Of a stretch of 64,000 bases of DNA, positions 1-64,000 are shown piece after piece. The translations under genes were made by a program, and so were the position numbers. How positions within the stretch are numbered: the stretch's first letter is position 1; each line of letters begins with the position of its first letter. This DNA comes from Armatimonadota bacterium (GTDB taxonomy: Bacteria > Sysuimicrobiota > Sysuimicrobiia > Sysuimicrobiales > Sysuimicrobiaceae). The notes beneath the pieces were generated by a model. It did no database searches, was not told where the DNA came from, and saw nothing but the letters and a program-made list of their open reading frames with translations. The stretch lies in contig JANXCW010000006.1 in the NCBI GenBank assembly GCA_025059775.1, positions 22,361-86,360 of the forward strand, written 5' to 3'.

Positions 1-1
1 G

Positions 2-2053
2 ACCCTGCAACTCCACGTAGAGGGTATGGACTGCGCGGAGTGCGTGCGAACCCTGGAGCAGGCTCTCGCCCAGCTCCCCGGCGTCCAGCAGGTGGAGGTC
101 CTGCCGGCCGCGGAGAAGGTGGTGATCCGCTTCGATCCCCTTCGGCTGAATGAGGCCGCCGTCCGCAGGGCCGTGGAGGAAGCCGGATACGTGTGCAAGA
201 CGCGGGAGGGGGAACCACGGGACGGGATCTCCCTCCCCATCCTCGCCGTGTTCGGAGCCCTGGTAGGCCTCGTCGTCGCCCTCGTGGTGGGGGAACTCTC
301 CGGGGTTTTCCAGATACTGGAACGCGGAATTCCCTGGCCCCTGTGGATCCTGGGGACCCTGGCCGCGGGATTTCCCGCCTTCCGGGCCGTGGTGCGGGCC
401 ACCCTGCGCCGCCGGATCACCGCCCACACCCTGATGACGGCAGGCGTGCTAGCCGCGGCCGCGGTGGGAGAGTGGGCCACCGGCTGCGTCCTCGCCCTGT
501 TCATGCGCATCGGGGAAGCGGTGGAGCGGTTCACCGTCCATCACGCTCGAACGGCCCTCCGGGCCCTGGTCCGGCTCCGGCCCCAGATGAGCCGGGTGGT
601 ACGGGCGGGCCAGGAGGTGGAGGTTCCCGTGGAGGAGGTCCGGCCGGGGGAGATCGTGGTGGTGCGGCCCGGGGAGCGGATTCCTGTGGACGGCGTGGTG
701 GTGGAGGGGCGTGCCACGGTGGACCAGAGCCCCCTCACCGGCGAGGCGGTACCGGTGGAGGTGGGGCCGGGGGATCGGGTGTTTGCAGCCACCATTGCCC
801 TGCTGGGAAGCCTGCGCATCCAAGCCACCCGGGTAGGCTCAGACACCACCTTCGGACGCATCCTCCACCTGGTGGAGGAGGCCGAAACCCACCGACCGGA
901 AGTCCAGCGGATCGCGGACCGCTTCAGCGCCTACTACCTGCCCGTGGTGGCCGCGGTAGGCCTGGGCACGTTGTTTCTGCGCCGGGACCCCCTGGCGATG
1001 GCCGCGGTATTCGCCGTGGCCTGCTCCTGTGCGTTTGCCCTCGCCACGCCCGTGGCCATCCTAGCGAGCATCGGGGCCGCCGCCCGGGGCGGCGTACTCA
1101 TCAAGGGCGGGCGCGCTCTGGAGGCCCTGGCCCGGGCAGACGTGCTCCTCCTGGACAAGACCGGAACGCTTACCCGGGGGCGCCCGCGTCTTACGGACGT
1201 CGTCCCGCTGAACGGGTGGGAGGAGGTCCAGGTGCTGGCGCTGGCCGCCAGCGCGGAGCACGATTCCGAGCACCCCCTGGCCCAGGCTATCCGACGGCTC
1301 GCGCGGGAGCGGGGGCTTCCGGTACGTGCTCCAGAGGAGTTCCAGGCTCTCCCGGGGATCGGCGTGCGGGCCCGGCTGGACGGGCACGAGGTCTCCGTGT
1401 GCAATCCCCGGGTGATCTGGCATCCGGAGCTCCACAGGGAGGTGCAGCGCCTCGCGGAAGAGGGAAAGACCGTCCTGTGCGTCCTGCGCGACGGAGAACC
1501 CCTAGGGCTTCTAGCGGCCTCGGACGAACTCCGGCCGGAGGTCCCCGAAGCTCTTGCGGAGTTGCGGAAGTTGGGGTTCTCCAGCATGGAGCTGCTGACC
1601 GGTGACCGACCAGAGGCCGCCGCGGCGGTGGCCCGATCCCTCGGCATTCCCTACCGGGCCGGACTCCTCCCGGAGGACAAGATCGCGGTGGTGCGGGACT
1701 ACCAGGCGCAGGGACATGTGGTGGTGATGGTTGGAGACGGGGTGAACGATGCCCCGGCCCTCGCGCAGGCGGATGTGGGGATCGCCATGGGGGGTGGGAC
1801 GGATGTGGCGCTGGAGGCCGGACACCTCGTCCTCCTACGGAGTGACTGGCGGCTGGTACCGGAGGCCATCCGAATGGCCCGCCGCACGGTTCGGGTCATT
1901 CGTACAAACATCGCCTTCACCACCCTCTACAACCTTCTGGGCCTCTCCCTGGCCGCCCTCGGCTACCTCCCGCCCATCCTCGCCGCCGCGGCCCAGGTCT
2001 TTCCGGATGTGGGCATCCTCCTCAACAGCGCGCGACTGCTGCGGTCCCGCTAG
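2..2053 (+). CDS. Heavy-metal translocating P1B-type ATPase, 5'-partial (gene starts before the window)
   Basis: N-terminal HMA motif GMDCAEC at the window edge. DKTGTLT phosphorylation site, [10 protein letters not shown] hinge, and a TM6 motif reading [11 protein letters not shown] (CSC in place of the usual CPC). The ORF frame is open to the window start. Confidence 0.85.
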
Positions 2054-2106
2054 CCCCTTGCCTGCAGAGTCTACGGATGTCAGGCTGACCACGGGACCTG
2101 CTATCC

Positions 2107-2133
2107 AGCACCGCCCCGCAGGGATGGGCGGTG
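2107..2133 (+). terminator. 9-bp perfect stem-loop (GCACCGCCC-n9-GGGCGGTGC) downstream of the ATPase gene
   Basis: Perfect inverted repeat seen in the sequence. No U-tract follows, so terminator function is uncertain. Confidence 0.25.
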
Positions 2134-2154
2134 CGGTATAAAGGGGGAGGCAGC

Positions 2155-3021
2155 ATGTGGGATTGGATCCGGCGTCCGAAATACGAGGCGAGTCCTCGTC
2201 GGGACATCCCCGCCGGCCTGTGGGTGAAGTGTCCCGGGTGCAACCGGCCCATCTATCGCAAGGAGCTGGAACGCAACTTGAAGGTGTGCACCCGCTGCGG
2301 CCACCACCACCGTATGAGCGCGCCGGAGCGTCTGCGGCTGCTGGTGGACGAAGGATCCTTCGTGGAGTGGGACGCGGGCCTAGGATCCGTAGACCCCCTG
2401 GGCTTCCCCGGATACGCGGACCGCTACGAGGAGGCGGCCCGCCGGACGGGCCGACGGGAGGCCGTGATCTGCGGAGAGGGGACCATTCAGGGAATACGCT
2501 CGGCCTTGGCGGTGATGGACTTCGACTTCCTGGGTGGCAGCATGGGATCCGCGGTGGGCGAGAAGATTGCCCGCACCTTCGAGCGAGCCACAGAGCGCGG
2601 GATTCCCGTGGTCACCTGCAGCGCCAGCGGTGGGGCCCGCATGCAGGAGGGGACTCTCTCCCTGGTGCAGATGGCGAAGACCTGTGCCGCGGTGGCACGC
2701 CTGCACGAGGCAGGCCTTCCCTTCGTCTCCATCCTCTGCGATCCCACCACGGGCGGGGTAGCGGCCTCCTTCGCCCTCCTCGGGGACGTGCACGTGGCGG
2801 AACCAGGGGCTCTCATCGGGTTCGCGGGCCAGCGGGTCATCGAGCAGACCATGCGCCAGAAGCTCCCGGAAGGGTTCCAGACCGCTGAGTTCCTGCTGCA
2901 GCACGGGATGGTGGACCTCATCGTACCCCGCCCCCAACTGAAGGAGACCGTGGCCCAGATCCTGCGGCTGCTGGGGTGCAGGGCGGAGGCAACCGCGGAT
3001 GAGCGTGCCCCCATCGGTTGA
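2155..3021 (+). CDS. accD: Acetyl-CoA carboxylase carboxyltransferase beta subunit
   Basis: N-terminal Zn-ribbon CPGCNRPIY...CTRCGHHHRM and a carboxyltransferase domain. GGGGGAGG RBS precedes the ATG at 2155. The ORF frame extends back to 2131. Confidence 0.9.
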   Translation: MWDWIRRPKYEASPRRDIPAGLWVKCPGCNRPIYRKELERNLKVCTRCGHHHRMSAPERLRLLVDEGSFVEWDAGLGSVDPLGFPGYADRYEEAARRTGRREAVICGEGTIQGIRSALAVMDFDFLGGSMGSAVGEKIARTFERATERGIPVVTCSASGGARMQEGTLSLVQMAKTCAAVARLHEAGLPFVSILCDPTTGGVAASFALLGDVHVAEPGALIGFAGQRVIEQTMRQKLPEGFQTAEFLLQHGMVDLIVPRPQLKETVAQILRLLGCRAEATADERAPIG

Positions 3022-3838
3022 GCCCCGCCCCTCTCCCTGGGAAATCGTGCAGCTGGCACGACATCCCCAGCGGCCCAAGCTGGACGACTACCTGGAGGCC
3101 CTGTTCACCGAGGTCACGGAGCTGCACGGAGACCGTCTCTTTGGAGACGACCCCGCCCTGTTCTGCGGCCTCGCCCGGTTCGAGGGGGAACCCGTGGTGG
3201 TGATCGGGCACCGCAAGGGTCGGCAGACCAAGGAGAACCTGGAGCGCCGCTGGGGGATGCCAAACCCTGAGGGTTTCCGCAAGGCGGTGCGGGTCATGCG
3301 CCTGGCGGAGAAGCGCAAGCTCCCGGTCCTCTCCTTCGTGGACACCCCCGCCGCCTATCCTGGCATCGAGGCGGAGGAACGGGGCCAGGCGGAGGCCATC
3401 GCCCGTGCCATCCTCACCATGGCCCGACTGCGCACCCCCATCGCGGTGGTGATCACGGGCGAGGGCGGGAGCGGAGGGGCCTTGGGCATCGCAGTGGGCG
3501 ATCGGATCCTCATGATGGCGTATTCCGTCTACTCCGTGATCCCACCGGAAGGGTGCGCCGCCATCCTCTGGCGGGACGCGGCGCGGAAGGAGGAAGCCGC
3601 GGACGCCTTGAAGCTCACCGCGTGGGATCTGCAGCAGCTCGGCGTGGTGGACGAGGTGATCCCGGAACCTCCAGGCGGCGCCCACGAGGATCTCCCCCGG
3701 ACCTTCGCCGCGGTCCGGGAGGCCCTCCGTCGCACCCTGCAGATCCTGCGGGCCACCCCCGTTGACGAGCTGCTGGCGAGAAGGTACGCGAAGTACCGGA
3801 GCCTGGGCCGGTTTGCGGAGGAGACGGATGAACCGTGA
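2999..3838 (+). CDS. accA: Acetyl-CoA carboxylase carboxyltransferase alpha subunit
   Basis: Translation resembles AccA (RHPQRPKLDDYLEALFTEVTELHGDRLFGDD, VVVIGHRKG). Start overlaps the accD 3' end. Confidence 0.9.
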   Translation: MSVPPSVEPRPSPWEIVQLARHPQRPKLDDYLEALFTEVTELHGDRLFGDDPALFCGLARFEGEPVVVIGHRKGRQTKENLERRWGMPNPEGFRKAVRVMRLAEKRKLPVLSFVDTPAAYPGIEAEERGQAEAIARAILTMARLRTPIAVVITGEGGSGGALGIAVGDRILMMAYSVYSVIPPEGCAAILWRDAARKEEAADALKLTAWDLQQLGVVDEVIPEPPGGAHEDLPRTFAAVREALRRTLQILRATPVDELLARRYAKYRSLGRFAEETDEP

Positions 3839-4289
3839 GGATGCCCTGAACGTGGAGGAGATCCGGGAGCTCGTGCGCATCGTGAGCGAAGCGGACATCG
3901 CGGAGCTGGAGATCGAGACGGGCAGCCTGCGGGTGGCCATCCGCAAGGGCCGCGGGAACAGCGCTCCCCCTCCGCCTCCCACCGTCTCCTCCCAGACCCA
4001 CTCCCCCGCGGAGACCACGCCCGAACTTCCGACCCCGAGGTGGATCCCCGTCACGGCCCCCATGGTGGGCACCTTCTACCGGGCGCCGGCCCCGGACGCC
4101 CCGCCCTTCGTGAATGAGGGGGACCGGGTGACCGCGGGCCAGACGGTGTGCCTCATCGAGGCCATGAAGATGTTCAACGAGATCCCCGCGGAGGTAGCAG
4201 GCCGGGTGATGCGCATCCTCGTGGAGAACGGTACCCCCGTGGAGTATGGGCAGCCCCTCATGCTCATCGAACCTGAGACCGAAACCTGA
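3828..4289 (+). CDS. accB: Biotin carboxyl carrier protein
   Basis: C-terminal biotinyl domain with the EAMKMFNEI biotin-lysine motif. Pro/Ala-rich linker. ATG at 3828 overlaps the accA 3' end. Confidence 0.85.
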   Translation: MNREDALNVEEIRELVRIVSEADIAELEIETGSLRVAIRKGRGNSAPPPPPTVSSQTHSPAETTPELPTPRWIPVTAPMVGTFYRAPAPDAPPFVNEGDRVTAGQTVCLIEAMKMFNEIPAEVAGRVMRILVENGTPVEYGQPLMLIEPETET

Positions 4290-4315
4290 ACGGGTCCGCG
4301 AACGGAGGAGTCCCC

Positions 4316-5674
<1,359 letters not shown>

Positions 5675-5704
5675 GGGCCGGTGGACGGGGAAGGAGGCGG
5701 GGAC

Positions 5705-6703
5705 ATGGAGCGGGTCGAGGAACGGGTGGCTCTGGAGCGGATGCTGGACTGGTACCGCCGGATGGTGTTCGTACGGCGGTTCGAGGAGCAGACGGAACGC
5801 AGCTTCCGGCGGGGGAGGATCGGTGGCTACCTTCATGTGTACATCGGTCAGGAGGCGGTGGCCACGGGGTTTCTGGACGCCATCCGGGAGGACGACATCT
5901 TCTTCGCCAGCTACCGAGACCACGCCCATGCCCTCCTGCGGGGAACGGACCCCCGGGCCGTGATGGCGGAGCTCTACGGCAAGGTCACGGGGGTGGCGAA
6001 GGGGAAGGGCGGCTCCATGCATCTCGTGGACGTCCCGCGGGGCTTCTACGGCGGCTACGGGATCGTAGGAGGCCACCTGCCGCTTGCGGTGGGCGCCGCC
6101 TATGCCCTCCGCTACCAGGGGACGGACCGGGTCTGCCTGTGCTTTTTCGGGGATGGGGCCATGAACTCCGGCGCCTTCCATGAGGCCGCGAACCTAGCGG
6201 GACTGTGGGGCAAGGAAGGGATGTGTCCCGTGGTCTTCGTGGTCGAGAACAACCAGTACGGCATGGGCACCTCCGTGGATCGAGCCTCCGCGGTGCCGGA
6301 CCTCGCCCGGCGTTTCGACGCCTACGCCATCCCCAACGAACGGTGCGACGGCATGGACGTGGTGGTGGTGTACGAGGTGGCCCGACGGGTGGTGGAGGAG
6401 GTACGGCGCACCGGACGCCCGTACGCGGTGGAGGCTGTGACCTACCGGTTCAGCGGTCACGGGGCCGCGGATCTTTTCCAGAGCTACCGCACCAAGGAGG
6501 AGGTGGAGCGCTGGCGGCAGCGGGATCCCCTCCTCCTGCTGGAGCGACGGCTGCGGGAACGCGGCGCCCTGGACGACGCCATGAAGGCGGAGATCTACGC
6601 GTGGGCGGAGGAGCTGGTGGAGGACGCCGTGGCCTTTGCGGAGCAAAGCCCGGAACCTCCGCCGGAGGAGTTGTACACCGACGTGTACGGAGCGGACCCG
6701 TGA
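5705..6703 (+). CDS. pdhA: 2-oxoacid (pyruvate/acetoin) dehydrogenase E1 component alpha subunit, TPP-binding
   Basis: E1-alpha-like sequence (YRDHAHALLRGTDPRAVMAELYGK, GDGAMNSGAFHEAANLA). AAGGAGG RBS before the ATG at 5705. Confidence 0.85.
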   Translation: MERVEERVALERMLDWYRRMVFVRRFEEQTERSFRRGRIGGYLHVYIGQEAVATGFLDAIREDDIFFASYRDHAHALLRGTDPRAVMAELYGKVTGVAKGKGGSMHLVDVPRGFYGGYGIVGGHLPLAVGAAYALRYQGTDRVCLCFFGDGAMNSGAFHEAANLAGLWGKEGMCPVVFVVENNQYGMGTSVDRASAVPDLARRFDAYAIPNERCDGMDVVVVYEVARRVVEEVRRTGRPYAVEAVTYRFSGHGAADLFQSYRTKEEVERWRQRDPLLLLERRLRERGALDDAMKAEIYAWAEELVEDAVAFAEQSPEPPPEELYTDVYGADP

Positions 6704-6708
6704 CGGAG

Positions 6709-7674
6709 ATGACCTACCGGGAGGCCATCCGGTCCACCCTCATCGAGGAGATGGATCGCGATCCCGCGGTGCTGGTGCTGGGGGAGGATATCGGGGTCTA
6801 CGGGGGCACCTTCCGGATCACGGAGGGCCTTTTGAGCCGGTACGGCCCCCGCCGGGTGATGGACACGCCCATCAGCGAACTGGGATTCATCGGGGCCGCC
6901 ATTGGCATGGCCATGCTGGGCCTGCGACCCGTGGTGGAGGTGATGACCTGGAACTTCAGCCTCCCCGCCGCAGACCAGATCCTCCAGAACGCGGCGAAGG
7001 TCCGGTACTTCTCCGGTGGACAGCTACGGGCGCCGGTGGTGATCCGGGGGCCCAACGGGGCTGGGGTGCAGCTTTCGGCCCAGCACTCCCAGTCCTTCGA
7101 GTCCTTCTACGGCCACTTCCCGGGGCTGAAGGTGGTGACCCCGGCCACGCCCGCGGATGCCAAGGGCCTGCTACGGGCTGCCATCCGGGGAGAGGATCCG
7201 GTGATCTTCCTGGAGCACGCGGCCCTCTACGGCATCCGGGGGGAAGTCCCCGAGGGGGACTACACGGTGCCCTTCGGGAAGGCCTCGGTGGTGCGGCCCG
7301 GGCACCACGTGACCGTGGTGAGCTACAGCCGCATGCTGCACCTGGCGCTCTCGGCCGCCGAACGGCTAAGCCGGGAGGGAATCGAGTGCGAGGTGATTGA
7401 CCTCCGTTCCCTCCGACCCCTGGACATGGACACCGTGGCGGCCTCCGTACGCAAAACCCACCGAGCGGTTGTGGTGCAGGAACAATGGCGGCTCTATGGG
7501 GCCGCGGCAGAGATCTCCGCGCAGATCTACGAGCGGTGCTTCGACGACCTGGATGCCCCCGTAGAGCGGGTCACGGGCGAGGACGTCCCCGCACCGTACG
7601 CCCGAAACCTGGAGCTTTTGACGTTCCCCGACGAGCAGAAGATCATGGAAGCGGTGCGGCAGGTCACCGTCTGA
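6709..7674 (+). CDS. pdhB: 2-oxoacid dehydrogenase E1 component beta subunit
   Basis: Transketolase-like E1-beta sequence (MTYREAIRSTLIEEMDRDPAVLVLGEDIGVYGGTFRIT). Start lies 6 nt after the E1-alpha stop. Confidence 0.85.
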   Translation: MTYREAIRSTLIEEMDRDPAVLVLGEDIGVYGGTFRITEGLLSRYGPRRVMDTPISELGFIGAAIGMAMLGLRPVVEVMTWNFSLPAADQILQNAAKVRYFSGGQLRAPVVIRGPNGAGVQLSAQHSQSFESFYGHFPGLKVVTPATPADAKGLLRAAIRGEDPVIFLEHAALYGIRGEVPEGDYTVPFGKASVVRPGHHVTVVSYSRMLHLALSAAERLSREGIECEVIDLRSLRPLDMDTVAASVRKTHRAVVVQEQWRLYGAAAEISAQIYERCFDDLDAPVERVTGEDVPAPYARNLELLTFPDEQKIMEAVRQVTV

Positions 7675-7683
7675 GGAGCGGAG

Positions 7684-8862
7684 ATGGCGGAAGTCATCAT
7701 GCCGAAGATGGGCGACGCCATGGTCACGGGGAAGATCCTGGCCTGGCGCAAGAGGCACGGCGAACGGGTGGAGAAGGGGGAGCCGCTGCTGGAGATCGAG
7801 ACGGACAAGGTGAACGTGGAGGTGGAGGCGGAAAGCAGCGGGGTGCTTCACATCCTGGCCCGGGAAGGGGAGGTGGTCCCCGTGGGCCAGGTGATCGCCT
7901 ACATCAACGGAACTGAGACCGTAGCGCCCCCACAGCCGCCCACGGAGGCACGGCCTCCCGCTCCCGAGGCGAAGGCCGTGGAAGCCGCGGAGGCGGAACG
8001 GGTGAAGGCTTCCCCTCTTGCCCGGAGGCTCGCGGCCCAATATGGCATCGACCTCACGAAGGTCCGCGGAACGGGCCCCGGTGGACGTATCGTGGAGCGG
8101 GACATCCAGACCTACCTGGCCCAGCTCCGGCCCCCACAGGCTCCCCCAAGTCCCACGGCTCCACCCGGGGCGGAGTACGAGGATCTGGAGTTGCCGCGGA
8201 TGCGGCAGGCGATTGCCCGCACCGTGGTTCTCAGCAAGCAGACCATTCCCCACTTCTACGTGACCGCGGAGGCGGACCTCTCCCGGGCCTTGGAGCTGCG
8301 CCGACAGCTGGAGGAGGCCCTGGGAGAGGACGGCCGGGTCACCGTGAACGACCTGGTCCTCAAGGCCACGGTCCTCGCCCTGCGCAGGCATCCGGAACTC
8401 CGGAGCCAGATCCTGGACGACCGCACCCTCCGACGGTTCTCCAGCGTCCACCTGGGCATTCTCGTGGCGACACCGGACGGACTCGTAAACCCCGTGCTGC
8501 GGGACGCGGATGGGCTGACTCTCCTGCAGCTGGCCCGGGAGGCCCGACGGCTCATCGAAGGAGCCCGGGGCGGGCGTCTGCGGCAGGAGGAGTACACGGG
8601 CGCGGTGTTCTCCGTAAGTAACCTGGGCATGTACGACGTGGTCAACTTTGCGGCCATTATCCCCCCCCACCAGGCCGGGATCCTGGCGGTGGGGCGAGCC
8701 CAGGAGCGACCCGTGGTCCGTGAGGGGCGGGTGGAGGTGCGGCCCGTGGTCTCCTTAACCGTCTCCGTGGACCACCGGATCACGGACGGGGTCGGGGCCG
8801 CGGAGTTCCTGATGGACCTCAAGCACCTGCTGGAGCACCCCCTCCTCCTCCTGGCGGAGTAG
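7684..8862 (+). CDS. Dihydrolipoyllysine-residue acyltransferase E2 component
   Basis: Single lipoyl domain (ETDKVNVEVEAESSG), a peripheral subunit-binding domain (SPLARRLAAQYGIDLTKVRGTGPGGRI), and a catalytic domain with DHRITDG. No E3 gene follows. Confidence 0.85.
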   Translation: MAEVIMPKMGDAMVTGKILAWRKRHGERVEKGEPLLEIETDKVNVEVEAESSGVLHILAREGEVVPVGQVIAYINGTETVAPPQPPTEARPPAPEAKAVEAAEAERVKASPLARRLAAQYGIDLTKVRGTGPGGRIVERDIQTYLAQLRPPQAPPSPTAPPGAEYEDLELPRMRQAIARTVVLSKQTIPHFYVTAEADLSRALELRRQLEEALGEDGRVTVNDLVLKATVLALRRHPELRSQILDDRTLRRFSSVHLGILVATPDGLVNPVLRDADGLTLLQLAREARRLIEGARGGRLRQEEYTGAVFSVSNLGMYDVVNFAAIIPPHQAGILAVGRAQERPVVREGRVEVRPVVSLTVSVDHRITDGVGAAEFLMDLKHLLEHPLLLLAE

Positions 8863-9412
8863 GCTTCAGCTCCTGAAGGGTCCGCTCGTATACCCCCAGG
8901 TCCCTCTCGCTCCACAGGACCATGCGTACCAGATCAAACCTCCCTGGGTTTTGCTCCAGGAACGCCAGGATGGTGCGCAGGGCCACCCGGGCCGCCCGCT
9001 CGATGGGGAACCCATACGCCCCTGTGCTGATGGAGGGGAAGGCCACGGCGCGCAGGCCCCGATCCAGTGCCAGCTGTAGGCTGTTGCGGTACGCCCGGGC
9101 GAGGGTCTCGTCCTCCCCGGCCCCCCCACCCTGCCACACGGGTCCCACCGTGTGGATCACGAACCTGGCGGGGAGGTTCCCGCCCGTGGTGATCACCGCC
9201 TCCCCCGGCGGGAGGCGGTGGCCGGGAAGGCTCTGTGCAATGCGCCTGCACTCCTCCAAGATGGCGGGACCGCCCGCCCGGTGGATGGCGCCGTCCACCC
9301 CGCCCCCACCCATGAGGGTGGGGTTGGCCGCGTTCACGATGGCGTCCACCGTCTGCTGGGTGATATCGCCCTGCACCAGTTCCACCCGGGTTCCGCCCAC
9401 CACGATCTCCAT
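8819..9412 (-). CDS. Macro-domain protein (O-acetyl-ADP-ribose deacetylase-like)
   Basis: Macro-domain signatures VNAANPTLMGGGGVDGAIHRAGG and FPSISTGAYGFP. ATG at 9412 with GGGGGGAGG RBS. Confidence 0.8.
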   Translation of the reverse strand: MEIVVGGTRVELVQGDITQQTVDAIVNAANPTLMGGGGVDGAIHRAGGPAILEECRRIAQSLPGHRLPPGEAVITTGGNLPARFVIHTVGPVWQGGGAGEDETLARAYRNSLQLALDRGLRAVAFPSISTGAYGFPIERAARVALRTILAFLEQNPGRFDLVRMVLWSERDLGVYERTLQELKPTPPGGGGGAPAGA

Positions 9413-9427
9413 ACACACCTCCCCCCG

Positions 9428-10366
9428 TCACTCCGCCTTCTGAAGTGCCACGTACGCGGCGCCGAGCAGGCCCGCACCTTCCCCCAGGGCCGCGGCCAGG
9501 ATGCGGGCAGCCCGGAAGGGTGCCTCGAACGCTGCTTCCCGCGCCGCCCGCACGAGGGGACCCTCCACTAGGTCCCAGGATCGCGCCACCCCGCCACCAA
9601 TGACCACCACCTCCGGATTCAGGAGGTTCAGCATGCTCCCCACCGCGAGCCCCATCATCCAACTGGCCCGTTCCAGCACCCGCCGCGCCAGCGGATCCCC
9701 TCCCCGCGCCGCCTCCGCGACCTCCCGCGCGGTGATCTCCTCCACCGCTGCCAGTCCGCTGGGCTCTCCCCGGGCGAGGGCTTCCCGCGCCGCGCGGGCG
9801 ATGGCCCGTCCTCCCGCGATCCCCTCCAGATGCCCCCGCCGGCCACAGGGGCAGAGGGGGCCCAGGGGATCCACGGTGACGTGTCCGATCTCGCCCGCGG
9901 TGTCCGAGGCACCCCGATAGATGCGGCCGTCTACGATCAGTCCCCCGCCGATCCCCGTGCTCCACGTGATGTACAACACGTGCCGGGCTCCCCGGGCTGC
10001 CCCCCGCCACCACTCCCCCACCGCCGCGGCGTTCGCGTCGTTCTCGAGGGTCACCGCAAGCCCCAGCCGCTCCTCCAGAAGGGCTCGCAGGGGAACCTCC
10101 TGCCAGCCCGGGAGGTTGGGCGGGGCGTGCACGATCCCTTCCGTCACGCTCAGGGGCCCCGGAACTCCCACCCCCATGCGTCGCGGCATCTCCCGCGTCC
10201 GGGGGCGGAGCTCCTCCACAAGCCGCGCGATGGCCTCCACCACGGCCTTCGGACCTTCCTGGGGCGTGCGCACCCGCAGGGTGGCCACCAGCTCCCCCGT
10301 GGAGTCCACGAGACCCACCCGGAGGTTTGTGGCCCCCAGATCCACCGTCCAGATCCACTCCTCCAC
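9428..10366 (-). CDS. ROK-family glucokinase / sugar kinase
   Basis: ROK motifs (VDLGATNLRVGLVD, CPCGRRGHLEGIAGGRAIA). GTG start at about 10366 with GGAGGAGG RBS. The longer ORF upstream is shadow reading. Confidence 0.8.
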   Translation of the reverse strand: MEEWIWTVDLGATNLRVGLVDSTGELVATLRVRTPQEGPKAVVEAIARLVEELRPRTREMPRRMGVGVPGPLSVTEGIVHAPPNLPGWQEVPLRALLEERLGLAVTLENDANAAAVGEWWRGAARGARHVLYITWSTGIGGGLIVDGRIYRGASDTAGEIGHVTVDPLGPLCPCGRRGHLEGIAGGRAIARAAREALARGEPSGLAAVEEITAREVAEAARGGDPLARRVLERASWMMGLAVGSMLNLLNPEVVVIGGGVARSWDLVEGPLVRAAREAAFEAPFRAARILAAALGEGAGLLGAAYVALQKAE

Positions 10367-10478
10367 GCGGTTCCTCCTCCACGCCAAGCCTACCGTAACT
10401 CCCGTCCGGGTGCGGAAGGAGTTCTCGACCCCTGCATGCAATCCTCTCTGGTGGGATCCCGAACAGGGGAGGGAGGGT

Positions 10479-11354
10479 ATGACCGCCGTGGGCGTGTACG
10501 GGACTGCGATCCTCCTCGTGGCCATCTGGCTGCTGTGGAGCTCCGTAAAGATCGTGCGGGAGTACCAGCGGCTGGTGGTGTTCCGGCTGGGCCGGAGCAT
10601 CGGCCGCCGGGGCCCGGGAGTGGTGTTCCTCATTCCCTTCGTGGACCGGGCTATGTGGGTGGATCTCCGGGAGGCATTCCTGGAGATCCCCTCCCAGACC
10701 TGCATCACCAAGGACAACGCGCCCATTAACATCGACTTCCTCATCTACTGGAAGGTGGTGGATCCGGAATCCTCCGTGATCCAGGTACAGGACTTCGCGG
10801 GTGCCGCCCGAGGCATCGCCACCACCACCCTGCGGGCCGTGATCGGGGACATCCTCCTGGACGATGTGCTGGCCCGGCGGGAGCAGATTAACCAGGTGCT
10901 GCGGGCCAAGCTGGATGAGGTAACCGAGCGGTGGGGGGTGAAGGTGACCGCGGTGGAGATCCGGGAGATCCTCCCGCCCCGGGAGGTCCAGGAGGCCATG
11001 ACCCGCCAGATGAGCGCGGAGCGGAACCGCCGGGCCGTGGTTACGGAGGCGGACGGCAAGCGGGAGGCGGCCATCAAGGTGGCGGAGGGCGAAAAGCAGG
11101 CGGCCATCCTGCGGGCGGAGGGCGATCGGCAGGCAGCTATCCTGCGGGCGGAGGGATTCGCGCTCGCGTTGGACAAGATCTTCAGTGTGGCTCGCAACGT
11201 GGATGCCAACACCATGGCCCTCCAGTACCTGGAGACCCTAAAGGCCCTGGGCGCTAGTCCCGCTACCAAGTTCGTCTTTCCGCTGGAGTTCACGCGTCTG
11301 GTGGCGCCCTTTGCAGACCTAGCTCGAGGATCTGACGCTAGCCGGCAGGGATGA
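10479..11354 (+). CDS. SPFH/band-7 (stomatin/prohibitin-like) membrane protein
   Basis: N-terminal TM helix followed by a band-7 domain (VVFRLGRSIGRRGPGVVFLIPFVDR...) and an EA-repeat coiled coil. Confidence 0.85.
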   Translation: MTAVGVYGTAILLVAIWLLWSSVKIVREYQRLVVFRLGRSIGRRGPGVVFLIPFVDRAMWVDLREAFLEIPSQTCITKDNAPINIDFLIYWKVVDPESSVIQVQDFAGAARGIATTTLRAVIGDILLDDVLARREQINQVLRAKLDEVTERWGVKVTAVEIREILPPREVQEAMTRQMSAERNRRAVVTEADGKREAAIKVAEGEKQAAILRAEGDRQAAILRAEGFALALDKIFSVARNVDANTMALQYLETLKALGASPATKFVFPLEFTRLVAPFADLARGSDASRQG

Positions 11355-11434
11355 TCCAGATCGAGGCGGAACCAGCGACTTCCCCAACTCCGTAGCGTAG
11401 GTCAGGAGACGTGTCCAGTCGGAGGTGATTGGAG

Positions 11435-11683
11435 ATGTTGTGTCCAGTCTGCCAAGTGGAGCTACGGATCGCGGAGCGCAGCGGCATTGAGATCGACTAC
11501 TGCCCCAAGTGTCGGGGCGTGTGGTTAGACCGAGGTGAACTCGACAAGATCATCGAACGATCTCTGGGGACGTCTGAAATCTCCAGATACGGGGAAGGTC
11601 CGTATCCGGAACGATACTCGGAGATACACAAGCATCGGAGGAAGCGTAAGTCATTCCTGAGCGAGTTGTTTGACTTCGACTGA
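11435..11683 (+). CDS. Zinc-ribbon domain protein (CPxC...CPKCRGVWLD type)
   Basis: MLCPVCQVEL...DYCPKCRGVWLDRGELDKI motif. GGAGGTGA RBS. Local GC is about 53%, below the window average. Confidence 0.6.
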   Translation: MLCPVCQVELRIAERSGIEIDYCPKCRGVWLDRGELDKIIERSLGTSEISRYGEGPYPERYSEIHKHRRKRKSFLSELFDFD

Positions 11684-11684
11684 T

Positions 11685-12791
11685 CTACACGATGGCTTGG
11701 TGGTTGATTGGGTCAAACAGGTGGAGCCGGCTCATGTCGAGAGCCACGGTCACCTCATCTCCCATTCGTGCGGAGCTGTTCGCATCTACCCGGGCCACCA
11801 GGGAATGCCCGCCCGCCTCCAGGTAGAGGATCACGTCTGAGCCCAGGGGCTCATGCACCTCCACCTTTGCCCGCAGAGCTGCGAAGTGCGGCGGCAGGGC
11901 TCCGTTGCGCAGTGCCGCGTCCTCGATGTGCTCCGGCCGGATCCCCAAAATGACCTCCTTTCCGCCCCACGGCTCCACGTAGGGGGTGAGGGTCTGTGGG
12001 ATCGGTACCCGCCAGCTGCCCGCGTCAAAGACGAAGACCGAATCCTGGCGGGCCAACCGGCCCGGGATGAAGTTCATGGAGGGGCTCCCGATGAATCCCG
12101 CCACGAACATGTTTGCGGGCTTTTGGTACAGGTTCAGCGGGGTGTCCACCTGCTGCACCACCCCTTCCCGCAGCACCACGATCCGGTCCCCCATGGTCAT
12201 GGCCTCCACCTGGTCGTGGGTCACATAGACCGTGGTGGTCTGCAGCCGCGCATGGAGCTTCTTCAGCTCCGCCCGGGTCTGCACCCGCAGGGCCGCATCG
12301 AGGTTGCTGAGGGGTTCGTCCATTAAGAACACCTGAGGCTCCCGCACGATGGCCCTCCCCAGGGCCACCCGCTGCCGCTGCCCGCCCGACAGCTGCTTGG
12401 GCTTGCGGTCCAGGAGGTGCTCGATCCCCAGCATGTGGGCAGCTTCCCGCACCCGCCGGTCGATCTCCCGCGGCGGGTAGCGGCGCAGCCGCAGGCTAAA
12501 CGCCATGTTCTCGTACACGGTCATGTGGGGGTAGAGGGCGTAGTTCTGGAAGACCATAGCGATGTCCCGGTCCTTGGGTGGAACGTCGTTCACCCGGCGG
12601 TCGCCGATGTAGATGTCGCCCTCCGTGGGGTCCTCCAGCCCCGCGATGAGCCGCAGGGCCGTGGTCTTCCCGCACCCGCTGGGCCCCACCAGCACCGTGA
12701 ACTGCCGGTCCGGAATCTCCAGGGTGACGTGACTCAGGGCCACCACGTTTCCGAATCGTTTCGTCACCCGATCGAGGAACACCCGTGCCAT
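11685..12791 (-). CDS. Sugar ABC transporter ATP-binding protein (MalK/MsmX/UgpC family), orphan ATPase
   Basis: Walker A GPSGCGKTT, signature LSGGQRQRVALGRA, Walker B VFLMDEPLSNLD, and a C-terminal TOBE domain. No permease genes are adjacent. Confidence 0.9.
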   Translation of the reverse strand: MARVFLDRVTKRFGNVVALSHVTLEIPDRQFTVLVGPSGCGKTTALRLIAGLEDPTEGDIYIGDRRVNDVPPKDRDIAMVFQNYALYPHMTVYENMAFSLRLRRYPPREIDRRVREAAHMLGIEHLLDRKPKQLSGGQRQRVALGRAIVREPQVFLMDEPLSNLDAALRVQTRAELKKLHARLQTTTVYVTHDQVEAMTMGDRIVVLREGVVQQVDTPLNLYQKPANMFVAGFIGSPSMNFIPGRLARQDSVFVFDAGSWRVPIPQTLTPYVEPWGGKEVILGIRPEHIEDAALRNGALPPHFAALRAKVEVHEPLGSDVILYLEAGGHSLVARVDANSSARMGDEVTVALDMSRLHLFDPINHQAIV

Positions 12792-12803
12792 TCCCCGCTC
12801 CCC

Positions 12804-13877
12804 CTATCGAGGCCCCCCCTCCAGCCGCCGCTTCAGCTCATCGATGACCACCACGGGATACGGATCCACGTCGTTCAGGTATGCGAGGTAAACACTGACG
12901 AGGTCACCGAACAGCACGAGCGAGGCAAGACGGCTCAGGGGGTCTTCTCCCCGGCTCCACACCTCATGGTAGCCGCTGGCCTTGTGGAAGGCAATCTCCC
13001 GGGTGATCTCCAGCCGCTGCACCAAGCGCGGCGGGTCCTCCCGATCCCGCAGCACCACCACCTCCAGCATCCCCTCCGGTTGCCCCGCAAGCGCCCATCC
13101 CACCGTCTCGTTGTGGTTGAGTTCCGGGAAGACGTGGGTGGCCGCGAACATCTTGCTGTTCTCGTTGAGCTGGGTCTTCCATCGCAGGGCCGCTGGCTCC
13201 GTGAAGCCACGGAGGGCATAGACCACGGGGACGTGTCCTGCCAGGGCCCTGGCCAGCCGCTTTGCGGGGTTCTCCGCCTCCGGGCGGTCCGGCCCCCACT
13301 CCCCCGCGAGTCCGGCGAGCACCGAAGCGGCCTCCGCCACCGCCGCTTCCTGCGGGGGAAGCACTCCCCACCGCTCCAGAACCGCCAACATGGGGGCGAA
13401 GAGATATCCGAGGGCCGCCCGGGGCGGGTACCCGGAGGGGATCCGTATCACGGGAACACCCTCCGACCGCGCCCACTCGTACAACACGCCTCCGGAGGTG
13501 ATGGCCACCCGCACCGCCCCTGCTTTGCCCGCGGCCTCGTAGGCGGCCAGCGTCTCCTCCGTGCTCCCGGAGTACGAACAGGCGAACGCCACGGTCTTCG
13601 GACCCACCCAGCGGGGAAGGGTGTAATCCTTTACCACCACCACCGGGATATCCGCCCGCTCGTACAGCAATCCCCGCAGCAGGTCCCCACCGATGCCGGA
13701 GCCTCCCATCCCCAGCACCAACACCTGCGCCACATCCGGAGGAGGCCCAAGCGGTGCTTCCCGTCCCAGCCAGTAGCCTTCCTGTAGGGTCTCGCCCAAG
13801 CGCAGCACGAGCCTCAGCATCCCTCGTGGGTCGAGGGCCCGGCACCGATCGGGGTCGTCCAGCAGTCCCCGCACCAT
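12804..13877 (-). CDS. Bifunctional phosphoglucose/phosphomannose isomerase (SIS-domain, archaeal-type PGI/PMI)
   Basis: SIS motif VLVLGMGGSGIGGDLL and a PGI_C-like C-terminus. The start is uncertain: the candidate ATG abuts the divergent gene's start. Confidence 0.7.
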   Translation of the reverse strand: MVRGLLDDPDRCRALDPRGMLRLVLRLGETLQEGYWLGREAPLGPPPDVAQVLVLGMGGSGIGGDLLRGLLYERADIPVVVVKDYTLPRWVGPKTVAFACSYSGSTEETLAAYEAAGKAGAVRVAITSGGVLYEWARSEGVPVIRIPSGYPPRAALGYLFAPMLAVLERWGVLPPQEAAVAEAASVLAGLAGEWGPDRPEAENPAKRLARALAGHVPVVYALRGFTEPAALRWKTQLNENSKMFAATHVFPELNHNETVGWALAGQPEGMLEVVVLRDREDPPRLVQRLEITREIAFHKASGYHEVWSRGEDPLSRLASLVLFGDLVSVYLAYLNDVDPYPVVVIDELKRRLEGGPR

Positions 13878-15762
13878 GTCCGTGAGGGATTTCGCGTTCC
13901 GTGACGCCTTTCCCTCCGGCGGATACACTACTAGGGAAGTGGTGCGACGCCCTGTCGTCCTGCCGATCCTCGAAGGTGCAGGCGGGCAGGAGACGCTGTC
14001 CGTGGGTGCAGCGCTTGCCCAGGCCTGGGAAGCGCCTCTCCTGCTCCTCGGGGTGGTCCTGGTCCCACCTTCCGAACCCCTGAGCCGGGGGGCTACTGAG
14101 GCCCAGATGATGCGGGAGCGGCTCGAACAGTGCGCCGCGGACCTCCGACCGGAGCTCGAGGTCCGTACGGCGGTCCGGGTAGGGCACGAGGCGTGGGGGG
14201 AGATCGCGGCCACGTGCCTGGAAGCGCAGGCGGCGCTCCTGGTCCTGGTGCGGGAAGTGGGACGGGAGAACCTCTTCGGCCGCAGCCTGGACTTCCTCCT
14301 CCACCACCCGCCCTGTGATCTCGTGATCCTGCCCCGCGCTCCCCTCGAGGCCTTCCGTAACCCTCTGGTGGGCGTGCGGGGGGGACCCAACGCGGAGCTC
14401 GCGCTCCGGGTGGCCCAGGCCCTGGCCCTCCCGCAGGGAGGAGAAGTCACGGCCCTCCACGTCTTCCGGGAGGACATCCCGGAGTCCCAGCGGTGGCGGG
14501 AGGAGCGGCCGTACCTCACGGTGATGCAGCAGGAGGTGGCCAAGGGGGTACGGCGGAAGTTCGCCATGGGGCGAGCCGCGGAGGTGATCGTGCGGGAGGC
14601 GCCCCACCACTCCGTGGTGGTGGTGGGTGCTACCGCGGACCCGCACCGACCTGCCGTCCAGCCTCCCCTGCGGAAGCTGCCCATGCTGGTGGCGGTGCGC
14701 AGCTCCCTGCCCGTGGCGGACTGGATCGTCCTCCGCACCGCCCGGAGCTCCTGGTCCCGGGCGGAGGTGGAGAAGTGGTTCGCGGAGAACACCTTCCACG
14801 CCCGGGAGTTCGCGGACCTGGAGCGACTCGTGGCCCTCAAGGGGGAGCGGGGCCTCACCATCAGTCTGGGACTGCCCGCCCTTAACGAGGAGGAGACCAT
14901 CGGGGAGATCATCCGGGTCCTCAAGGACGCCCTCATGGACCGACACCCCCTCCTGGACGAGATGGTGCTGGTGGATAGCGACTCCACGGACCGAACCCGG
15001 GAGATCGCGGCCTCCCTGGGGATCCCCGTGGTGCGCCACTCCCAGGTCCTGCCCCAGTACGGAAGCTACCTGGGAAAGGGCGAGGCCCTGTGGAAGAGCC
15101 TGTACGTGCTGCGGGGGGACATCGTGGTATGGGTGGACACGGACATCCGGAATATGCACCCGAAATTCGTGTACGGGCTCGTGGGACCCCTTCTGCGGGA
15201 GGAGCGGATCGCCTTCGTGAAGGGCTACTACCGACGCCCCCTCCAGGTGGGCGACCGGCTGTACGAAACCGGGGGTGGCCGGGTAACGGAGCTGGTGGCC
15301 CGCCCCCTTACGAACCTCTTCTTCCCTGAGCTCTCAGGGCTCATCCAGCCCCTCGCGGGCGAGTACGCGGGCCGGCGTGAGGTCCTCGAGCAGATCCCCT
15401 TCTTCACAGGCTACGGGGTGGAGATGGGCATGCTCATCGACCTCCTGAACCGGTTCGGACTGCGGGCCATCGGGCAGGTGGACCTGGAGCAGCGCATTCA
15501 TCGGAACCAGTCCCTCCCCTCCCTCTCCCTCATGGCCTATCAGATCGTGCAGGTGGTGCTGCGGAGGGTGGAGGACCGGATCCAGGCCCCGATCCTCCCC
15601 GAGGCCTCCCGCACCATGAAACTGATCCGCTGGGAAGAAGGTACGCTTGGACTGGAAGAACGGGAGATCACGGAGGTCGAGCGGCCGCCCATGATCACGA
15701 TCCCCGAGTACCGAGCCCGCCGCGTGGCGCTCCACCGCGCCAGGGGACCTGTCCCCACCTAG
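13876..15762 (+). CDS. gpgS: Glucosyl-3-phosphoglycerate synthase (GT81) fused to an N-terminal tandem universal-stress-protein (Usp) domain
   Basis: C-terminal 340 aa closely resemble mycobacterial GpgS (LPALNEEETI, GKGEALWKSLYVLRGDIVVWVDTDI, FVKGYYRRPLQV, GGGRVTELVARPL). The N-terminal 280 aa form two Usp-like alpha/beta units. One uninterrupted ORF. An alternative GTG start lies near 13939. Confidence 0.8.
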   Translation: MSVRDFAFRDAFPSGGYTTREVVRRPVVLPILEGAGGQETLSVGAALAQAWEAPLLLLGVVLVPPSEPLSRGATEAQMMRERLEQCAADLRPELEVRTAVRVGHEAWGEIAATCLEAQAALLVLVREVGRENLFGRSLDFLLHHPPCDLVILPRAPLEAFRNPLVGVRGGPNAELALRVAQALALPQGGEVTALHVFREDIPESQRWREERPYLTVMQQEVAKGVRRKFAMGRAAEVIVREAPHHSVVVVGATADPHRPAVQPPLRKLPMLVAVRSSLPVADWIVLRTARSSWSRAEVEKWFAENTFHAREFADLERLVALKGERGLTISLGLPALNEEETIGEIIRVLKDALMDRHPLLDEMVLVDSDSTDRTREIAASLGIPVVRHSQVLPQYGSYLGKGEALWKSLYVLRGDIVVWVDTDIRNMHPKFVYGLVGPLLREERIAFVKGYYRRPLQVGDRLYETGGGRVTELVARPLTNLFFPELSGLIQPLAGEYAGRREVLEQIPFFTGYGVEMGMLIDLLNRFGLRAIGQVDLEQRIHRNQSLPSLSLMAYQIVQVVLRRVEDRIQAPILPEASRTMKLIRWEEGTLGLEEREITEVERPPMITIPEYRARRVALHRARGPVPT

Positions 15763-15772
15763 CACCACCGAG

Positions 15773-17551
15773 ATGCGGACCCCGCTACCGAATCCGGATC
15801 CTCTGGAGCTGCTCCGCAACCGCCTGGACATCACGGTGGTGCCTTTTACGGACCGCGGAAGCCGCATCCTTGTCCTTCGGGAACCGGGGGAATCCCGACT
15901 GCGGATCCACCTGTGCGAGCGATGGCCGAGGCTTACACAGGTGGAGGGCCACTACCGGATGCGCCCACCGCTGGTGAGCGGGCTGCAGTTCTTGGACGGC
16001 GGAGGAGCGTCCCTCTTCTGGAGGCTCGTGACGTATCCCCATAAGCTGGAGTTCCACACGCCCGTGGGGCTGTTCGAGCTGGCCTTTGATGGGCCAGAAC
16101 TGCTGGTGCTGCGACCTCCCCCCGGAAAGTGCGGGCTGCGGTTTTGGGTGCGGGCACAGGAGGCGGCCGCAGACCGGAGGGGCGGCACAACCCGGGGCGT
16201 GCGTCACATGGCCTACACCACCAATGCCCCTATCTGCCGCAACGAACTCCGACCGGAGGGCCCCAACCAGTGGCGCGTGGAGCTCTGGGTGGAGGCCACC
16301 CCGCAAGCTCAAATCACCCTGAACATCACGCCCCGGCTCGGGTTCGATCGCCGCATCCGGCCCTACGATCCGGTGGCGGAAGCGGAGCGGCGGTGGCGGG
16401 AGTGGTTCCAGGCGGTTCCGGAGGTGGACCTGCGCTTCCGGCCCACCTATGACTATGCGTGGTACCTCCTCCGTGCGGGCCTGCTGAGCACCCGGTACTA
16501 CCTGACCCGGGAAGCCCTGGTCCCCTCGAAGGTGCACTACGTGGGGCTCTGGCAGTGGGACGCCTTCTTCCATGCCCTTGCCTACCGGCACGTGGACCCC
16601 CTATTGGCCACAGATCAGTTCCGGGTCCTCTTCGACCACCAGCGGCCTGATGGTCGGCTACCGGACTGCGTCTTCGACGAAGGGATCGTGGACTACCTGG
16701 AGGAGCCGATCCCGGGTCCCGTCACCAAACCCCCTGTGGCGGGATGGGCGCTGTGGAAGGTATACGAGGCAATCCAGGACGTGGACTTCGTCGCGGAGCT
16801 GTACGAGCCCCTCTCCCGCTGGCAGCGGTGGTGGATGGAGCAGTGTGACACGGACGGGGACGGACTTCCCGAGTACCACCATCCCTTCTCCTCGGGCCTG
16901 GACGACAGCCCCCTGTGGGATTTCGGCATGCCCGTGGTCTCGCCCGACCTTCCCACCTACCTGTGTCTGCAGGCGGAGGCATTGAGCCACATGGCCCGGC
17001 TGCTGGGCGAGGAGGAGGAGGCGGAGCGGTGGGAGGCGGAAGCGAATGCGCTCGTGCAGCGGATGGTGGAAAGGCTCTATGATCCGGACACCGGGATCTT
17101 CTGGGCCCATCGGCGGACCAGCCTGAGCTCGGAGCGTGTTCCCGTCCTCACTCCCCTGAGCCTCTTCCCTCTGTGGACGGGGCGTCTCCCAGAGGAGGTG
17201 GTGGAGCGGCTGGTGGGGATCCTCGTGGACCCCGAGCACTTCTGGACCTCCTATCCGGTTCCCAGCGTGGCCCGATCCGATCCCCGATATCGGCCGGACC
17301 GGATGTGGCGTGGACCCACGTGGATCAACCTGAACTACATGCTCATCGAGGGCCTGCTCCGGTGCGGCCGGCACACCGTAGCCCGGGCGCTGTGCGACCG
17401 GACCCTGGAGCTCGTGGCCCTGCACGCGGACATCAAGGAGTACTACCACCCCGAAACCGGCGCGGTACCGCCCGGGGCAGCCCCCGGGTTCGGGTGGTCC
17501 GCGGCGCTGTACGCGGACCTCGCCATTCGCCGGTCCAGGGGGGAAATTTAG
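15773..17551 (+). CDS. GH63-family glycosyl-glycerate hydrolase (mannosylglycerate/glucosylglycerate hydrolase-like)
   Basis: (alpha/alpha)6 glycosidase signature (GLWQWDAFFHALAY, GDGLPEYHHPFSSGLDDSPLWD, WRGPTWINLNYML). Start lies 10 nt after the gpgS stop. Confidence 0.65.
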   Translation: MRTPLPNPDPLELLRNRLDITVVPFTDRGSRILVLREPGESRLRIHLCERWPRLTQVEGHYRMRPPLVSGLQFLDGGGASLFWRLVTYPHKLEFHTPVGLFELAFDGPELLVLRPPPGKCGLRFWVRAQEAAADRRGGTTRGVRHMAYTTNAPICRNELRPEGPNQWRVELWVEATPQAQITLNITPRLGFDRRIRPYDPVAEAERRWREWFQAVPEVDLRFRPTYDYAWYLLRAGLLSTRYYLTREALVPSKVHYVGLWQWDAFFHALAYRHVDPLLATDQFRVLFDHQRPDGRLPDCVFDEGIVDYLEEPIPGPVTKPPVAGWALWKVYEAIQDVDFVAELYEPLSRWQRWWMEQCDTDGDGLPEYHHPFSSGLDDSPLWDFGMPVVSPDLPTYLCLQAEALSHMARLLGEEEEAERWEAEANALVQRMVERLYDPDTGIFWAHRRTSLSSERVPVLTPLSLFPLWTGRLPEEVVERLVGILVDPEHFWTSYPVPSVARSDPRYRPDRMWRGPTWINLNYMLIEGLLRCGRHTVARALCDRTLELVALHADIKEYYHPETGAVPPGAAPGFGWSAALYADLAIRRSRGEI

Positions 17552-17609
17552 GGGGAAGCAGATCGAGGCCCTTCGCCAGGTCTTCCAGGAGCTCTCCCAC
17601 CCCGCGGCC

Positions 17610-18410
17610 GTGGCCTCAGCGATCCGCGGGGTGGTCACCACTGCCCTCGTTCTCCTGGGGGCGTATGCGGTGAACGGGATCGGCCGGAGGGTGGTGGAAC
17701 AGATCCTCCGTCCCCCGGAGGGTGCTCCCAACTACGCAGCCCGCCTGCAGCGGGCTCGCACCCTCCTCCCCCTCGCCTACGGGGCCATCCGCTACACGGT
17801 GTACTTCGTGGCAGGGATCATGGCCCTCCGCCAACTGGGGGTGGACCCCGCACCGCTGCTGGCCAGCGCGGGCGTGGCAGGTCTCGCCATCGGATTTGGG
17901 GCTCAGGCCCTGATCCGGGACAGCATCAGCGGGTTCTTCCTCCTGCTGGATGGCCTGATCCAGGTGGGGGATATCATCACCGTAGGACCGGAAACAGGGG
18001 TGGTGGAGCAGATCGGGTTGCGCACCACCCAGATCCGGCGGTTCACGGGCGAGGTGGTGACCATTCCCAACGGGGAGCTCACCCGGTTCCGGAACTACAC
18101 CCGGGGGCCTCTTCGGGCCATGCTCACCATCGGGGTGGGTCGCAAGGAGGACCTGCGGCGGGTGGGGGAGCTGCTGCATGAGGCGGTGGCGGGGTGGCGA
18201 CAGGATCACCCAGAGGCCGAGGCCGGGGAACCGGAGGTTCAGGCCCTCCTGGAGCTCGCTCCTCAAGTCCAGGTGCTGCGCCTGGTGGTGCCCGTGCAGC
18301 CCATGAGCCTATGGCGGGCGGAGCGGGAGCTGCGTCTACGGATCAAGGAGAGGTTGGAGGCCGCAGGCGTCGAACTGATCTCCATCGGCCCTTCGGAGAC
18401 GGTGGCATGA
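17610..18410 (+). CDS. Small-conductance mechanosensitive channel (MscS family)
   Basis: Three TM helices, then an MscS beta-domain motif (GDIITVGPETGVVEQIGLRTTQIRRFTGEVVTIPNGEL). Stop TGA overlaps the glgC ATG (ATGA). Confidence 0.8.
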   Translation: MASAIRGVVTTALVLLGAYAVNGIGRRVVEQILRPPEGAPNYAARLQRARTLLPLAYGAIRYTVYFVAGIMALRQLGVDPAPLLASAGVAGLAIGFGAQALIRDSISGFFLLLDGLIQVGDIITVGPETGVVEQIGLRTTQIRRFTGEVVTIPNGELTRFRNYTRGPLRAMLTIGVGRKEDLRRVGELLHEAVAGWRQDHPEAEAGEPEVQALLELAPQVQVLRLVVPVQPMSLWRAERELRLRIKERLEAAGVELISIGPSETVA

Positions 18411-19645
18411 AGGGTCCCTATCCGGGCGGAAGGCCGCGGACGCTGGGCATTATTCTGGCGGGAGGACGCGGGGAGCGGCTGCACCCTCTGACTCGGGACC
18501 GTAGCAAGCCCGCGGTCCCCTTCGGGGGCCGGTACCGGATCGTGGACTTCGTCCTCACGAACTTCATCCACTCCGGGATCTTCTCCCTCTACATCCTCGT
18601 GCAGTATAAGTCCCAGTCCCTCATCGACCACCTCCGGCATGGGTGGCGGGCCACGGGGCTCCACGAGGACCACTTCCTCTTGGTGGTCCCCCCCCAAATG
18701 CGGTGGGGCGAGGCGTGGTACCGGGGAACCGCGGACGCGGTCTATCAGAACCTTAACCTCGTCCGGGACTACGAGCCGGAGCTGGTGGCCATCTTCGGCG
18801 CGGACCACATCTACCGCATGGACATCTCCCAGATGATCGCCTTCCATCAGGAGGTGGGGGCCGACGCCACCGTGGCCGCTCTCCCGGTGCCCGTGGAGAA
18901 GGCGAGGGCCTTCGGCGTCCTCGAGGCGGACCCCGACGGCCGGGTGTGGCGGTTCGAGGAAAAGCCCCTAGAGCCCCGGGCCCTTCCGGGCCGTCCGCAA
19001 TACGCCCTGTGCTCCATGGGGAACTACATCTTCCATGCGGACGTCCTGGTGGAGGTGCTGGTGGAGGACGCCCAGCGTTCCACGGACCACGACTTCGGAC
19101 GCAGCATCCTCCCCGCCATGTTGGGCCGCTACCGGGTCTATGCGTACGACTTCCACACGAACCGCATCCCGGGCCTCAAACCCTATGAGGAGCCCGCGTA
19201 CTGGCGGGACATCGGCACCATCTTCGCCTACTGGGAAGCGCACATGGATCTGTTGGGCCCGCAACCCCGGTTCGACTTGCAGAACCCACAGTGGCCCATC
19301 CTGGGCGCGGCCTATCCCGGACCGCCCGCCCGCATCCTGCAGGGGGAGGTGTACGACACCCTCCTCGCGGAGGGCACCGTGGTGGAGGGCGGACGCATCC
19401 GAAGATCGATCCTCGGTCGGGGGGTGCACATCGACCCGGATGTGGAGATCGAGGAATCCGTGGTCATGGACTTCACCGTGGTGCGCCGGGGATGCAGACT
19501 CCGGCGGGTCATCGTGGATCGGTACAATATCCTCGAGCCCAACACCGTCATCGGGGAGGATCCGGAGGAGGACGCGCGCCGGTATCACCGGGACCGATCG
19601 GGAATCGTGGTCGTCCCCCGCGGCCCCACCCGGGCGCGGTTCTAG
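18407..19645 (+). CDS. glgC: Glucose-1-phosphate adenylyltransferase
   Basis: LGIILAGGRGERLHPLTRDRSKPAVPFGGRYRIVDFVLTNFIHSGI and a C-terminal left-handed beta-helix. Confidence 0.9.
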   Translation: MKGPYPGGRPRTLGIILAGGRGERLHPLTRDRSKPAVPFGGRYRIVDFVLTNFIHSGIFSLYILVQYKSQSLIDHLRHGWRATGLHEDHFLLVVPPQMRWGEAWYRGTADAVYQNLNLVRDYEPELVAIFGADHIYRMDISQMIAFHQEVGADATVAALPVPVEKARAFGVLEADPDGRVWRFEEKPLEPRALPGRPQYALCSMGNYIFHADVLVEVLVEDAQRSTDHDFGRSILPAMLGRYRVYAYDFHTNRIPGLKPYEEPAYWRDIGTIFAYWEAHMDLLGPQPRFDLQNPQWPILGAAYPGPPARILQGEVYDTLLAEGTVVEGGRIRRSILGRGVHIDPDVEIEESVVMDFTVVRRGCRLRRVIVDRYNILEPNTVIGEDPEEDARRYHRDRSGIVVVPRGPTRARF

Positions 19646-19675
19646 GGACCGCCAGGGTGGGGATGGGAGGACAAC

Positions 19676-20146
19676 ATGGTGGAGTACCGGCCGGCTCGAC
19701 GGGAAGATCTGGAGGCCATCTGTGCCCTGCTGACGGCCTGCGGGCTCTCCCCGGAGGGCGTCGCGGACTGGCTGGACACCTTCTGGGTGGCCCTGGATGA
19801 CGGTGCCCTGGTGGGGGTCGCGGGACTCGAGCGGTACGGGGACGTGACCCTGCTCCGCTCTGTCGCCACACACCCCGCGTACCGAGGCCGGGGCGTCGCA
19901 GCCGCTCTCTGCCGCCGCCTCCTCGCTCTCGCGCAGGCGCAGGGTGTGCGCACCGTATACCTGCTCACGCAGACGGCAGAAGGATATTTCCGCCGTTTCT
20001 TCGGATTCCGGGCCATCCCGCGAGCGGCCGCGGACCCGCGCCTGCAGGCCTCCCTCCAGTTCGCCCGTACCTGCCCAGATTCCGCGGTGCTCATGGCGCT
20101 GGAGCTGGAACCCCTCCGGCCCCAAGACCACAACACCCCCACCTGA
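19676..20146 (+). CDS. GNAT-family N-acetyltransferase (ArgA-like small acetyltransferase)
   Basis: GNAT core (LVGVAGLERYGDVTLLRSVATHPAYRGRGVAAAL). Confidence 0.7.
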   Translation: MVEYRPARREDLEAICALLTACGLSPEGVADWLDTFWVALDDGALVGVAGLERYGDVTLLRSVATHPAYRGRGVAAALCRRLLALAQAQGVRTVYLLTQTAEGYFRRFFGFRAIPRAAADPRLQASLQFARTCPDSAVLMALELEPLRPQDHNTPT

Positions 20147-20152
20147 AGGCCC

Positions 20153-21607
20153 TCACTCCCCGGGAACGGGCGCTAGTCCTCCCGGGGCGGTGGGACGTCC
20201 TGCGGGGAGTCCCCGCACGGAGATCAGAGCCAGCAGAGCGGACACCAGAGAGACGGCGAAGACAAAGCTCAGGGCACCTGCCAGGGCGTCTCGAGTCCCC
20301 GCCAGGGCCTCCGCGGAGACCCCCTCCAGGGCCCTGGGATTCAGGATTTCCTGAATTCGATGCGGGGGAACTCCTTGTGCGGCCAGGCGCAGGAACAGCA
20401 GGTTTCCCAGCAGGCTCACTCCCACGGACCCCCCGATGTTGCGGGAGAACAGGACCAGGGAGGTGGCAAGCCCCCGCTGCTCGTAGGCCACGGAGGTCTG
20501 TACCGCGAGGATGAAGGTCAACGCCGCGAATCCGATCCCCACCCCCAGCAGCGCGGTGGCGCCCTGCACCCACAGCCCCGGCACGGAGGGATGGAGGCGG
20601 GTGAGGAAAGCAAGTCCGCCGCTGAAGAGGGCGAGGCCCAGGGTGACCACGGGTCGGAACCCGAACCGCAGGACGAGGCGGCTGCCTACCAGGCTCGCGG
20701 TAGTCCACCCCAGCATGAGCGGGGTGAGGGCCAGACCTGCTTCCGTGGCGCTTCTCCCCTGGGCACCCTGCACGAACAGGGGAATGTAGTAAACACCTCC
20801 GGAGAATGCCGCTCCTACCAGCACGTTGCTGATGGTGCTCACCGTCACCACCCGGTTACCGAACAGCTCCAGGGGAAGCACGGGATCCTCCGTCCGACGT
20901 TCCCACAGGAGGAGTGCGGCTCCTAGAGCTACGCCGGTGAACACGAACCCCGGGCGAATCCTCCCGCCCTCCACCCCCACCAGGAGGGCGACCACGGAGG
21001 CCACCATCAGGAGGGCGCCGGCCACGTCCAGGGAACCTGGCTGGTGTCTTGGGCGTTCGCGGTAAGCACGGGCCACGATCCACAGGGCCACGAGCCCGAC
21101 CGGGAGATTCGCGTAGAAGATCCACCGCCACGACCCCACGCTCACGATGAAGCCTCCCAGCAACGGTCCCAGGATGCTGGCGAGTCCCCACATCCCGCTG
21201 AACAGCCCTTGGATCCGGGCACGCTCCTCCAGGGTGTACAGGTCTCCCACGATGGTGATGGCGATGGGGAGAAGGGCCCCAGCGCCGATCCCCTGGACCG
21301 CCCGGAACACCACGAGTTGCCGCATGGAGCCAGCCGCGCCGCACAGCGCGGAACCCGCCAGGAAGGCCGCGATCCCGAAGAGGTACACCCGACGGCGGCC
21401 GTAGCGGTCCGCGAGCCGGCCGAACACCGGAGTCCCCGCGGTCATGGTGAGGGCGTAGCTGGCTGCGACCCACGGATAGAGCTCGAAGCCCTCCAGCAGG
21501 CGCGTGATGGTGGGGAGGGCGGTCGCTACGATGGTGGTGTCCAGGGCCGCCAGGAACATCCCCAGCATGACCGCCAGCGTCACCACCCGCCGCTGTCCGG
21601 GATCCAC
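20153..21607 (-). CDS. MFS transporter (DHA2/14-TMS-like)
   Basis: Conserved N-terminus RRVVTLAVMLGMFLAALDTTIVATALPTI, the FGRLADRYGRR motif, and 14 predicted TM helices. GTG start with GGAGGAG RBS. The longer ORF upstream is shadow. Confidence 0.8.
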   Translation of the reverse strand: MDPGQRRVVTLAVMLGMFLAALDTTIVATALPTITRLLEGFELYPWVAASYALTMTAGTPVFGRLADRYGRRRVYLFGIAAFLAGSALCGAAGSMRQLVVFRAVQGIGAGALLPIAITIVGDLYTLEERARIQGLFSGMWGLASILGPLLGGFIVSVGSWRWIFYANLPVGLVALWIVARAYRERPRHQPGSLDVAGALLMVASVVALLVGVEGGRIRPGFVFTGVALGAALLLWERRTEDPVLPLELFGNRVVTVSTISNVLVGAAFSGGVYYIPLFVQGAQGRSATEAGLALTPLMLGWTTASLVGSRLVLRFGFRPVVTLGLALFSGGLAFLTRLHPSVPGLWVQGATALLGVGIGFAALTFILAVQTSVAYEQRGLATSLVLFSRNIGGSVGVSLLGNLLFLRLAAQGVPPHRIQEILNPRALEGVSAEALAGTRDALAGALSFVFAVSLVSALLALISVRGLPAGRPTAPGGLAPVPGE

Positions 21608-21644
21608 GTTTCCGCTCCTCCGTCCCGTAGGGGCCGCACGGTCC

Positions 21645-22901
21645 CTACGCCATTGTCCCAGAAGGGGGCAACCCCCTCCCCTCCCCGAGCGGCGCGCCCG
21701 CGTAGGCCCGGTCCAGGATCTCGAAGGTGTGCAGAACTGCAAGAGGCCTTCGCAGAGCCCGGAGGTGTGTGCGGAGCTGAACCATGCACCCGATGTTCCC
21801 CGTGGCCACCACCTCCGCCCCGGTGGACAGCAGACTCTGTGCCTTCCGCCGACCCAGCTCTGCAGCGATCTCGGGGTGTTCCAGGTTGTAGATGCCCGCG
21901 GACCCACAGCAGATCTCCGCGTCCGCGGGCTCCACGAGCTCCAGGTTGCCCACGCTCGCGAGCAGGCGCCGGGGGGCCTCGTGGATCCCCTGCGCGTGGA
22001 GCAGGTGGCAGGCGTCGTGGTAGACCGCCCGCACGGGACGGGGAAGGGGGGGAGGAGGAGTGAAGCCGAGCTCATAGAGAAACGTGCTGACATCCCGGGC
22101 TTGGGTGGCCAACGCCGTTGCCCGCTCTGCCTCCGGATGTCCCTGAAACAGCAGCTTGTACTCCTGCATGGCGGACCCGCACCCCGCGGCGCTGACTACC
22201 ACCGCGTCCACGTCCTCCGGAAAGACCCGGAGGTTGTGCCGTGCGAGCCGGCGGGCGAGCTCCCCAAAGCCCGAGTGCAGGGCGAGGGCACCGCAGCATC
22301 CCTGTCCCCTCGGCACCACCACCTCCACCCCGTTGTGGCTCAGCACGCGAACCACGGCCCAGTTGATCTGGGGGGCCAGCACCTGCTGCACGCAGCCCAC
22401 GAGGAGCGCCACCCGCGCCCGGGGCTTCCCCCGGGCCGGGGTCACCGCGGGGAGAGCGTTCGCCCGGGGAAGGCGCGGGGGGAGGAGATCGAGCATGGCC
22501 CGTGGCCGGGCCGGCAGAATCCTCCGGAGGGGCCGCACCAGGACTCCGATCCGCGCCACCGCCCGGAATCGCACCGGAAAGGGCAGGATCGTCATCACGA
22601 ATTCCCGCAGAAGACGATCCGGGAGCGGGCGCCGATGCCTGCGCTCTGCGAGTTCTCGGAAGGGTGTCACCAGCTCCACGTACCGCACCCCCGAAGGACA
22701 GGCGGTCTGGCAGCCGAGGCACCCCAGACATCGGTCCACATATGGCAGGACCTCCTGCCACCGAAGCCGGCCTTCCAGCGCCTCCTTCATGAGGAAGATC
22801 CGGCCCCGGGGGGAGTCCATCTCCTCGCCGAGGATCCGGTAGGTAGGGCAGGCGGGAAGACAGAACCCGCAGTGGACGCACGCCTCCACCGCGTGCGCCA
22901 T
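21645..22901 (-). CDS. glcF: Glycolate oxidase iron-sulfur subunit
   Basis: Two 4Fe-4S ferredoxin motifs ([28 protein letters not shown]) and CCG domains. An alternative GTG start at about 22949 overlaps the glcE stop. Confidence 0.8.
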
Positions 22902-22948
22902 GTTCGCCCCCACGGCGCCATATCGCTCCGCGGGAATGGCGTGCTGCA

Positions 22949-24037
22949 CTAGCTCGCTCCGAACTTCCCGTGAGGATCCAGGGCCCGCTTCACCCGCCGG
23001 GCGAAGGCCTCGCCTCCCCACTCTCCGAGCATTCCCCGCCCGGGCGGCCCCAGCACGCAAAGACCCGCGAGCCCTAGTTCCACCAGCGTCCGGTGTAGGA
23101 GGCCCAGCTCCCCCGGCCACGCCACCCACGCGCAGGTCCCGCCCACGCTATAGCGTCGGGGAGCGCCTGAGCGGGCCAGCCGTTCCTCAAGGCCTACAAG
23201 ACGCCGGGGAGTGACCGGCACCTTCACCAGCGCATGCCCGGCCGGAACCCACGAGAACTCCCGCAGGTCCTCCCACACCCTCCGCTCCTCCTCCCCCCGC
23301 AAGACCTCCGTCGGTCTACCCAGGAACGCCACAAGGCGCGCGATCCTCGCCTCCAGGGACTCCGCAAGCCCCCCCAGCCGCACCCACAGGACTCCGGACG
23401 GGTCCAGATCCAGGACCTCGAGCTCGAAGCGGCTCATGCCCAGGCGCACCAGGGTGTCCACCGCCTCCCCGAACCTCGGGTGCGCCACCCGGAGCGTGGC
23501 GTGGGCGTGGGGCGCGGGAAAGACCTTAAAGGTGAGTTCCACCAGGACTCCCATCTGGCCGAGGCTTCCTACCATGAGCTTGGGGAAATCGAAGCCCGCG
23601 GCGTTCTTCACCACCTTCCCCCCGCCTCGCACCAGGGTCCCGGTGCCGTCCACAAACCGCACGCCCAGCACGAAGTCCCGCACCCCTCCGTACCGGTAGC
23701 GCCTCGGGCCGCTGAGTCCGCTCGCCACCGTTCCTCCGAGGGTGGCGCCGGAGGCGGAAAACGGCGGATCAAAGGGCAAAAACTGCCCGTGGGCCCGAAG
23801 CATCTCCTCCACCGCACGCACCGGAGTGCCCGCAAGCGCGGTAAAGGTGAACTCCATGGGATCGTAGTCCAGCACGCCCGAGAGCCGGGAGAGGTCGAGC
23901 ACGGTGGCCTCGGAAGGGGGCGTGGAGAGCGCGGTTTTCGTCCCGCCGCCGCGGGGGAGGACGAAGCGCCGCTCCCGAACGATCTCCTGGACCTCTGCTG
24001 CCGTACCTGGCCGTACGAGCTCTCCGACCGGGCTCAT
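22949..24037 (-). CDS. glcE: Glycolate oxidase FAD-binding subunit
   Basis: FAD-binding PCMH domain ([12 protein letters not shown]). ATG overlaps the glcD TGA (ATGA). Confidence 0.8.
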
Positions 24038-25443
24038 GCCCCCACTGTAGCAGCCTCCGGCTCCGGCGGGAACATCTTGCCCCGGTTTGAGAGCTCCTGG
24101 GGATCCATGGCGCGCCGCAGGCGGCGCATGACGGCGAGATCCGCCCCTGTGAACATCTCCGCCAGGAAGGCCCGCTTCTCCATCCCCACCCCGTGCTCGC
24201 CCGTGATGGACCCTCCCAGGCGGATGCACATCCGCAGGATCTCCCCCGCCAGCGCTTCCGCCCGCTCCAGCTCGCCGGGGTTTCGACCGTCGTACAGGAT
24301 GAGGGGGTGAAGGTTGCCGTCTCCCGCGTGGAAGACGTTGGCCACCCGCAGACCGTAGGCGGCGCTTAGGCGCTCGATCTCCCGCAGGGCCTGTCCGAGC
24401 CGGGTGCGCGGCACCACCCCGTCCTGTACCAGATAGTCTGGGCTGAGCCGTCCCACCGCGGAGAACGCCCCCTTCCGCCCCTTCCAGATCTTCTGTCGCT
24501 CCACCTCGTCCTTGGCGAGGCGCACCTCCGTAGGTCCGGAGAGATGGATCACCTCCCACAGCTGGCGCAGTTCCGCCTCCACCTCCGGTTCCTCCCCCTC
24601 CAGCTCCACGATGAGCACGGCCGCGGCATCCCGGGGGTATCCCGCGCCCACCGCGGCCTCCACGGCCTCGAGGCTGAGCCGGTCCATGATCTCGATGGCC
24701 CCGGGCAACAGCCCCGAGGCCACCACCCGTGCCACGGCCTCCCCTGCCTCCTCCAGGCTCCGGTAGGCGGCGAGTACGGTACGGTATGCCTCGGGACGCG
24801 GCACCAGGTGCAGGGTGATCTCCAGGGCGATGCCGAAAAGCCCTTCGGAGCCCACGAAGATCCCCACCAGGTCCGGCCCCACCCCCTCCAGGCTCTCGCC
24901 GCCGAACCGCACCACCTCCCCATCGGCCAGCACCGCCTTGATGCCGAGCACATGGTTAGCGGTCATCCCGTACTTGAGGCAGTGGGCCCCTCCCGAGTTA
25001 AACGCCACGTTCCCGCCGATGGTGCACACGCCCTGGCTGCTGGGGTCCGGAGCGTAGTGCAGGCCGTAGGGGGCCGCGGCCCGGGAGACCTCGAGATTCG
25101 CCACCCCCGGCTCCACCACCACGATGCGCTCCTCCGGGTCCAGGCGCAGGATCCGGTTCAGCCGGTTGAGGGCGATGACGATTCCGCCCTCCACGGGCAA
25201 GCTGCCTCCCGAAAGGCTCGTGCCGCTCCCCCGGGGCACGAACGGCACCCCCTCCCGGTTGCACCATCGCACGGTGGCGATCACCTCATCCTGCGTCTCG
25301 GGCAGCACCACCGCGAGCGGCCGGGCCCGGAAGCCCGTGAGGGCGTCGGATTCGTACGGCGCCAGCTCCGCGGGCCGTGTGAGGATCCGGTCGCGGGGGT
25401 AGATGGCCCGCAGCCCTTCCAGCAGACCCGGGGTCTCCTTCAT
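24034..25443 (-). CDS. glcD: Glycolate oxidase subunit D (FAD-linked oxidase)
   Basis: FAD-binding domain ([36 protein letters not shown]) and a C-terminal FAD-oxidase domain. Start overlaps the aceB stop. Confidence 0.9.
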
Positions 25444-27035
25444 TCCAGGCGGTCGTACGCTAGCAGGGTAAGAAACTCCGTGAATTCCTCCTCCAACACC
25501 AGCCGGTCCAGCAGCTCCGCGGCCTCATGGAGGGCAGAGGGGGTCTGCCGCTCCGCCATGAGCCGCGTCACCTCCTTCTCGCGAACGGATCGGTACAGGT
25601 CCGGAGTCACGGGCGTTCCGTCCTCCATCTTCGCACGGTGGTGGATCCACTGCCACAGCTGGGCCCGGCAGATCTCCGCGGTGGCGGTGTCCTCCATGAG
25701 GTTGTAGATGGCCACGGCCCCCGTGCCCTGCAGCCAGGCCTCCAGGTACTGCAGGGCCACGCTCACGTTGTTCCACAATCCCTGCTCCGTAATGCGACCT
25801 CCGGGAACCCGGAAGTCCAAAAGATCTCGTGCGGTTACCCGCACCTCCTCCCGCAGCCGGTGCTTCTGGTGCGGGCGGTCCTCCAGGACCCGGTCGAAGG
25901 GCTCCCGGGCGATGGGCACCAGGTCCGGATGCGCCACCCAGGTGCCGTCGAAGCCCTGTGCGGATTCCCGCTCCTTGTCCTCCCGGACCTTTGCGAAGGC
26001 GGTCTCGTTCACGCGGGGGTCCTTGCGGCTTGGCACGAAAGCCGCCATTCCCCCGATGGCGTGTGCGCCCCGGCGGTGGCAGGTGCGCACCAGGAGCTCC
26101 GTGTAGGCGTGCATGAAGGGCACCGTCATGGTCACCTGGGCTCGGTCCGGGAATACGAGCTCCGGGCGGTCCCGGAACTTCTTGATCACGCTGAAGATGT
26201 AGTCCCAGCGGCCCGCGTTGAGGCCGGAGGCATGGTCCCGAAGTTCCCAGAGGATCTCGTCCATCTCGAAGGCCGCGAGGATGGTCTCGATGAGCACGGT
26301 GGCCCGGATGGTCCCCCGCGGGATCCCGAGTCGGTCCTGGGCGAAACAGAAGACCTCGTTCCACAGCCGAGCTTCCCGGTAGCTTTCCAGCTTGGGCAGG
26401 TAGAAGTAGGGTCCCGTGCCGCGCTCCAGCAGTTCCCGGGCATTGTGGAAGAAGTACAGACCGAAGTCGAAGAGGCTGGCGCAGATGGGCTCCCCGTCCA
26501 CCCGCACGTGTCGCTCCACCAGGTGCCATCCCCGCGGACGCACCAGCAGGGTAGCGGTTCGGTCTGCCAGCCGGTAGGTCTTGCCCTCTGGGCTCACGTA
26601 CTCGATGGTGCGCCGCACCGCGTCCATGAGGTTTTTCTGTCCGGAGATCACGTTGGTCCAGATGGGGGAGAGGGCGTCTTCGAAATCCGCCATGAACACC
26701 TGGGCTCCTGAATTGAGGGCGTTGATCATCATCTTGCGATCCACAGGACCCGTGATCTCCACCCGGCGGTCCTGGAGGTCCGCGGGCGCGGGAGCCACGG
26801 TCCACGTGGACTCCCGGATGTGCCGGGTCTCGGAGGGGAAGTCGGGCAGGATCCCAGCGGAGAGCTCCCGTTGACGCTCCTTCCGCCGCGCCAGCAGGGC
26901 CTTGCGGGTTCCGTCGAACTCCCGGTGCAAGGCTGCCACGAATTCCAAAGCCTGTGGGGTCAGAACCAGGCTCTGGTCGGGTCCCGCATCCTTGAGCACT
27001 TCCACGCCGCGCGCCGCGATGGCCATCCCCATCAC
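25440..27035 (-). CDS. aceB: Malate synthase A
   Basis: Malate synthase signatures ([36 protein letters not shown]-like motifs). About 530 aa. Confidence 0.9.
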
Positions 27036-27100
27036 CTCCGCTCGCGGGCAGCGTAGCCCCCGCCTGCGGGAGTTGTCAATATACGGAAGTTTTTTCTACA

Positions 27101-27919
27101 ATGTGGAAAGCCATGGGACGTCCGCGGATCACCGGCCGGGCGGGCGGGGACCGCACCGTGCGGTCCCTGGTGCGGGGCCTGCAGGTGCTGGAGATCCTCG
27201 CGCGGGACCCGGAGCAGAGCCTCACGGAGATCGCCCGCCGGGCGCACCTTCCCTTCAGCACCACCCACCGCCTCCTGGAGACCCTCCGCCGTCGCGGATT
27301 CGTGGCCCAGGTGGAGGAATCCGGACGTTACCGGGTGGGGCTCAAGGCCTTCGAAGTGGGGACCGCGTTCCTCGCATCTCACCGGCTCCCCGAGGTAGCC
27401 CGGCCCGTCATGGCGGAACTGGTGAAGCAGCTGAGCGAGACCGCCAACCTCGCGGTGCGGGACGGCAGGGAGGCCGTCTACGTTCTGCAGGTGGAAAGCC
27501 CCAGGATGCTCAGGCTGTTCGCGCACCCCGGCGCGCGGCATCCCCTCTACTGCACAGGCGTGGGCAAGGTGCTGCTGGCGTGGGAGCCGGAAGAGAAAGT
27601 ACGGGCCATGCTCGGACCAGGACCCCTTCCTCGCTATACGGCCCGGACCCTCACGGATCCGGAGGCGATCTTACAGGAACTGCGGTGGGTACGGGCGCGG
27701 GGATATGCCGTGGACCGGGAGGAGCGGGAGATCGGGGTGCGGTGCGTGGCGGCTCCCGTGCGCGACGCCACGGGGAGGGTGGTGGCGGCCCTTTCCATCT
27801 CCGCCCCCGTGACTCGTCTGCCGTACCGTCGCTTCCCTGAGGTGGCCCGGGCGGTGATGGCGGCGGCCCGACGCATCAGCGAGCGGATGGGGTTTTCCGG
27901 ATCTCCGTCGACCCCCTAG
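27101..27919 (+). CDS. IclR-family transcriptional regulator
   Basis: N-terminal wHTH (VRSLVRGLQVLEILARDPEQSLTEIARRAHLPFSTTHRLLETL) and a C-terminal IclR effector domain. Divergent from aceB-glcDEF. Confidence 0.8.
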   Translation: MWKAMGRPRITGRAGGDRTVRSLVRGLQVLEILARDPEQSLTEIARRAHLPFSTTHRLLETLRRRGFVAQVEESGRYRVGLKAFEVGTAFLASHRLPEVARPVMAELVKQLSETANLAVRDGREAVYVLQVESPRMLRLFAHPGARHPLYCTGVGKVLLAWEPEEKVRAMLGPGPLPRYTARTLTDPEAILQELRWVRARGYAVDREEREIGVRCVAAPVRDATGRVVAALSISAPVTRLPYRRFPEVARAVMAAARRISERMGFSGSPSTP

Positions 27920-29088
27920 GTGCTTCCCAGGACTTTCCGCGCGGCCTCCACGCCTGCCCCCGGGGGAACCCGGAAGCCCTCCTCCTGGAGGACGGCCTCC
28001 AGGGCCGAGAGGAGCAACAGGACCACCCGGGGCTGGGCGTTGTAGCCCATGGTCCCGATCCGCCAGAGGTGGTTCCGAAAGGATCCGAATCCCGCGCCGA
28101 TCTCGATGTCGAACTGCTCCAGCAGCCGAGCTCGAACCCGCTCGCCGTCCAAACTCTCCGGCACCCGAACCGTGGTGAGCACGGGGAGCCGGTAGCCCTC
28201 CGCCGCGAACAGCTCAAGGCCCATGGCCTGTAGCCCCGCCTGCAAGGCTCGCCCGACCCGATCGTGGCGGGCCCACCGGGCCTCCAGGCCCTCTTCCAGA
28301 AGGATGCGTAGGGCCTCGCGGAGGGCATAGATCATGGTGGCGGACATGGTGTGGTGGTACCCGCTGCCGGACCAGTACCCCCACAGGAGACCCAGATCGA
28401 AGTAGTAGGACTGCACGGGCCGGCGCCGCCCCTGGATCTTCCGCACCGCGGCCTCGCTGAGCGTCACCGGGCTCATTCCCGGGGGCGCTCCGAGGCACTT
28501 CTGGGTACAGGCGAACACCGCGTCCAGCCCCGTGCGATCCACCTCCAGGGGAATACCCCCGAAGGAGGTGACCGCGTCCACCACCAGCAGCGCCCCGTGC
28601 GCGCGGGCGATGTCCCGGATCTCCTCCAGGGGCTGCTGGACACCGGTGGAGGTCTCCGCGTGCACCAGGGCCAGGATGCGGGGCCGCGTCTCCCGGGCCA
28701 CGCGCGCCACATCCTCCGGATCCACGGGTCTACCCCACGGGGCTTCCACCGTGACCACCTCCGCCCCGCACCTTCGGAACACCTCCCGCATCCGGTCACC
28801 GAAGTATCCCGCCACGCACACCAGGACCCGGTCGCCCGGCTCCGTGAGGCTACTAGCTACCGCCTCCATCCCCGCGCTCCCCGTCCCTGAGATCGCGAAG
28901 GTCCACTCGTTGCGGGTCCGGTAGGCCACGCGGAGGAGATCCGCCACTTCCGCGAGGGCGCTGAGGAACTGGGGGTCCAGATGTCCTAGCACCGGTGTAC
29001 CCAGGGCCCGCAGGACGCGGGGGTGCACGTTGCTGGGCCCGGGTCCCAGCAACCATCGGTCCGCGGGTCGGAAATCGCCGATCTCCAT
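27916..29088 (-). CDS. Class-V aminotransferase (serine-pyruvate / alanine-glyoxylate aminotransferase, AGXT-like)
   Basis: LLGPGPSNVHPRVL N-terminus typical of AGXT. Probable PLP-lysine region GVDAVTSFGGIP (PLP site not resolved). ATG at 29088 with GGAGG RBS. Confidence 0.8.
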   Translation of the reverse strand: MEIGDFRPADRWLLGPGPSNVHPRVLRALGTPVLGHLDPQFLSALAEVADLLRVAYRTRNEWTFAISGTGSAGMEAVASSLTEPGDRVLVCVAGYFGDRMREVFRRCGAEVVTVEAPWGRPVDPEDVARVARETRPRILALVHAETSTGVQQPLEEIRDIARAHGALLVVDAVTSFGGIPLEVDRTGLDAVFACTQKCLGAPPGMSPVTLSEAAVRKIQGRRRPVQSYYFDLGLLWGYWSGSGYHHTMSATMIYALREALRILLEEGLEARWARHDRVGRALQAGLQAMGLELFAAEGYRLPVLTTVRVPESLDGERVRARLLEQFDIEIGAGFGSFRNHLWRIGTMGYNAQPRVVLLLLSALEAVLQEEGFRVPPGAGVEAARKVLGST

Positions 29089-29090
29089 GG

Positions 29091-29523
29091 CTACCTCCAT
29101 CCCGTGCGCGCTGCGAAGACGAGCAGCGCCAGCAGCGCGGCGTTCACGACATGGGCAAGATAGCACAGAGGACAGTGGGTGCGCAGCCGCCACACCAGGG
29201 CCCAGACCAGGTAGAGGCCGGCAAGCACGGCTCCGAGGGCGGCGGCGAGGACAGCGCCGAGCCACCGCCGGTCTCCCAGCTGAGCGAGGAGAACCGCGGC
29301 GAACACCCCGGGATAGAACCCCAGGCCCACCATACTGTTCGGAACCCCCAGCAGGCGGGCTTCCGGCGCTTCCAGGATGGAAAGACAGCGGCCCTGCTCC
29401 ATGCGGCAGAACTGCGGGAGCCACCGGGGATCTGATGGGAGAACCCGGTGCTGCACCAGCACGAAGTACAGGCTATCGAGAAACCCTACCGCGCACAGCC
29501 CGCCCACGGCCACCGCTTGCCAC
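29091..29523 (-). CDS. Vitamin K epoxide reductase (VKOR)-like small membrane protein
   Basis: Loop cysteine pair (FCRMEQGRC), a TM CPLC redox motif, and 4 hydrophobic helices. GTG start inferred after the GalT-like stop. Start uncertain. Confidence 0.5.
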
Positions 29524-29539
29524 ACGGGATCACGACCTC

Positions 29540-30598
29540 CTAGCCCCCCACCTCTCCGTGGAGGTTCGCCGCCTCCCGGGAAGCGAGGAGGGTCGGTACC
29601 GGCTCGGCGGAACGCAGCTGCCGGGCCGCCTCCTCCGGCGGAACCACATTGATGTAGAAGCCCGTGCCCCACTCGAATCCTGCCACCTGCGTAAGCCGCG
29701 GCATGATCTCCACGTGCCAGTGGTAGAAGTGGCCGGGGAAGGCATCGTAGGGTGCGGTATGCACGATGAAGTTGTACGGAGGGTTCTCGAGGACCGTGTG
29801 GAGCTTCCAGAGCGTGGTGCGGAGGGCGTCCGCGGCCTCCAGGAGCTCCTCGTCCCGCAGCTCGCCGAAGGAGGCCGCGTGGCGCTTGGGGACGATCCAT
29901 GTCTCGTATGGGAAGCGGGAGGCATAAGGTTCGTAGGCCACGAAGCCTTCGTTCTCGTACACCAGCCGATCGCCGCTACGCCGCTCCGCATCCAGCACAT
30001 CGCAATATAGACAGCGGGCCCGATCTGCGAAGTACCCCCGGGCCACCTCCAGCTCCTCCTCCGCCCGCCGGGGAAGGACCGGGAGGGCAATGAGCTGGGA
30101 GTGCGGGTGCGACAGGCTTGCGCCTGCGCTTCGTCCGTGGTTGCGGAAGAGCAGGGCGTATCGAAACCGGGGATCCCGGTCGAGATCCAGGTACCGCTCC
30201 CGGTACACCCACAGGACCTTGGCCACCTGTTCCTGGGACATGAGCCCCAGGTGCGTGTCGTGCTCCGGGGTCTCGATGATCACCTCGTGGGCTCCGACCC
30301 CGTCCATGTGCTCAAAGAGCGGCGCGCCCGCAGGCGCCAGCACTCCCTCGATGCGGAGGGCAGGGAACTTGTTGGGAACCACCCGCACCTCCCAACCGGG
30401 GGTATTGGGAGGACTCCCATCGGGTCGGAGGGCGAGAATTTCGGGTGGGGTCTCGGATTCCTTGCCCCAGCAGAAGGGGCAGCGGTTCCGGTTCTCCACC
30501 ACCTCCTTGGGTCGGACAAAGTCCGTGGGGCGCATGAGCCGATCCGTGGCGATGATCACCCACCGGCCGGAGATGGCGTCCCGTCGCAGCTCAGGCAC
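29540..30598 (-). CDS. GalT-like nucleotidyltransferase (galactose-1-phosphate uridylyltransferase / ADP-glucose phosphorylase family)
   Basis: GalT N-terminus ELRRDAISGRWVIIATDRLMRP. Zn site CPFC. HIT-like HxHxQ (HPHSQ). GTG start 2 nt after the glgA stop. Confidence 0.75.
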   Translation of the reverse strand: MPELRRDAISGRWVIIATDRLMRPTDFVRPKEVVENRNRCPFCWGKESETPPEILALRPDGSPPNTPGWEVRVVPNKFPALRIEGVLAPAGAPLFEHMDGVGAHEVIIETPEHDTHLGLMSQEQVAKVLWVYRERYLDLDRDPRFRYALLFRNHGRSAGASLSHPHSQLIALPVLPRRAEEELEVARGYFADRARCLYCDVLDAERRSGDRLVYENEGFVAYEPYASRFPYETWIVPKRHAASFGELRDEELLEAADALRTTLWKLHTVLENPPYNFIVHTAPYDAFPGHFYHWHVEIMPRLTQVAGFEWGTGFYINVVPPEEAARQLRSAEPVPTLLASREAANLHGEVGG

Positions 30599-30600
30599 CC

Positions 30601-32061
30601 TCAACGCCTCTTCTTCGCACGGGCTCGTTCGTACAGCTCCATGTACCGGCGCGCGGACCGGCTCCACGAGAAGTCCGCCCGCATCCCGGCCTGCACCAGT
30701 GTACGCCAGAGGGCGGGATTCCGGAACGCGTCCAGGGCCCGGCGGATGGCCTCCCACAGGGCATCCGGGGTGTACGCCTCGAACACGAACCCGTTGGCCT
30801 CCCCGCGGGCGATGGCCTCCGGGGTGGCGTCTATGATGCTGTCCGCCAGTCCCCCCGTGCGCCGGACCACGGGCACGGTCCCGTACCGGAGACTGTAGAG
30901 CTGGTTGAGGCCGGAGGGTTCGTACCGGGAAGGCATGAGGAACAGGTCACAGCCTGCCTCGATGCGGTGCGCGAGCCCTTCGTCGAACCCAATACGGACC
31001 CCCACGTTCCGTGGGTACCGTTGGGCCGCATCCGTGAAAGCAGCTTCGTACCTCGGATCCCCCATACCCAGCAGCACGAACTGCACGCCCGCGGCCACCA
31101 TCCGCTCCAGGCACTCCTGGACTAGGTCAAGCCCTTTTTGGTCCACCAGGCGCGTGACCATGCCCAGTAGCGGCACCTCGGGCTCATCCGGGAGCCCGAA
31201 CTCCGCCTGCAGGGCCCGCTTGCAGATGCGTTTCCCCGAGAGGTCCTCGAGCCCGTACCGGGCGGGGATGTAGGGGTCCATGCGGGGGTCCCAGACCGAG
31301 TAGTCCACCCCGTTCAGGACCCCGTAGAGGTCCTGGCTACGGGTGCGCAGCACCCCATCGAGTCCATACCCGAACTCCGGGGTCTGGATCTCCCGGGCAT
31401 AGGTCTCGCTCACGGTGCTGAGGAGATCCGCGGAGAGCAGCGCTCCCTTCATGAGGTTCAGAGAGCCGTAGAACTCCAGACGGGACCAGTACACCTCCTC
31501 GGGTAGGCCGGTCACGGGGAACTGCTCCCGGGGGAAGATTCCCTGATAGGCCAGATTGTGGATGGTGAAGAGGGTAGCCGTACCGCCGAGGACGGAGGCC
31601 CCACGTTCCACGGTGTCCAGGTAAATGGGGACCATGGCTGTGTGCCAGTCGTGGCAGTGAAAGACGTCCGGAACCCACCCTGCCAACCGGACCCAGGCGA
31701 GGGCCGCCCGGCACAGGAAGGTGAACCGATGCAGGTTGTCCCCGTAGTCCTGTCCCCTCTCCCCGTAGATCCCGGGCCGTCCGTAGTAGCCCAGGTGGTC
31801 CAGGAACCACACCGGGACCTTCCCGGCAAGGCTCCCCTCCCATATCCCGGCGAGCTCCCCCCGGCCCTCCACGGGTGCCGAGACCTCACCCACGCGCTTG
31901 AGTCCATGGCGTCCGGGGTCCACCGCAGCATACCGGGGCATCAGGACGCGCACGTCCACCCCCAGGTCACGGAGGGCAGGGGGAAGGGCTCCTGCCACAT
32001 CCGCAAGTCCCCCGGTCTTCGCGAAGGGAACCATTTCAGCCACCACGAAGAGTACCCGCAC
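30601..32061 (-). CDS. glgA: Glycogen synthase (ADP-glucose type, GT5)
   Basis: RVLFVVAEMVPFAKTGGLADV N-terminal motif and a GT-B C-domain. GTG start with GGAGGAGG RBS. Confidence 0.85.
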   Translation of the reverse strand: MRVLFVVAEMVPFAKTGGLADVAGALPPALRDLGVDVRVLMPRYAAVDPGRHGLKRVGEVSAPVEGRGELAGIWEGSLAGKVPVWFLDHLGYYGRPGIYGERGQDYGDNLHRFTFLCRAALAWVRLAGWVPDVFHCHDWHTAMVPIYLDTVERGASVLGGTATLFTIHNLAYQGIFPREQFPVTGLPEEVYWSRLEFYGSLNLMKGALLSADLLSTVSETYAREIQTPEFGYGLDGVLRTRSQDLYGVLNGVDYSVWDPRMDPYIPARYGLEDLSGKRICKRALQAEFGLPDEPEVPLLGMVTRLVDQKGLDLVQECLERMVAAGVQFVLLGMGDPRYEAAFTDAAQRYPRNVGVRIGFDEGLAHRIEAGCDLFLMPSRYEPSGLNQLYSLRYGTVPVVRRTGGLADSIIDATPEAIARGEANGFVFEAYTPDALWEAIRRALDAFRNPALWRTLVQAGMRADFSWSRSARRYMELYERARAKKRR

Positions 32062-32175
32062 AAACCTCCTCCCAGCTGGCCGGGCACTGCCTGGGATAAT
32101 GCCACGGAGCAGACCCCGGGGCAACCCCAGGAAGGGAGGGGGTTTGGCCTGTGGGGGACCACGAGAGATCGAGAT

Positions 32176-32200
32176 TTTTCGCGATTGGACGCGAAATTCC
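32176..32200. promoter_or_regulatory. 7-bp perfect palindrome TTTCGCG-n6-CGCGAAA (candidate operator) in the glgA / HD-GYP divergent intergenic region
   Basis: Seen directly. A second palindrome CCGGAAA-n5-TTTCCGG lies at about 32328-32346. A TTGACA hexamer lies at 32222. Confidence 0.25.
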
Positions 32201-32482
32201 GGGTTTCCTGGCATTTTTCGCTTGACAGAAGGCTCTGGATAGTACAAATTCCCCTTAGAAGGCCGGCGAGGGAAGCGACGGCCAACTTTCAGGTCCTGCC
32301 TGGAAAACGGAATACCTTCCCTATTGACCGGAAAGGGTGTTTCCGGTCCAGGCGGATTTCTAAATTGTCGAAATCAACCTTTTACTCTCCCGCCGGCAGT
32401 ATAGAGCAAATTTCGTGCCAGACTAAATAGGTTCCATGGAAACTTGAATACGAACTTCTCGAACGAAGGAGGGGGGGATGTG

Positions 32483-32500
32483 ATGAATAAGTGGGGGTAA
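32483..32500 (+). CDS. Mini-ORF MNKWG* (5 codons) preceded by GGAGGGGGGG; possible leader/upstream ORF
   Basis: Strong SD-like run. It shares its first 5 codons with the downstream 32-codon ORF. The DNA motif AAGTGGGGGTAA recurs at 32665. Confidence 0.15.
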   Translation: MNKWG

Positions 32501-32577
32501 AGTTCGGATAATCTGAATGTATGGTGTCTAACTCCTGGAAATTATACTAATAAAACGAATGAAAGGAGGGCAAGGAG

Positions 32578-32676
32578 ATGAACAAGTGGGGAGTGTACGT
32601 GGTGCGGCTGGCGCTGGCCCTGACGACCCTGGCGAGCCTGCTGGTGGCCGGTGGGGCTGCTGGCAAGTGGGGGTAA
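32578..32676 (+). CDS. 32-aa hydrophobic small protein MNKWGVYVVRLALALTTLASLLVAGGAAGKWG
   Basis: AGGAGGGCAAGGAG RBS 4 nt upstream. One predicted TM helix. High-GC codons inside a low-GC intergenic island. Begins MNKWG and ends GKWG. Confidence 0.3.
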   Translation: MNKWGVYVVRLALALTTLASLLVAGGAAGKWG

Positions 32677-32833
32677 TTTGACCTGGATGTAGGTGAGCCT
32701 CATTTGATCATGTTGGTAGGGTGAAGTTGGATCCTTCCCCTGCCGTTTAATTGTTCCCTAAAAAGACAAAATAATGGCCCCAAAATTGCTTACCCAGGGT
32801 CCTACTGGAAATCGCTCTCCTAACAGGTGGACG

Positions 32834-34222
32834 ATGAAGAGATCGTTGCAGTTCTTTGTGGGCCTCTGCATTCTAGGGGGCGCTGCAGTTTTGGGCCAAG
32901 TAATCTACGTGTTCTCCCAAACCAGCAGTCCTTACCACCAAACAGATGTCGCAGCTCTCATGCTTCTGACGTTCTTAGGTATCCTAAGTGAACTTAAGCC
33001 AGTCCAATATTATTTTGGCCCTGAGAACAAAACTGAAGTAACCCTTGGGCTTGCCGTTTTTCTGCCTACTTTAATGTTGTACGGATGGACGTTTGCAGTT
33101 CTTGTCGCAATGCTCACTTCCATCTCTACTGATCTTTATGAAGGTAAACCTTGGTATAAAACTTTGTTCAATGCCGGAAACCATGCTATAGCTACGTGGC
33201 TGGCAGGCCACGTATTCGAGGCTATTGCTGGCGGACATGCCTTACCACAGGTTCTGGCTTTGCGGCTTCTTGGCGGTGTCATCGCTGGAATTACATTTTT
33301 CGTTGTGAACATTGGCCTCCTCAGTATTGTAATTTCATTAGCCGCTTCTATTTCTCTTCGAGACACTCTTCTACTTAATGCACAGCTCATAACACCTGTC
33401 TTTGTTTCAATGGTCGGGCTTGCAGTTGTTGGATCAGTGATATGGACAATTCACCCTCTGCTTGTTGTCCTCCTCGCCCCCGCCGCCATGATGACCAAGC
33501 TCTCCTACGCCAACTATGTCCAGCTCCGCATCGAGACCGACAACTTCCTTCACGCCCTCGCGGAGGCGGTGGACGCCCGGGATCCCTACACGGCCCAGCA
33601 CTCCCATCGGGTGGCGGAACTCTGCCGGGCCATCGCCCGCCGCCTGCAGCTCCCGGACCGTGAGGTGAACCGTCTCTACGCTATCGCCCGGGTGCACGAC
33701 GTAGGCAAGATCGCGGTCCGGGACGCCATCCTCCTCAAGCCCGCTCCCCTCAGCGCCGAGGAGCTCAAGGAGATGCGGGGGCACGTGGAGGCGGGTGCCC
33801 GCATCCTGGGTCACATCAGCCTGTACCGGGATGCCCTCGACATCCTCCTCCAGCACCACGAGCGGCTGGATGGGTCCGGGTATCCGAAGGGACTACAGGG
33901 GGAGGAGATCGGCTTATCTGCCCGCATCCTCGCGGTGGCCGATGCCTACGATGCCATGACCACCCTACGCCCCTACCGGCCCGCCAAAAGCCCGGAGGAG
34001 GCTGTACGGGAGTTGTACCGGTTGGCCGGTAAACAGTATGATCTCTCCGTGGTGCGGGCCCTGGAGGACGAACTTATGGAACGCCGGGTGCTTGAGAAAC
34101 CCGTCCTGGCCGCTACCGAATCGGTTTCTGAGATCCTGGAGGCCGTTGATCCCGATGCTCCTCCTGCTCCCCCTCGCGTTGTCCCTCTGCGTCGGATGGA
34201 TCCGGGGCGGAAGTCTTCGTAA
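32834..34222 (+). CDS. Membrane-anchored HD-GYP phosphodiesterase (multi-TM sensor N-domain + HD-GYP)
   Basis: HD motif (HDVGKIAV) and GYP motif (HHERLDGSGYPKGL). N-terminal half has 6-7 predicted TM helices encoded at about 45% GC. ORF frame opens at 32774; the start at 32834 (MKRSLQFF, AGGTGG upstream) is preferred. Confidence 0.8.
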   Translation: MKRSLQFFVGLCILGGAAVLGQVIYVFSQTSSPYHQTDVAALMLLTFLGILSELKPVQYYFGPENKTEVTLGLAVFLPTLMLYGWTFAVLVAMLTSISTDLYEGKPWYKTLFNAGNHAIATWLAGHVFEAIAGGHALPQVLALRLLGGVIAGITFFVVNIGLLSIVISLAASISLRDTLLLNAQLITPVFVSMVGLAVVGSVIWTIHPLLVVLLAPAAMMTKLSYANYVQLRIETDNFLHALAEAVDARDPYTAQHSHRVAELCRAIARRLQLPDREVNRLYAIARVHDVGKIAVRDAILLKPAPLSAEELKEMRGHVEAGARILGHISLYRDALDILLQHHERLDGSGYPKGLQGEEIGLSARILAVADAYDAMTTLRPYRPAKSPEEAVRELYRLAGKQYDLSVVRALEDELMERRVLEKPVLAATESVSEILEAVDPDAPPAPPRVVPLRRMDPGRKSS

Positions 34223-35108
34223 CCTAGCGGAATCCGAGCTCCGCCTGCCCTGGATGGCCCTCCTCGCCATCCTCACGCAACTCCTGATCTTCGACCCTAC
34301 CTCGCGCCTCGTGCCGGTGCGGTTCCCCGTTGTTCCCGTACACGCCCTGTCCTACCTCCTGCTGGCGGTCTTTATCGGGGCGAACCGACGGCTTCCGGGG
34401 ATGTGGCTGCTAGCCGCGGGATTCCTGGCCAACGCCTTGGTGATCCTCAGCAACGGCGGGTACATGCCCGCCTCGGAGGAGGCCCTGCGGGCTGCGGGCC
34501 GGTGGACGCTCCTGCAGGAGGCAGGAGGAACCTACAACAACTCCTCCCTCATCGGGCCGCAGACCCGGCTGTGGTTTCTGGCGGACGTCTTCGCCATCCC
34601 TGCTGGACTTCCGTTTGCGAACGTTTTCAGCCTGGGGGATGTGCTGTTAGCCCTAGGGGTCCTCGTCCTTGTCCCGGGTCTGATGAGAGCCCGACCCCTG
34701 CGGCCGGAGGCGCGGGTAGCTGCAGCCGTGGCAGGAGGCTTTCTTGTGGGGTACCTTGCGGGTAACCTGGAAGCCCCCGCCGCCCTCTCAGCGGTGAGCG
34801 CACCTCAGCCTTCTTCCACCCCCCGCCTCGTCCAGAAATCTTCTCCACCCCCTCTCTCCCCTATGGCTGAACCGGCCACCCCTGCTCCTCAAGTGCTTTA
34901 CACCGTCCAGGTGGGCGCTTACCGGCATTCCGCAAACGCGCGGACGATGGTGAAGCGGCTCGCGGAGGACGGCTACAGGGCCCGCATCCTCTCCGGTAGC
35001 CTCCACCGGGTGGTGGTAGGGAAATTCGAGACTGAGCGGCAGGCGCACCGCCTCGCGGATCTCCTCGGCCGATCCGGTTATCCCACCTACGTGCGCCGCC
35101 TGCGCTAA
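34155..35108 (+). CDS. DUF5317-like membrane protein with C-terminal SPOR (peptidoglycan-binding) domain
   Basis: C-terminal SPOR fold (YTVQVGAYRHSANARTMVKRLAEDGYRARI...YVRRL). N-terminal multi-TM region. Start uncertain (34155 overlaps the HD-GYP end; alternative 34254). Confidence 0.6.
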   Translation: MLLLLPLALSLCVGWIRGGSLRNLAESELRLPWMALLAILTQLLIFDPTSRLVPVRFPVVPVHALSYLLLAVFIGANRRLPGMWLLAAGFLANALVILSNGGYMPASEEALRAAGRWTLLQEAGGTYNNSSLIGPQTRLWFLADVFAIPAGLPFANVFSLGDVLLALGVLVLVPGLMRARPLRPEARVAAAVAGGFLVGYLAGNLEAPAALSAVSAPQPSSTPRLVQKSSPPPLSPMAEPATPAPQVLYTVQVGAYRHSANARTMVKRLAEDGYRARILSGSLHRVVVGKFETERQAHRLADLLGRSGYPTYVRRLR

Positions 35109-36466
35109 TCCCTCACGAACACCAGCACCAAGTCGTTCACGTTGGTCCCGGTGGGACCCGTGCGCAGCAGGTCCCCTACAGCGTCTAGGCAGGGATAGGC
35201 ATCGTTGTCCGCGAGGGAACGCCGGGGATCGTATCCCAGGGTCCGGGCCCGGACGGCCGTGGTCCCGTCCGCCACGCCGCCCGCCGCGTCTGTGGGGCCA
35301 TCCGTCCCGTCCGTAGCCAAACTCACCACCAACACCCCCCTTACCCCTTCTAGGGCCACGGCCGCGCTGAGGGCGAGCTCCTGGTTGCGGCCGCCTTTCC
35401 CCCTGCCCCGTACCGTCACCGTGGTCTCCCCGCCCAAGAGGAGGCAGGCGGGCAGCGGCAAAGGCCGGCCGGCCCTGCGTTCCTCGCGTGCCAGAGCCGC
35501 CACCACCCTTCCCACCTCCCGGGCTTCTCCCTCGAGGAACGTGGTGAGGACGAAGGTGTGGTACCCCAGGGTCTTGGCTTGCCCGGCCGCCGCCTCCACG
35601 GCTTGGGCGAGGTTTCCGACGATCACCGCATGCACCCGCTCGAAGGCGGGATCTCCGGGTTTAGGCGTCTCCGGGATCTCCCCGGCCATCCCCTGCTCCA
35701 GGTGGCGGCGCACGGCTTCCGGTATTTCCGCCAACAGGCCATACCGTTCCAGGATCTCCACCGCGTCGCGGTACGTGGTGGGATCTGGGGCAAGCGGACC
35801 CGAGGCGATGGTGTTCAGGTGGTCGCCCAGCACGTCGCTCAGCACCAGGGCCACCACCGTGGCCGGAAACGCGGCCTTTGCGAACCACCCACCCTTGATG
35901 GCAGACAGATGCTTGCGCACCGCGTTGAGCTCCCCGATGGTGGCGCCGGTGCGGAGCAACAGGTCCGTGGTACGCACCTTGTCCTCCAGGGTGAGGCCCG
36001 GAGCAGGCAGCGCAAGCAAGGCGGACCCCCCTCCCGAGACGAGGCAGAGCAGGAGATCACCCTCCCCGGCCTGCCGCGCAAGGTCGAGGGCGCGGCGCGC
36101 CGCTTCCTCCCCCCTCACATCTGGCAGGGGATGCCCAGCCTCCACCACCTCCACGTGCCGCAGCCCAAGACCGTGTCCTTCCTTGGTCACCACGAGTCCT
36201 CCGGAAATCCGGTCCCCCAGGAGCTCCTCCACCGCCTGCGCCATGGCCACGCTGGCTTTTCCGAAGCCGATCACGAGGACCCGGTCGTAGGCCTCCAGGG
36301 GATACGCACGGTCTGCGACGCGCAGCATCCCGTCCTCCATGCGCAAGAACCTGCGGACCGCTTCCCGGGCGTCTACCGCCCGAAGGGCCGATTGGAGGAT
36401 GCAGGCCGCATCCCGACGTAGTTCCGGATCCTCCCCCACCCGTAGCCACCGACTGTCCCGCCACAT
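35105..36466 (-). CDS. Glycerate kinase (MOFRL / GckA family, glycerate 2-kinase type)
   Basis: DUF4147 + MOFRL architecture (VVLVIGFGKASVAMAQ, CLVSGGGSALL, GRGGRNQELALSAA). ATG 3 nt after the upstream GT stop. Confidence 0.8.
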   Translation of the reverse strand: MWRDSRWLRVGEDPELRRDAACILQSALRAVDAREAVRRFLRMEDGMLRVADRAYPLEAYDRVLVIGFGKASVAMAQAVEELLGDRISGGLVVTKEGHGLGLRHVEVVEAGHPLPDVRGEEAARRALDLARQAGEGDLLLCLVSGGGSALLALPAPGLTLEDKVRTTDLLLRTGATIGELNAVRKHLSAIKGGWFAKAAFPATVVALVLSDVLGDHLNTIASGPLAPDPTTYRDAVEILERYGLLAEIPEAVRRHLEQGMAGEIPETPKPGDPAFERVHAVIVGNLAQAVEAAAGQAKTLGYHTFVLTTFLEGEAREVGRVVAALAREERRAGRPLPLPACLLLGGETTVTVRGRGKGGRNQELALSAAVALEGVRGVLVVSLATDGTDGPTDAAGGVADGTTAVRARTLGYDPRRSLADNDAYPCLDAVGDLLRTGPTGTNVNDLVLVFVRD

Positions 36467-36468
36467 GC

Positions 36469-37680
36469 CTACGCCCGGTTCCACAGCGCCAGCAGATACG
36501 GCTTGTGCACCTCGAAGGCCTCCGCCTGCCGCTCCACCACCGTCTCCGCTTCCCGCGTGGTCATCCCCTCCGTCTCCTGCACGAAGGCTGCCACCCGGCC
36601 AAAGTACAGGGGAACCAGGGCTTCCAGGAGTTCACCGGCCTTCATCCGGTGGAAGGCCACGGCAAAGGCATAGCAGATCCGCGCCCAGAGGGGATCCGGG
36701 AGTTCCGAAACCTCCATGCGGGAGGCCAGCGTCGCGAACTCCTCCGGTCCCAGCACCTCCCGCCACATCTCCCCGAAGCGGGAGAACCCGCTCCGGAATC
36801 CTTCCACGAGGGCTGCGCGGTTCACGGGAACCGGCTCGGGCTCTACCTCCACGGGTTCGCCTACCAGAGGGGCAGGCACACTGCCCACGATCCGCCGCCA
36901 CCGATCCGTGTACGTCTCCATCAGGTTGAAGAGGGTTCCCACCACCTGGCGGAACATGGGACCGAGGTGCGCGGCCGGATCCCGGGGATCGTGCAATTTT
37001 ACGCCAAGATGCGCCTGGACCACCCGGTAGCCTCCGTTGAGGGCGGTGGTGGTCATCCAGATGTCCACCCCGAACCGCGCCACGTCCCCCTCCCAAACGG
37101 GTGCCTGCAGCGCCCGTGCCGCGAATTCTCCGGAGAAGGCGAAGTCTCCACCGATGGGCTGGCGTACGCGCACACCGTACAGGGCCCTCGTCATAGGGTA
37201 GGCTAGGTGGTTGGTGATGGTGCCGTCGTACTTGTGCCGCACGTAGTACGGCGCCACGTACTCCGCCTCGCCCCGGACCACGGGCGCAAGCAGCCGCTCC
37301 ATCCACCACGGTGCGATGGACCGAAGGTCCGCATCCAGGGTGGCGCAGGCCCGGGCGCCCAGAAGGCGGGCAGCCTCGAAAACGGCCCGCACCGCGCTCC
37401 CCTTTCCCGGGGGACCCTCGTACGGCGTGGTGAGCACCGCGACGCCCTCCGGAACCCGGGCGCTCAAAGCCAGCTGCGGGGTGCCATCCGTGGATCCTCC
37501 GTCGACGTTGAGGATCACGATGCGAAGACCCGGGAACGACCCTCGGGCGCCCTCCGCGGCTGCTTCCACCACGTAGCGGATGGTGGAGGCGTTGTGGTGG
37601 CTGGGAATGCCGATGAGGAGGTCCGCTTGCCCGACGCGCAGGAGTTCGCCCCGGGCCATTTCCGAAAGCGCTCGGCTCAT
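36469..37680 (-). CDS. GT-A glycosyltransferase homologous to glucosyl-/mannosyl-3-phosphoglycerate synthase (GT81-like), second copy in window
   Basis: Collinear with GpgS (LLIGIPSHHNASTI vs LPALNEEETI, GKGSAVRAVFEAARLLGARACATLDADL, YVAPYYVRHKYDG, QPIGGDFAFSGEFAARAL). ATG overlaps the MBL gene TGA. Confidence 0.65.
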   Translation of the reverse strand: MSRALSEMARGELLRVGQADLLIGIPSHHNASTIRYVVEAAAEGARGSFPGLRIVILNVDGGSTDGTPQLALSARVPEGVAVLTTPYEGPPGKGSAVRAVFEAARLLGARACATLDADLRSIAPWWMERLLAPVVRGEAEYVAPYYVRHKYDGTITNHLAYPMTRALYGVRVRQPIGGDFAFSGEFAARALQAPVWEGDVARFGVDIWMTTTALNGGYRVVQAHLGVKLHDPRDPAAHLGPMFRQVVGTLFNLMETYTDRWRRIVGSVPAPLVGEPVEVEPEPVPVNRAALVEGFRSGFSRFGEMWREVLGPEEFATLASRMEVSELPDPLWARICYAFAVAFHRMKAGELLEALVPLYFGRVAAFVQETEGMTTREAETVVERQAEAFEVHKPYLLALWNRA

Positions 37681-38447
37681 TCCCCTACCCTCCACCACGC
37701 GCCCCCTGTATTGGGCCGGACGGTTTCCACCGCCACCTGGTCGATGCCCTCCCGGTGCAGGGCCGTGATCACGATGTCCCGGGCAAGGGGGGCGAGGTTG
37801 TTGACCTCGCTGAGGTGCACGAGGACCACCCGCTGAGGTTTTCCCGTGTGGAGCCGCACGCTCAGGCGCGCGGCCGCGTCGTTGCTCAGGTGGCCCCGGG
37901 GGCTCATGAGCCGCCGTTTCACCGCGGCGGGGTATGGACTTACCCCCAGCAGCCGCGGGTCGTAGTTCGCCTCCAGGAGCACCAGGTCCGCGCCCATGGC
38001 CCGCTCCACGAAGGCCTCATCGGCCCTGCCTAGGTCCGTAGCGATCACCACCCGCCTTCCCTCCCCCTCGATGACGAAAGCCACGGGATCCGCGGCGTCG
38101 TGCGAGACGGGGACCGCCTCCACCAGCAGCTCCCCGATCCGGAAAGGCCGTAGGTTCTCGAACCGTTCGTGTCCTGCCCGCAAGTCAGGGCAGGCCCGCA
38201 GGGTTCGCTCGTTCGCAAGGACCACGGTTCCCATAGCCCGGGCCACGGACGCGGCGCCCCGGGTATGATCGTCGTGCTCGTGGGTGAGGAGAACCGCGTC
38301 CAGCCGTGCGGGGGCGATCCCGAACCGTGCCAGCCACCGGCGGATGGCCCGGGCGGGAAGTCCCGCGTCCACCAGTACCCGCGTGGATCCCCCCTCCACC
38401 AGCACCGCGTTTGCTGTGCTGCCGCTTGCCAGGACATACACCCGCAT
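37677..38447 (-). CDS. MBL-fold metallo-hydrolase (Lactamase_B_2-like)
   Basis: HxHxDH motif (LLTHEHDDHTRGA) with downstream His/Asp ligands. 256 aa. GGAGG RBS spans the GT4 stop. Confidence 0.75.
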   Translation of the reverse strand: MRVYVLASGSTANAVLVEGGSTRVLVDAGLPARAIRRWLARFGIAPARLDAVLLTHEHDDHTRGAASVARAMGTVVLANERTLRACPDLRAGHERFENLRPFRIGELLVEAVPVSHDAADPVAFVIEGEGRRVVIATDLGRADEAFVERAMGADLVLLEANYDPRLLGVSPYPAAVKRRLMSPRGHLSNDAAARLSVRLHTGKPQRVVLVHLSEVNNLAPLARDIVITALHREGIDQVAVETVRPNTGGAWWRVGE

Positions 38448-38452
38448 TCGAC

Positions 38453-39679
38453 CTACCTCCCTGCCGCCGCGGGGTGCAGGAGTCGATCCAGCAGCGGCTG
38501 CATCCTCTCGTGGAAGACGCGATCCCAGGTAAAGCGCTCGAGGATCCTCCGACGCAGTGCACTCTGCGGGTTCTGGGCGAGGTCCCTGAGGATTTCCCGG
38601 GCGATCTCCTCCGGCGAGTCCTGGGGAGGGAAGAACCGCACGTGAGGGCCTGCCACCTCCTGCAGGGCCGGAATCGCGGTGCAGAAGACCGGCACACGCA
38701 TCAGTCCCGCCTCCGCCACCGGGAGCCCGAACCCTTCCTGGACGCTCGTGAGGAGCACCGCATCCGCCATCAGGTAGAGGTCGCCAACCATGCGGGCAGT
38801 ACACCGCACCCCAAGTTCTGCAAGGAACACGCAGTGCGCCCTCAGGCCGAGTGTGTCCCGCAGCGCAGCCAGCTCCCCGAGGTAGCTCCGGTTGGCGGCG
38901 GTGTGGGCTCCGGGAGGTCCCGTGACTACCAGGAGCGGAGCAGCGCCCGCATCCCGGATGGCCGCGGTGATGCGCACCGCGAGTTCCAGGTTCTTGCGCC
39001 GGGTGACCCGTACGGGCGTGAGGAGGACGGGGAACCGATCCGGGATCCGCAGCCGCTCCAGGAGCGTCCGGGTCCGTGGCTGTAGGGGATGCAAGGACTC
39101 CAGGGAAACCCCCGGTGGGATCACCGGTACCTTCTCGGGCTCCACCCCGAGGACTCGGATCAGGAGATCCCGCACCGCCTCGCTGACGGCCACATAGGTG
39201 ATCTCCGGCCGCGGCGTCCGCAGTAGGCTCCAGGGGTATTCCGGCCGCATCCGAGAGGCCACCGCAGGATCCGCCCAGCTGAGGTCGTGAGTCCACGCCA
39301 CCATCCGAGCCCACGGGAAGCGGTCCAGGAGACGGTGCAGGGCCGCGGTGAGGGGGAGGTTTTTATCTAGGGTGAACACGTTGTGCACGAGAAGGAGGCA
39401 GTTCTGAACGTACGCGGTAAGGTCCTGCACGATCCGGTCCCGCACCCGCTCAAAGGGCCGCGGATCTCCCCGCTCCATGGCCCGGTGTGCGGCCTGAATC
39501 TCGGGGTGGCGGCCGTAGAGGAGCGGCAACAGGGTATGCCCTTCCTCCTTTCCCCCCCGACCCGTGAGGATCCGGACCCGGTACCCCGCGGCCCGGAGCA
39601 AGCGGGCTTGCTCCGCGAGCACGCCTTCCACTCCGCCCACCACCGGCGGGGCCGTGTAATGGAGGAGGACGATCTCCAT
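38453..39679 (-). CDS. GT4-family (GT-B) glycosyltransferase
   Basis: N-terminal MEIVLLHYTAPPVVGGVEGV typical of GT4, and a C-terminal EGFGLPVAEAGLMRVPVFCTAIPA motif (E-x7-E region). Confidence 0.75.
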   Translation of the reverse strand: MEIVLLHYTAPPVVGGVEGVLAEQARLLRAAGYRVRILTGRGGKEEGHTLLPLLYGRHPEIQAAHRAMERGDPRPFERVRDRIVQDLTAYVQNCLLLVHNVFTLDKNLPLTAALHRLLDRFPWARMVAWTHDLSWADPAVASRMRPEYPWSLLRTPRPEITYVAVSEAVRDLLIRVLGVEPEKVPVIPPGVSLESLHPLQPRTRTLLERLRIPDRFPVLLTPVRVTRRKNLELAVRITAAIRDAGAAPLLVVTGPPGAHTAANRSYLGELAALRDTLGLRAHCVFLAELGVRCTARMVGDLYLMADAVLLTSVQEGFGLPVAEAGLMRVPVFCTAIPALQEVAGPHVRFFPPQDSPEEIAREILRDLAQNPQSALRRRILERFTWDRVFHERMQPLLDRLLHPAAAGR

Positions 39680-39754
39680 CCCGGATAGAATTCCACCCCC
39701 TGGGGGCAAAATCCCCCGGACTTGCTGAGATCTGCTACAATGAGGGCTAGGCGG

Positions 39755-39829
39755 GCGGGTGTAGCTCAGGGGTAGAGCGTCGGCCCCCCAAGCCGAAGGC
39801 CGCGGGTTCGAATCCCGTCGCCCGCTCCA
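39755..39829 (+). tRNA. tRNA-Gly (anticodon CCC)
   Basis: Hand-folded cloverleaf. Acceptor GCGGGTG/CGCCCGC, D-arm GCTC-AGGGGTA-GAGC, anticodon stem TCGGC/GCCGA with loop CCCCCAA, T-arm GCGGG-TTCGAAT-CCCGT, discriminator T, encoded CCA. TGcTACAAT extended -10 lies 12 nt upstream. Confidence 0.8.
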
Positions 39830-39927
39830 GGCAGGCCTTTCGAGGGCTCCGGATGCTGTCGCCGTCGGGTGGAATTCTTGATTGGATTGGTTTAGAATCG
39901 TCCCGGTGACCCGTCGCGGAGCCGTGG

Positions 39928-40905
39928 ATGCTGGATCAGTACGGACGCCCCATCCAGGATCTGAGGATCTCCCTCACGGACCGCTGTAACCTTCGCTGTG
40001 TGTACTGCATGCCGGAGGAAGGGATCCCGTTCCTCCCCCGGGAAGGCCTGATGCGGGTAGACGAGATCCTCACCCTCACCCGCATCGCGGCGGAGCTGGG
40101 AGTGGTCAAGGTCCGGCTCACGGGCGGGGAGCCTACGGTGCGACCGGATCTTCTGGACATCGTACGGGGGATTGCGGAGATCCCGGGCATCCGGGACGTG
40201 GCCATGACCACGAACGGCGTGCGGCTGCGCAGCCTCGCGGGGCCTCTAGCCCGCGCGGGGCTCCGGAGGGTGAACGTGAGCCTGGATACCCTCAACCCCC
40301 AGACCTTCGCCCGCATCACCCGGGGAGGGCGACTCCGGGACGTCCTGGAAGGCATCCGGGCCGCGGAGGAGGCGGGGCTCCACCCCATCAAGGTGAACAC
40401 GGTGGTGGTGCGATCCTTCAACGACGAGGAGGTCACAGACCTCGCCGCGCTCACCCTGAACCACGCATGGGAGGTCCGGTTCATCGAGGTCATGCCCTTC
40501 GGGGAGGTGGCAGATCTGGCCCTGGCGGGGGTTGTGCCCAGCGAGGAGACCATGGCCCGCATCGAGGCCGCCTTCGGACCGCTCGAACCCCTGGACCTGT
40601 CTGGGGAAGATCCGGCCCGCACCTACCGAATTCCCGGCGCGGCAGGAACCCTCGGGTTCATCAGTCCCGTAAGCCAACCCTTCTGCAGCAAGTGCGGACG
40701 GCTGCGGCTCACGCCGGACGGCAAGCTGCGGCTCTGTCTTTTACGGGACGACGAGGTGGATCTGCTGACTCCCCTGCGCCGCGGCGCCACGTACGAGGAG
40801 CTGCGGGAGATCTTCCGGGCCGCCGCCTACCGCCGTCCCTTCGGCCACGCCCTGGCGGAGCGCATGTACCCCCAGCAGCGGGTCATGACCCAGATCGGGG
40901 GCTGA
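39928..40905 (+). CDS. moaA: GTP 3',8-cyclase (molybdenum cofactor biosynthesis protein A), radical SAM
   Basis: CNLRCVYC radical-SAM cluster motif and a C-terminal CSKCGRLRLTPDGKLRLCL auxiliary cluster. Confidence 0.9.
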   Translation: MLDQYGRPIQDLRISLTDRCNLRCVYCMPEEGIPFLPREGLMRVDEILTLTRIAAELGVVKVRLTGGEPTVRPDLLDIVRGIAEIPGIRDVAMTTNGVRLRSLAGPLARAGLRRVNVSLDTLNPQTFARITRGGRLRDVLEGIRAAEEAGLHPIKVNTVVVRSFNDEEVTDLAALTLNHAWEVRFIEVMPFGEVADLALAGVVPSEETMARIEAAFGPLEPLDLSGEDPARTYRIPGAAGTLGFISPVSQPFCSKCGRLRLTPDGKLRLCLLRDDEVDLLTPLRRGATYEELREIFRAAAYRRPFGHALAERMYPQQRVMTQIGG

Positions 40906-40910
40906 GCTCA

Positions 40911-41048
40911 GGCATCCTCCGGATCCACCCACTCCTCCTCCGGAGGCTCGAAAACGTGCCCGCAGCGAGGACACCGCACCTGCTCGCCTTCTTCTGTGGG
41001 GGTCGTACGGAGGATGGGTGCGCCGCAGTGGGGGCAGGGGATGCGCAC
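40911..41048 (-). CDS. Small zinc-ribbon ORF (about 45 aa: MRIPCPHCGAPI...RCPRCGHVF + acidic tail) directly downstream of sigH
   Basis: Two CxxC pairs. Not in the provided ORF list (below its size cutoff). GTG/TTG start. Sits where rpmG (L33) follows sigH in Bacillus but lacks L33 signatures. Confidence 0.3.
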
Positions 41049-41052
41049 CAAG

Positions 41053-41748
41053 CTAGTCGTCCTGCTCCAGGTTCTTCTCCAGCTTGCGCTTCACCCGCTG
41101 GAGGGCGTTGTCGATGGACTTCACATGCCGCCGCAGTTCCGCGGCCATCTCCTGATAGGACTTGCCCTCCAGGTACGCGGTGAGGACCTGATGCTCCAGC
41201 TCGCTGAGGTTACGCCGGATCCTGTCCCGCATCCGGGCGGAGGTCTCCCGATTGATGACCAGCTCCTCAGGGTCCGCCACCTTCATGCCGCTGATCACGT
41301 CGAGGAGCGTGCGATCCGAGTCCTCGTCGTAGATGGGCTTGTTGAGGGAGATGTAGGAGTTGAGCGGGATGTGCTTCTGGCGGGTTGCGGTTTTGATGGC
41401 GGTGATGATCTGGCGGGTGATGCACAGTTCCGCAAAAGCCCGGAAAGAGCTGAGCTTGTCGCGCCGAAAATCCCGGATGGCCTTGTAAAGCCCAATCATC
41501 CCTTCCTGGATGATATCTTCCCGGTCAGCCCCTACCAGGAAGTAGGCCTTGGCCTTCACGCGGACGAAGTTCCGGTACTTGTTGATCAGGTATTCTGAAG
41601 CCCGATCATCCCCCCGTTTCGCCGCCTCCACCAGATCCTCATCGAGCATCTCCGTATAGCAGGATGAAGTGGCTTCCTTTCGGGCAACCGCCACACGCGC
41701 CTCCACGGATTCGGACTGCTCGAGCGATTGGCTTCGGGCCGCTGTCAT
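41053..41748 (-). CDS. sigH: RNA polymerase sigma factor SigH (sigma-70 family)
   Basis: Near-identical stretches to B. subtilis SigH (YLINKYRNFVRVKAKAYFLVGADREDIIQEGMIGLYKAIRDF...AFAELCITRQIITAIKTATRQKHIPLNSY; HVKSIDNALQRVKRKLEK). Confidence 0.9.
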   Translation of the reverse strand: MTAARSQSLEQSESVEARVAVARKEATSSCYTEMLDEDLVEAAKRGDDRASEYLINKYRNFVRVKAKAYFLVGADREDIIQEGMIGLYKAIRDFRRDKLSSFRAFAELCITRQIITAIKTATRQKHIPLNSYISLNKPIYDEDSDRTLLDVISGMKVADPEELVINRETSARMRDRIRRNLSELEHQVLTAYLEGKSYQEMAAELRRHVKSIDNALQRVKRKLEKNLEQDD

Positions 41749-41772
41749 TATAGGGAGCCTCGATGGGAAGGG

Positions 41773-43134
41773 TCAAGGTGAACGCGGCGCCCGGGCGAGG
41801 GATCGGACGCCCATCTTCACCGTAGCCGGGATGGGGCGGTAGAAGGAGCGGGCCACCACCTCCCGCCGCACCACCCTGCCCCCTTCCCGCACGACGCGCC
41901 AGGTGGTGGCTCGGAAGCCAGGTCTCGGCGGCAGGACCTTCACCACGCCCTCCGGAAGCTCCGGATCCGCCCGCACTACCCATCCCTCGGGCGGGGGAAG
42001 GCGCACCACATCCGTAACGAGGATCTCGACCTGCCGATCGGGGGGCCTGCGGCCGTAAAACCGAACTCGCAGCTCCCCGTTCCGCACCTCCGCCCAAAGT
42101 AGGAGCGGCGGGTCGTCGTTCCGGAAGACCAGGTCCACCGATCCGTAGACCACGGTGGCATCCCGGCCGATGGGGAGGTACCCCACGGGAATGCTGTGGT
42201 TGGTGCGGCTGAGGATGGTGAGCCCTGCCAGGAGGGCCGCGTTGAAGAGGGTGCTGGATACTTGGCAGACGCCGCCACCGTCCCCGGGGACGAACTCGTC
42301 GTTGAGGATCACCGGCGCGGGCCGGAAGCTCCGGGCCGGGGTGCGGGGCCCTACGACCGCATTGAAGGAGAAGACCTCTCCGGTACGCAGCAGGCGGCCC
42401 CGAAGCAGCCGCGCGGTGAGGAGGATGTTGTGGGTGCGATCCGGGTCTGGGGTGATCCGGGTGCGGAACTCCGCCACCACCTCCCGGATCCCCAAAGCCG
42501 CGGCTCCCTCCGTGGTCAGACGCGGCCGGATCACCCGAAGCGGAAGATCCACCACATCCCGGCCCTCGACCACCGCCCGGACCAACCGTTGCCGCGCCGC
42601 GGCCTCGTCCAGGGCAACGCCATCTTGGCTGGGGAGGATCCGAACCCCCTGGTCATCCACCCAGAACCGGGCGTCCCGGGGGGATCTGTAGACCGCGCGC
42701 GCGGCTTCGCGGAGGAAGGCTTCCAGCCGTTCTGGCTGCCTCCGGATCGGGATTCGGAGCACCACGGGCCTGCGCCACAACCGCCAGCGAGCCTGCATCC
42801 GGTCCATGAGGCTGCCGGTGCGCCCCACGGCGTACGCTTCCCGCAGTACAGAGGCAAGGTCGGGGGTGAACCCGAGCTCCTGCGGAGTCCGCCGCCACAT
42901 CCAGATCTGCCCCGGAGGGGAGACACGCACGGAGAGGGGACGGCGGAACCGGGCGTCCGTCCGGTTCCGCAGCAGCATCCTCGCCTCTCCCACGGCCTTC
43001 CCGCCCACGGGCACGTCTTGCACCCACACACCGGGAAGGATGCGGCCCGCGAACTGAAGTTCCTGCGCCGCGTAGGCCACGGGGATGGCCCCCGTGACCG
43101 CGAGCAGGATCACGGCACCCCACCGCGCCCGCAC
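41773..43134 (-). CDS. VanW-family protein
   Basis: VanW signature (GGGVCQVSSTLFNAALLAG) and an N-terminal TM segment. The start is probably the internal GTG, to avoid overlapping rlmB. Confidence 0.65.
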   Translation of the reverse strand: MRARWGAVILLAVTGAIPVAYAAQELQFAGRILPGVWVQDVPVGGKAVGEARMLLRNRTDARFRRPLSVRVSPPGQIWMWRRTPQELGFTPDLASVLREAYAVGRTGSLMDRMQARWRLWRRPVVLRIPIRRQPERLEAFLREAARAVYRSPRDARFWVDDQGVRILPSQDGVALDEAAARQRLVRAVVEGRDVVDLPLRVIRPRLTTEGAAALGIREVVAEFRTRITPDPDRTHNILLTARLLRGRLLRTGEVFSFNAVVGPRTPARSFRPAPVILNDEFVPGDGGGVCQVSSTLFNAALLAGLTILSRTNHSIPVGYLPIGRDATVVYGSVDLVFRNDDPPLLLWAEVRNGELRVRFYGRRPPDRQVEILVTDVVRLPPPEGWVVRADPELPEGVVKVLPPRPGFRATTWRVVREGGRVVRREVVARSFYRPIPATVKMGVRSLARAPRSP

Positions 43135-43141
43135 CGCCCGC

Positions 43142-43939
43142 TCACCCTCTGGCGTTTTCCCCCCGGCAGGGGGCCTGCGGGAGCGCCCCGGCACGCCGCA
43201 GGCTCCGGACCACTTCGTAGAGCAGGATGCCCGCAGCCACCGAAGCGTTCAAGGAGGAGACCCTGCCATACATGGGGATGCACACCAGCCGGTCGCACCG
43301 CTCCCGCACGAGCCGGCTCACGCCCGTGCCCTCCCCTCCGACCACCAGGGCAATGGGTGGACGCAGATCCACCTGGTCGTAGGGATCCCCTTCCAGGTGG
43401 GCGGCCACTACGGAGATTCCCCAGTCTTTACACGCCTCCACCGCCCGCGGGAGATTGGGGACCACGGCCACGGGGAGATATGCCACCGCGCCCGCAGAGG
43501 CCTTTGCCACCGCAGGGGTTAGGCCCACGGATCGGTGCTTGGGGATCACCGCACCATGCGCGCCCGCAGCTTCCGCGGTCCGGAGGATGGCCCCGAGGTT
43601 GCGGGGATCCTGAACGGAGTCCAGGAGGACGAGGAAGGCCTGGCCCTGCGCGCACGCCCGGTCCAAGAGGTCCTCGAGCGCCATGGGGGGCACGACGTGG
43701 GCGAAGGCTATGACTCCCTGGTGCGTGCCTGTCTGAGAGAGGGCGTCCAGGTGGCGGGGATCCACGAACTGCACAGGGATCCCGCGGGACCGGGCTTCCG
43801 CCACGATACGGGCCACGCTCCCGCTGAGGCGGGCGGTACGGGAGATCTGGATCTTCCGGAGCGGCTTTCCCGCCCGCAGGGCCTCCAGAACCGGATTCCG
43901 CCCTTCCAGCTGTACAGCCGCCTTGCCAGCCGACATCAC
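43142..43939 (-). CDS. rlmB: 23S rRNA (guanosine-2'-O)-methyltransferase, SpoU/TrmH family (YacO/RlmB-like)
   Basis: SpoU motifs (LVLLDSVQDPRNLGAILRTAEAAGA; LVVGGEGTGVS; IPMYGRVSSLNASVAAGILLYE). Start overlaps the cysS stop. Confidence 0.85.
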   Translation of the reverse strand: MMSAGKAAVQLEGRNPVLEALRAGKPLRKIQISRTARLSGSVARIVAEARSRGIPVQFVDPRHLDALSQTGTHQGVIAFAHVVPPMALEDLLDRACAQGQAFLVLLDSVQDPRNLGAILRTAEAAGAHGAVIPKHRSVGLTPAVAKASAGAVAYLPVAVVPNLPRAVEACKDWGISVVAAHLEGDPYDQVDLRPPIALVVGGEGTGVSRLVRERCDRLVCIPMYGRVSSLNASVAAGILLYEVVRSLRRAGALPQAPCRGENARG

Positions 43940-45474
43940 TCCTCCGCGCGATCCCGGAGTCGCCAGCGGCTTCCGCCCGGGAAGTCCTCCACCACCACCC
44001 CGATCTCCGCGAGGCGCTGGCGGATCCGGTCTGCCACGGCGAAATCGCGCCGCTCCCTGGCCCGCTGCCGGACCTCCAGGATACGCTCCAGCACCTCCTC
44101 CGCACCCCCTTCCCCATCCACGTCCCGCAGGACCTCCTCCTCCGAGAGGAGCCGTCGCAGATCCTCCCCGAGCCGTTCCAGGGAAACCCGGCCTGCAAGC
44201 CGCAGGCCCAGTACGGAGGCAAGCTCCTGGAGCACGTCCCGTGCGTGCGACAGGGCGTCCGCGGCATCCTCGGGGATGCCCACTTCCGGGAGCCGCTTGC
44301 TCAGTCCGTCCGTGAGTCGGTTGATCTCCGCGGCGAGCGCATGGAGCTCCGCGATGGCCCGAGGGGTATCGAAATCGTCGTCCAGGGCCGCGCGGAAAGC
44401 CTCCCGCGCCCGATCCGCCCGCTCCCGAAGGATCACGGCCGCGGGGGAATCCCGACCGCTCGGCCGCGTACGCCGCAGGACGACCTCCACGGCCTCAAGC
44501 GCATTGCGCAGCCGCAGGGCCCCGCGGTCCGCGGCTTCCACCGCTTGCTCCTTCCACGTGAGGGGGCTGCGGTAGTGGCTGCTCAGGAAGAACAGGCGCA
44601 GCCCGTCCGGGGTGTAGCGCCGCAGGGCCTCCTCGATGGTGACCACATTGCCCAGGTGGCGGGTCATCTTCTCCTCGCTCTCCCCCGGGCGCAGGAGGGC
44701 ATTGTGGAGCCAGTACCGCACGAAGGGCCTGCGGCCCGTATAGGCCTCGCTCTGGGCGATCTCGTTCTCATGATGGGGGAAGATGACGTCCTCTCCGCCA
44801 CCGTGGATGTCGATCTGGGGCCCCAGGTGCTCTAGCACCATCGCGGAGCACTCGATGTGCCATCCGGGCAGTCCCTCTCCCCACGGGCTCGACCAGGAGG
44901 GCTCCCCGGGTTTCGCGCGGGTCCAGAGGGCGAAGTCCATGGGATGCTCCTTCCGGGGATCCACCGCCACCCGGGCACCCGCCAGCATCTCCTCGAGCCG
45001 CCGGCCCGAGAGCCTGCCATACTCCGGAAAGGCCCGGACCCGGTAGTACACGTCCCCGTCCACCACATACGCGAAGCCCCTCTCCAGCAGGCCCTGGATG
45101 ATCTCCAGGATCCTCGGGATGGTCTGGGTGGCGCGGGGGTAGTGGTGGGCCCGAAGCACGTTGAGCCGGTCCATCTCCCGGTGGAACCGCACGATGTACT
45201 CCTCCGCGATCTCCCCGACGGTCCGTCCCTCCTCTCGGGCCCGGGCGATGATACGATCCTCCACATCCGTGAAGTTCTGGACGTGGCGCACGCGGTATCC
45301 AGACCACTCCAGGTGCCGGCGTACTACGTCGAAGAAGACGTAGCTGAGGGCATGTCCCACGTGTGCGGGACCGTAGAGGTTCACCCCGCAGACGTACATG
45401 CGCACCTCCGGAGGGTCCATCGGCTTAAACCGCTCCTTGCGGCGGGTCATGGTGTTGGTCACGTGCAAGGCCAC
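43936..45474 (-). CDS. cysS: Cysteine--tRNA ligase
   Basis: HIGH motif (GPAHVGHA), KMSKS-like motif (KMTRHLGN), and the Zn-binding CGVNLYGP. GTG start with GGAGGAGGG RBS. Confidence 0.9.
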   Translation of the reverse strand: MALHVTNTMTRRKERFKPMDPPEVRMYVCGVNLYGPAHVGHALSYVFFDVVRRHLEWSGYRVRHVQNFTDVEDRIIARAREEGRTVGEIAEEYIVRFHREMDRLNVLRAHHYPRATQTIPRILEIIQGLLERGFAYVVDGDVYYRVRAFPEYGRLSGRRLEEMLAGARVAVDPRKEHPMDFALWTRAKPGEPSWSSPWGEGLPGWHIECSAMVLEHLGPQIDIHGGGEDVIFPHHENEIAQSEAYTGRRPFVRYWLHNALLRPGESEEKMTRHLGNVVTIEEALRRYTPDGLRLFFLSSHYRSPLTWKEQAVEAADRGALRLRNALEAVEVVLRRTRPSGRDSPAAVILRERADRAREAFRAALDDDFDTPRAIAELHALAAEINRLTDGLSKRLPEVGIPEDAADALSHARDVLQELASVLGLRLAGRVSLERLGEDLRRLLSEEEVLRDVDGEGGAEEVLERILEVRQRARERRDFAVADRIRQRLAEIGVVVEDFPGGSRWRLRDRAEE

Positions 45475-45491
45475 GGTTCCCTCCTCCGCGG

Positions 45492-45977
45492 TCAGAGTGG
45501 CTCCAGCAGTACCACCGCGAAAGCCTGGATCCCTTCTCCCTGCCCCACCGCCCCCAGTCCCTCCGCGGTGGTGACCTGAATTCCCACGTCCTCCACCGCT
45601 AGGTCGAGCGCCTCCGCTAGGTGGGCACGCATGCGGGCCACGTACGGCCGGAGCCGGGGGGCCTCCGCCATGATCACCGTAGAGACCTGGGCCACCCGGT
45701 AGTCCCGCGCCTCCACCCACTCCCGAACCTCCTGCAGCAGGTCCAGGCTGCGGGCGTCTCGGTACCGCTCGTCTCCCGGGGGAAAGTGGGTGCCGATGTC
45801 CGGAAGACCCAAAGCTCCTAGGACCGCGTCCATGATGGCGTGCACGAGCACGTCCCCGTCGCTCCACCCCGCCAGCCCCCGCTCGGAGGGGATCTCCACC
45901 CCTCCGAGCACGAGCCGGCGTCCGGCTTCCAGGGGATGTATGTCCACCCCGATCCCTATCCGAATCCCTCGTGCCAC
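45492..45977 (-). CDS. ispF: 2-C-methyl-D-erythritol 2,4-cyclodiphosphate synthase
   Basis: IRIGIGVDIHPL...GHSDGDVLVHAIMDAVLGA motifs. Start assigned to a GTG overlapping the ispD 3' end. Confidence 0.85.
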   Translation of the reverse strand: MARGIRIGIGVDIHPLEAGRRLVLGGVEIPSERGLAGWSDGDVLVHAIMDAVLGALGLPDIGTHFPPGDERYRDARSLDLLQEVREWVEARDYRVAQVSTVIMAEAPRLRPYVARMRAHLAEALDLAVEDVGIQVTTAEGLGAVGQGEGIQAFAVVLLEPL

Positions 45978-46645
45978 CGAAGCAACGCCTCCGCCACCCA
46001 CAGGTCCTCCCGCGTGGTGATCTTCAGGTTTCGGACGCTGCCCGGAACCACGCGGACCGGATACCCGAGGCGCTCCACCAGCACCGCGTCGTCCGTCCCG
46101 TAGAATCCTTCCTGCCGGGCCCGGGCGTGGGCGGCCCGCAGGAGCTCTGCCCGAAAGCCCTGGGGCGTCTGCACGGTCCAGATCTCCGTGCGGTCCACGG
46201 TCTGCTCCACGAGCCCTCCCCGCACGCGTTTGAGGGTGTCGTGTACGGGGAGAGCCGGTACCGCGGCCCCGTACTCCGCCGCGGCCCAGATCACCCGCTC
46301 GATGAGCGCTTCCTCCACAAGCGGCCTTGCCCCGTCGTGCACCAGCACCACCTCGGTGTCCCGCAGCGCCTCCAGGCCCCGGTGGACGGAATCCTGGCGT
46401 TGCGCGCCCCCCGCCACCACCGTGTGTACCTTGGAGAGGCCGCACCGCTGGATCCACGTGCGCATGGCCTCCAAGCCTCCCTCCGGAGCTACCACCACCA
46501 CCTCCGTCACACATGGACAGCGCTGGAAGGGAAGCACGGCCCGGACCGCGAGGGGAAGACCTGCCAGCATCACCAGGGGCTTCGGCTCCTCCATTCCCAG
46601 GCGGTTCCCCCGACCTGCGGCGGCGATGATGGCTCCCACGCGCAC
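45956..46645 (-). CDS. ispD: 2-C-methyl-D-erythritol 4-phosphate cytidylyltransferase
   Basis: MRVGAIIAAAGRGNRLG N-terminal nucleotide-binding motif. Confidence 0.85.
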   Translation of the reverse strand: MRVGAIIAAAGRGNRLGMEEPKPLVMLAGLPLAVRAVLPFQRCPCVTEVVVVAPEGGLEAMRTWIQRCGLSKVHTVVAGGAQRQDSVHRGLEALRDTEVVLVHDGARPLVEEALIERVIWAAAEYGAAVPALPVHDTLKRVRGGLVEQTVDRTEIWTVQTPQGFRAELLRAAHARARQEGFYGTDDAVLVERLGYPVRVVPGSVRNLKITTREDLWVAEALLRWHEGFG

Positions 46646-46655
46646 CGCCCCTCCC

Positions 46656-47726
46656 CTACCCCGTACTCCGCCGCAGGTCCTCCTCCTGCTTGGGACGGGC
46701 GAAGATCATGCGGCCCGCGGAGGTCTGGAGCACGCTGGTGACCACCACCTCGGAGGTCGTACCGATCCACCGCTTGCCCCCCTCCACGACGATCATGGTT
46801 CCGTCCTCCAGGTACCCCACGCCCTGCCCCGGTTCCCTTCCTTCCCGCACCAGGTGCACCGTGAGCTCCTCCCCGGGCAGCACCACGGGCCGCAGGGCGT
46901 TGCTGAGATCGTTCACGTTCAGCACCCGCACCCCCTGCAGTTCCGCGATCCTGCCCAGGTTGAAGTCCGTGGTCACGATTCCAGCCCGGTGGGCCTTCGC
47001 GAGTCGCACAAGCCGCTCGTCCACCTCCCCCGGACCCTCATCCTCCACCACCTGGACCGCCTGCAGCTCCGCCTGGAGCCGCCCCAGGATCTCCAGACCT
47101 CGCCGGCCCCGGTTCCGGCGCAGGGGATCCGGGGAGTCCGCGATGGCCTGCAGCTCCCGCAGTACGGAGCGAGGCACGAGAATGGGTCCCTCCAGGAACC
47201 CCGCGCGCACCACGTCCGCGATGCGGCCATCAATGATGGCGCTGGTATCGAGGATCTTGGCGGTCCCCCGGCGCCTCGTGGACCGCTCCCACAGGGTGAT
47301 GAGCTCTTCCCGCCGCAGCTGCGCGAAGTGCCACCCGAGATACCCGAGCACCAGAAGGGCCGCCAACCGCAGGTATCCTCCAATCACGGGGATTCCGGAG
47401 AGCAGATACCCGATGGGGGTGGCGAGCAGCAGCCCCGCACTCAGGCCCACCAACCCCACCGTCAACTCCCGCACGGGCATGCGGTGGAGCCAGGCGAGCA
47501 CCCCGGTCATGGCCCGGACGAACCGCCGCCACAGGGGCTGGGCCACGGCGGCCCCCACCGCGGCACCCACCACCCCTCCCAGCAGCTGGACGCCGAACCG
47601 ATGCCAGCCGTTCCAACCGGCTCCCACCAGGGGGAGGAGGGCCTGCACGGCCTGGAAGCCCACCGCGGCCCCCAGCAGGGCTCCCCCGGTCCGGGTAATG
47701 CGTGCCACTACCTCCACCGATGCCAT
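46656..47726 (-). CDS. PIN/TRAM-domain protein (YacL-like)
   Basis: N-terminal TM helices, a PIN domain (ILDTSAIIDGRI), and a C-terminal TRAM-like beta-barrel. Sits at the YacL position of the Bacillus radA-yacL-ispD order. Confidence 0.75.
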   Translation of the reverse strand: MASVEVVARITRTGGALLGAAVGFQAVQALLPLVGAGWNGWHRFGVQLLGGVVGAAVGAAVAQPLWRRFVRAMTGVLAWLHRMPVRELTVGLVGLSAGLLLATPIGYLLSGIPVIGGYLRLAALLVLGYLGWHFAQLRREELITLWERSTRRRGTAKILDTSAIIDGRIADVVRAGFLEGPILVPRSVLRELQAIADSPDPLRRNRGRRGLEILGRLQAELQAVQVVEDEGPGEVDERLVRLAKAHRAGIVTTDFNLGRIAELQGVRVLNVNDLSNALRPVVLPGEELTVHLVREGREPGQGVGYLEDGTMIVVEGGKRWIGTTSEVVVTSVLQTSAGRMIFARPKQEEDLRRSTG

Positions 47727-47776
47727 GTTCCAAGCCAGTATAGTGTTCCACGAACGGGAGGTGCCACGGGGGAGGG

Positions 47777-49129
47777 CTAGAGGAGTCCCAGGGCCTCCTC
47801 CACGGTCCCCACGGTCACAACCTCGATGCCGGGATCCCCCCCGGTCACGGAGCCCGCGCGGGGCACCACCATACGCCGGAACCCCAGCTTCGCCGCCTCC
47901 AGGAGGCGACGGCCAAGCTGCGGAATTCCTCGGATCTCGCCGCCGAGTCCCACCTCGCCGCAGAAAACGGTGTGCGGGTCCAGAGGTCGGTCCCGGTAGG
48001 AGGAGGCCACGGCCAGCAGCACTCCGAGGTCCACCGCGGGTTCCTCCACGCGGACGCCGCCCGCGGCGTTCACGTACACGTCGCACCCCCCGAGGTGAAA
48101 CCCCGCTCGCTTCTCCAGCACCGCCAACAACAGGAGCAGTCGATTGTGGTCGAGCCCTGAGGTCGCCCGGCGAGGAGTGCCGAACACCGTGGAACTCACG
48201 AGGGCTTGCACCTCCACGAGGAGCGGCCGGGTTCCCTCCAGCACGCACACCACCGCGGTTCCCGCCGCGTCCGGCGGTCGGTCTCCGAGAAAGACGGTGG
48301 AGGGATTGGGGACCTCCCGCAGTCCCTCCGGGTGCATCTCGAAGACCCCGATCTCGTTGGTGGAGCCGAACCGGTTCTTCTGTGCCCGCAGAATGCGGTA
48401 TGCCTGGTGCCGTTCGCCCTCGAAGTACAGCACCGTATCCACCGTGTGCTCCAGCACCCGGGGGCCCGCGAGGGTTCCCTCCTTCGTGACGTGCCCTATC
48501 AGCAGTACTGCAATTCCCTCCGTCTTCGCGAGCTGCAACAGGGCCGCGGCGCACTCCCGTACCTGCCCCACGCTCCCCGGAGCGCTTCCCAGTTCCCGCC
48601 GGTAGACGGTCTGGATGCTGTCCACCACCAGGAGCGCGGGCCGGAGGCGGCGGGCTACCTCCAGCACCGTTTCCAACTCCGTCTCCGCCAGCAGCAGGAT
48701 CCCCCGCGAGTCCGCTCCGATGCGGTCCGCGCGCATCTTCGTCTGCTGCACGGATTCCTCGCCCGAGACGTACAGCACCGTGCGACCGTGCACGGCCAGC
48801 CGCTGCGCCATCATGAGCGCCAAGGTGCTCTTCCCGATTCCGGGATCCCCCCCGACCAACACCAAGGAGCCGGGCACAATCCCGCCTCCTAGCACCCGGT
48901 CCAGCTCCCCGATCCCCGTCACGAGCCGGGTCTCCGGGAGCGGCCGAACGTCCGGGAGTGCGATGGGCTCCGCGGCGCGCGCCGCCCATGGGCGGCGCGG
49001 CAAGTCCGGCTCCTCCACCAGGGTGCCCCACCCCTCACACCCGGGGCACCGGCCCAGCCACTTCCCGGAGGCAAACCCGCAGGCCTGGCAGACGTACCGG
49101 ACTCCCACATCCGACTCCTTTGCGAACAT
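47777..49129 (-). CDS. radA: DNA repair protein RadA/Sms
   Basis: N-terminal Zn finger (YVCQACGF...CPGC), Walker A (GDPGIGKST), and a Lon-protease-like C-domain. TTGATC-n18-TAGCAT promoter-like element just upstream. Confidence 0.9.
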   Translation of the reverse strand: MFAKESDVGVRYVCQACGFASGKWLGRCPGCEGWGTLVEEPDLPRRPWAARAAEPIALPDVRPLPETRLVTGIGELDRVLGGGIVPGSLVLVGGDPGIGKSTLALMMAQRLAVHGRTVLYVSGEESVQQTKMRADRIGADSRGILLLAETELETVLEVARRLRPALLVVDSIQTVYRRELGSAPGSVGQVRECAAALLQLAKTEGIAVLLIGHVTKEGTLAGPRVLEHTVDTVLYFEGERHQAYRILRAQKNRFGSTNEIGVFEMHPEGLREVPNPSTVFLGDRPPDAAGTAVVCVLEGTRPLLVEVQALVSSTVFGTPRRATSGLDHNRLLLLLAVLEKRAGFHLGGCDVYVNAAGGVRVEEPAVDLGVLLAVASSYRDRPLDPHTVFCGEVGLGGEIRGIPQLGRRLLEAAKLGFRRMVVPRAGSVTGGDPGIEVVTVGTVEEALGLL

Positions 49130-49289
49130 TTGTTTGCAACCATGCTACCATCGGGGGGTCGCCGGGATCAACCGCTTGGGGTACGCCAGGGCAAACGGTA
49201 CGGAGGCGGCGCGTTCCTGCACGGGGGCAGAGCCCCCCTCGCGGGCCGGGGTGGCGGGAAGGTGGTGGGAGGTGCTCCGATGCGGATAC

Positions 49290-50507
49290 CTACGGGAGCT
49301 CCTCCAGGTTGAAGGCCCGGTGCAGGGCCCGTACGGCCCGGGGGACGCTCGCGGCGTCAATCACGCAGGAGATCTTGATCTCGGAGGTACTGATCATCTG
49401 GATGTTGATCTGCTCCGCCGCGAGCGCTCCGAACATGGTGGCCGCCACCCCGGGGTTGCTGACCATTCCCGCTCCCACCACGGATACCTTGGCCACGCCC
49501 TCCTCCCCCTCCACCCGCGTGGCGCCCAGTTCCCGGGCTACCTGCTCCGCGGCTTCCAGGGCGGTTCGGGCATCCTGGCGGCTCACGGTGAAGGAGATAT
49601 CCGCCCGCCCCCCCCGGCTTGCGGTCTGCACGATCATGTCTACGTTGATGTGGGCCTCCGCCAGCACGCTGAAGAGCCGGTGTGCTACCCCGGGGACATC
49701 CGGCAGGTCCTGGACTGTGATCTTGCACACGTTGAGGTCATGGGTGACCGCATTCACCACCCGCACGGGTTCCATGGCTTCCTCCCCGATGAGGGTCCCT
49801 TCTTCCTCCTCAAAGGTGCTCCGCACGTGCAGCCGCACCCGGTGGAGCTTCGCGTACTCCGCGGCCCGGGTCTGGAGCACCACCGCGCCGCTGCTGGCCA
49901 TCTCCAGCATCTCGTCGTAGGTCAAGTACCGCAGCTTGCAGGCCTCTGGCACGAGACGTGGGTCCGCGGTGTAGACCCCGGATACATCCGTGTAGATTTC
50001 GCACACATCGGCCCCCAAGGCCGCCGCGATGGCCACCGCGGTGGTGTCCGACCCTCCTCGGCCCAGGGTGGTGAGTTCCCCCGAAGCCGTCACGCCCTGG
50101 AAGCCCGCCACCACCGGGATACGGCCCCGACTCAGCTCGTCCAGCAGCCGTCCGCGCTCCACCTCCAGGATCCGGGCCCGGGTGTGCACGGGCTCCGTGA
50201 GGATGCGCACCTGCCAGCCCAGCAGCGAGGTGGCCGCCTCCCCCTCCGCGTGCAGGGCCATGGCCAGCAGCGCCACGGAGATCTGCTCGCCCACTGCCAG
50301 GAGCATATCGAGCTCCCGGGGCGCGGGGCGCTCCGCCATCTCGTGGGCCCGTGCCAGCAGCTCGTCGGTAGTGTCTCCCGGCGCGGACACCACCACCACC
50401 ACCTGATTCCCTGCCCGCCGGGTGCGGACGATCCGGCGTGCCACGTGTCGCATGCGTTCCGGAGTCGCCACGGAGGTCCCGCCGTACTTCTGGACGATGA
50501 GAGCCAC
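49290..50507 (-). CDS. lysC: Aspartate kinase
   Basis: [13 protein letters not shown]-terminus and C-terminal ACT domains. GTG start with GGAGGAAGAG RBS. Confidence 0.85.
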
Positions 50508-50518
50508 CTCTTCCTCCG

Positions 50519-51793
50519 TCACCCGATGACCCGAAGTAGGGGGCTGCTGCCCCGGACCACCTCCATGGTGTGCAGACGCGCCAGCACCGCCCGCAGGGCC
50601 CGCTCCGGGGCGGGGTGCGTTCGCAGCAGCACGTCTGCCTCCTCCCCGCGGCTCTGCTGTACGATGGAGTGCAGGCTCACCTGCTCCTCGCCGAAGACGG
50701 CCGCGATGCGGGCGAACACCCCGGGCCGATCCACCACCCGCAGCACCAGGCACGCGCTGGTAACCTGCTCCCCCCTCGGGACCACGGGCTTGTCGTAGAA
50801 GCAGGTGCATGGCACGCGGCCGTGGGCCCTCATCCGCCGGTTCCGGGCCACGGCTACGAGGTCCGAGAGCACCGCGGACGCCGTGGGGTCTCCACCAGCC
50901 CCTCGACCTGCCAACAACAGCTCTCCCGCCGCCTCCGCCCGCAGCCACACCCCGTTGAACTCGTACCGCACGGAAGCCAGGGGATGTCCGGAGGGCAGGA
51001 GGGCAGGGTAGACGGCGGCCTCGATGCGCCCCTCGCGGTCGCGGGCGTGCGCGATGAGCTTCAGGGCGTAGCCCAGCTGTCGGGTGTACGCCACTTCCCG
51101 CTGGGTAATGGTGGAGATCCCTTCACAGTGCACGTCGCTGCGCACCACCCGGCTGTTGAAGGCCGCGGAGGCCAGGATGGCGAGCTTTGCCGCGGCGTCG
51201 TGTCCCTCGATATCCTCCGTGGGGTCGCTCTCCGCAAATCCCAACCGCTGGGCTTCGCTGAGGGCTTCCGCGAAACTCAATCCCTCCTCCCCCATGCGGG
51301 TGAGGATGTAGTTCGTGGTGCCGTTGAGGATGCCCACGATCTCCGTGACACGGTCGCCCGCCAGGGATTCCTTGATGGTGCGCACGATGGGGATGCCCCC
51401 TCCCACGCTGCCCTCGAAGAGGAGGTCCACCCCGCTCGCCTCCGCGGCCTCCATGAGCTCCCGACCCCGGTTCGCCAGGAGCTGCTTGTTGGCGGTGACC
51501 ACGGATTTCCCCAAACGCAGGGCCTCCAGCACGTAGCTACAGGCGGGCTCGATTCCCCCGATGAGCTCCACCACCACATCCGCCTCTGGGTCCCGCACCA
51601 CCGACCAGGCATCATCCGTCAGCAGATCCCGCTCGATGGAGACCGGACGCGGCCGGTCCAGATGCGCCACCGCCACCCGGCGAAGCATGAGCGGCATGCC
51701 GGCCCGCCGCGCCAGGTCCGCCCCCGCGGTCTGCAGGTTTCGGACCACGGCGCTTCCTACATTCCCCAGACCCAGTAACCCGATGCGCAGCAT
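50519..51793 (-). CDS. hom: Homoserine dehydrogenase
   Basis: [19 protein letters not shown]-binding N-terminus and a C-terminal ACT domain. A TACAAT element lies 9 nt upstream of the ATG. An alternative ATG at 51844 overlaps the thrC stop. Confidence 0.8.
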
Positions 51794-51843
51794 CTTGGGA
51801 GATTGTACCGGTTCTCCGCAAGATCCGTGATCCACAGGGTTCA

Positions 51844-52902
51844 TCAACCACGGGCTTCGGAACCCGCCTGCTCCAGGAGGGAGGCCACGGCCTCCACCGT
51901 GGGCTCGATGGGGACCGGCCTCGGAGATCGTTCCGCGGCCTCCGGGTCCTTTAGCCCGTGCCCCGTGAGCACCGCTACCACCACGCTCCCCGGCCGCAGA
52001 ATCCCCTCCCGGGCCGCCCGCAGGAGTCCTGCCACGGCCGCTGCGGAGGCGGGCTCCACGAAGAGGCCTTCCTCCGCGGCCAGCCATCGCTGGGCCTGAA
52101 GGATCTCCTCATCGCTGACCGCGGCAAGACGTCCTCCGGACTCCCGCACCGCTCCCAGGGCTCCCTGCCAGGAGGCGGGGTTCCCGATGCGGATGGCGCT
52201 TGCCACGGTCCTGGGACGCTCCACGGGATGCCCCAGGACGAGGGGCGCGGCCCCCTCCGCCTGAAATCCCCACATGGCGGGCCTCGGTTCTACCCGAGCC
52301 TCACAGAACCCACGCCAGTAGGCGGTGATGTTGCCCGCATTGCCCACGGGGAGGGCCACGATGTCCGGCGGCCCTCCCAGCGCCTGGAGGATCTCGAAGG
52401 CCGCGGTCTTCTGTCCCTCCAGGCGGTGGGGGTTGATGGAGTTCACCACCGCGAGCGGCAGCTTCTCCGCACAGGCCCGTACGAGCCGTAACGCCACGTC
52501 AAATCCGCCCGGGAGGAGGGCGACCCGGGCTCCGTGCATCCGGGCTTGCGCCAGCTTCCCGCCCGCCACCGCGCCTTTCGGAAGCAGCACCACGCACCGC
52601 ACCCCCGCCCGGGCCGCATACGCGGCCGCGCTCGCCGCGGTGTTCCCCGTGGAGGCACAGATGACCCCTCGCGCCCCCGCCTCCACGGCTTTGGCCACCG
52701 CCACCACCATACCTCGGTCCTTGAAGGAACCGGTGGGGTTCGCGCCTTCCCACTTGAAGTACAGTTCGACGCGGAGCGCGGGACCAATGGCGGTGGAGGG
52801 GATGAGGGGAGTGTTGCCCTCCAGGAGGGTGAGGGGGGGAGTCCGGTCCGTGATGGGGAGCCGATCTCGAAAGGCCACGAGGATCCCTGGCCAAGACCTC
52901 AT
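51844..52902 (-). CDS. thrC: Threonine synthase
   Basis: PLP-lysine motif (ANPTGSFKDRGM). ATG overlaps the pheA TGA. Confidence 0.85.
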   Translation of the reverse strand: MRSWPGILVAFRDRLPITDRTPPLTLLEGNTPLIPSTAIGPALRVELYFKWEGANPTGSFKDRGMVVAVAKAVEAGARGVICASTGNTAASAAAYAARAGVRCVVLLPKGAVAGGKLAQARMHGARVALLPGGFDVALRLVRACAEKLPLAVVNSINPHRLEGQKTAAFEILQALGGPPDIVALPVGNAGNITAYWRGFCEARVEPRPAMWGFQAEGAAPLVLGHPVERPRTVASAIRIGNPASWQGALGAVRESGGRLAAVSDEEILQAQRWLAAEEGLFVEPASAAAVAGLLRAAREGILRPGSVVVAVLTGHGLKDPEAAERSPRPVPIEPTVEAVASLLEQAGSEARG

Positions 52903-53717
52903 GGGGAAGCGGGATACGATCCCAGAACGATCGCCCACCGGCAGTGCTCCTCCAGACGCTGCAGGGCCCGCTGCACCCGCGGATCGTCCACATGTCCCTC
53001 GAAGTCCACGTAGAAAACGTACTCCCACACCGCCCCCCGGGCTGGCCGGGACTCCAGCTTCGTGAGATTCAATTCCTCCCCCGCGAGCGCTCCCAGGGCC
53101 CGGTAGAGGGCTCCAGGCCGGTGCTCCGTGGCGAACACCACGGAGGTTTTGCTGGGATCCCGGCGAGGCGCGGGTTCTGGGGCGATGCTGAGGAAGCGGG
53201 TGGTGTTGAGGGGGTTGTTGTGGATATCCTCCGCGAGGACGCAAAGCCCGTACAGTTCCGCGGCCCTGCGGCTCGCGATGGCGGCCTCCTCTACCTCCCC
53301 CCGGGCGGCCACCAGCCGGGCGGAGCCCGCGGTATCGTAGGTGGGGATGGGCTCGACCCCTAATTTCCGCAGGAAGGCTTCGCACTGCGCCAGGGCCTGC
53401 GGGTGGCTGTAGACCCTGCGGATCCCCTCGAGGCGCGCACCGGGCACCCCCAGCAGGCAGTGCGCGATGCGGAGGGAAATCTCCCCCGTGATGACGAGCC
53501 GGTCGTGGAACTCCAGGAGGAGGTCGTAGGTCTCGTTGATGCTGCCCGCCTCCGAGTTCTCCACGGGCACGATCCCAGCCTCGCACGCCCCGCCTGCCAC
53601 GCTCTCAAAGACCTCCTGCAGGGTACGGCGGGGTACGGTCTCGACCTGCCCGAAATGCCGAAGGGCCGCTTCCTCGCTGTAGGCGCCCGCTTCTCCCTGG
53701 AAGGCCACCCTTCGCAT
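52899..53717 (-). CDS. pheA: Prephenate dehydratase (with ACT domain)
   Basis: MRRVAFQGEAGAYSEEAA N-terminus and the TRF motif (NNPLNTTRFL). Confidence 0.8.
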   Translation of the reverse strand: MRRVAFQGEAGAYSEEAALRHFGQVETVPRRTLQEVFESVAGGACEAGIVPVENSEAGSINETYDLLLEFHDRLVITGEISLRIAHCLLGVPGARLEGIRRVYSHPQALAQCEAFLRKLGVEPIPTYDTAGSARLVAARGEVEEAAIASRRAAELYGLCVLAEDIHNNPLNTTRFLSIAPEPAPRRDPSKTSVVFATEHRPGALYRALGALAGEELNLTKLESRPARGAVWEYVFYVDFEGHVDDPRVQRALQRLEEHCRWAIVLGSYPASP

Positions 53718-53718
53718 C

Positions 53719-54530
53719 TTACCTCCGCAGCTCCTGGGCCCGCCGGACGGCCCGCTGAACCGCCTCCACCACCGCACCCCGGACGCCCCGCTCCTCCAAC
53801 GCACCCACCCCGGCCATGGTGGTCCCTCCGGGGGAGGTGACCCGTCGGCGCAGCTCCACGGGGTCTTCCCCCGTATCCCGGAGCATACAGGCGGCCCCGA
53901 ATACGGTCTGAATCACGAGGTCCCGGGCGATCTGGGGATCCAACCCCGCCCGGATTCCGCCCTCGATGAGGCTCTCCACGAGGAAGAAGACGTACGCGGG
54001 ACCGCTCCCGGAAAGCCCGGTAACCGCGTCCATGAGGTCCTCCGGCACTTCCACCACCTTCCCCACCGCGCCGAACAGCTCCCGGGTGAGGCGCGCCTCC
54101 TCCTCCCCCGCGCAGCGCCCTAGGGTAAAGGCCGTAACCCCCTGGCGGATGGCGGTGGGGGTGTTGGGCATGGTCCGCACCACGGGAACACCTGGAAAGG
54201 CGTGTTCCAGGGTCTGGAGGGTAAGACCGGTTACCACGGAGATCAGCACGTGACGGGGAGCTACGTACTCCGCCAGCTCCTGGAGGGCTTCTGGGGCATC
54301 CTTGGGCTTTACGGCCAGCACCAGCACATCTGCACGGGCACACAGCTCGGCGTGGGTCCGTGCCGTGCGGACCCCATAGCGGGCCGCCAGGGCATGCAGC
54401 CGTTCCCGGTTGGATCGGTTCGCCACCCAGACACGCTCCGGGGACACGCGCTCCGTACCCAACAGACCCACGAGGAGTGCCTCCGCCATGTTGCCGGCGC
54501 CCACAAACCCGAGGGTGTAGCGTTCCAGCA
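53719..54530 (-). CDS. proC: Pyrroline-5-carboxylate reductase
   Basis: GFVGAGNMAEAL Rossmann motif. ATG at 54530 with GGAGG RBS. Listed ORF extends to a TTG at 54549. Confidence 0.85.
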
Positions 54531-54540
54531 TCCTCTGCCT

Positions 54541-54843
54541 CCTCAACAAAACGCGCCTCCGCCCTCAAGGGCGGAGGCGCCTCCGCGGTACCACCTTGGT
54601 TCCGAGACCACGTTCCGTCCCGGCCCTCTCCGCGCGGTATCGGGCGCGCCTCGACGGTCTTCTGGCCCCCTCAGGAGGACTTTTCTCGCCCGTGGCTCCG
54701 GGGCGGGTCAGGGGAACGGATTCCAACAGTACCTCCCAGCCATCAGGGCACTGCTCTCTGTTCGGCCCGGCTTCCCCCGTTTTCCCCTTCCTCGCCGAGT
54801 TTACGAACTCAGTAGCACGCTTCCGCATCACCCGTCAACGCGG
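54541..54843 (-). promoter_or_regulatory. T-box riboswitch-like leader with intrinsic terminator upstream of proC
   Basis: RNA-sense sequence contains AACCAAGGUGGUACCGCGGAG, matching the T-box consensus (GGUGGNACCGCG). A 12-bp perfect hairpin (GCGCCUCCGCCC-UUGA-GGGCGGAGGCGC) plus GUUUUGUUG follows. An AGAGAG element lies in the 5' part. Confidence 0.55.
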
Positions 54844-55197
54844 TCAGGCGGAGGGGACCCCGAACCGCACCACCCGGGCCTCCCCCCACAGGCGCTCGAG
54901 CCGGTAGTACTTCCGCTCCTCGGGTCCGAAGATGTGCACCACCACGTCCCCGTAGTCCAGCAGCACCCAGCGGGCGTGCTCCGTGCCCTCCCGATGCCGC
55001 AGGCGCGCACCCGCGGCCCGCATGGCTTCCTCCACCGCCTCCGTGATGGCCCGGATCTGCACCGCGGTCTGGCCCGTGCAGATGACGAAGTAGTCCGCGA
55101 CGAGGGTCTGCCCCCGCAGATCCAGTACCGCTACCGCCTCCGCCCTATGCTCCTCCGCCGCGTGCGCGGCAAGCAATGCGCGCTCCCGTGCGTCCAA
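54844..55197 (-). CDS. rsfS: Ribosomal silencing factor RsfS (Iojap family)
   Basis: RsfS core (LDLRGQTLVADYFVICTGQTAVQIRAI...VVVHIF). TTG start 5 nt after the nadD stop. Start uncertain. Confidence 0.7.
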   Translation of the reverse strand: MDARERALLAAHAAEEHRAEAVAVLDLRGQTLVADYFVICTGQTAVQIRAITEAVEEAMRAAGARLRHREGTEHARWVLLDYGDVVVHIFGPEERKYYRLERLWGEARVVRFGVPSA

Positions 55198-55202
55198 CCC
55201 GC

Positions 55203-55829
55203 CTATCCCCTCCTCTCGGTCCGGCTGTAGAGTCCGTGCTTGAGGATGTACTGCTCCACTCCCTCCGGTACCAGGTACCGGATGGTGCGGCCCTCCCGAA
55301 CCCGCCTGCGGATCTCCGTGGAGGAGATGGCGAGGGCCGGGATCTCCAGGAGGTGAATCCGGTGCCGGTACTCCCGGGCGATGTCGCTGGACTGCCACAC
55401 CTCCGTATCGATGCTATAGCCGGGCCTAGAGGCCCCGATGAACTCGCACATGCGCAGCAGCTCCTCGGTCCGATGCCACTCTCCCCGCAGGATCTGCCCG
55501 ATGGCGTCCGCGCCTGTGATGTAGTACAGCTCGTCGTGCGGGTAACGGTGCCGGAAGGCCCGGACGGTATCCACCGTGTATGAGGGCCCGGGCCGATCGA
55601 TCTCCTCCCGGGAGACGCAGAAGTGCGGGTGCGTGGCGGTGGCGAGGACCACCATGAGGTAGCGGTGTTCGGGGTCCGTCACCTCGGAGGGGTCCTTGTG
55701 GGGTGGGCAGCGGTTGGGGACAAAGATCACGAGATCCAGCCGGAGCTGGAACCGGGCCTCCTCCGCGGTCACCAAGTGCCCCAGATGGATGGGATCAAAG
55801 GTCCCCCCCATGATCCCGTACCGCGCCAT
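55203..55829 (-). CDS. nadD: Nicotinate-nucleotide adenylyltransferase
   Basis: GGTFDPIHLGH (H/T)xGH motif and ISSTEIR motif. Confidence 0.9.
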   Translation of the reverse strand: MARYGIMGGTFDPIHLGHLVTAEEARFQLRLDLVIFVPNRCPPHKDPSEVTDPEHRYLMVVLATATHPHFCVSREEIDRPGPSYTVDTVRAFRHRYPHDELYYITGADAIGQILRGEWHRTEELLRMCEFIGASRPGYSIDTEVWQSSDIAREYRHRIHLLEIPALAISSTEIRRRVREGRTIRYLVPEGVEQYILKHGLYSRTERRG

Positions 55830-56891
<1,062 letters not shown>

Positions 56892-56997
56892 TTAGGATCC
56901 CCTTCCCCTGCAACGGGGAAAAGCACGCCAGACTTCCTCGGAAGCGAAAGGCCCGGGAATACCCCGGGCCTCCTCCAATCCCTGCAGGCCCCAGACC

Positions 56998-57261
56998 TCA
57001 TGCGGGGGAAACGGGAAGAACGCTGATCTGGCGGCGGTCCCGACCTCTGGGTTCGAAGACCACCACCCCGTCCACGAGGGCAAACAGGGTATCATCCCGC
57101 CCGACGCCGACGTTCCGGCCGGGCCAGAACCGGGTTCCCCGCTGGCGCACGAGGATGCTCCCCGCGGTCACGTACTGCCCTGCGAACCGCTTCACACCCA
57201 GACGCTGTCCTGGGCTGTCGCGGCCGTTCCGGCTGCTCCCGCCCGCTTTCTTCTGCGCCAT
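56998..57261 (-). CDS. rpmA: 50S ribosomal protein L27
   Basis: [29 protein letters not shown]. Confidence 0.9.
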
Positions 57262-57267
57262 ACTCCC

Positions 57268-57582
57268 TCACCTCCCACACTCGATGCGCTCGATGCGCAC
57301 CGCGGTATACGGCTGACGGTGTCCGAGCCGACGGCGGTACCGGACCTTAGGCTTGAACTTGAACACGAGGATCTTGGGAAACCTGCCCTGCTCTACGATC
57401 CGGCCTACCACCCGGGCCCCCTCTACGAAGGGGATCCCCACCACCGTCTCCCCCTGGGAGACCAGCAGCACCCGGTCCAGAATCACTTCATCCCCTTCCC
57501 GTCCGCCCAGCTTCTCCAGGCGGACCACCTCCCCTTCACGGACCCGGATCTGCTTACCACCGGACTCGATCACCGCGTACAC
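57268..57582 (-). CDS. rplU: 50S ribosomal protein L21
   Basis: MYAVIESGGKQIRVREGEVVRLEKL. There is no ysxB/prp gene between L21 and L27. Confidence 0.9.
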   Translation of the reverse strand: MYAVIESGGKQIRVREGEVVRLEKLGGREGDEVILDRVLLVSQGETVVGIPFVEGARVVGRIVEQGRFPKILVFKFKPKVRYRRRLGHRQPYTAVRIERIECGR

Positions 57583-57611
57583 CGCGACGCCTCCTCACCT
57601 CGACCGGGCCG

Positions 57612-57640
57612 ATTGTAGCAGGGGGGCCAGTTCCCTGCAA
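57612..57640 (-). promoter_or_regulatory. Sigma-A-type promoter for rplU-rpmA-obg (TTGCAG-n17-TACAAT)
   Basis: -35 TTGCAG (57640..57635) and -10 TACAAT (57617..57612) with a 17-nt spacer. GGAGG RBS and the rplU start follow. Confidence 0.4.
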
Positions 57641-57649
57641 CCGTCGGGG

Positions 57650-58537
57650 TCAGGCGGGGAGGGCGAGCACCGCGTCGCTTGGTCGGACCACCGGTCCGCC
57701 TCGCTCGTCCGTGCCCTCGAACACCAGGAGGGCAAAGTAATCCTCCACCAGCTTCTCCCGCGGTTCCCGGGAGGCGATGAACACCCCTACCCCGACCACC
57801 TCCGCCCGGAACTCCCGCATGAGGTCGTACATCCCCCGAACCGTCCCACCTCCCCGTAGGAAGTCGTCCACGAACAGGACCCGTTGGCCCTCCCGGATAG
57901 CCCGGAGGGGAAGACTCATCTGCTGGACCATTCGGGACGACCCGGAAAGGTAGTTCACGGTCACCGCGGGACCTTCCGTGACGCGACCCGCCCGTCGGAT
58001 GGTCACGAGGGGGACGTTGAAGGCCCGGGCGGTCATGAAAGCCACGGGGATCCCCTTGACCTCCATGGTCAGGACCACATCGGGCCGACGATCGCCGAAG
58101 TACGTGGCGAACGCCTCCCCCACCTGTTCCACGATGGAGGGTGTGGAGAGGAGATCCGTGGTGTAGAGGAATCCGCCGGGCAGCAGGCGGTGCGGGGTAC
58201 TCAGCTTGGCACTCAGCTCCTCTGCGACCACCCGGATGCGGCGCGGATCCCGTTCCGGAACGTAGCGCACGCCTCCCGCGGCTCCCGCCAGGGTCTCGAT
58301 CCGACCTAGCCCAAACCGTTGAAAAGCCACCCGCAGGGCCGCGATGTCCTCACTGACGGTGGACTTCGCCACCCCCAGCAGCTGCATGAACACGTTCAAG
58401 GAGTGCACCTTGTAGGGCTCTGAGCGCAGCAGGTGCGCGACGTACAGCATGCGCTCTCCCCGGCGCAGGCGGGGGGAGCCCGCCGCGCGCTCCCGCACGG
58501 TGCCCATCGCCTGTCGGAACTCCGCTTCCCTGGGCAT
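57650..58537 (-). CDS. purR: Purine operon repressor PurR (PRTase-fold with N-terminal wHTH)
   Basis: Collinear with B. subtilis PurR (VPGAAGGVRYVP, PRT motif VLFVDDFLRGGGT). Exact start uncertain (several in-frame Met). Confidence 0.8.
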   Translation of the reverse strand: MPREAEFRQAMGTVRERAAGSPRLRRGERMLYVAHLLRSEPYKVHSLNVFMQLLGVAKSTVSEDIAALRVAFQRFGLGRIETLAGAAGGVRYVPERDPRRIRVVAEELSAKLSTPHRLLPGGFLYTTDLLSTPSIVEQVGEAFATYFGDRRPDVVLTMEVKGIPVAFMTARAFNVPLVTIRRAGRVTEGPAVTVNYLSGSSRMVQQMSLPLRAIREGQRVLFVDDFLRGGGTVRGMYDLMREFRAEVVGVGVFIASREPREKLVEDYFALLVFEGTDERGGPVVRPSDAVLALPA

Positions 58538-58540
58538 CTT

Positions 58541-59299
58541 TTACCCGTCCTGGGCCCCGAGAACCTGCCCGATCCGGCGCAGGGTCTCCGGTCGGTTCAG
58601 GTCCACGTCTACCGCCAGCTCCGGCCGATGACAGACCACCGCCTTGCCCCGGATCCCCGTAATTGCCTGGACCCGCTCCTCCAGATCCGTGATGCGGAGT
58701 CGCCCGAGCGCGTACTTCACCACATACTGCGGGCCAAACAGGCCTGCCAGCCGGGCCGGATTCTTCCGGACCTCCACCACCTGCCGGATCACGGGCTCCA
58801 GGCGTTGGAGGATCTCGGGACGCACGAGGATCATCCCCCCGCCCGTGAACACCCCCTCCGCCATGCGCACATAGGTCTTGCGGAGCCCGGGAAACGCGGC
58901 CTCCACCACCGCGCGGGGAATGACGGGGTAGTACACCTCCGCCTGCCCTTCGCGGCATCCCTCGAGGAACTCGGAGATGGCCTGAGGGGTGAGGAGTGGG
59001 AGGTCCGAGGCTACGAGAAGAACCCAGGGAGCCGGGCTCAAGGCCCTGAGCCCCGCCAAGGCATTCCCCAGGAGGTCCTGGGTGTCCGGGATCCAGAGGT
59101 CGCACAGATCCCGCACGGCCTCCGGGAGATGGGGGGCCACGAGGACGATACGTCCCACCTGAGGGGTGGCCCGCACCACCCGCATCACCCGCTCCACCAT
59201 GGGGATCCCCGCAACGGGCAGGAACGCTTTGTTGGGCAGACCCTCCGGCAGGCCCTCCTCCCCCCCGCCCCCTGCCAGGACCACCGCGTCTACCCTCAC
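58541..59299 (-). CDS. MobA-like NTP-transferase domain protein (nucleotidyltransferase)
   Basis: LAGGGG...NKAFLPVAGIPMVERV N-terminal NTP_transf_3 motif. GTG start overlaps the ispE TGA (GTGA). Confidence 0.65.
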   Translation of the reverse strand: MRVDAVVLAGGGGEEGLPEGLPNKAFLPVAGIPMVERVMRVVRATPQVGRIVLVAPHLPEAVRDLCDLWIPDTQDLLGNALAGLRALSPAPWVLLVASDLPLLTPQAISEFLEGCREGQAEVYYPVIPRAVVEAAFPGLRKTYVRMAEGVFTGGGMILVRPEILQRLEPVIRQVVEVRKNPARLAGLFGPQYVVKYALGRLRITDLEERVQAITGIRGKAVVCHRPELAVDVDLNRPETLRRIGQVLGAQDG

Positions 59300-60171
59300 C
59301 GCTCCAGCTCCGCGAAGGTTCGGGTGAGGATCACCTGCCCGGGGAAGGTGCCGGAGAGGGCTTGGATCGCCTCCCGGGCCACCGCCTCCTCCGCAAACAG
59401 GCCAAACACCGCGGGTCCCGTACCGGTCATGGAAGCCCCGAGGGCCCCTGCGCTTCTCAGGCGCTCCAGGAGTTCTCCCACCAGGGGATGGTGGGCGCAC
59501 ACCAAGGGCGTGAAGACGTTGCTCAGCCGGGCCGCCACCCCCTGGACGTCTCCCGCCCGCAGGGCCTGGATCGTTCCCTCCGTGTCCGGGTGGCGCGTGA
59601 TCCCTGCACGATCCAGGGATTCATAGGCCCATCCGGTGGGGATGCCGAAATCCGGACAGAGGAGCACCACCCAGGTGCTCGGCAGGGTTGGCAGGTACTG
59701 GAGCCGCTCCCCCCGACCCGTGGCCAGGGCGGCACCCCCCGCCAGGAAGAAGGGAACGTCCGATCCGATCCGGGCTGCCAGGGACAGCAGCTCCCCTCCA
59801 TCCAGCCGCAGCTTCCACAGCTGCGCGAGCCCCAGAAGGGTCACCGCCGCGTCCGAGGATCCGCCTCCCAGTCCGGAGGCGGGGGGGATGTGCTTGCGGA
59901 GCTCGATCTCGATGCCCCGATCCACCCCGTAGGTGTCCCGGAGCAGTTGGGCGGTCCGGAATACGAGGTTCTGTTCGTCGGTGGGCACCGCCCGGTGGTC
60001 GCATCGCACCGTGACACTCCGCTCCACCTCCCGCAGGATCACGATGTCGTGCAGCTCGAGGGTGTGCAGTACCGTCACGATCTCGTGGTACCCGTCCGGG
60101 CGTCGGCCGAGGACGTCGAGGGTGAGGTTCACCTTCGCATAGGCGTTGAGCCGCAGCTCCTTCACCAGCAC
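59296..60171 (-). CDS. ispE: 4-diphosphocytidyl-2-C-methyl-D-erythritol kinase
   Basis: AYAKVNLTLDVLGRRPDGYHEI and the GHMP ATP-motif PPASGLGGGSSDAA. Confidence 0.9.
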   Translation of the reverse strand: MLVKELRLNAYAKVNLTLDVLGRRPDGYHEIVTVLHTLELHDIVILREVERSVTVRCDHRAVPTDEQNLVFRTAQLLRDTYGVDRGIEIELRKHIPPASGLGGGSSDAAVTLLGLAQLWKLRLDGGELLSLAARIGSDVPFFLAGGAALATGRGERLQYLPTLPSTWVVLLCPDFGIPTGWAYESLDRAGITRHPDTEGTIQALRAGDVQGVAARLSNVFTPLVCAHHPLVGELLERLRSAGALGASMTGTGPAVFGLFAEEAVAREAIQALSGTFPGQVILTRTFAELER

Positions 60172-60402
60172 CTCCCTCGGAGAGGCATACCCTTCCCCTG
60201 AGCTAGGGGCTACCCCTCTTCCGAGTTCCCAATCCCCCCACGCATCCGGCCAGCCCCTCCCGGGGATGCGGGAAAGATCCCTTTCATCTTGGACGGGAAC
60301 CCCTCGGAATCCTACCGAACTGGAGGAAGATCCAAAAGTGGTACGCCGCGAGGAGATCCGCTATGCTGGGGAACTGCGCAGGGCTTTCTGTGAGAGGTCG
60401 GG

Positions 60403-61653
60403 GTGTCGCGTTCCCTCCGAGTCCACCGGAGCCTAGGACGGTTCCTCCGGGCAGCAGGGTTGCTGGTCCTGTTGGCGTTGGGGGGATTCCTGGCCTGGAA
60501 CCTCGCCCGGATCATCTCCGCCGCGGGAGTTCTCTCCTTCGTGCGTCTCGGTGGGGACCCGCGGTTCGCATGGCCTCTACAGATCCGGGACCGCGTGAAC
60601 GTCCTTCTCATCGGCACGGACATCACCCTCAACACCCGCCGCCAGGTCGTCTCGAATCTCGCGCGGGCGGATACCCTGATCCTCATGTCCTTCGACCCAC
60701 ACACCCGCACCGCCCAGTTTCTCTCCATTCCCCGGGACACCCGGGTCCACCTTCCGAACCACGGCACCTCGAAGATCAACGCCGCATACGCCTTTGGTGG
60801 CGTCCCCCTCACCATCCGAGCGGTGGAGGTGCTCCTGGGCGTCCGGGTGCACTACTACCTGAAGATGGGCGCGGAGTCCTTTGCCCGGCTCGTGGACGCG
60901 GTGGGTGGCGTGTGGGTGGACGTGGAGCAGGACATGCACTACCAGGACTGGTGGGGGGGCTTCTCCGTGAACCTCAAAAAGGGGCGGCGGTTGCTCACGG
61001 GGGAGCAGGCCATGGGCTATGCCCGGTTCCGAATGGACGAGTTGGGCGACATCGGGCGCGTCCAGCGCCAGCAGAAGGTGATCCGAGCCCTTTTCGCCCG
61101 GATGCGGGAGCCTCAGACGGTGCTCCGGTTCCCCCAGCTCCTCCACTGGTTCCGCACCCGCACCCAGACCAACCTCGACCTCCAGAAGGTCCTGGCCCTC
61201 GGCTGGTTTTTGCGCGGGATCGGCACGGATCGCATCCGCACCGCCACGCTACCGGGCCGATTCGCCCCCTCGTTCTGGGAGCCGGATGAACCCCGGGTGC
61301 GGGCAGTGGTGCTGGAGATGTTCTACGGCCTGGACCCGCACGCGGTGGCGCAGACCCGGGTGGAAGTCCTGAACGCGAGCGAGGTGCCAGGCATGGCCCG
61401 GGAGGTGGCCGCACGGCTGGAGCGGATGGGATTCCTCGTGGTCCGGGTGGGCCTTGCCCCAAAGCCCCGAAACCAGACCGCCATCCTCTCCCACCGGGGG
61501 GACGCGCGTCTGGCCCGGGCAGTGCGGGAGATGCTGGGAACCGGAGCGCTCGCCACCCGCCCCACCCGGAACGTGTACGTGGATCTCACGGTGCTTGTGG
61601 GGAGGGACTATGCACGCCGCCGCCTCCTGGCCCGGCGATCCGGAATCCCTTAA
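60403..61653 (+). CDS. LytR-CpsA-Psr (LCP) family cell-envelope phosphotransferase
   Basis: N-terminal TM anchor, LCP domain (VNVLLIGTDITLNTRRQV...RADTLILMSFDP, INAAYAFGG), and a C-terminal LytR_C domain. Confidence 0.85.
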   Translation: MSRSLRVHRSLGRFLRAAGLLVLLALGGFLAWNLARIISAAGVLSFVRLGGDPRFAWPLQIRDRVNVLLIGTDITLNTRRQVVSNLARADTLILMSFDPHTRTAQFLSIPRDTRVHLPNHGTSKINAAYAFGGVPLTIRAVEVLLGVRVHYYLKMGAESFARLVDAVGGVWVDVEQDMHYQDWWGGFSVNLKKGRRLLTGEQAMGYARFRMDELGDIGRVQRQQKVIRALFARMREPQTVLRFPQLLHWFRTRTQTNLDLQKVLALGWFLRGIGTDRIRTATLPGRFAPSFWEPDEPRVRAVVLEMFYGLDPHAVAQTRVEVLNASEVPGMAREVAARLERMGFLVVRVGLAPKPRNQTAILSHRGDARLARAVREMLGTGALATRPTRNVYVDLTVLVGRDYARRRLLARRSGIP

Positions 61654-62531
61654 TGCGCCTGGAGATCCCCAGCCGCGGAGAGACCGAGGTTGGAGGTGAT
61701 CTCCCCGCACCGGGCCAGGGCCTCCGCAAGGGCCAGGAACTCCTGCAGGGAAAGCGTCTCCCCGCGCCGGCGGAGCGCCACCCTTGCCCGCTCCGCCGCT
61801 GCTTCCAGCGCCGCCGCGGGGATCCCCAGGGTCCGGAGGGCATTCCGCAGCTGTTTGCGACGGTGAGCGAAGGCGGCCCGGATCACGCGGAACAGCAGGG
61901 CTTCGTCCACCGAGCCGGGGGGAGGATGCGGCCGCAGGACCACCACCGCGGAGTGCACTCTGGGCGGCGGGAGGAAAGCGCGGGGGGGGATTCGCAGGGC
62001 GATCTCCACCCGGGCCCGATACTGAACGAGGAGACTCAACAGCCCGTAATCCTTCGTCCCCGGACAGGCGGCCATGCGTTCCGCCACCTCCCGCTGGACC
62101 ATGAGCACCAGGCGCTCCAGGTCCGGAACCTCCTCCAGGAGGCGCACGGTGAGCGATGAAGCGATCTGGTAGGGAAGGTTGCTCACCACCTTGCGGACAA
62201 ACCCCGGAGGAAAGAGGGACCGCAGGTCCAGGGTGAGGATGTCGGCCTGCACGATCTGCACGTTGGGAAGGCCCGAAACCTGCTCCCGCAACACAGCCTG
62301 GAGGGCGGGATCCACCTCCACCGCCACCACCCAGCCCGCGCGCCTGGCGAGCTGCTCCGTTAAGGTTCCCGTCCCGGCCCCCACCTCCAGCACCGCATCC
62401 TGGGGCCCCAGGTCCGCCAGGGCCACGATGCGCTCCAGAACCCGGGCATCCACGAGGAAGTGCTGCCCCAGCCTCCGCTTGGGCTGTAGGTGATGGCGAC
62501 GGAGGGCGGCCCGGAGGTCCTGCCTCAACAC
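61650..62531 (-). CDS. rsmA: 16S rRNA (adenine1518/1519-N6)-dimethyltransferase
   Basis: KRRLGQHFLVD and SAM motif (VLEVGAGTGTLT), with NLPYQI. Confidence 0.9.
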   Translation of the reverse strand: MLRQDLRAALRRHHLQPKRRLGQHFLVDARVLERIVALADLGPQDAVLEVGAGTGTLTEQLARRAGWVVAVEVDPALQAVLREQVSGLPNVQIVQADILTLDLRSLFPPGFVRKVVSNLPYQIASSLTVRLLEEVPDLERLVLMVQREVAERMAACPGTKDYGLLSLLVQYRARVEIALRIPPRAFLPPPRVHSAVVVLRPHPPPGSVDEALLFRVIRAAFAHRRKQLRNALRTLGIPAAALEAAAERARVALRRRGETLSLQEFLALAEALARCGEITSNLGLSAAGDLQAH

Positions 62532-62557
62532 ACCCCCATTCTAGGACGGAGACAGGG

Positions 62558-63568
62558 TCATTGGCCCAGGATCCATACCCGGACCCGACGTCGGCCCCAT
62601 CGTAGGGCCTCCCGTACGGAGTTGAAGCACACGTCGATGCGCAGCCCCCGGATGGCTCCCCCGGTGTCCGCGGCGATGGCGGTTCCGTACCCCTCCACGT
62701 ACACCACGGTTCCCAGCGGGATCACCCGGGGATCCACCGCGATCACCCCGTGGCGGGCCCGCAGGCCCGTGGCGGTCACCGCATCCACCCCCCGATCCCC
62801 GTACGGCGCGTAGGCACTCGCGGTGACCACCAGGGAAGGTCGACGGATCAGTTCTCCCCGGGAAGGGATGTACCCACGTCCGATGCGTACCACCTGCGGT
62901 TGCGGCGGGAGGATCACCCGGTGCCCAACCTTCTCCCTGCGCACCACTTGCCCGTCCACTCGGATTATCCGGTAGCGTCGCTCGACCACGCCCGGCCGGC
63001 CGGGTTGGATCACCTCCGCTCCCCGGGCGAACAGCGCCCGCACCACCCGGTACGTCACGGGAAAGGGAACGGTCTCGCGCACCACCTCGGTTTCCTCTCG
63101 CACCCGCTGCACCCGGATCTCGCTCCCGCTCTCCAGGGGAGCGTCCAGAGGGGGAGAAACCCGATCTAAGGACTGGAGACGGATCCCCACAGCCTCCAGG
63201 ACCTCTCGGGGGGTCCGGGCAAGGGTACGCAGGGAATGGATCCTCCCATCCACCCGGATCCGCACGGGAATCGCCCGCACCACCGTCACCCGGATCCCGG
63301 GCGCAAGAGGCGTGGCAAGCGGCGGGAAGACCGCGTCTTCCGGACGGAGGGAGATCTGCCGCTCCAGCAGGAGGTCTGCCACGGTCCGGGAGCGGGTGAG
63401 CACCGCTTCCACGCGACCGTCCACCTCCAGCTCCACCACTACCCCCTCCTCTGCGGCTCCCCGGAGACCCGCCACCAGGACCAGTCCAGCCACCATCACC
63501 TGCACAATCCCACGGTGCCCACACAGGCGCATCGGTTCCCTCCCTCGCTGTCCGGTATGTGGAACCAC
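62558..63568 (-). CDS. YabE-like protein (DUF348/G5 + C-terminal 3D domain)
   Basis: C-terminal 3D domain (VVTASAYAPYGDRGVDAVTATGLRARHGVIAVDPRVIPLGTVVYVEGYGTAIAADTGGAIRG). Sits at the Bacillus yabE position upstream of ksgA. Confidence 0.75.
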   Translation of the reverse strand: MVPHTGQRGREPMRLCGHRGIVQVMVAGLVLVAGLRGAAEEGVVVELEVDGRVEAVLTRSRTVADLLLERQISLRPEDAVFPPLATPLAPGIRVTVVRAIPVRIRVDGRIHSLRTLARTPREVLEAVGIRLQSLDRVSPPLDAPLESGSEIRVQRVREETEVVRETVPFPVTYRVVRALFARGAEVIQPGRPGVVERRYRIIRVDGQVVRREKVGHRVILPPQPQVVRIGRGYIPSRGELIRRPSLVVTASAYAPYGDRGVDAVTATGLRARHGVIAVDPRVIPLGTVVYVEGYGTAIAADTGGAIRGLRIDVCFNSVREALRWGRRRVRVWILGQ

Positions 63569-63687
63569 AGCCCCGACGGAAGGAAGGACGAATCGACCTG
63601 AATATTTACCTGTGCAACTGGAATGATCTTAGAGCATAAATTTTCATCAATTCAACTCGGCTTCAAAAGGGGGGTAGGGCAGGGAAT

Positions 63688-64000
63688 TCAGAATTCCGGT
63701 GCGGAGGGAGGCCTGCGAAGGGGCGTGCCGATGAAGAGACCCTCACCTCCGAGGGTTTCCTGGAGACGTCCCTCCAGGAGGATCTGGACCGCGTCCACTC
63801 CGCGCATCCGGGTTGCCGTATAGACGATTTGGTAGACCCGGGCCAGCATGCTGGCGCTTCCCCCTCCCCGCTCAAACTCCCGGCTCAGGTTGACGTATGC
63901 GACCCCGCGCTCAACCCGCACGCCGAGGAGTCGGGTTCCGGAGGGGATTTCGGAGCTGTAGCCCATCCCCTGCTCCTCCGGGTTGGGGCCTTCCAGGAGG
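63688..64000 (-). CDS. GerMN-domain-like protein, 3' portion (gene continues beyond window end)
   Basis: GerMN-like C-terminal sequence (VAYVNLSREFERGGGSASMLARVYQIVYTATRM...VQILLEG). Frame is open past 64000. Confidence 0.45.
   Translation of the reverse strand, partial: LLEGPNPEEQGMGYSSEIPSGTRLLGVRVERGVAYVNLSREFERGGGSASMLARVYQIVYTATRMRGVDAVQILLEGRLQETLGGEGLFIGTPLRRPPSAPEF

Follow-up and report, generated by a model that had tools for sequence, protein, structure and literature searches.

The locus and its MASE9–HD-GYP gene

The window, the whole stretch of 64 kb that was analysed, carries at positions 32774..34222 of the plus strand a gene for a protein of 482 aa with an intact frame. It lies divergent from glgA, which starts at 32061 on the minus strand, and the synteny of the locus is conserved. 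The low-GC part of the coding sequence (32834..33470, plus strand) corresponds to a MASE9 membrane sensor module; the Pfam family MASE9 (PF20972) was matched over aa 85-239 with 29.1 bits against a curated cut-off of 24.3, and the same family assignment was available precomputed for many homologs. The HD-GYP catalytic domain follows at aa 262-426 (33557..34051, plus strand) with a normal GC content. It matched Pfam HD_5 with 129 bits and resembles the solved HD-GYP domains. The HD dyad in HDVGK (aa 308-312) and the HHExxDGxGYP motif in HHERLDGSGYP (aa 361-371) are intact, and the residues H308, D309, H337, H362, G369, Y370 and P371 were invariant in 52 homologs. The solved structure with the best sequence match is a cGAMP-specific enzyme (5z7c); c-di-GMP is the presumed substrate of the predicted phosphodiesterase. 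Judged by domains and motifs, this is a MASE9–HD-GYP c-di-GMP phosphodiesterase of the ordinary type, from an uncultured member of the Armatimonadota. The same architecture and motifs are present in TM1467 of Thermotoga maritima and HdgA of Streptomyces venezuelae, but the published description consulted for proteins of this type mentions no allelic hypervariability of MASE9, compositional step or small-ORF leader. The initial annotation had proposed a chimeric sensor-phosphodiesterase. The architecture is not a novel chimera: the combination of MASE9 and HD-GYP is standard, and all modules exchanged at this locus (see below) are homologous MASE9 alleles of the same clade.

MASE9 has been described as an integral membrane domain with about eight transmembrane segments, two of them short. 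The predicted helix count agrees with this description: the AF2 model places helices at residues 23-49, 56-74, 93-103, 105-122, 127-152, 158-191, 195-226 and 228-269, besides a beta-hairpin at 77-89. The six-helix core of the predicted sensor could be superimposed on solved S-components of ECF transporters, and the model predicts for the sensor the fold of these small-molecule-binding proteins. The last transmembrane helix of MASE9 would continue as a long cytoplasmic linker helix and join the sensor to the HD-GYP domain. The first ATG at 32774 has no Shine-Dalgarno sequence, as had been noted, whereas AGGTGG precedes an internal ATG at 32834. An in-frame motif (M/V)A(R)xLL(P) about 20 codons ahead of the first transmembrane helix is kept in all alleles, and because of this conservation 32774 is nevertheless favoured as the probable start. 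Gene callers cut the gene short at the GC step; for the closest relative, only 291 of about 480 residues are annotated in the NCBI record.

The leader region

The divergent regulatory region between glgA and the small ORFs (32062..32482) has a GC content of 0.54 and contains blocks conserved in seven orthologous loci. A putative sigma-54-type -24/-12 element facing glgA, TGGCACGAAATTTGCT (32405..32420, minus strand), fits TGGCAC-N5-TTGC with the exact spacing. It is the sole TGGCAYR-N4-TTGCW match in the window and was found at the same place in 12 of 12 orthologous loci. A GAFTGA motif was not found in the six-frame translation of the window. On the plus strand, TTGACA at 32222-32227 and an A/T-rich -10 region form, by consensus match only, a sigma-70-like promoter candidate (32222..32250). 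The sequence GCTTGACA is conserved in the seven aligned loci. The other orthologs have it as well, 240-330 nt ahead of the first mini-ORF, although in L012 it is less clear.

Two small ORFs precede the gene on the plus strand. The first, uORF1 (32483..32500), consists of the five codons MNKWG and a stop, is preceded by a strong Shine-Dalgarno sequence and is present in all orthologs. Its start is GTG in four orthologs, its glycine codon varies at the wobble position, and different stop codons are used, while a stop is never lost; the motif occurs twice in the window versus an expectation of zero. The second, uORF2 (32578..32676), codes for a predicted single-helix membrane peptide of 32 aa, MNKWGVYVVRLALALTTLASLLVAGGAAGKWG, with a normal GC content of 0.68. 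It was called as a 32-aa gene in six loci. Differences among its orthologs are synonymous or conservative and include an AGC/TCG serine switch. An exhaustive search of 1.84 billion representative proteins yielded a single matching cluster for the peptide. Downstream follows a hairpin, GGTAGGGTGAAG-TTGGATC-CTTCCCCTGCC (32715..32744, plus strand), with a T-rich tract behind it, an arrangement similar to that of a terminator or attenuator. The RNA fold of 32690-32775 had a free energy of -22.3 kcal/mol (z = -2.5), and the stem is preserved among ten alleles, with compensatory changes at six of its seven predicted pairs. Rfam returned nothing for the leader at E<=1 except a chance miRNA match; above the Rfam gathering threshold, the sole match in the window was the tRNA at 39755-39826. 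A T-loop-like hairpin 3' of uORF2 was considered as a tRNA remnant or att site and rejected, as ARAGORN found no tRNA in 31000-35000.

Every orthologous locus, down to a protein identity of 51 %, had the leader, the two small ORFs and the gene in full length, and a presence/absence polymorphism of the stretch was not observed among them. This conservation, together with that of the synteny, is incompatible with the suggestion of a recent insertion that brought its own promoter and small ORFs.

Base composition

The interval 32062-33480 has a GC content of 0.497, compared to a mean of 0.684 for the other 1419-bp segments of the window (sd 0.016, minimum 0.625), corresponding to z of about -12. 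Sliding segments of 200 bp agreed: GC was 0.42-0.55 from about 32100 to 33500 and again 0.68-0.70 at 33500-33700, and elsewhere in the window none of the 1-kb bins was below 0.62. Thus the low-GC stretch described initially is real, and it has the atypical base composition expected of a horizontally acquired island. The original estimate of about 45 % GC holds for the MASE9-coding part (GC 0.46, GC3 0.38-0.44), not for the whole interval, which has a mean of 0.50 and is not uniform, e.g., the GC content of uORF2 in its middle is 0.68. The stretch is a composite of a conserved regulatory leader and the MASE9-coding half of the gene rather than a single foreign block.

The GC step lies at about 33455-33490 within the single intact ORF, so that a compositional breakpoint inside the HD-GYP gene without a break in frame was confirmed. 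GC3 was 0.38 in the 168 codons 5' of the junction versus 0.86 in the 168 codons 3' of it; in segments of 30 codons, values of 0.27-0.53 were obtained up to codon 211 or so and 0.83-0.93 from codon 226 onwards. Four-fold degenerate sites of the N-terminal half had the composition A.22, C.27, G.13 and T.38, compared to approximately A.08, C.39, G.45 and T.09 in the other genes of the window. The neighbouring membrane-protein genes, DUF5317 and VKOR-like, code for proteins of the same hydrophobicity, yet have a GC3 of 0.81-0.82. Amino-acid composition, considered from the start as a possible refutation, is therefore ruled out as the cause of the dip, since the effect resides at synonymous sites. 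Expression level cannot explain the difference either, because both halves of the gene are on one transcript and one strand.

A hypervariable cassette

Comparison of closely related genomes, all of them metagenome-assembled, revealed that the low-GC coding segment is a discrete cassette of about 850 bp, extending from the last codons of uORF2 to the MASE9/HD-GYP junction (32650..33470, plus strand) and comprising the uORF2 tail, the hairpin spacer, the N-terminal extension and MASE9. Its borders were taken from four strain pairs and mapped onto the window by alignments with a precision of about 20 nt. In these pairs (L005/L015, L003/L074, L009/L075 and L076/L078, the latter with both alleles from one sample) the flanks are 99-100 % identical over 2-7 kb, the cassettes 40-78 %. 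The borders were identical across all four, and the right one is the domain junction. On the right, the cassette ends at the GC step at about 33470, hence the compositional breakpoint is a recombination breakpoint as well. A fifth swap with wider borders was observed between L010 and L011, where L010 carries an L009-like cassette within an L011-like genome. The in-frame fusion of a sensor module, as claimed initially, is upheld insofar as the module is exchanged against a constant HD-GYP part.

Single alleles were recovered independently in separate sources: L015 and L073 carry the same one, and the allele of L005 was present in four samples. The JGI metagenome 3300059601 contains two alleles. 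Among 29 database pairs with HD-GYP parts at least 95 % identical, the median identity of the MASE9 parts was 55 %; the database was clustered at 90 % identity, so that similar pairs are missing from it and the alleles look more divergent than they are. Groups of homologs with HD-GYP halves at least 97 % identical contained two to five measurable MASE9 alleles each. The last eight or so codons of uORF2 fall within the cassette, the remaining peptide is conserved. The tails differ by one or two residues at the C-terminus; the residue at position -5 was G/A, M/T and F/H in three of the four strain pairs, and the fourth lacked upstream sequence. Taken together, the cassette comprises many old, very divergent and functional alleles within each species-level lineage of the clade. 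It moves between otherwise identical genomes by homologous recombination, which is anchored on the left in the conserved gene of the 32-aa peptide and on the right in conserved HD-GYP sequence.

Metagenome contigs often end at the cassette borders (L013, L017, L073 and L074). With contigs broken there and gene callers truncating at the GC step, such loci are therefore systematically under-annotated.

The MASE9 part had a dN/dS of 0.05-0.2, not above that of the HD-GYP part, which indicates purifying selection. Relaxed constraint or a pseudogene state is ruled out by these values and by the integrity of all frames. Both dS and dN were two to four times higher in MASE9 than in the HD-GYP part, and synonymous sites were nearly saturated; at such divergence the Nei-Gojobori estimates and the parsimony polarisation used below are rough. 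In 15 of 16 alleles the cassette had a lower GC3 than the rest of the gene, 0.44-0.80 versus 0.77-0.93, and the change occurred at the border of the cassette. The L009 allele has a GC3 of 0.90, and alleles of one species differ by up to 0.2. At four-fold sites of the coding strand all alleles were G-poor and pyrimidine-rich. Polarised substitution counts within the allele group of the window showed no excess of AT-to-GC changes and no drift toward high GC; in the window's own lineage the loss of GC is ongoing.

Flanking direct repeats and second or silent copies of the cassette, which would point to gene conversion or shufflon-type variation, were not found in the window. A diversity-generating retroelement is ruled out by the lack of an adenine-specific spectrum and by differences that include indels and span 850 bp.

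Origin of the low GC content

We consider it rather probable that the low GC content results from the long life of the multi-allelic sensor cassette, in which a weak GC-raising force would allow decay toward an AT-biased mutational equilibrium. The alleles would be kept by some balancing or diversifying selection that acts on the recognition specificity of the sensor. The remaining genome would be held at a GC3 of 0.8-0.9 by GC-biased gene conversion, by weak selection dependent on recombination and a large effective population size, or by both. In the cassette this force would be weak because different alleles should be unable to form a heteroduplex and each allele class makes up only a fraction of the population. 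Its composition would then fall toward the equilibrium. For the low GC of the non-coding part of the stretch, its nature as a conserved regulatory leader would be sufficient explanation. A positive correlation of bacterial GC content with recombination has been reported (PMC4450053), and a segment that presumably does not recombine between its alleles and is GC-poorer than its freely recombining surroundings, as the cassette is, conforms to this relation. In the present case, however, the contrast lies between two halves of one gene on one transcript, and a weakness of gene conversion or of selection is the presumed cause of the low GC. In a rough calculation with an assumed AT mutation bias of 2, a GC3 of 0.88 would require B, the scaled force in favour of GC, to be about 2.7; division of B by two to six allele classes would lower GC3 to 0.66-0.44, the observed range. 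The GC3 of 0.90 in L009 and the spread within species are not predicted by such a simple equilibrium model. Nor does symmetric AT-biased mutation alone predict G-poor, pyrimidine-rich four-fold sites, which hint at an additional strand-specific mutational or mRNA-level factor.

An ancient horizontal acquisition, in which the ancestor of the clade took up a homologous low-GC sensor module, perhaps with the leader, and the composition of the donor was kept, appears unlikely to us. It would account for the atypical composition with its sharp in-frame border, the next-closest MASE9–HD-GYP homologs (33-39 % identity) are located on contigs with GC 0.31-0.38, and the L009-like cassette of L010 demonstrates that import between lineages occurs here. 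But the low GC3 is graded (0.44-0.80) over many independent old alleles in several species, and the MASE9 identity to the GC-rich L009 allele (56 %) is within the general trend of N- versus C-terminal divergence. Recent branches of the window's allele group, moreover, show no amelioration, as described above, and the GC content of uORF2, in the midst of the stretch, is host-like. A scan of metagenomes with two MASE9 motifs placed close relatives only on the contigs of the clade itself, with GC 0.64-0.68. In a set of genome contigs that includes neither the genome of the window nor its close relatives, only two HD-GYP loci matched, both distant. A protein search with the N-terminal 220 aa retrieved only P0008, via its last 46 residues, despite existing full-length relatives. 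This poor yield was probably due to word or bias filtering of hydrophobic sequence and is uninformative on donors. In these searches neither a low-GC donor nor plasmid, phage or viral carriers of the module were found, and the locus, with metabolic neighbours, has no mobility genes, tRNA or flanking repeats. A foreign origin, one of the possibilities raised at first, is not borne out by these results.

Less probable still is a selection that acts on the sensor half as DNA or mRNA, for rare or AT-ending codons that would slow translation during membrane insertion, for a U-rich and G-poor mRNA, or for an AT-rich tract to which a silencing or regulatory protein binds. Such selection would be in line with an excess of C over G at four-fold sites in all alleles, including the GC-rich one of L009 (C.54 versus G.35), and with T at least equal to A in the low-GC alleles. 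Against it, the alleles of L009 and L010 work at a GC3 of 0.8-0.9, the GC3 of different alleles is 0.2-0.45 apart, GC3 is normal in two other multi-TM genes of the window, and the border is the recombination border, not the end of the last transmembrane helix as such.

A local hypermutation, through targeted mutagenesis or transcription-associated damage, would have created divergence and AT richness in place. The two- to fourfold rise of dS and dN and the strand-asymmetric composition of synonymous sites could be read in this way. We regard it as very unlikely, however, given that pairs with zero substitutions in kilobases of flanks have a saturated cassette divergence and indels, that identical alleles were obtained from independent samples, and that neither an adenine-specific, DGR-like spectrum in the differences nor a repeat or template copy in the window was detected. 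An assembly that joined two organisms at about 33475, a concern from the outset to which contig breaks at the cassette borders might lend colour, is excluded for all practical purposes because the same in-frame junction and synteny recur in more than ten independent assemblies (NCBI, JGI, ENA and Logan; at least eight lineages, with the GC step), and L003 is collinear with the window at 84 % identity over 12 kb, straight across the junction.

Comparison with known polymorphic loci

The comQXP locus of Bacillus and the comCD locus of streptococci are polymorphic quorum-sensing receptor loci. In staphylococci, several discrete alleles of agrBDC, the specificity groups, coexist within species, with a hypervariable transmembrane sensor of the receptor and a conserved cytoplasmic part, as at the locus described here (PMC10482373). 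The output of the agr and com loci is a histidine kinase, here it is an HD-GYP phosphodiesterase. A signal-peptide gene that co-varies with the receptor lies inside their hypervariable block. The adjacent peptide in our case is conserved except for one or two residues of its C-terminal tail, the part encoded within the cassette, and a peptide processing or export gene of the agr/com type was not found in the locus. Approximately four fixed groups are known for agr, in contrast to at least five alleles per lineage here.

Clusters in replacement flexible genomic islands are low in GC. These islands, e.g., for O-antigen, flagellar glycosylation or the S-layer, present very different versions at the same position between conserved borders and are exchanged by homologous recombination in the flanks (PMC4033161). 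The cassette likewise combines one locus, divergent versions and exchange via conserved flanks. However, replacement islands are multi-gene clusters with different gene sets for an exposed surface polymer, while the cassette, about 0.85 kb in size and inside one gene, consists of homologous alleles of a predicted inner-membrane sensor. An S-component fold linked to a cytoplasmic signalling domain has been described for 5TMR-LYT kinases such as BtsS and YpdA (PMC11109136); in our case, the fold is that of a predicted model. MASE9 or HD-GYP proteins are not among the receptors listed in that study (PMC11109136).

Biological significance

As a further and rather improbable reading, the cassettes may represent specificity groups, each S-component-like MASE9 allele recognising a different membrane-soluble or periplasmic ligand. 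Candidate ligands would be the variable tail at the C-terminus of the 32-aa peptide and a strain-specific small molecule. The conservation of the peptide outside its tail makes a pure pherotype model less likely. If specificity groups do exist, conspecific strains would have their c-di-GMP pools switched off by different cues, a polymorphism resembling pherotypes or public-good receptors with a second-messenger output, in a phylum almost without experimental biology. Polymorphic sensors with multiple alleles are known among peptide-pheromone kinases, and we came across no such report on c-di-GMP enzymes; here the polymorphism implies a strong and lasting selection on what the intramembrane sensor recognises. 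With respect to base composition, and with the decay of a long-lived cassette as the favoured explanation, the locus would be a natural experiment within one gene on the dependence of bacterial GC richness on recombination. One reading frame holds expression, strand and transcript constant, with a recombining half at a GC3 of 0.8-0.9 and a locked half at about 0.4-0.7. Why GC-rich bacteria stay GC-rich under AT-biased mutation would be testable here.

Base composition and architecture of the HD-GYP gene

The interval 32062-33480 had a GC content of 0.497, against a mean of 0.684 (sd 0.016) in all other windows of this length (z ~ -12). All 1-kb bins of the 64-kb window except two lay between 0.62 and 0.72. 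At a resolution of 200 bp, the GC content was 0.42-0.55 from ~32100 to ~33500 and reached 0.68-0.70 by 33500-33700. The recovery falls within one intact ORF of 482 aa (32774..34222, plus strand), with a GC3 of 0.38 in the 168 codons 5' of the junction versus 0.86 in the 168 codons 3' of it, confirming the sharp drop and the return in mid-ORF with the frame intact that the initial annotation had described. The interval is not uniform: a 32-aa ORF inside it (32578-32676) has a GC content of 0.68. Hydrophobic amino acids as cause of the dip were ruled out by the four-fold degenerate sites of the N-terminal half (A.22, C.27, G.13, T.38; other genes of the window about A.08, C.39, G.45, T.09) and by two multi-TM genes nearby, which are equally hydrophobic and have a GC3 of 0.81-0.82. 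Mild dips to 0.55-0.58 in 300-bp windows were seen at 11350-11700, 41250-41700 and 63400-63900. The first two, located at the ends of long ORFs and in the former case a gap of ~330 bp, look like ordinary intergenic regions.

The combination of MASE9 and HD-GYP is a described, standard architecture, e.g., TM1467 and HdgA (bioRxiv 10.1101/2021.11.05.467447), thus the protein is not a novel chimera but an ordinary MASE9-HD-GYP protein. Its homologs are named Armatimonadota MAG proteins. An (M/V)A(R)xLL(P) motif, in frame and ~20 codons before the first TM helix, was kept in every allele; therefore the first ATG (32774) is probably the true start.

Conservation of the locus

The nearest orthologous locus, L003 (GCA_031432595.1), shares 84 % nucleotide identity with the window over 12 kb and is collinear straight through the island. 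Orthologous loci from NCBI, JGI, ENA and Logan assemblies have a common gene order down to 51 % protein identity: the aminotransferase, VKOR, galT-like and glgA genes lie on one strand and are followed by the HD-GYP gene, a DUF5317-SPOR gene and a glycerate-kinase-like gene. All of the close clade (L003, L004, L005, L013, L015, L017 and L074) showed the drop in GC content between the start of glgA and mid-ORF. This excludes a chimeric assembly junction and, together with the leader and synteny shared by the orthologs, a recent insertion carrying its own promoter and small ORFs, as had been considered. In the public annotation of L003 (5819-6694), the gene is reduced to its C-terminal 291 aa. 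The low-GC MASE9 half, though intact and in frame, was overlooked, its unusual composition being the presumed reason.

Cassette exchange between strains

The GC step marks where a multi-allelic cassette ends; strains exchange this cassette by homologous recombination, for which the conserved flanks serve as anchors. Four strain pairs (L005/L015, L003/L074, L009/L075 and L076/L078, the latter two contigs from one sample) were 99-100 % identical in the flanks for 2-7 kb and only 40-78 % identical over ~850 bp. The borders were alike in all four pairs, with the last ~8 codons of the 32-aa ORF on the left and the MASE9/HD-GYP junction (LL.P.A.MTKLSY) on the right. Mapped to the window, the cassette spans ~32650-33470, its right border being the GC step. 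A fifth swap with wider borders, L010/L011, placed an L009-like cassette within an L011-like genome. The L009-like tract substituted in L010 (600-2000) includes the 32-aa ORF and the MASE9 part and extends through about half of the HD-GYP domain; outside this tract L010 is 96-99 % identical to L011. Independent sources also yielded identical alleles (L015 equals L073; the L005 allele occurred in four samples). Among 29 database homolog pairs with HD-GYP parts at least 95 % identical, the MASE9 identity had a median of 55 % (range 45-90), in a database clustered at 90 % identity and thereby depleted of similar pairs. Homolog groups with HD-GYP parts at least 97 % identical held 2-5 measurable MASE9 allele classes. 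The metagenome contigs L013 (start), L017 (end), L073 and L074 (both start) break off close to a cassette border, at a distance of about 20-190 nt, as is expected from assembly-graph breaks where alleles coexist in one sample; L013 and L017 stem from one assembly and carry different alleles.

The proposal of a foreign or diverged module fused in frame held insofar as a module is exchanged in frame, but what is exchanged are homologous alleles from within one clade; the reading as a foreign island did not hold. A scan of metagenomes keyed on two MASE9 motifs revealed close relatives only on contigs of this clade with a GC content of 0.64-0.68. Plasmid, phage or viral homologs were not found, nor was an adenine-specific spectrum in the differences between alleles, and silent cassette copies or flanking repeats were absent within the window. 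According to Nei-Gojobori estimates, MASE9 exceeded the HD-GYP half 2-4-fold in both dS and dN (dS 1.49 versus 0.45 between the window and L003), without a higher dN/dS (0.05-0.2 in MASE9, 0.1-0.25 in the HD-GYP half). Synonymous sites were saturated between alleles of one species. With the low dN/dS, the alleles therefore are functional and old, not decaying.

Composition of the alleles and a possible cause

The GC3 deficit of the cassette is general and graded, with the step at the cassette border. Cassette and rest of the gene had a GC3 of.44 and.79 in the window's own allele,.45 and.78 in L074,.48 and.83 in L015,.50 and.78 in L003,.56 and.83 in L005,.60 and.84 in L012,.66 and.85 in L013,.67 and.84 in L004, ~.68 and.93 in L076,.70 and.88 in L075,.71 and.77 in L011, ~.73 and.93 in L078, and.80 and.86 in L010. 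Among these alleles the deficit was absent only in L009 (.90 and.87). Changes polarised by parsimony, a biased method, presented no AT-to-GC excess in the window's allele group and a GC-to-AT excess in its own lineage (23-30 versus 10-12), hence giving no apparent sign of amelioration. Four-fold sites were strand-asymmetric in the window (32834-33493) and in all orthologous cassettes: G was depleted (0.13-0.25 in most alleles, 0.35 in L009 and L010, which are GC-rich) compared with C (0.27-0.54), and in the low-GC alleles T equalled or exceeded A. Four-fold T was also raised in the HD-GYP half of the window's gene, at 0.17 versus about 0.09 in other genes.

Transcript, strand and expression level are common to both gene halves and thus not the cause of the contrast. 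We infer that balancing or diversifying selection acts on the sensor and preserves its alleles. A GC-raising force, GC-biased gene conversion (PMC4450053) and/or weak selection, would be weak in the cassette because divergent alleles would be unable to pair and each class would form only a fraction of the population; GC3 would then relax toward an AT-biased mutational equilibrium. In a rough calculation with an assumed AT bias of 2, a GC3 of 0.88 requires a scaled force of ~2.7, and division by 2-6 allele classes would yield 0.66-0.44, the observed range, which makes a weakened GC force plausible. This explanation leaves unaccounted the G-poor, pyrimidine-rich synonymous sites of all alleles, the GC3 spread among alleles of one species and the GC-rich L009 allele.

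Regulatory leader and small ORFs

Judged by its sequence, the non-coding part of the island is a conserved regulatory leader. A candidate sigma-70-like TTGACA matches the consensus at 32222 (plus strand). A perfect sigma-54 -24/-12 element, TGGCACGAAATTTGCT (32405-32420, minus strand), faces glgA, is the sole such match in 64 kb and was kept in all 12 orthologous loci. Transcription of the glgA/galT-like operon may depend on sigma-54 and start with a leader of ~340 nt. A mini-ORF of five codons with a strong SD, MNKWG-stop (32483-32500, plus strand), occurred in every ortholog, in four with a GTG start. The Gly wobble base and the stop codon differ between loci, yet a stop was always retained, which argues for translation rather than just a DNA motif. 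The 32-aa ORF, 95 nt downstream, begins with the same 14 nt and also ends with the same 12 nt (AAGTGGGGGTAA) as this mini-ORF. The mini-ORF looks like a regulatory leader peptide. The most distant ortholog, L012, has three MNKWG-starting mini-ORFs at 5596-5821, spaced 88 and 96 nt, one being MNKWG-stop and two being copies of MNKWGRTKCERWA; it lacks the 32-aa membrane peptide.

The 32-aa ORF (plus strand, GC normal) encodes a single-helix membrane peptide and evolves protein-like, with synonymous changes and a serine codon-family switch. One cluster of relatives, restricted to this clade, was found among 1.84 billion representative proteins. The only hypervariable residue, position -5 from the C-terminus (A, S, G, M, T, F or H), belongs to the part of the ORF that is swapped with the cassette. 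Three of the four strain pairs differ at this residue, and the remaining pair lacks the upstream sequence; this variation weakly hints at a peptide-sensor pairing. Downstream, a terminator-like hairpin (32715-32744, plus strand) retained its stem through compensatory changes. An Rfam search of the leader region gave no family match; the sole match at gathering threshold in the window was a tRNA (39755-39826).

Sensor function

The locus resembles agr/com receptors (PMC10482373) in its polymorphic sensor block, but has an HD-GYP output and no processing gene, and is not a member of these systems. It works like replacement flexible genomic islands (PMC4033161), however with a single domain in place of a gene cluster, and does not belong to them either. 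The AF2 model (pLDDT 86.9) has eight helices, of which the last TM helix continues beyond the membrane and joins the HD-GYP domain as a cytoplasmic linker (228-269). A small ligand likely binds within the membrane domain, and its signal would control c-di-GMP hydrolysis via this continuous helix. Variable stretches, above all the first helix, aa 146-175 and aa 181-222, are interspersed with conserved motifs along MASE9, a pattern that fits alleles differing in what they recognise.

What the first reader, a model, noticed from the sequence alone, without database searches (positions are those of the whole stretch)
32470..32680. Paired tiny ORFs sharing MNKWG (5-codon mini-ORF plus 32-aa hydrophobic peptide ending GKWG) bounded by a 12-nt direct repeat AAGTGGGGGTAA
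Seen in sequence: GGAGGGGGGG-ATG-(tga)/GTG ATG AAT AAG TGG GGG TAA encodes MNKWG* at 32483-32500. 78 nt downstream, AGGAGGGCAAGGAG-ATG AAC AAG TGG GGA ... GGC AAG TGG GGG TAA encodes MNKWGVYVVRLALALTTLASLLVAGGAAGKWG* (one TM helix; GC-rich codons inside an AT-rich island). The 12-mer AAGTGGGGGTAA ends both ORFs (32489 and 32665), and AAGTGGGGAG starts the second. Another mini-ORF, MVSNSWKLY*, lies between them. Inference: this may be a leader-peptide/uORF regulatory arrangement, a small membrane peptide or toxin (type I TA-like), or a short duplicated insertion whose direct repeats are the 12-mers. No described family comes to mind.
Basis: seen in the sequence. Interest (0 to 1): 0.58.

Follow-up and report, generated by a model that had tools for sequence, protein, structure and literature searches.

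The report
Conserved 5-codon uORF plus membrane peptide
Both tiny ORFs are real, conserved genes: the 32-residue one belongs to an unannotated small membrane-peptide family that always travels with a DUF5317 membrane protein and a c-di-GMP-degrading HD-GYP sensor, and the 5-codon one is a conserved upstream mini-gene of unknown role that copies its first five codons.

Summary
MNKWG* (32483-32500), the 32-aa ORF (32578-32676) and the twice-occurring 12-mer are all present.

The 12-mer is not an insertion scar. It is identical only in this genome and exists because both ORFs end in K-W-G-stop.

In 11 related loci (about 9 lineages of an uncultured Armatimonadota/CSP1-3-like group), both ORFs persist between two conserved divergent sigma54-type promoters.
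- **Mini-ORF:** it varies only at its start (ATG/GTG), at the Asn and Gly wobble positions and in its stop codon (TAA/TGA/TAG). A Shine-Dalgarno sequence is always present and the flanks are scrambled, so it behaves as a translated uORF under peptide-level selection.
- **32-aa ORF:** pN/pS is 0.09-0.6, and AlphaFold2 predicts one helix.

The 32-aa ORF belongs to a wider 24-32-aa family: basic N-terminus, hydrophobic core, [AGS]-G-A, then W near the C-terminus. It has no Pfam or NCBIfam match. Among 80 metagenomic HD-GYP loci it co-occurs with DUF5317 (7/7 against 1/73), and three relatives carry a c-di-GMP-I riboswitch upstream.

The peptide most likely acts in the membrane with DUF5317 and the MASE9-HD-GYP sensor. 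How the mini-ORF acts is unresolved. Type I toxin and attenuator readings are not supported.

The parts
32466..32472 (+). Shine-Dalgarno sequence (AAGGAGG) of the mini-ORF
   Evidence: A GGAGG-like core lies 5-10 nt upstream of the mini-ORF start in all 11 related loci.
32483..32500 (+). Mini-[21 protein letters not shown], encoding MNKWG*
   Evidence: It is conserved in 11 loci. Variation occurs only at the start (ATG/GTG), the Asn wobble (T/C), the Gly wobble (G/A/C/T) and the stop (TAA/TGA/TAG). The flanks are unalignable between subclades.
32501..32564 (+). AT-rich spacer between the two ORFs with no predicted structure; contains the non-conserved ORF MVSNSWKLY* (32521-32550)
   Evidence: Start-to-start spacing is 63-102 nt in relatives. 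Folding z-scores run from -0.6 to +1.1. The spacer sequence is not conserved.
32565..32569 (+). Shine-Dalgarno core (GGAGG) of the 32-aa ORF
   Evidence: It is conserved in all relatives.
32578..32676 (+). 32-aa ORF MNKWGVYVVRLALALTTLASLLVAGGAAGKWG*: a small signal-peptide-like or single-pass membrane protein
   Evidence: pN/pS is 0.09-0.6 across orthologues. AlphaFold2 predicts a helix over residues 4-28 with pLDDT 81. Gene callers called it in several assemblies. It belongs to a 24-32-aa family next to DUF5317 and MASE9-HD-GYP genes.
32705..32745 (+). Hairpin GGTAGGGTGAAG-TTGGATC-CTTCCCCTGCC followed by GTTTAATTGTT; probable intrinsic terminator of the small-ORF transcript
   Evidence: A strong hairpin sits at this position in most relatives despite different stem sequences. 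A T-run follows it in the window, L002, L003, L004 and L011.
32775..32790 (+). Sigma54-type promoter (TGGCCC-N5-TTGCT) for the HD-GYP gene
   Evidence: The GG/GC elements are conserved with a variable 5-nt spacer in all 11 loci. It is one of only two such + strand matches in the window.
32405..32420 (-). Sigma54-type promoter (TGGCAC-GAAAT-TTGC) pointing towards glgA; overlaps a sigma70-like -10 (TATACT)
   Evidence: It is conserved in all 11 loci.
32222..32227 (+). Invariant TTGACA, a candidate -35 box for the small-ORF transcript (inferred)
   Evidence: It is present 229-330 nt upstream of the mini-ORF in all 11 loci. The -10 box is weak and the transcription start site is unknown.
32834..34222 (+). 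MASE9-HD-GYP c-di-GMP phosphodiesterase gene; the true start is 32834, not 32774
   Evidence: Pfam matches HD_5, HD and MASE9. Orthologues are 459-463 aa and M1 is an invariant column in the alignment.
34254..35108 (+). DUF5317-SPOR membrane protein gene, the conserved partner of the small peptide
   Evidence: Pfam matches DUF5317 and SPOR. Co-occurrence with the peptide family is 7/7 against 1/73.

Best explanation
Both ORFs are translated genes, and they sit between two divergent sigma54-type promoters.

**The 32-aa ORF.** It encodes a small N-in/C-out membrane helix with this layout: a basic, Trp-bearing N-terminus; a core of about 14 hydrophobic residues; a small-residue patch (A-G-G-A); and a K-W-x C-terminal tail. 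It belongs to an unannotated 24-32-aa protein family. That family forms a three-gene module with a DUF5317 polytopic membrane protein and a MASE9-HD-GYP c-di-GMP phosphodiesterase. The peptide most likely works inside the membrane as an accessory subunit or ligand of DUF5317 and the MASE9 sensor, and so tunes c-di-GMP breakdown. This step is inferred.

**The mini-ORF.** MNKWG* is a clade-specific translated uORF. It looks like a tandem copy of the peptide gene that collapsed between the gene's own two AAGTGGGG repeats; that deletion would give exactly ATGAACAAGTGGGGGTAA. It has since been kept under selection for SD, start, N-K-W-G and stop. I infer that it acts in cis on translation or stability of the peptide mRNA, by ribosome loading or by a peptide- or codon-dependent pause. 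That mechanism is not shown.

**The 12-mer repeat.** It is a by-product of both ORFs ending in K-W-G-stop.
For: **Shown for the mini-ORF**
- It is retained in 11 loci whose neighbouring HD-GYP proteins are only 49-89% identical to the window's.
- All five variable positions fall within the six sites that can change without altering the start, the peptide or the stop (start first base; Asn, Lys and Gly wobbles; second and third stop bases). The stop codon is always at codon 6.
- An SD is always present, and the flanks are diverged.

**Shown for the 32-aa ORF**
- pN/pS is 0.09-0.6.
- AlphaFold2 predicts a single helix over residues 4-28.

**Shown for the family**
- A signature regex matches 23 of 5,926 small ORFs across 99 sequences. 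All 23 lie just upstream, on the same strand, of an HD-GYP gene or a DUF5317-HD-GYP pair.
- A profile HMM separates members (E <= 5e-8) from background (E >= 0.02).
- Among 80 metagenomic HD-GYP loci, the counts for DUF5317/peptide are 7 +/+, 0 +/-, 1 -/+ (a truncated contig) and 72 -/-. Fisher p = 2.5e-9.
- The gene order changes in L013 and L097 (peptide-DUF5317-HD-GYP) but the trio persists.
- L012 lost DUF5317 and also lost the hydrophobic core of the peptide, in frame.
- A c-di-GMP-I riboswitch precedes the peptide gene in L097, L013 and L016.
- Full tandem paralogues occur in L020 and L090, which supports a duplication origin.

**From the literature**
- The paper that defined MASE9 proposes that it binds its ligand within the membrane (doi 10.1101/2021.11.05.467447).
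Against: - No transcription or translation data exist. The organism is uncultured, and the promoter of the small-ORF transcript is only guessed (TTGACA at 32222).
- No physical interaction was tested.
- The hydrophobic core, about 14 residues plus a small-residue c-region, fits a cleavable Sec signal peptide as well as it fits a membrane anchor.
- L012 keeps the mini-ORF and two 13-aa MNKWG... ORFs without DUF5317 or a membrane segment. The MNKWG units may therefore have a role independent of the membrane peptide.
- No RNA structure links mini-ORF translation to the second ORF, so the cis-regulatory step has no identified mechanism.
- The family HMM and regex were built from the same loci in which they were then counted.
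Confidence: 0.6

Rival explanations
1. Secreted-peptide signalling cassette, Phr- or agr-like. The 32-aa ORF would be a pre-peptide made of a Sec-type signal peptide plus a C-terminal W-containing tail of about 5 residues (AGKWG). The tail would be released outside the cell by signal peptidase or by DUF5317, and the MASE9-HD-GYP protein would be its receptor. MNKWG from the mini-ORF would be an intracellular look-alike of the xGKWG tail.
For: - Family members have a basic n-region, an h-region of 11-14 residues, a small-residue c-region ([AGS]-G-A), and then only 4-6 residues with W at position -2 or -1.
- The trio of small peptide, polytopic membrane protein of about 180 aa, and polytopic sensor with a cytoplasmic output parallels AgrD/AgrB/AgrC (my own knowledge).
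- DUF5317 has invariant polar residues, N-G-G-x-M-P, D111 and F-S-x-G-D, and a confident model with no solved-structure match.
- The xGKWG tail occurs in both subclades and resembles MNKWG.
Against: - No cleavage predictor or experiment was available.
- The tail is poorly conserved (GKWG, EKWY, EKWF, EKIF, NAHWG, RASW).
- The mini-ORF matches the N-terminus of the peptide in every lineage, but matches the tail only in some.
- Nothing shows that DUF5317 is a peptidase.
Confidence: 0.22
2. The repeated SD-ATGAACAAGTGGGG unit is primarily a DNA or RNA cis-element. It could be an enhancer-binding-protein site serving the two divergent sigma54 promoters, or a site for an RNA-binding translational repressor. 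On this reading the mini-ORF's stop codon only prevents wasteful translation.
For: - The units lie exactly between two conserved sigma54-type promoters that need an upstream activator site.
- L012 keeps three units although the membrane peptide is gone.
- The distance from the start of the second ORF to the + strand promoter is 196-197 bp in four lineages. In L011 a 12-nt shorter ORF is offset by a 12-nt longer spacer.
Against: - The motif has no dyad symmetry.
- Unit spacing (63-102 bp) and distances to the promoters (147-236 bp) do not keep a helical phase.
- A good SD at correct spacing is maintained upstream of the mini-ORF.
- ATG/GTG start switching and use of all three stop codons are what translation predicts.
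- No enhancer-binding-protein gene (GAFTGA motif) is present in the window.
Confidence: 0.1
3. Leader-peptide transcription attenuation or ribosome-arrest control of the downstream HD-GYP operon. Stalling on the Trp codons or at the W-x-stop ends would decide whether the hairpin after the 32-aa ORF terminates transcription.
For: - Every ORF here ends in [KR]-W-x-stop except the L011 peptide.
- A hairpin with a T-run follows the 32-aa ORF in the window, L002, L003, L004 and L011.
- Short uORFs can arrest ribosomes at stop codons. PepNL, 14 aa, is an example (PMC11890864).
Against: - No anti-terminator or alternative pairing is predicted.
- The T-run is missing in L007, L010, L015, L096 and L098.
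- The HD-GYP gene has its own sigma54-type promoter downstream of the hairpin.
- The 32-aa ORF shows whole-length protein conservation and a family distribution unlike a leader peptide.
Confidence: 0.05
4. Type I toxin-antitoxin-like small hydrophobic toxin, or a short duplicated insertion flanked by 12-nt direct repeats.
For: - The peptide is small and hydrophobic.
- An exact 12-mer occurs twice.
Against: - The peptide keeps strict synteny with DUF5317 and HD-GYP genes in genomes of 34-71% GC, which is unlike toxin-antitoxin loci.
- The 12-mer identity is absent in all relatives, yet both ORFs are present in them.
- No relative shows an empty site.
Confidence: 0.03

Closest known systems
Small membrane or periplasmic proteins that modulate an adjacent sensor (MgrB-PhoQ and SafA-PhoQ from my own knowledge; DbfQ-DbfS, PMC12714742)
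   Same: It is a tiny protein encoded next to a membrane sensor gene. It has one predicted helix and a presumed protein-protein mode of action.
   Different: - The partner module is DUF5317 plus a MASE9-HD-GYP c-di-GMP phosphodiesterase, not a histidine kinase.
- The peptide is only 24-32 aa.
- There is no sequence similarity to those proteins.
- No interaction has been tested.
Peptide-signal cassettes: Phr pentapeptide precursors and AgrD/AgrB/AgrC (my own knowledge)
   Same: The parts list matches: a small precursor-like peptide, a dedicated polytopic membrane protein and a polytopic membrane receptor. The tail is about 5 residues, like mature Phr peptides.
   Different: - The sequence after the putative signal peptide is far shorter than in Phr precursors.
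- There is no thiolactone cysteine.
- DUF5317 is unrelated in sequence to AgrB as far as tested, with no PDB sequence or fold hits.
- The output would be c-di-GMP hydrolysis.
Regulatory uORFs and ribosome arrest peptides (PepNL 14 aa, PMC11890864; TnaC and Erm leaders from my own knowledge)
   Same: The mini-ORF is a short upstream ORF with its own SD, and its amino-acid sequence, not just its presence, is conserved.
   Different: - At five codons it is shorter than any inducer-independent arrest peptide I know of.
- It duplicates the N-terminus of the downstream ORF.
- No RNA structure couples it to the downstream start.
- Arrest has not been shown.
c-di-GMP-I riboswitch-controlled operons (Rfam RF01051 and RF03167)
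   Same: In relatives L097, L013 and L016 the same small-peptide gene is the first gene after a c-di-GMP-I aptamer, ahead of DUF5317 and/or HD-GYP genes.
   Different: The window and its clade have no such aptamer. There the peptide gene is preceded by the mini-ORF, and the HD-GYP gene has a sigma54-type promoter.
Type I toxins (Hok, TisB, Fst; my own knowledge)
   Same: The peptide has a similar size and hydrophobicity.
   Different: The peptide has conserved protein-coding partners across phyla. It is also a single locus with a riboswitch or sigma54 context rather than an antisense-RNA pair.

Membership tests
Translated, sequence-selected uORF (regulatory leader ORF) | Own ribosome-binding site and start/stop codons maintained across relatives | tested here: met
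   A GGAGG-like SD lies 5-10 nt upstream, the start is ATG or GTG, and the stop is TAA, TGA or TAG at codon 6 in 11 of 11 loci.
Translated, sequence-selected uORF (regulatory leader ORF) | Substitutions confined to synonymous positions | tested here: met
   The variable positions are 1, 6, 15, 17 and 18 only. Gly wobble information content is 0, and all non-synonymous positions are invariant.
Translated, sequence-selected uORF (regulatory leader ORF) | Translation of the uORF changes expression of the downstream ORF | not testable with these tools
   This needs reporter fusions, toeprinting or ribosome profiling.
Classical leader-peptide attenuator (trp type) | Mutually exclusive terminator and anti-terminator hairpins overlapping the leader ORF | tested here: not met
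   No alternative pairing is predicted. Folding z-scores are -1.3 for the whole unit and -0.6 to +1.1 for SD1 to SD2 in 10 lineages.
Classical leader-peptide attenuator (trp type) | Downstream gene depends on read-through of the terminator | tested here: not met
   A conserved sigma54-type promoter lies between the hairpin and the HD-GYP gene in all 11 loci.
Small single-pass membrane protein partner of a sensor | One hydrophobic helix long enough to span a membrane | tested here: met
   AlphaFold2 predicts a helix over residues 4-28 with pLDDT 81. W4 and W31 are 26 residues apart (sequence).
Small single-pass membrane protein partner of a sensor | Conserved genetic linkage to the partner genes | tested here: met
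   Co-occurrence with DUF5317 is 7/7 against 1/73 in 80 HD-GYP loci, p = 2.5e-9. The linkage survives a change of gene order.
Small single-pass membrane protein partner of a sensor | Physical interaction with the partner | not testable with these tools
   No multimer prediction or experiment was available.
Sec-type signal peptide / secreted pre-peptide | Basic n-region, 7-15-residue h-region, small residues at -3 and -1 | tested here: inconclusive
   The pattern is visible by eye in the family alignment. No signal-peptide predictor was available and cleavage is unknown.
c-di-GMP-I riboswitch regulon | Rfam RF01051 or RF03167 aptamer upstream | tested here: not met
   None is found in the window or its clade. 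An aptamer is present upstream of homologous peptide genes in L097, L013 and L016.
Type I toxin-antitoxin | Self-contained locus without conserved protein partners, often multicopy | tested here: not met
   The motif and ORF occur at one place in the window. Synteny with DUF5317 and HD-GYP genes is strict.
Type I toxin-antitoxin | Antisense RNA and toxicity on overexpression | not testable with these tools
   No expression data exist.
Insertion with target-site duplication | Direct repeats flank a segment that is absent from relatives or whose repeats are conserved | tested here: not met
   The segment is present in all relatives, and the 12-mer identity is unique to the window.
Programmed translational bypass (T4 gene 60 type) | Matching take-off and landing codons | tested here: not met
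   The mini-ORF Gly codon is GGC or GGT while the landing codon is GGA in L003, L007 and L010.

The most novel reading that the evidence does not exclude
The trio would be a previously unrecognised peptide-signalling cassette wired directly to c-di-GMP turnover.
- The 24-32-aa ORF would be a minimal pre-peptide.
- DUF5317, a fold with no solved relative, would be its membrane processing or export enzyme.
- The MASE9-HD-GYP protein would be the receptor.
- In this clade the 5-codon mini-ORF would make a cytoplasmic pentapeptide (MNKWG) that mimics the processed end of the signal. Alternatively it would act as the shortest known sequence-specific nascent-peptide sensor.
Probability: 0.12. Interest if true: 0.85.

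Novelty: new variant of a known kind. Interest (0 to 1): 0.62.

Why it matters
HD-GYP phosphodiesterases with MASE9 sensor domains, and DUF5317 proteins, have no known signals or partners. A small peptide that always accompanies them, and that is sometimes placed under a c-di-GMP riboswitch, gives a concrete and testable candidate for the missing input. It also adds a family that standard annotation misses.

The mini-ORF is a rare case of five codons held constant at the amino-acid level across deep divergence while copying the start of the next gene. That makes it a clean test case for how very short uORFs can carry sequence-specific function.

Tried and rejected
**Searches that gave nothing**
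- Rfam on the window, at gathering threshold and in E-value mode, finds only a tRNA at 39755 and nothing in the region.
- Pfam and NCBIfam give no hit for the peptide.
- phmmer against 1.84 billion representatives finds only the peptide's own cluster.
- The word-indexed protein search refuses queries under 40 aa. A 64-aa concatenate found only one 53-aa over-extended gene call.
- The genome scan for the paired DNA motif returned one true relative, Ca. Sysuimicrobium calidum (L015), and one unrelated Erythrobacter repeat.
- The metagenome scan with the HD-GYP alignment returned only distant paralogues. These later proved useful as an unbiased set for the co-occurrence test.

**Ideas tested and dropped**
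- Remnant homology between the 3' flanks of the mini-ORF and of the 32-aa ORF is not significant, so there is no direct trace of the duplication.
- Strand assignment of the hairpin-rich region upstream by folding energies and G-U counts was undecided.
- No further copy or antisense match of the motif exists in the window.
- No GAFTGA enhancer-binding protein is encoded in the window.
- A prepilin-like cleavage after MNKWG was rejected, because other family members lack the Gly and the 28-aa forms have Lys at +1.
- Translational bypass was rejected on codon mismatch.
Full report
**1.

The sequence shows these features on the + strand:
- AAGGAGG at 32466-32472
- ATG AAT AAG TGG GGG TAA (MNKWG*) at 32483-32500
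- GGAGG at 32565-32569
- ATG AAC AAG TGG GGA ... GGC AAG TGG GGG TAA at 32578-32676, encoding MNKWGVYVVRLALALTTLASLLVAGGAAGKWG*

The 12-mer AAGTGGGGGTAA occurs exactly twice in the 64 kb. About 0.15 occurrences are expected, and 1 of 100 shuffles reaches two. The SD plus the first 14 nt of both ORFs form a 24-nt repeat that is 79% identical.

The region lies in an AT-rich island, GC 42-55% against about 62-73% around it. The 32-aa ORF keeps GC3 at 87% inside that island. The intervening ORF MVSNSWKLY* (32521-32550) has no SD and is not conserved.

**2. Genomic setting**

Gene order in the window:
- To the left, on the minus strand, are glgA (30601-32061) and galT.
- To the right, on the + strand, are a MASE9-HD-GYP c-di-GMP phosphodiesterase and a DUF5317-SPOR membrane protein (34254-35108).

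The sources' own names for homologues point to an uncultured Armatimonadota group. The one species-level hit is Candidatus Sysuimicrobium calidum, of the CSP1-3/Sysuimicrobiota lineage.

The ATG at 32774, which the ORF finder used for the HD-GYP gene, lies inside a conserved promoter. The real start is 32834.

**3. Both ORFs are conserved**

I fetched the contigs that encode HD-GYP homologues 42-89% identical to the window's and one locus from a DNA-pattern scan.

Eleven loci, about nine lineages, share one architecture:
- a minus-strand sigma54-type promoter (TGGCAC-N5-TTGC) facing glgA
- the mini-ORF
- the peptide ORF
- a hairpin
- a plus-strand sigma54-type promoter
- the HD-GYP gene

The eleven loci are the window, L002, L015, L003, L004, L007, L010, L011, L012, L096 and L098.

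*The mini-ORF.* It reads [A/G]TG AA[T/C] AAG TGG GG[G/A/C/T] followed by TAA, TGA or TAG. Every variable position is a start variant, a synonymous site or a stop variant. The Gly wobble is fully degenerate while T16 is invariant. A GGAGG-type SD sits 5-10 nt upstream in every case.

The flanks cannot be aligned between subclades. Five variable positions all falling among the six free positions of 18 has a probability of about 7e-4 if their placement were random (my calculation). This is the signature of a translated ORF whose peptide or codons are under selection.

*The peptide ORF.* It is 32 aa, or 28 aa in L011, L096 and L098. It shows many synonymous changes, with pN/pS of 0.09-0.6. AlphaFold2 predicts a single helix over residues 4-28.

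*The 12-mer.* Its identity is unique to this genome. Relatives end the long ORF with GGGAAGTGGGGCTAG, GAGAAGTGGTACTAG and similar sequences. The repeat is therefore a by-product of both ORFs ending in K-W-G-stop, not the border of an insertion.

**4. The 32-aa ORF belongs to a wider, unannotated family**

More distant relatives carry a small ORF of the same design, also just upstream and on the same strand:
- L013 and L097, 39-42% HD-GYP identity in the alignment (42-43% by BLASTP) and a different neighbourhood
- seven unrelated metagenomic loci with GC from 34% to 66%

The design is:
- a basic N-terminus
- 11-14 hydrophobic residues
- [AGS]-G-A
- 2-4 residues
- Trp
- 0-2 residues
- stop

Examples are MRWKAKILNLLVALAALSALLVAIGAQGKWEH, MRQMKARLMKVLFAIMALLLAGGANAHWG, MKTIVKVVMAIVTLVLAGGARASW and MYKLMARFGFIVVLLLSAWAGWRW.

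Specificity and co-occurrence:
- A signature regex matched 23 of 5,926 small ORFs in all sequences held. All 23 were in that position.
- A profile HMM separates members (E <= 5e-8) from everything else (E >= 0.02).
- Among the 80 metagenomic HD-GYP loci, which were fetched without reference to the peptide, the peptide co-occurs with DUF5317 in 7 of 7 cases.
- It is absent from 72 of the 73 loci without DUF5317. The one exception is a contig that ends right after the HD-GYP gene. Fisher p = 2.5e-9.
- One caveat applies: the HMM was trained on these members.

Three natural variants are informative:
- L013 and L097 have the order peptide-DUF5317-HD-GYP.
- L020 and L090 carry two tandem full-length paralogues.
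- L012 has lost DUF5317 and has also lost the hydrophobic core of the peptide, in frame. It retains two identical 13-aa ORFs (MNKWGRTKCERWA*) and the mini-ORF.

Rfam finds c-di-GMP-I-type aptamers directly upstream of the peptide gene in L097, L013 and L016, but none in the window clade. No Pfam or NCBIfam model matches the peptide. An exhaustive phmmer search finds only its own cluster.

**5. What it most likely does**

*Shown:* these are two conserved, SD-equipped coding ORFs. The longer one is a one-helix hydrophobic peptide genetically tied to DUF5317 and a MASE9-HD-GYP protein.

*Inferred:* the peptide inserts N-in/C-out, with [K/R]-W anchors at both interfaces and a small-residue face (A-G-G-A-A-G). 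It acts inside the membrane on DUF5317 and/or the MASE9 domain and modulates c-di-GMP hydrolysis. The paper that defined MASE9 argues that it binds its ligand within the membrane (doi 10.1101/2021.11.05.467447).

The riboswitch in relatives fits a feedback module that responds to c-di-GMP. In the window clade the wiring differs in two ways:
- The peptide gene is followed by a hairpin (32705-32734), which carries a T-run in five lineages.
- The HD-GYP gene has its own sigma54-type promoter.

**6. The mini-ORF**

*Origin.* Deleting the DNA between the two AAGTGGGG repeats inside the long ORF gives exactly ATGAACAAGTGGGGGTAA. That differs from the mini-ORF only at the Asn wobble (sequence). Three observations together suggest that a tandem copy collapsed:
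- tandem paralogues exist in L020 and L090
- L012 shows an in-frame collapse of the peptide
- the GKWG tail is present in both subclades

I found no residual flank homology to prove this.

*Function.* This is unresolved. The SD1-to-SD2 segment is AT-rich and no more structured than shuffled sequence in all ten lineages. A structural switch is therefore unlikely. I favour a cis role in translation or stability of the peptide mRNA, by ribosome loading or by a peptide- or codon-dependent pause. Short uORF peptides can block termination; PepNL is an example (PMC11890864). This is inference with low confidence.

L012 keeps MNKWG units without the membrane peptide, which warns that the units may have an independent role.

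**7. Rivals**

- **Secreted-signal model.** The short hydrophobic core and the small-residue c-region also fit a cleavable signal peptide. That would leave a W-containing tail of about five residues, in a Phr- or agr-like logic with DUF5317 as processor. DUF5317 has invariant N-G-G-x-M-P, D111 and F-S-x-G-D and a confident AlphaFold2 model with pLDDT 87, but no match among solved structures. I could not test cleavage.
- **DNA or RNA cis-element.** The units lie where activator sites for the two sigma54 promoters should be. The evidence against this reading is:
  - the units have no dyad symmetry
  - spacings are variable
  - a properly spaced SD is maintained
  - the start codon switches between ATG and GTG
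  - all three stop codons are used
- **Attenuator, type I toxin, insertion and translational bypass.** Each fails at least one defining feature tested here.

**8. Verdict**

The finding is real and more interesting than a chance repeat. It consists of an unannotated small-protein family linked to c-di-GMP signalling, plus a deeply conserved five-codon uORF that copies the start of the next gene. In kind, these are a small membrane partner and a uORF, both known categories. The family, its partners and the self-copying uORF are new variants. No expression data exist for this uncultured lineage, so all functional steps remain inferred.

Noticed in passing
window 32774-32834: The longest-ORF start of the HD-GYP gene (ATG 32774) lies inside a conserved sigma54-type promoter (TGGCCCCAAAATTGCT, 32775-32790). 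Orthologues and the alignment place the true start at ATG 32834 (MKRSLQFF...).
   Followed up: yes
window 32834-33450: The first ~200 codons of the HD-GYP gene (the MASE9 membrane part) have GC3 of only 27-60%, against 67-92% over most of the HD-GYP domain. The drop is lineage-specific: strong here and in L004, weaker in L003, and absent in L007 and L013. Gene callers in two assemblies missed this half of the gene. The cause is unknown.
   Followed up: partly
window 32405-32420 (minus strand): A conserved TGGCAC-N5-TTGC faces glgA about 345 nt upstream of its start. The same stretch also reads as a sigma70-like promoter, with -10 TAnnnT, and -35 TTGACN in L010, L011, L096 and L098. This suggests dual or overlapping promoters for the glycogen synthase operon.
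   Followed up: partly
window 32221-32400: An invariant CTTGACA is followed by ~140-250 nt of hairpin-rich sequence, for example GACCGGAAAGGGTGTTTCCGGTC. The architecture, but not the sequence, is kept in all 11 loci. It could be a long leader of the small-ORF mRNA or of the glgA mRNA. The strand could not be decided and there is no Rfam match.
   Followed up: partly
window 32705-32734; L007 ~3877-3905: The hairpin after the peptide gene has an 11-12-bp stem and a 7-nt loop, UUNNANN in most lineages. In L007 it reads GGAGUUCGAGUCUCC, like a tRNA T-arm or minihelix. ARAGORN finds no tRNA here.
   Followed up: partly
L097 2130-2209; L013 3039-3125; L016 1979-2058: c-di-GMP-I (RF01051) or c-di-GMP-I-GGC (RF03167) aptamers lie directly upstream of homologous small-peptide genes that lead DUF5317/HD-GYP operons.
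   Followed up: yes
L012 3596-3825: This locus has three SD-MNKWG units: MNKWG* and two MNKWGRTKCERWA* ORFs. The two 13-aa ORFs are 54-nt SD-to-stop copies that are 100% identical although their flanks differ. The locus has lost DUF5317.
   Followed up: partly
window 34254-34790 (DUF5317 domain): The AlphaFold2 model is confident (pLDDT 87, five helices plus a structured loop region) but has no Foldseek match in the PDB (best E = 2.3). Invariant polar residues N44, N60, N67, D111, S126 and D129 cluster near the helix ends.
   Followed up: partly
L018, L019, L029, L030, upstream of the small ORFs: These low-GC relatives share a TAGCGGAGCGG-like block upstream of the peptide gene and have no Rfam hit. 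It may be another leader element.
   Followed up: no
L014 941-1075 (reverse-complement coordinates; uncultured Erythrobacter contig): The paired DNA pattern also hit an unrelated ~33-nt repeat ([33 protein letters not shown]) present twice about 100 nt apart in an intergenic region. It is not related to the peptide family.
   Followed up: partly

Follow-up and report, generated by a model that had tools for sequence, protein, structure and literature searches.

The window, a 64-kb stretch of the genome of an uncultured Armatimonadota bacterium, carries on its minus strand four co-directional genes in the order GT4, MBL, GT-A and glycerate kinase, whose tight packing, already remarked upon in the first-pass annotation, is borne out by both the open reading frame listing and the reverse-strand sequence:

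39755..39829, plus strand: tRNA-Gly(CCC) (ARAGORN; Rfam tRNA, 68.6 bits)
38453..39679, minus strand: GT4-family (GT-B fold) glycosyltransferase, 408 aa (ATG at 39679, TAG at 38453)
38456..38460, minus strand: GGAGG ribosome-binding site, from sequence reading, within the GT4 3' end and 8 nt upstream of the MBL ATG
37677..38447, minus strand: MBL-fold metallo-hydrolase, 256 aa (ATG at 38447, TGA at 37677)
36469..37680, minus strand: two-domain GT-A glycosyltransferase, 403 aa (TAG at 36469)
35105..36466, minus strand: MOFRL-family (class II) glycerate kinase (GK), 453 aa (ATG at 36466)

The GT4 stop and the MBL ATG are 5 nt apart (gtcga), the MBL TGA overlaps the GT-A ATG (ATGA at 37680-37677), and the GT-A TAG and the kinase ATG are separated by 'gc'; a search of the four-gene block for promoter-like or terminator-like sites revealed none. 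By Pfam class, the GT4 protein combines Glycos_transf_1 and Glyco_transf_4 (plus Glyco_trans_1_4), the MBL protein Lactamase_B_2 and Lactamase_B, and the kinase DUF4147 and MOFRL, with Glycos_transf_2 in the GT-A protein. The tRNA gene behind which the operon had been placed is indeed present, 75 nt ahead of the GT4 start codon, but it is transcribed from the plus strand, away from the operon, and is not a conserved neighbor, as relatives carry a GlcD-like FAD oxidase in its place; it marks the upstream boundary and stands outside the operon. The same gene order recurs in relatives with 57-62% GT-A identity (L081-L084 and L088, from gene calls; L001-L003, from tblastn), where the MBL/GT-A and GT-A/kinase gene pairs overlap by 1 nt, so the packing is conserved rather than fortuitous. 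Conservation of the neighborhood holds among these relatives, but only one lineage has the complete set of four.

Other Armatimonadota feature MBL-GK-GlgA-GalT operons that include neither GT-A nor GT4. In four such loci (L085-L087 and L089) MBL-GK is followed by a GlgA and GalT-like pair, which in L081 and L083 comes after the four-gene set; the window counterpart of this pair is the ancestral downstream portion of the MBL-GK block:

29540..32247, minus strand: GlgA glycogen synthase (~32061..30601), then a GalT-like hexose-1-phosphate nucleotidyltransferase (30598..29540)

In tblastn searches this GlgA matches that of L039 at 47.5%, and the GalT-like protein that of L070 at 43%. The MBL-GK-GlgA-GalT operon is older than the glycosyltransferase insertions, and MBL and the kinase were already coupled when the two glycosyltransferase genes came to flank the former. 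An HD-GYP/DUF5317 pair has also been inserted into the block, which indicates that the region tolerates insertions.

The GT-A protein is nearest to GpgS by sequence profile (1.9e-10) and features a retaining core of the GT81 type, in which the PGKG lysine, the DxD motif, the FGxD acidic residue and the metal-binding histidine of K-x-H-D (K93, D116/D118, D206 and H230, all invariant) align to GpgS K114, D134/D136, E232 and H258. The earlier 'GT81-like' label fits this catalytic core but not the protein as a whole, which scores 51 bits against the NCBIfam GpgS model NF010496 (cut-off 262), gives no match to NF040724 and carries an additional C-terminal helical domain. The resulting two-domain architecture is that of Rhodothermus marinus MgS (GT78; PDB 2BO4), although identity between the two is 17%, the hhalign probability of 70% applies to the GT domain only, and Pfam MGS_GT (PF21969) gives no match (relatives reach 23-27 bits vs. 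a gathering score of 27). At the acceptor site, hhalign places R148, D152, I155 and T156 on MgS R131, D135, I138 and T139. Three of these MgS positions, R131, I138 and T139, are glycerate-binding, the first of them reportedly so. In MgS the glycerate carboxylate binds Ile138/Thr139, equivalent to GpgS Val186/Thr187 (PMC2581804). The GT-A protein has the Val/Ile-Thr carboxylate clamp in common with GpgS. The motif itself reads D-G-T-I-T in the GT-A family and D-A-M-I-T in MgS, vs. G-R-V-T (in two cases R-A-A or R-V-N) after a longer loop in the intact GpgS-type paralogues examined; all of these, the window GpgS included, keep the arginine that the GT-A family, with its short preceding loop, lacks. 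Residues of the active site and those for binding the glycerate carboxylate are conserved, and the protein is related to the GpgS/MpgS/MgS group.

A family member named glucosylglycerate synthase by JGI, P0303, is 46% identical over the full window protein, and a protein annotated as Ggs has been classed in GT81 (PMC8790579). Across the 80 genome loci sampled for the GT-A family (ORF calling and clustering, with the MOFRL kinase traced by tblastn), 40 contain a GpgS paralogue and 32 an MpgP-family phosphatase, a small Msc-like channel lies directly downstream in 18, and an MggS-like GT4 directly upstream and a sugar ABC transporter are found in 10 each. This context mirrors the gpgS-ggs-gpgP operon described for Persephonella marina, whose Ggs (EC 2.4.1.268; reported by Fernandes et al. 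2007, J Bacteriol 189:4014) is a divalent-cation-type GT-A enzyme, a distinct glycosyltransferase encoded beside gpgS and an MpgP-type gpgP; the acceptor motif described here is consistent with the one-step glycosylation of free D-glycerate by that enzyme. Unlike that gene, the window copy is adjacent to neither gpgS nor gpgP but sits between the MBL and kinase genes, behind a GT4. On the strength of the JGI product name, operon analogy and structure, we place the GT-A protein tentatively in the Ggs family, as a putative Ggs/MgS-like single-step synthase that would convert NDP-hexose and D-glycerate to hexosyl-glycerate.

Genuine GpgS genes coexist with GT-A as separate paralogues, and the window holds one some 20 kb from the operon, amid further solute-related genes:

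13876..15762, plus strand: USP-domain-GpgS fusion, 628 aa (Pfam Usp and Glycos_transf_2; GGGRVTEL motif; 48% to the L060 paralogue)
15773..17551, plus strand: GH63/MGH1-like glycoside hydrolase (Pfam MGH1-like_GH, 8.6e-80; Glyco_hydro_63)
17610..18410, plus strand: MscS-type mechanosensitive channel (Pfam MS_channel_2nd, MS_channel_1st)
18194..19645, plus strand: GlgC-like nucleotidyltransferase (Pfam NTP_transferase, 2.3e-58; LbH_GLGC), with its real start probably downstream of 18194

The fusion protein, whose L004 homolog scores 388 bits on NF010496 (cut-off 262), is predicted to be a canonical 3-phosphoglycerate-dependent glucosyl-3-phosphoglycerate synthase of the same solute system. The GH63 protein is a candidate glucosylglycerate/mannosylglycerate hydrolase and source of free glycerate for the kinase, and the GlgC-like protein likely supplies ADP-glucose. 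Within the 64-kb window no MpgP (32/80 loci family-wide) or histidine-phosphatase gene for the GpgS product was found, and no phosphorylase gene was noticed among its annotated parts.

The assignment of the kinase to the MOFRL glycerate kinases is confirmed by its DUF4147 (6.8e-87) and MOFRL (1.3e-38) domains and by its matches to PDB 2B8N (Thermotoga maritima putative glycerate kinase, 8e-113) and 1X3L (3e-112); scores against the NCBIfam glycerate 2-kinase models (246 and 198 bits) stay below cut-offs that are specific to archaeal lineages (246 vs. 550). Characterized MOFRL kinases reportedly yield 2-phosphoglycerate, and the same product, not 3-phosphoglycerate, is expected of the window enzyme. 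Outside the window lineage, four loci (L011, L061, L075 and L080) have the kinase gene immediately 5' of GT-A on the same strand, and L058 has it at a distance of one gene; this adjacency, with a different gene order, arose independently in MAGs of Planctomycetota, Nitrospirota and Zixibacteria and in one labeled Burkholderiales. In total, 10 of the 80 loci contain a MOFRL kinase, vs. a chance of ~0.4%, by our own rough estimate, for a single-copy gene to fall within ~6 genes, and the tie between kinase and GT-A is independent of lineage. Glycerate kinase genes are also often found alongside glucosylglycerate phosphorylase genes (PMC7178133), and the window, with its GH63 gene, resembles such catabolic clusters (GH13_18 phosphorylase and glycerate kinase; GH63 hydrolases) in the genomic linkage of the kinase, which here, however, is translationally coupled to a biosynthetic synthase.

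The MBL protein combines an HxHxDH motif with downstream His, Asp and His ligands, and its nearest structural neighbors belong to the PhnP/RNase Z clade. While it shares fold and metal-ligand pattern with PhnP/RNase Z/ElaC-type proteins (COG1235; PDB 3G1P, 6B9V, 1ZKP and 2CBN), it differs from them in its score against the PhnP model TIGR03307 (34 bits, cut-off 272) and in its surroundings, which include no phn operon context but GK, GlgA and GalT. We regard it as a probable PhnP/RNase Z-type phosphoesterase with the glycerate kinase as its conserved partner. Because it belongs to this clade, which includes a PhnP-family diphosphatase, a phosphatase role in the operon is chemically possible; according to the title of PDB 6B9V, PhnP-family enzymes can act on phosphomonoesters. 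Yet the protein is still 53-57% identical in genomes whose locus is devoid of GT4 and GT-A, which points to an unchanged, glycosyltransferase-independent function, and none of the glucosylglycerate loci sampled from other lineages contains the gene: the MBL gene goes with the kinase and not with the glycosyltransferases.

The GT4 protein was considered and rejected as an MggS orthologue, since its match to the NCBIfam MggS model NF041101 is weak and partial (33 bits over residues 78-242, cut-off 640) and it belongs to a clade of its own, paired with GpgS in Chloroflexota. Its identity to the GT4 immediately preceding USP-GpgS in the Anaerolineae locus L004 is 40% along the entire protein, vs. 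26% over ~290 aa to the MggS-like GT4 of the same locus, which itself reaches 207 bits over the full length of NF041101. In glucosylglycerate loci of other phyla (L004, L009 and L028), such orthologues (40% identity) immediately precede USP-GpgS, in keeping with the link to glycosyl-glycerate metabolism suggested earlier, and the GT4 is a candidate second-sugar transferase on glucosylglycerate or glucosyl-3-phosphoglycerate; its position next to GpgS, not Ggs, in Chloroflexota is no less compatible with a phosphorylated, MggA-like acceptor than with a free one. A GT-A glycerate enzyme paired with a GT4 for the second hexose is also seen in the mannosylglucosylglycerate pathways of Petrotoga mobilis and Rhodopirellula baltica, which proceed via GpgS, MggA and MggB or via Ggs and MggS (PMC3736172), though with a different GT4. 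The known MggB phosphatases are HAD-type. To our knowledge, no MBL enzyme takes part in these pathways.

In light of these data, we propose, with a probability of roughly 0.55, that the locus is a lineage-specific, glucosylglycerate-type (sugar-glycerate) compatible-solute operon built around a one-step synthase. Synthesis and recycling of a sugar-glycerate stress protectant is the most likely function of the four genes, and the system is most likely a variant of a known solute system and not a new pathway with an unusual phosphatase. The broader claim of the first-pass annotation, a tie to glycosyl-glycerate solute metabolism, stands on the GT-A relationship and residues, the GT4 orthologues and the MOFRL kinase. 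Gene structure, fold, motifs, family context and synteny history are established by the data; acceptor, donor, GT4 step and direction of flux we infer as follows. The GT-A enzyme would glycosylate free D-glycerate at its 2-OH with a hexose taken from an NDP-sugar, without a phosphorylated intermediate or a phosphatase; the donor would probably be ADP- or UDP-glucose, given the GlgC, GlgA and GalT-like genes nearby, a context that points to glucose and not to the mannose of MgS. The GT4 would most likely extend glucosylglycerate, or glucosyl-3-phosphoglycerate from the separate window GpgS, by a second hexose, yielding an MGG- or GGG-like diglycosyl-glycerate. Upon solute breakdown, for which the GH63 hydrolase may be responsible, the kinase would convert free D-glycerate to 2-phosphoglycerate, returning the glycerate moiety to glycolysis and also limiting the free glycerate pool. 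It is important to note that a kinase consuming the synthase's acceptor within the same coupled operon would be metabolically awkward if both acted simultaneously, and that the one-step synthase reading assigns the MBL protein no role despite the overlap of its stop with the GT-A start, leaves the GpgS product without a local phosphatase and sits uneasily with a GT4 type that adjoins GpgS in Chloroflexota.

Another reading, which we deem unlikely, is a mixed route, where an MggA-like GT4 acts on glucosyl-3-phosphoglycerate from the distant USP-GpgS, the MBL protein serves as the non-canonical phosphatase of the phosphorylated mono- or diglycosyl intermediate, and Ggs and the kinase form a non-phosphorylating branch with glycerate salvage. 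It agrees with the invariable placement of window-type GT4 genes before GpgS in L004, L009 and L028, in two of which (L004 and L028) a histidine phosphatase follows GpgS, with the MBL gene following GT4 in the window lineage where no HAD or histidine phosphatase was found in 64 kb, and with phosphomonoester hydrolysis by PhnP-family enzymes; but the MBL block is older than the insertions and the function of its MBL protein apparently unchanged where they are missing, and a canonical phosphatase could be encoded elsewhere in the genome.

It is likewise improbable that the operon is a mere mosaic, in which MBL, GK, GlgA and GalT constitute an older Armatimonadota housekeeping block that could serve carbon storage and glycerate or serine catabolism, the glycosyltransferases landed by rearrangement, and the close spacing reflects genome compaction only. 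The synteny history of the block, its additional HD-GYP/DUF5317 insertion and the restriction of the four-gene set to one lineage are all compatible with such an origin, whereas the independent GK-GT-A adjacencies of other phyla, the excess of kinase-containing loci over chance and the retention of overlapping junctions around the inserted GT-A in relatives at ~60% identity argue against it.

A further, speculative reading is that the conserved, translationally coupled MBL-GK pair of Armatimonadota is an unrecognized couple of phosphoester hydrolase and kinase, controlling the pool of free D-glycerate, that in the window lineage was recruited to feed or drain the one-step synthase, with the PhnP-type MBL enzyme freeing D-glycerate from phosphoglycerate or dephosphorylating glucosyl-3-phosphoglycerate. 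If true, this would explain the D-glycerate source of single-step synthases (Ggs, MgS) and extend the known solutions, of the HAD and histidine-phosphatase kinds, by an MBL-fold enzyme.

Least probable is the route put forward in the first-pass annotation, in which the kinase makes phosphoglycerate, the GT-A enzyme glycosylates it like GpgS/MpgS, the MBL protein dephosphorylates the product and the GT4 adds a second hexose: translational coupling of the four genes, the GpgS-related catalytic core, the phosphoesterase clade of the MBL protein and the lack of a canonical phosphatase in the window speak for it, but the GT-A protein, without the G-R-V-T arginine of 3-phosphoglycerate-using paralogues, matches the one-step, glycerate-accepting MgS in fold, domains and acceptor loop and has a relative named Ggs, so that no dephosphorylation step is required, MBL-GK pairs occur without either glycosyltransferase while other lineages combine GT-A and GK without MBL, and the 2-OH is blocked in the 2-phosphoglycerate made by characterized MOFRL kinases, whereas 3-phosphoglycerate is plentiful without a dedicated kinase.

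As the first-pass annotation had described it, the operon comprises four tightly packed, co-directional genes on the minus strand, an arrangement confirmed by the sequence and open reading frames of the window, by Pfam matches that bear out all four enzyme classes, and by the same order in relatives:

39679 to 38453 (ATG to TAG), minus strand: GT4 glycosyltransferase
38447 to 37677, minus strand: MBL-fold hydrolase (MBL), 5-nt gap after GT4, GGAGG 8 nt 5' of its ATG
37680 to 36469, minus strand: GT-A glycosyltransferase, its ATG overlapping the MBL TGA (ATGA)
36466 to 35105, minus strand: MOFRL glycerate kinase, starting after the GT-A TAG-gc
39755..39829, plus strand: tRNA-Gly(CCC), divergent neighbour upstream of the operon

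The tRNA gene, previously placed ahead of the operon, does adjoin it upstream but is divergent and no operon leader; it is also the sole match of an Rfam scan, with nothing found within the operon, and a promoter and terminator scan found no such sites inside the four-gene block. The four-gene order is repeated in database gene calls at the genome loci L081-L084 and L088, with 1-nt overlaps at the MBL/GT-A and GT-A/kinase junctions, and by tblastn in L001-L003; these relatives, labelled Armatimonadota or candidate division GAL15, carry GT-A proteins 57-62% identical to that of the window. The window itself belongs to an Armatimonadota MAG (metagenome-assembled genome), with P0001 and P0121 as matches at 100%. 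The tight packing of the four genes is conserved and not accidental. Divergently upstream of GT4, some relatives carry a GlcD-like FAD-linked oxidase (FAD_binding_4 and FAD-oxidase_C; L081 3377-4732, L083 3324-4679 and L088 1758-3086, all minus strand), where the window instead has tRNA-Gly and a MoaA-like gene; a role for this oxidase as a D-2-hydroxyacid dehydrogenase (on glycolate, D-lactate or glycerate), tied to acceptor supply, is conceivable.

The GT-A protein finds only a generic GT2 match in Pfam and scores 51 bits on the NCBIfam model of the two-step, 3-phosphoglycerate-dependent synthase GpgS, far under the cut-off of 262. A profile built from 21 sequences of its family matches solved GpgS (1.9e-10), Rubrobacter MpgS (7e-5) and the one-step mannosylglycerate synthase MgS of Rhodothermus (1e-3), and in the profile alignment, with the MgS sequence verified, R148, D152, I155 and T156 align with MgS R131, D135, I138 and T139. 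In GpgS, Val186/Thr187 hold the carboxylate of glycerate; in MgS, Ile138/Thr139 do so (PMC2581804). We compared the acceptor loop across a sample of the family, 40 paralogues resident in the same loci, MgS and the GpgS encoded in the window: the GT-A family reads D-G-T-I-T and glycerate-using MgS D-A-M-I-T, whereas every intact GpgS-type sequence compared, actinobacterial and Methanococcoides types alike, has a longer loop followed by G-R-V-T with its Arg, so that GT-A lacks the feature common to all 3-phosphoglycerate users in the comparison. The residues for donor and metal (PGKG Lys, DxD, an acidic residue and His) are also invariant in the family. GT-A accordingly resembles a retaining glycosyltransferase with a binding site for the carboxylate of glycerate, and it is probably a single-step glycosyl-glycerate synthase of the Ggs/MgS type. 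A family member 46% identical to it over the full length (P0303) bears the JGI name 'glucosylglycerate synthase', and a protein annotated Ggs has been placed in GT81 (PMC8790579). Two other proposals were rejected: 2-phosphoglycerate as acceptor, given its blocked 2-OH and a loop without the phosphate-associated Arg, and, as a main reading, the reverse reaction (glucosylglycerate and ADP to ADP-glucose and glycerate, feeding GlgA and the kinase), on a thermodynamic estimate.

The family is very large, with at least 8,000 candidates in each of two protein searches; besides Armatimonadota, the MAGs that carry it are labelled Nitrospira, anammox Planctomycetota, Chloroflexota, Deltaproteobacteria, Acidobacteriota and Aminicenantes, among others. 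A genome scan confirmed 594 relatives, and neighbours were surveyed in 80 loci retained from these; the counts below are approximate, since ORFs were called crudely and clustered by single linkage, with clusters named by NCBIfam. As the ORF calling erred on genes in high-GC loci, tblastn and database gene calls took its place.

GpgS paralogue, usually directly upstream of GT-A: 40/80 loci
MpgP-family HAD phosphatase (TIGR01486, 243 bits): 32/80
small mechanosensitive-channel-like gene directly downstream of GT-A: 18/80
MggS-like GT4 (NF041101, 207 bits, full length): 10/80
sugar ABC transporter: 10/80
MOFRL glycerate kinase (tblastn): 10/80
GlgA: 5/80
GalT-like: 4/80

The analysis places this family in sugar-glycerate solute metabolism and gives it the MgS fold. 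In Persephonella marina, a separate glycosyltransferase beside gpgS and gpgP is reportedly Ggs, making glucosylglycerate from ADP-glucose and D-glycerate in one step; this arrangement, cited in PMC3736172, matches the context of the GT-A family. The Persephonella protein was absent among the best 120 matches of a vent-derived family member (L049). The channel-like gene encodes a membrane protein of about 235 aa that matches the C-terminal part of model NF033912 (95 bits vs a cut-off of 100); it lies at ~9250-9970, directly downstream of GT-A, in L013, L014, L025, L026, L032, L033, L036, L041, L045, L046, L051, L056, L061, L063, L075, L076 and others, which suggests a conserved pair of synthase and release valve.

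The window GT4 is not an MggS orthologue, scoring 33 bits against a cut-off of 640 on the MggS model and sharing 26% identity with the MggS-like clade. Its full-length relatives (39-40% identical) occur in glucosylglycerate loci of two Chloroflexota MAGs (L004, L009) and one unclassified MAG (L028), each immediately 5' of a USP-GpgS fusion; the gene after GpgS encodes a histidine phosphatase in L004 and L028, an MggS-like GT4 and a GT-A gene lie downstream in L004 and L009, and the GT-A gene is divergent in L028. Because its relatives occupy this position, the window GT4 is assigned, on sequence and context, as a putative second glycosyltransferase of a glucosylglycerate solute system, with glucosylglycerate or, in the manner of MggA, glucosyl-3-phosphoglycerate as candidate acceptors.

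A glycerate kinase in glucosylglycerate clusters is usually read as salvaging freed glycerate. The window enzyme clearly belongs to the MOFRL glycerate kinases (2B8N at 8e-113), and by tblastn a kinase gene lies directly upstream of and co-directional with GT-A in L011, L061, L075 and L080, and one gene off in L058, in orders unlike the window's; the link between kinase and GT-A family is independent of the window lineage. Glycerate kinases adjoining glucosylglycerate genes have been noted in glucosylglycerate phosphorylase clusters (PMC7178133). A Planctomycetota MAG (L011 ~1-8771) and an anammox Scalinduaceae MAG (L080 ~3000-10850) share a co-directional string of MpgP, GpgS, a flavodiiron-type protein, MOFRL glycerate kinase, Ggs-like GT-A and a putative GH15/GH63-type glycosidase; the flavodiiron-type protein (MBL-like plus flavodoxin), assigned from motifs, was not detected by tblastn as a homologue of the window MBL.

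For MBL the comparison runs the other way. Other Armatimonadota encode an MBL 53-57% identical to that of the window in operons of MBL, glycerate kinase, GlgA and a GalT-like gene that contain no glycosyl-glycerate synthase:

L085 5001-9803
L086 5001-9749
L087 5001-9708
L089 6001-10646

MBL and kinase overlap by 4 nt in L085-L087, loci without GT-A or GT4, and in L085 and L086 such overlaps join MBL, kinase and GlgA. This block is also present in the window lineage, with GT-A inserted between MBL and kinase, GT4 added upstream and an HD-GYP/DUF5317 pair inserted ahead of GlgA. In the window this pair (32774..35108, plus strand; MASE9-HD, HD-GYP-like, and DUF5317-SPOR) lies in opposite orientation between kinase and GlgA, and L081, L083 and L088 carry it at the corresponding place, there lacking the SPOR annotation. 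The four-gene neighbourhood is conserved within the lineage. In the other 77 loci tblastn found no MBL homologue with GT-A; this, and the MBL-kinase operons without GT-A or GT4, argue against a specific tie of MBL to glycosyltransferases.

A second, canonical glucosylglycerate cluster lies about 20 kb from the operon on the plus strand:

13876..15762, plus strand: USP-GpgS fusion (Pfam Usp domain)
15773..17551, plus strand: GH63 MGH1-like hydrolase
17610..18410, plus strand: MscS channel
~18194..19645, plus strand: GlgC-like nucleotidyltransferase
9428..12791, minus strand: MalK-like ABC ATPase and ROK-family protein, just upstream of the GpgS cluster

The combined gene content of operon and cluster would equip the window for both two-step and one-step synthesis, a second glycosyl transfer, hydrolysis of the solute, salvage of glycerate and probably of glucose, release through a valve and provision of ADP-glucose. 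Actinobacterial-type GpgS proteins of several phyla (L004 4083-5942, L009 4677-6599, L020 5298-7166, L060 9250-11082, as well as the window copy) have about 290 additional residues at the N terminus, which Pfam identifies in the window copy as a universal stress protein (Usp) domain; this hints at nucleotide- or stress-dependent regulation.

We favour, at a probability of roughly 0.55, a one-step, Ggs-like operon for a glycosyl-glycerate solute, in which GT-A would convert NDP-glucose and D-glycerate to glucosylglycerate, GT4 would extend this by another hexose to a diglycosyl-glycerate, the GH63 hydrolase and the kinase would, from family knowledge, return solute carbon to metabolism as stress falls, and MBL would act on a phosphoester as the kinase's older partner. 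The window lacks one part only, a canonical phosphatase to act on what GpgS makes, no MpgP-type HAD or histidine-phosphatase homologue being found within its 64 kb, and for this reason we keep as a minority reading a mixed scheme with MBL as phosphatase of the mono- or diglycosylated phosphorylated intermediate; its independence from glycosyltransferases elsewhere makes this unlikely. R. baltica MggB, considered as an MBL enzyme, is HAD-type instead. That the operon is purely mosaic is likewise improbable; GT-A and GT4 were indeed added to an older block, and the kinase accompanies GT-A in other lineages. The fully phosphorylating route first proposed, from kinase through GT81-type glycosylation of phosphoglycerate to dephosphorylation by MBL, is not needed, and with acceptor-site and synteny evidence contrary to it is very unlikely.

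The operon overturns nothing known on glycosyl-glycerate pathways, and its enzyme kinds are familiar; new are its lineage-specific composition, a GT-A family with the MgS fold in glucosylglycerate loci of many phyla, and the MBL-kinase pair, which couples a PhnP-type MBL with glycerate kinase and, in other Armatimonadota, with glycogen synthase. The family is almost always annotated just 'glycosyltransferase'. Were the proposed activity true, annotation pipelines could name its genes, and glucosylglycerate-type solutes would be common among bacteria of environmental importance, most of them uncultured, as would dual one-step and two-step synthesis, to our knowledge so far described for Persephonella only.

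In L050, a 388-aa protein encoded directly upstream of the Ggs-like gene (6816-7982, plus strand) carries the motifs STDGMITW, IEQPLGGELV and DWGIDTAY and is apparently a genuine homologue of GT78 mannosylglycerate synthase.
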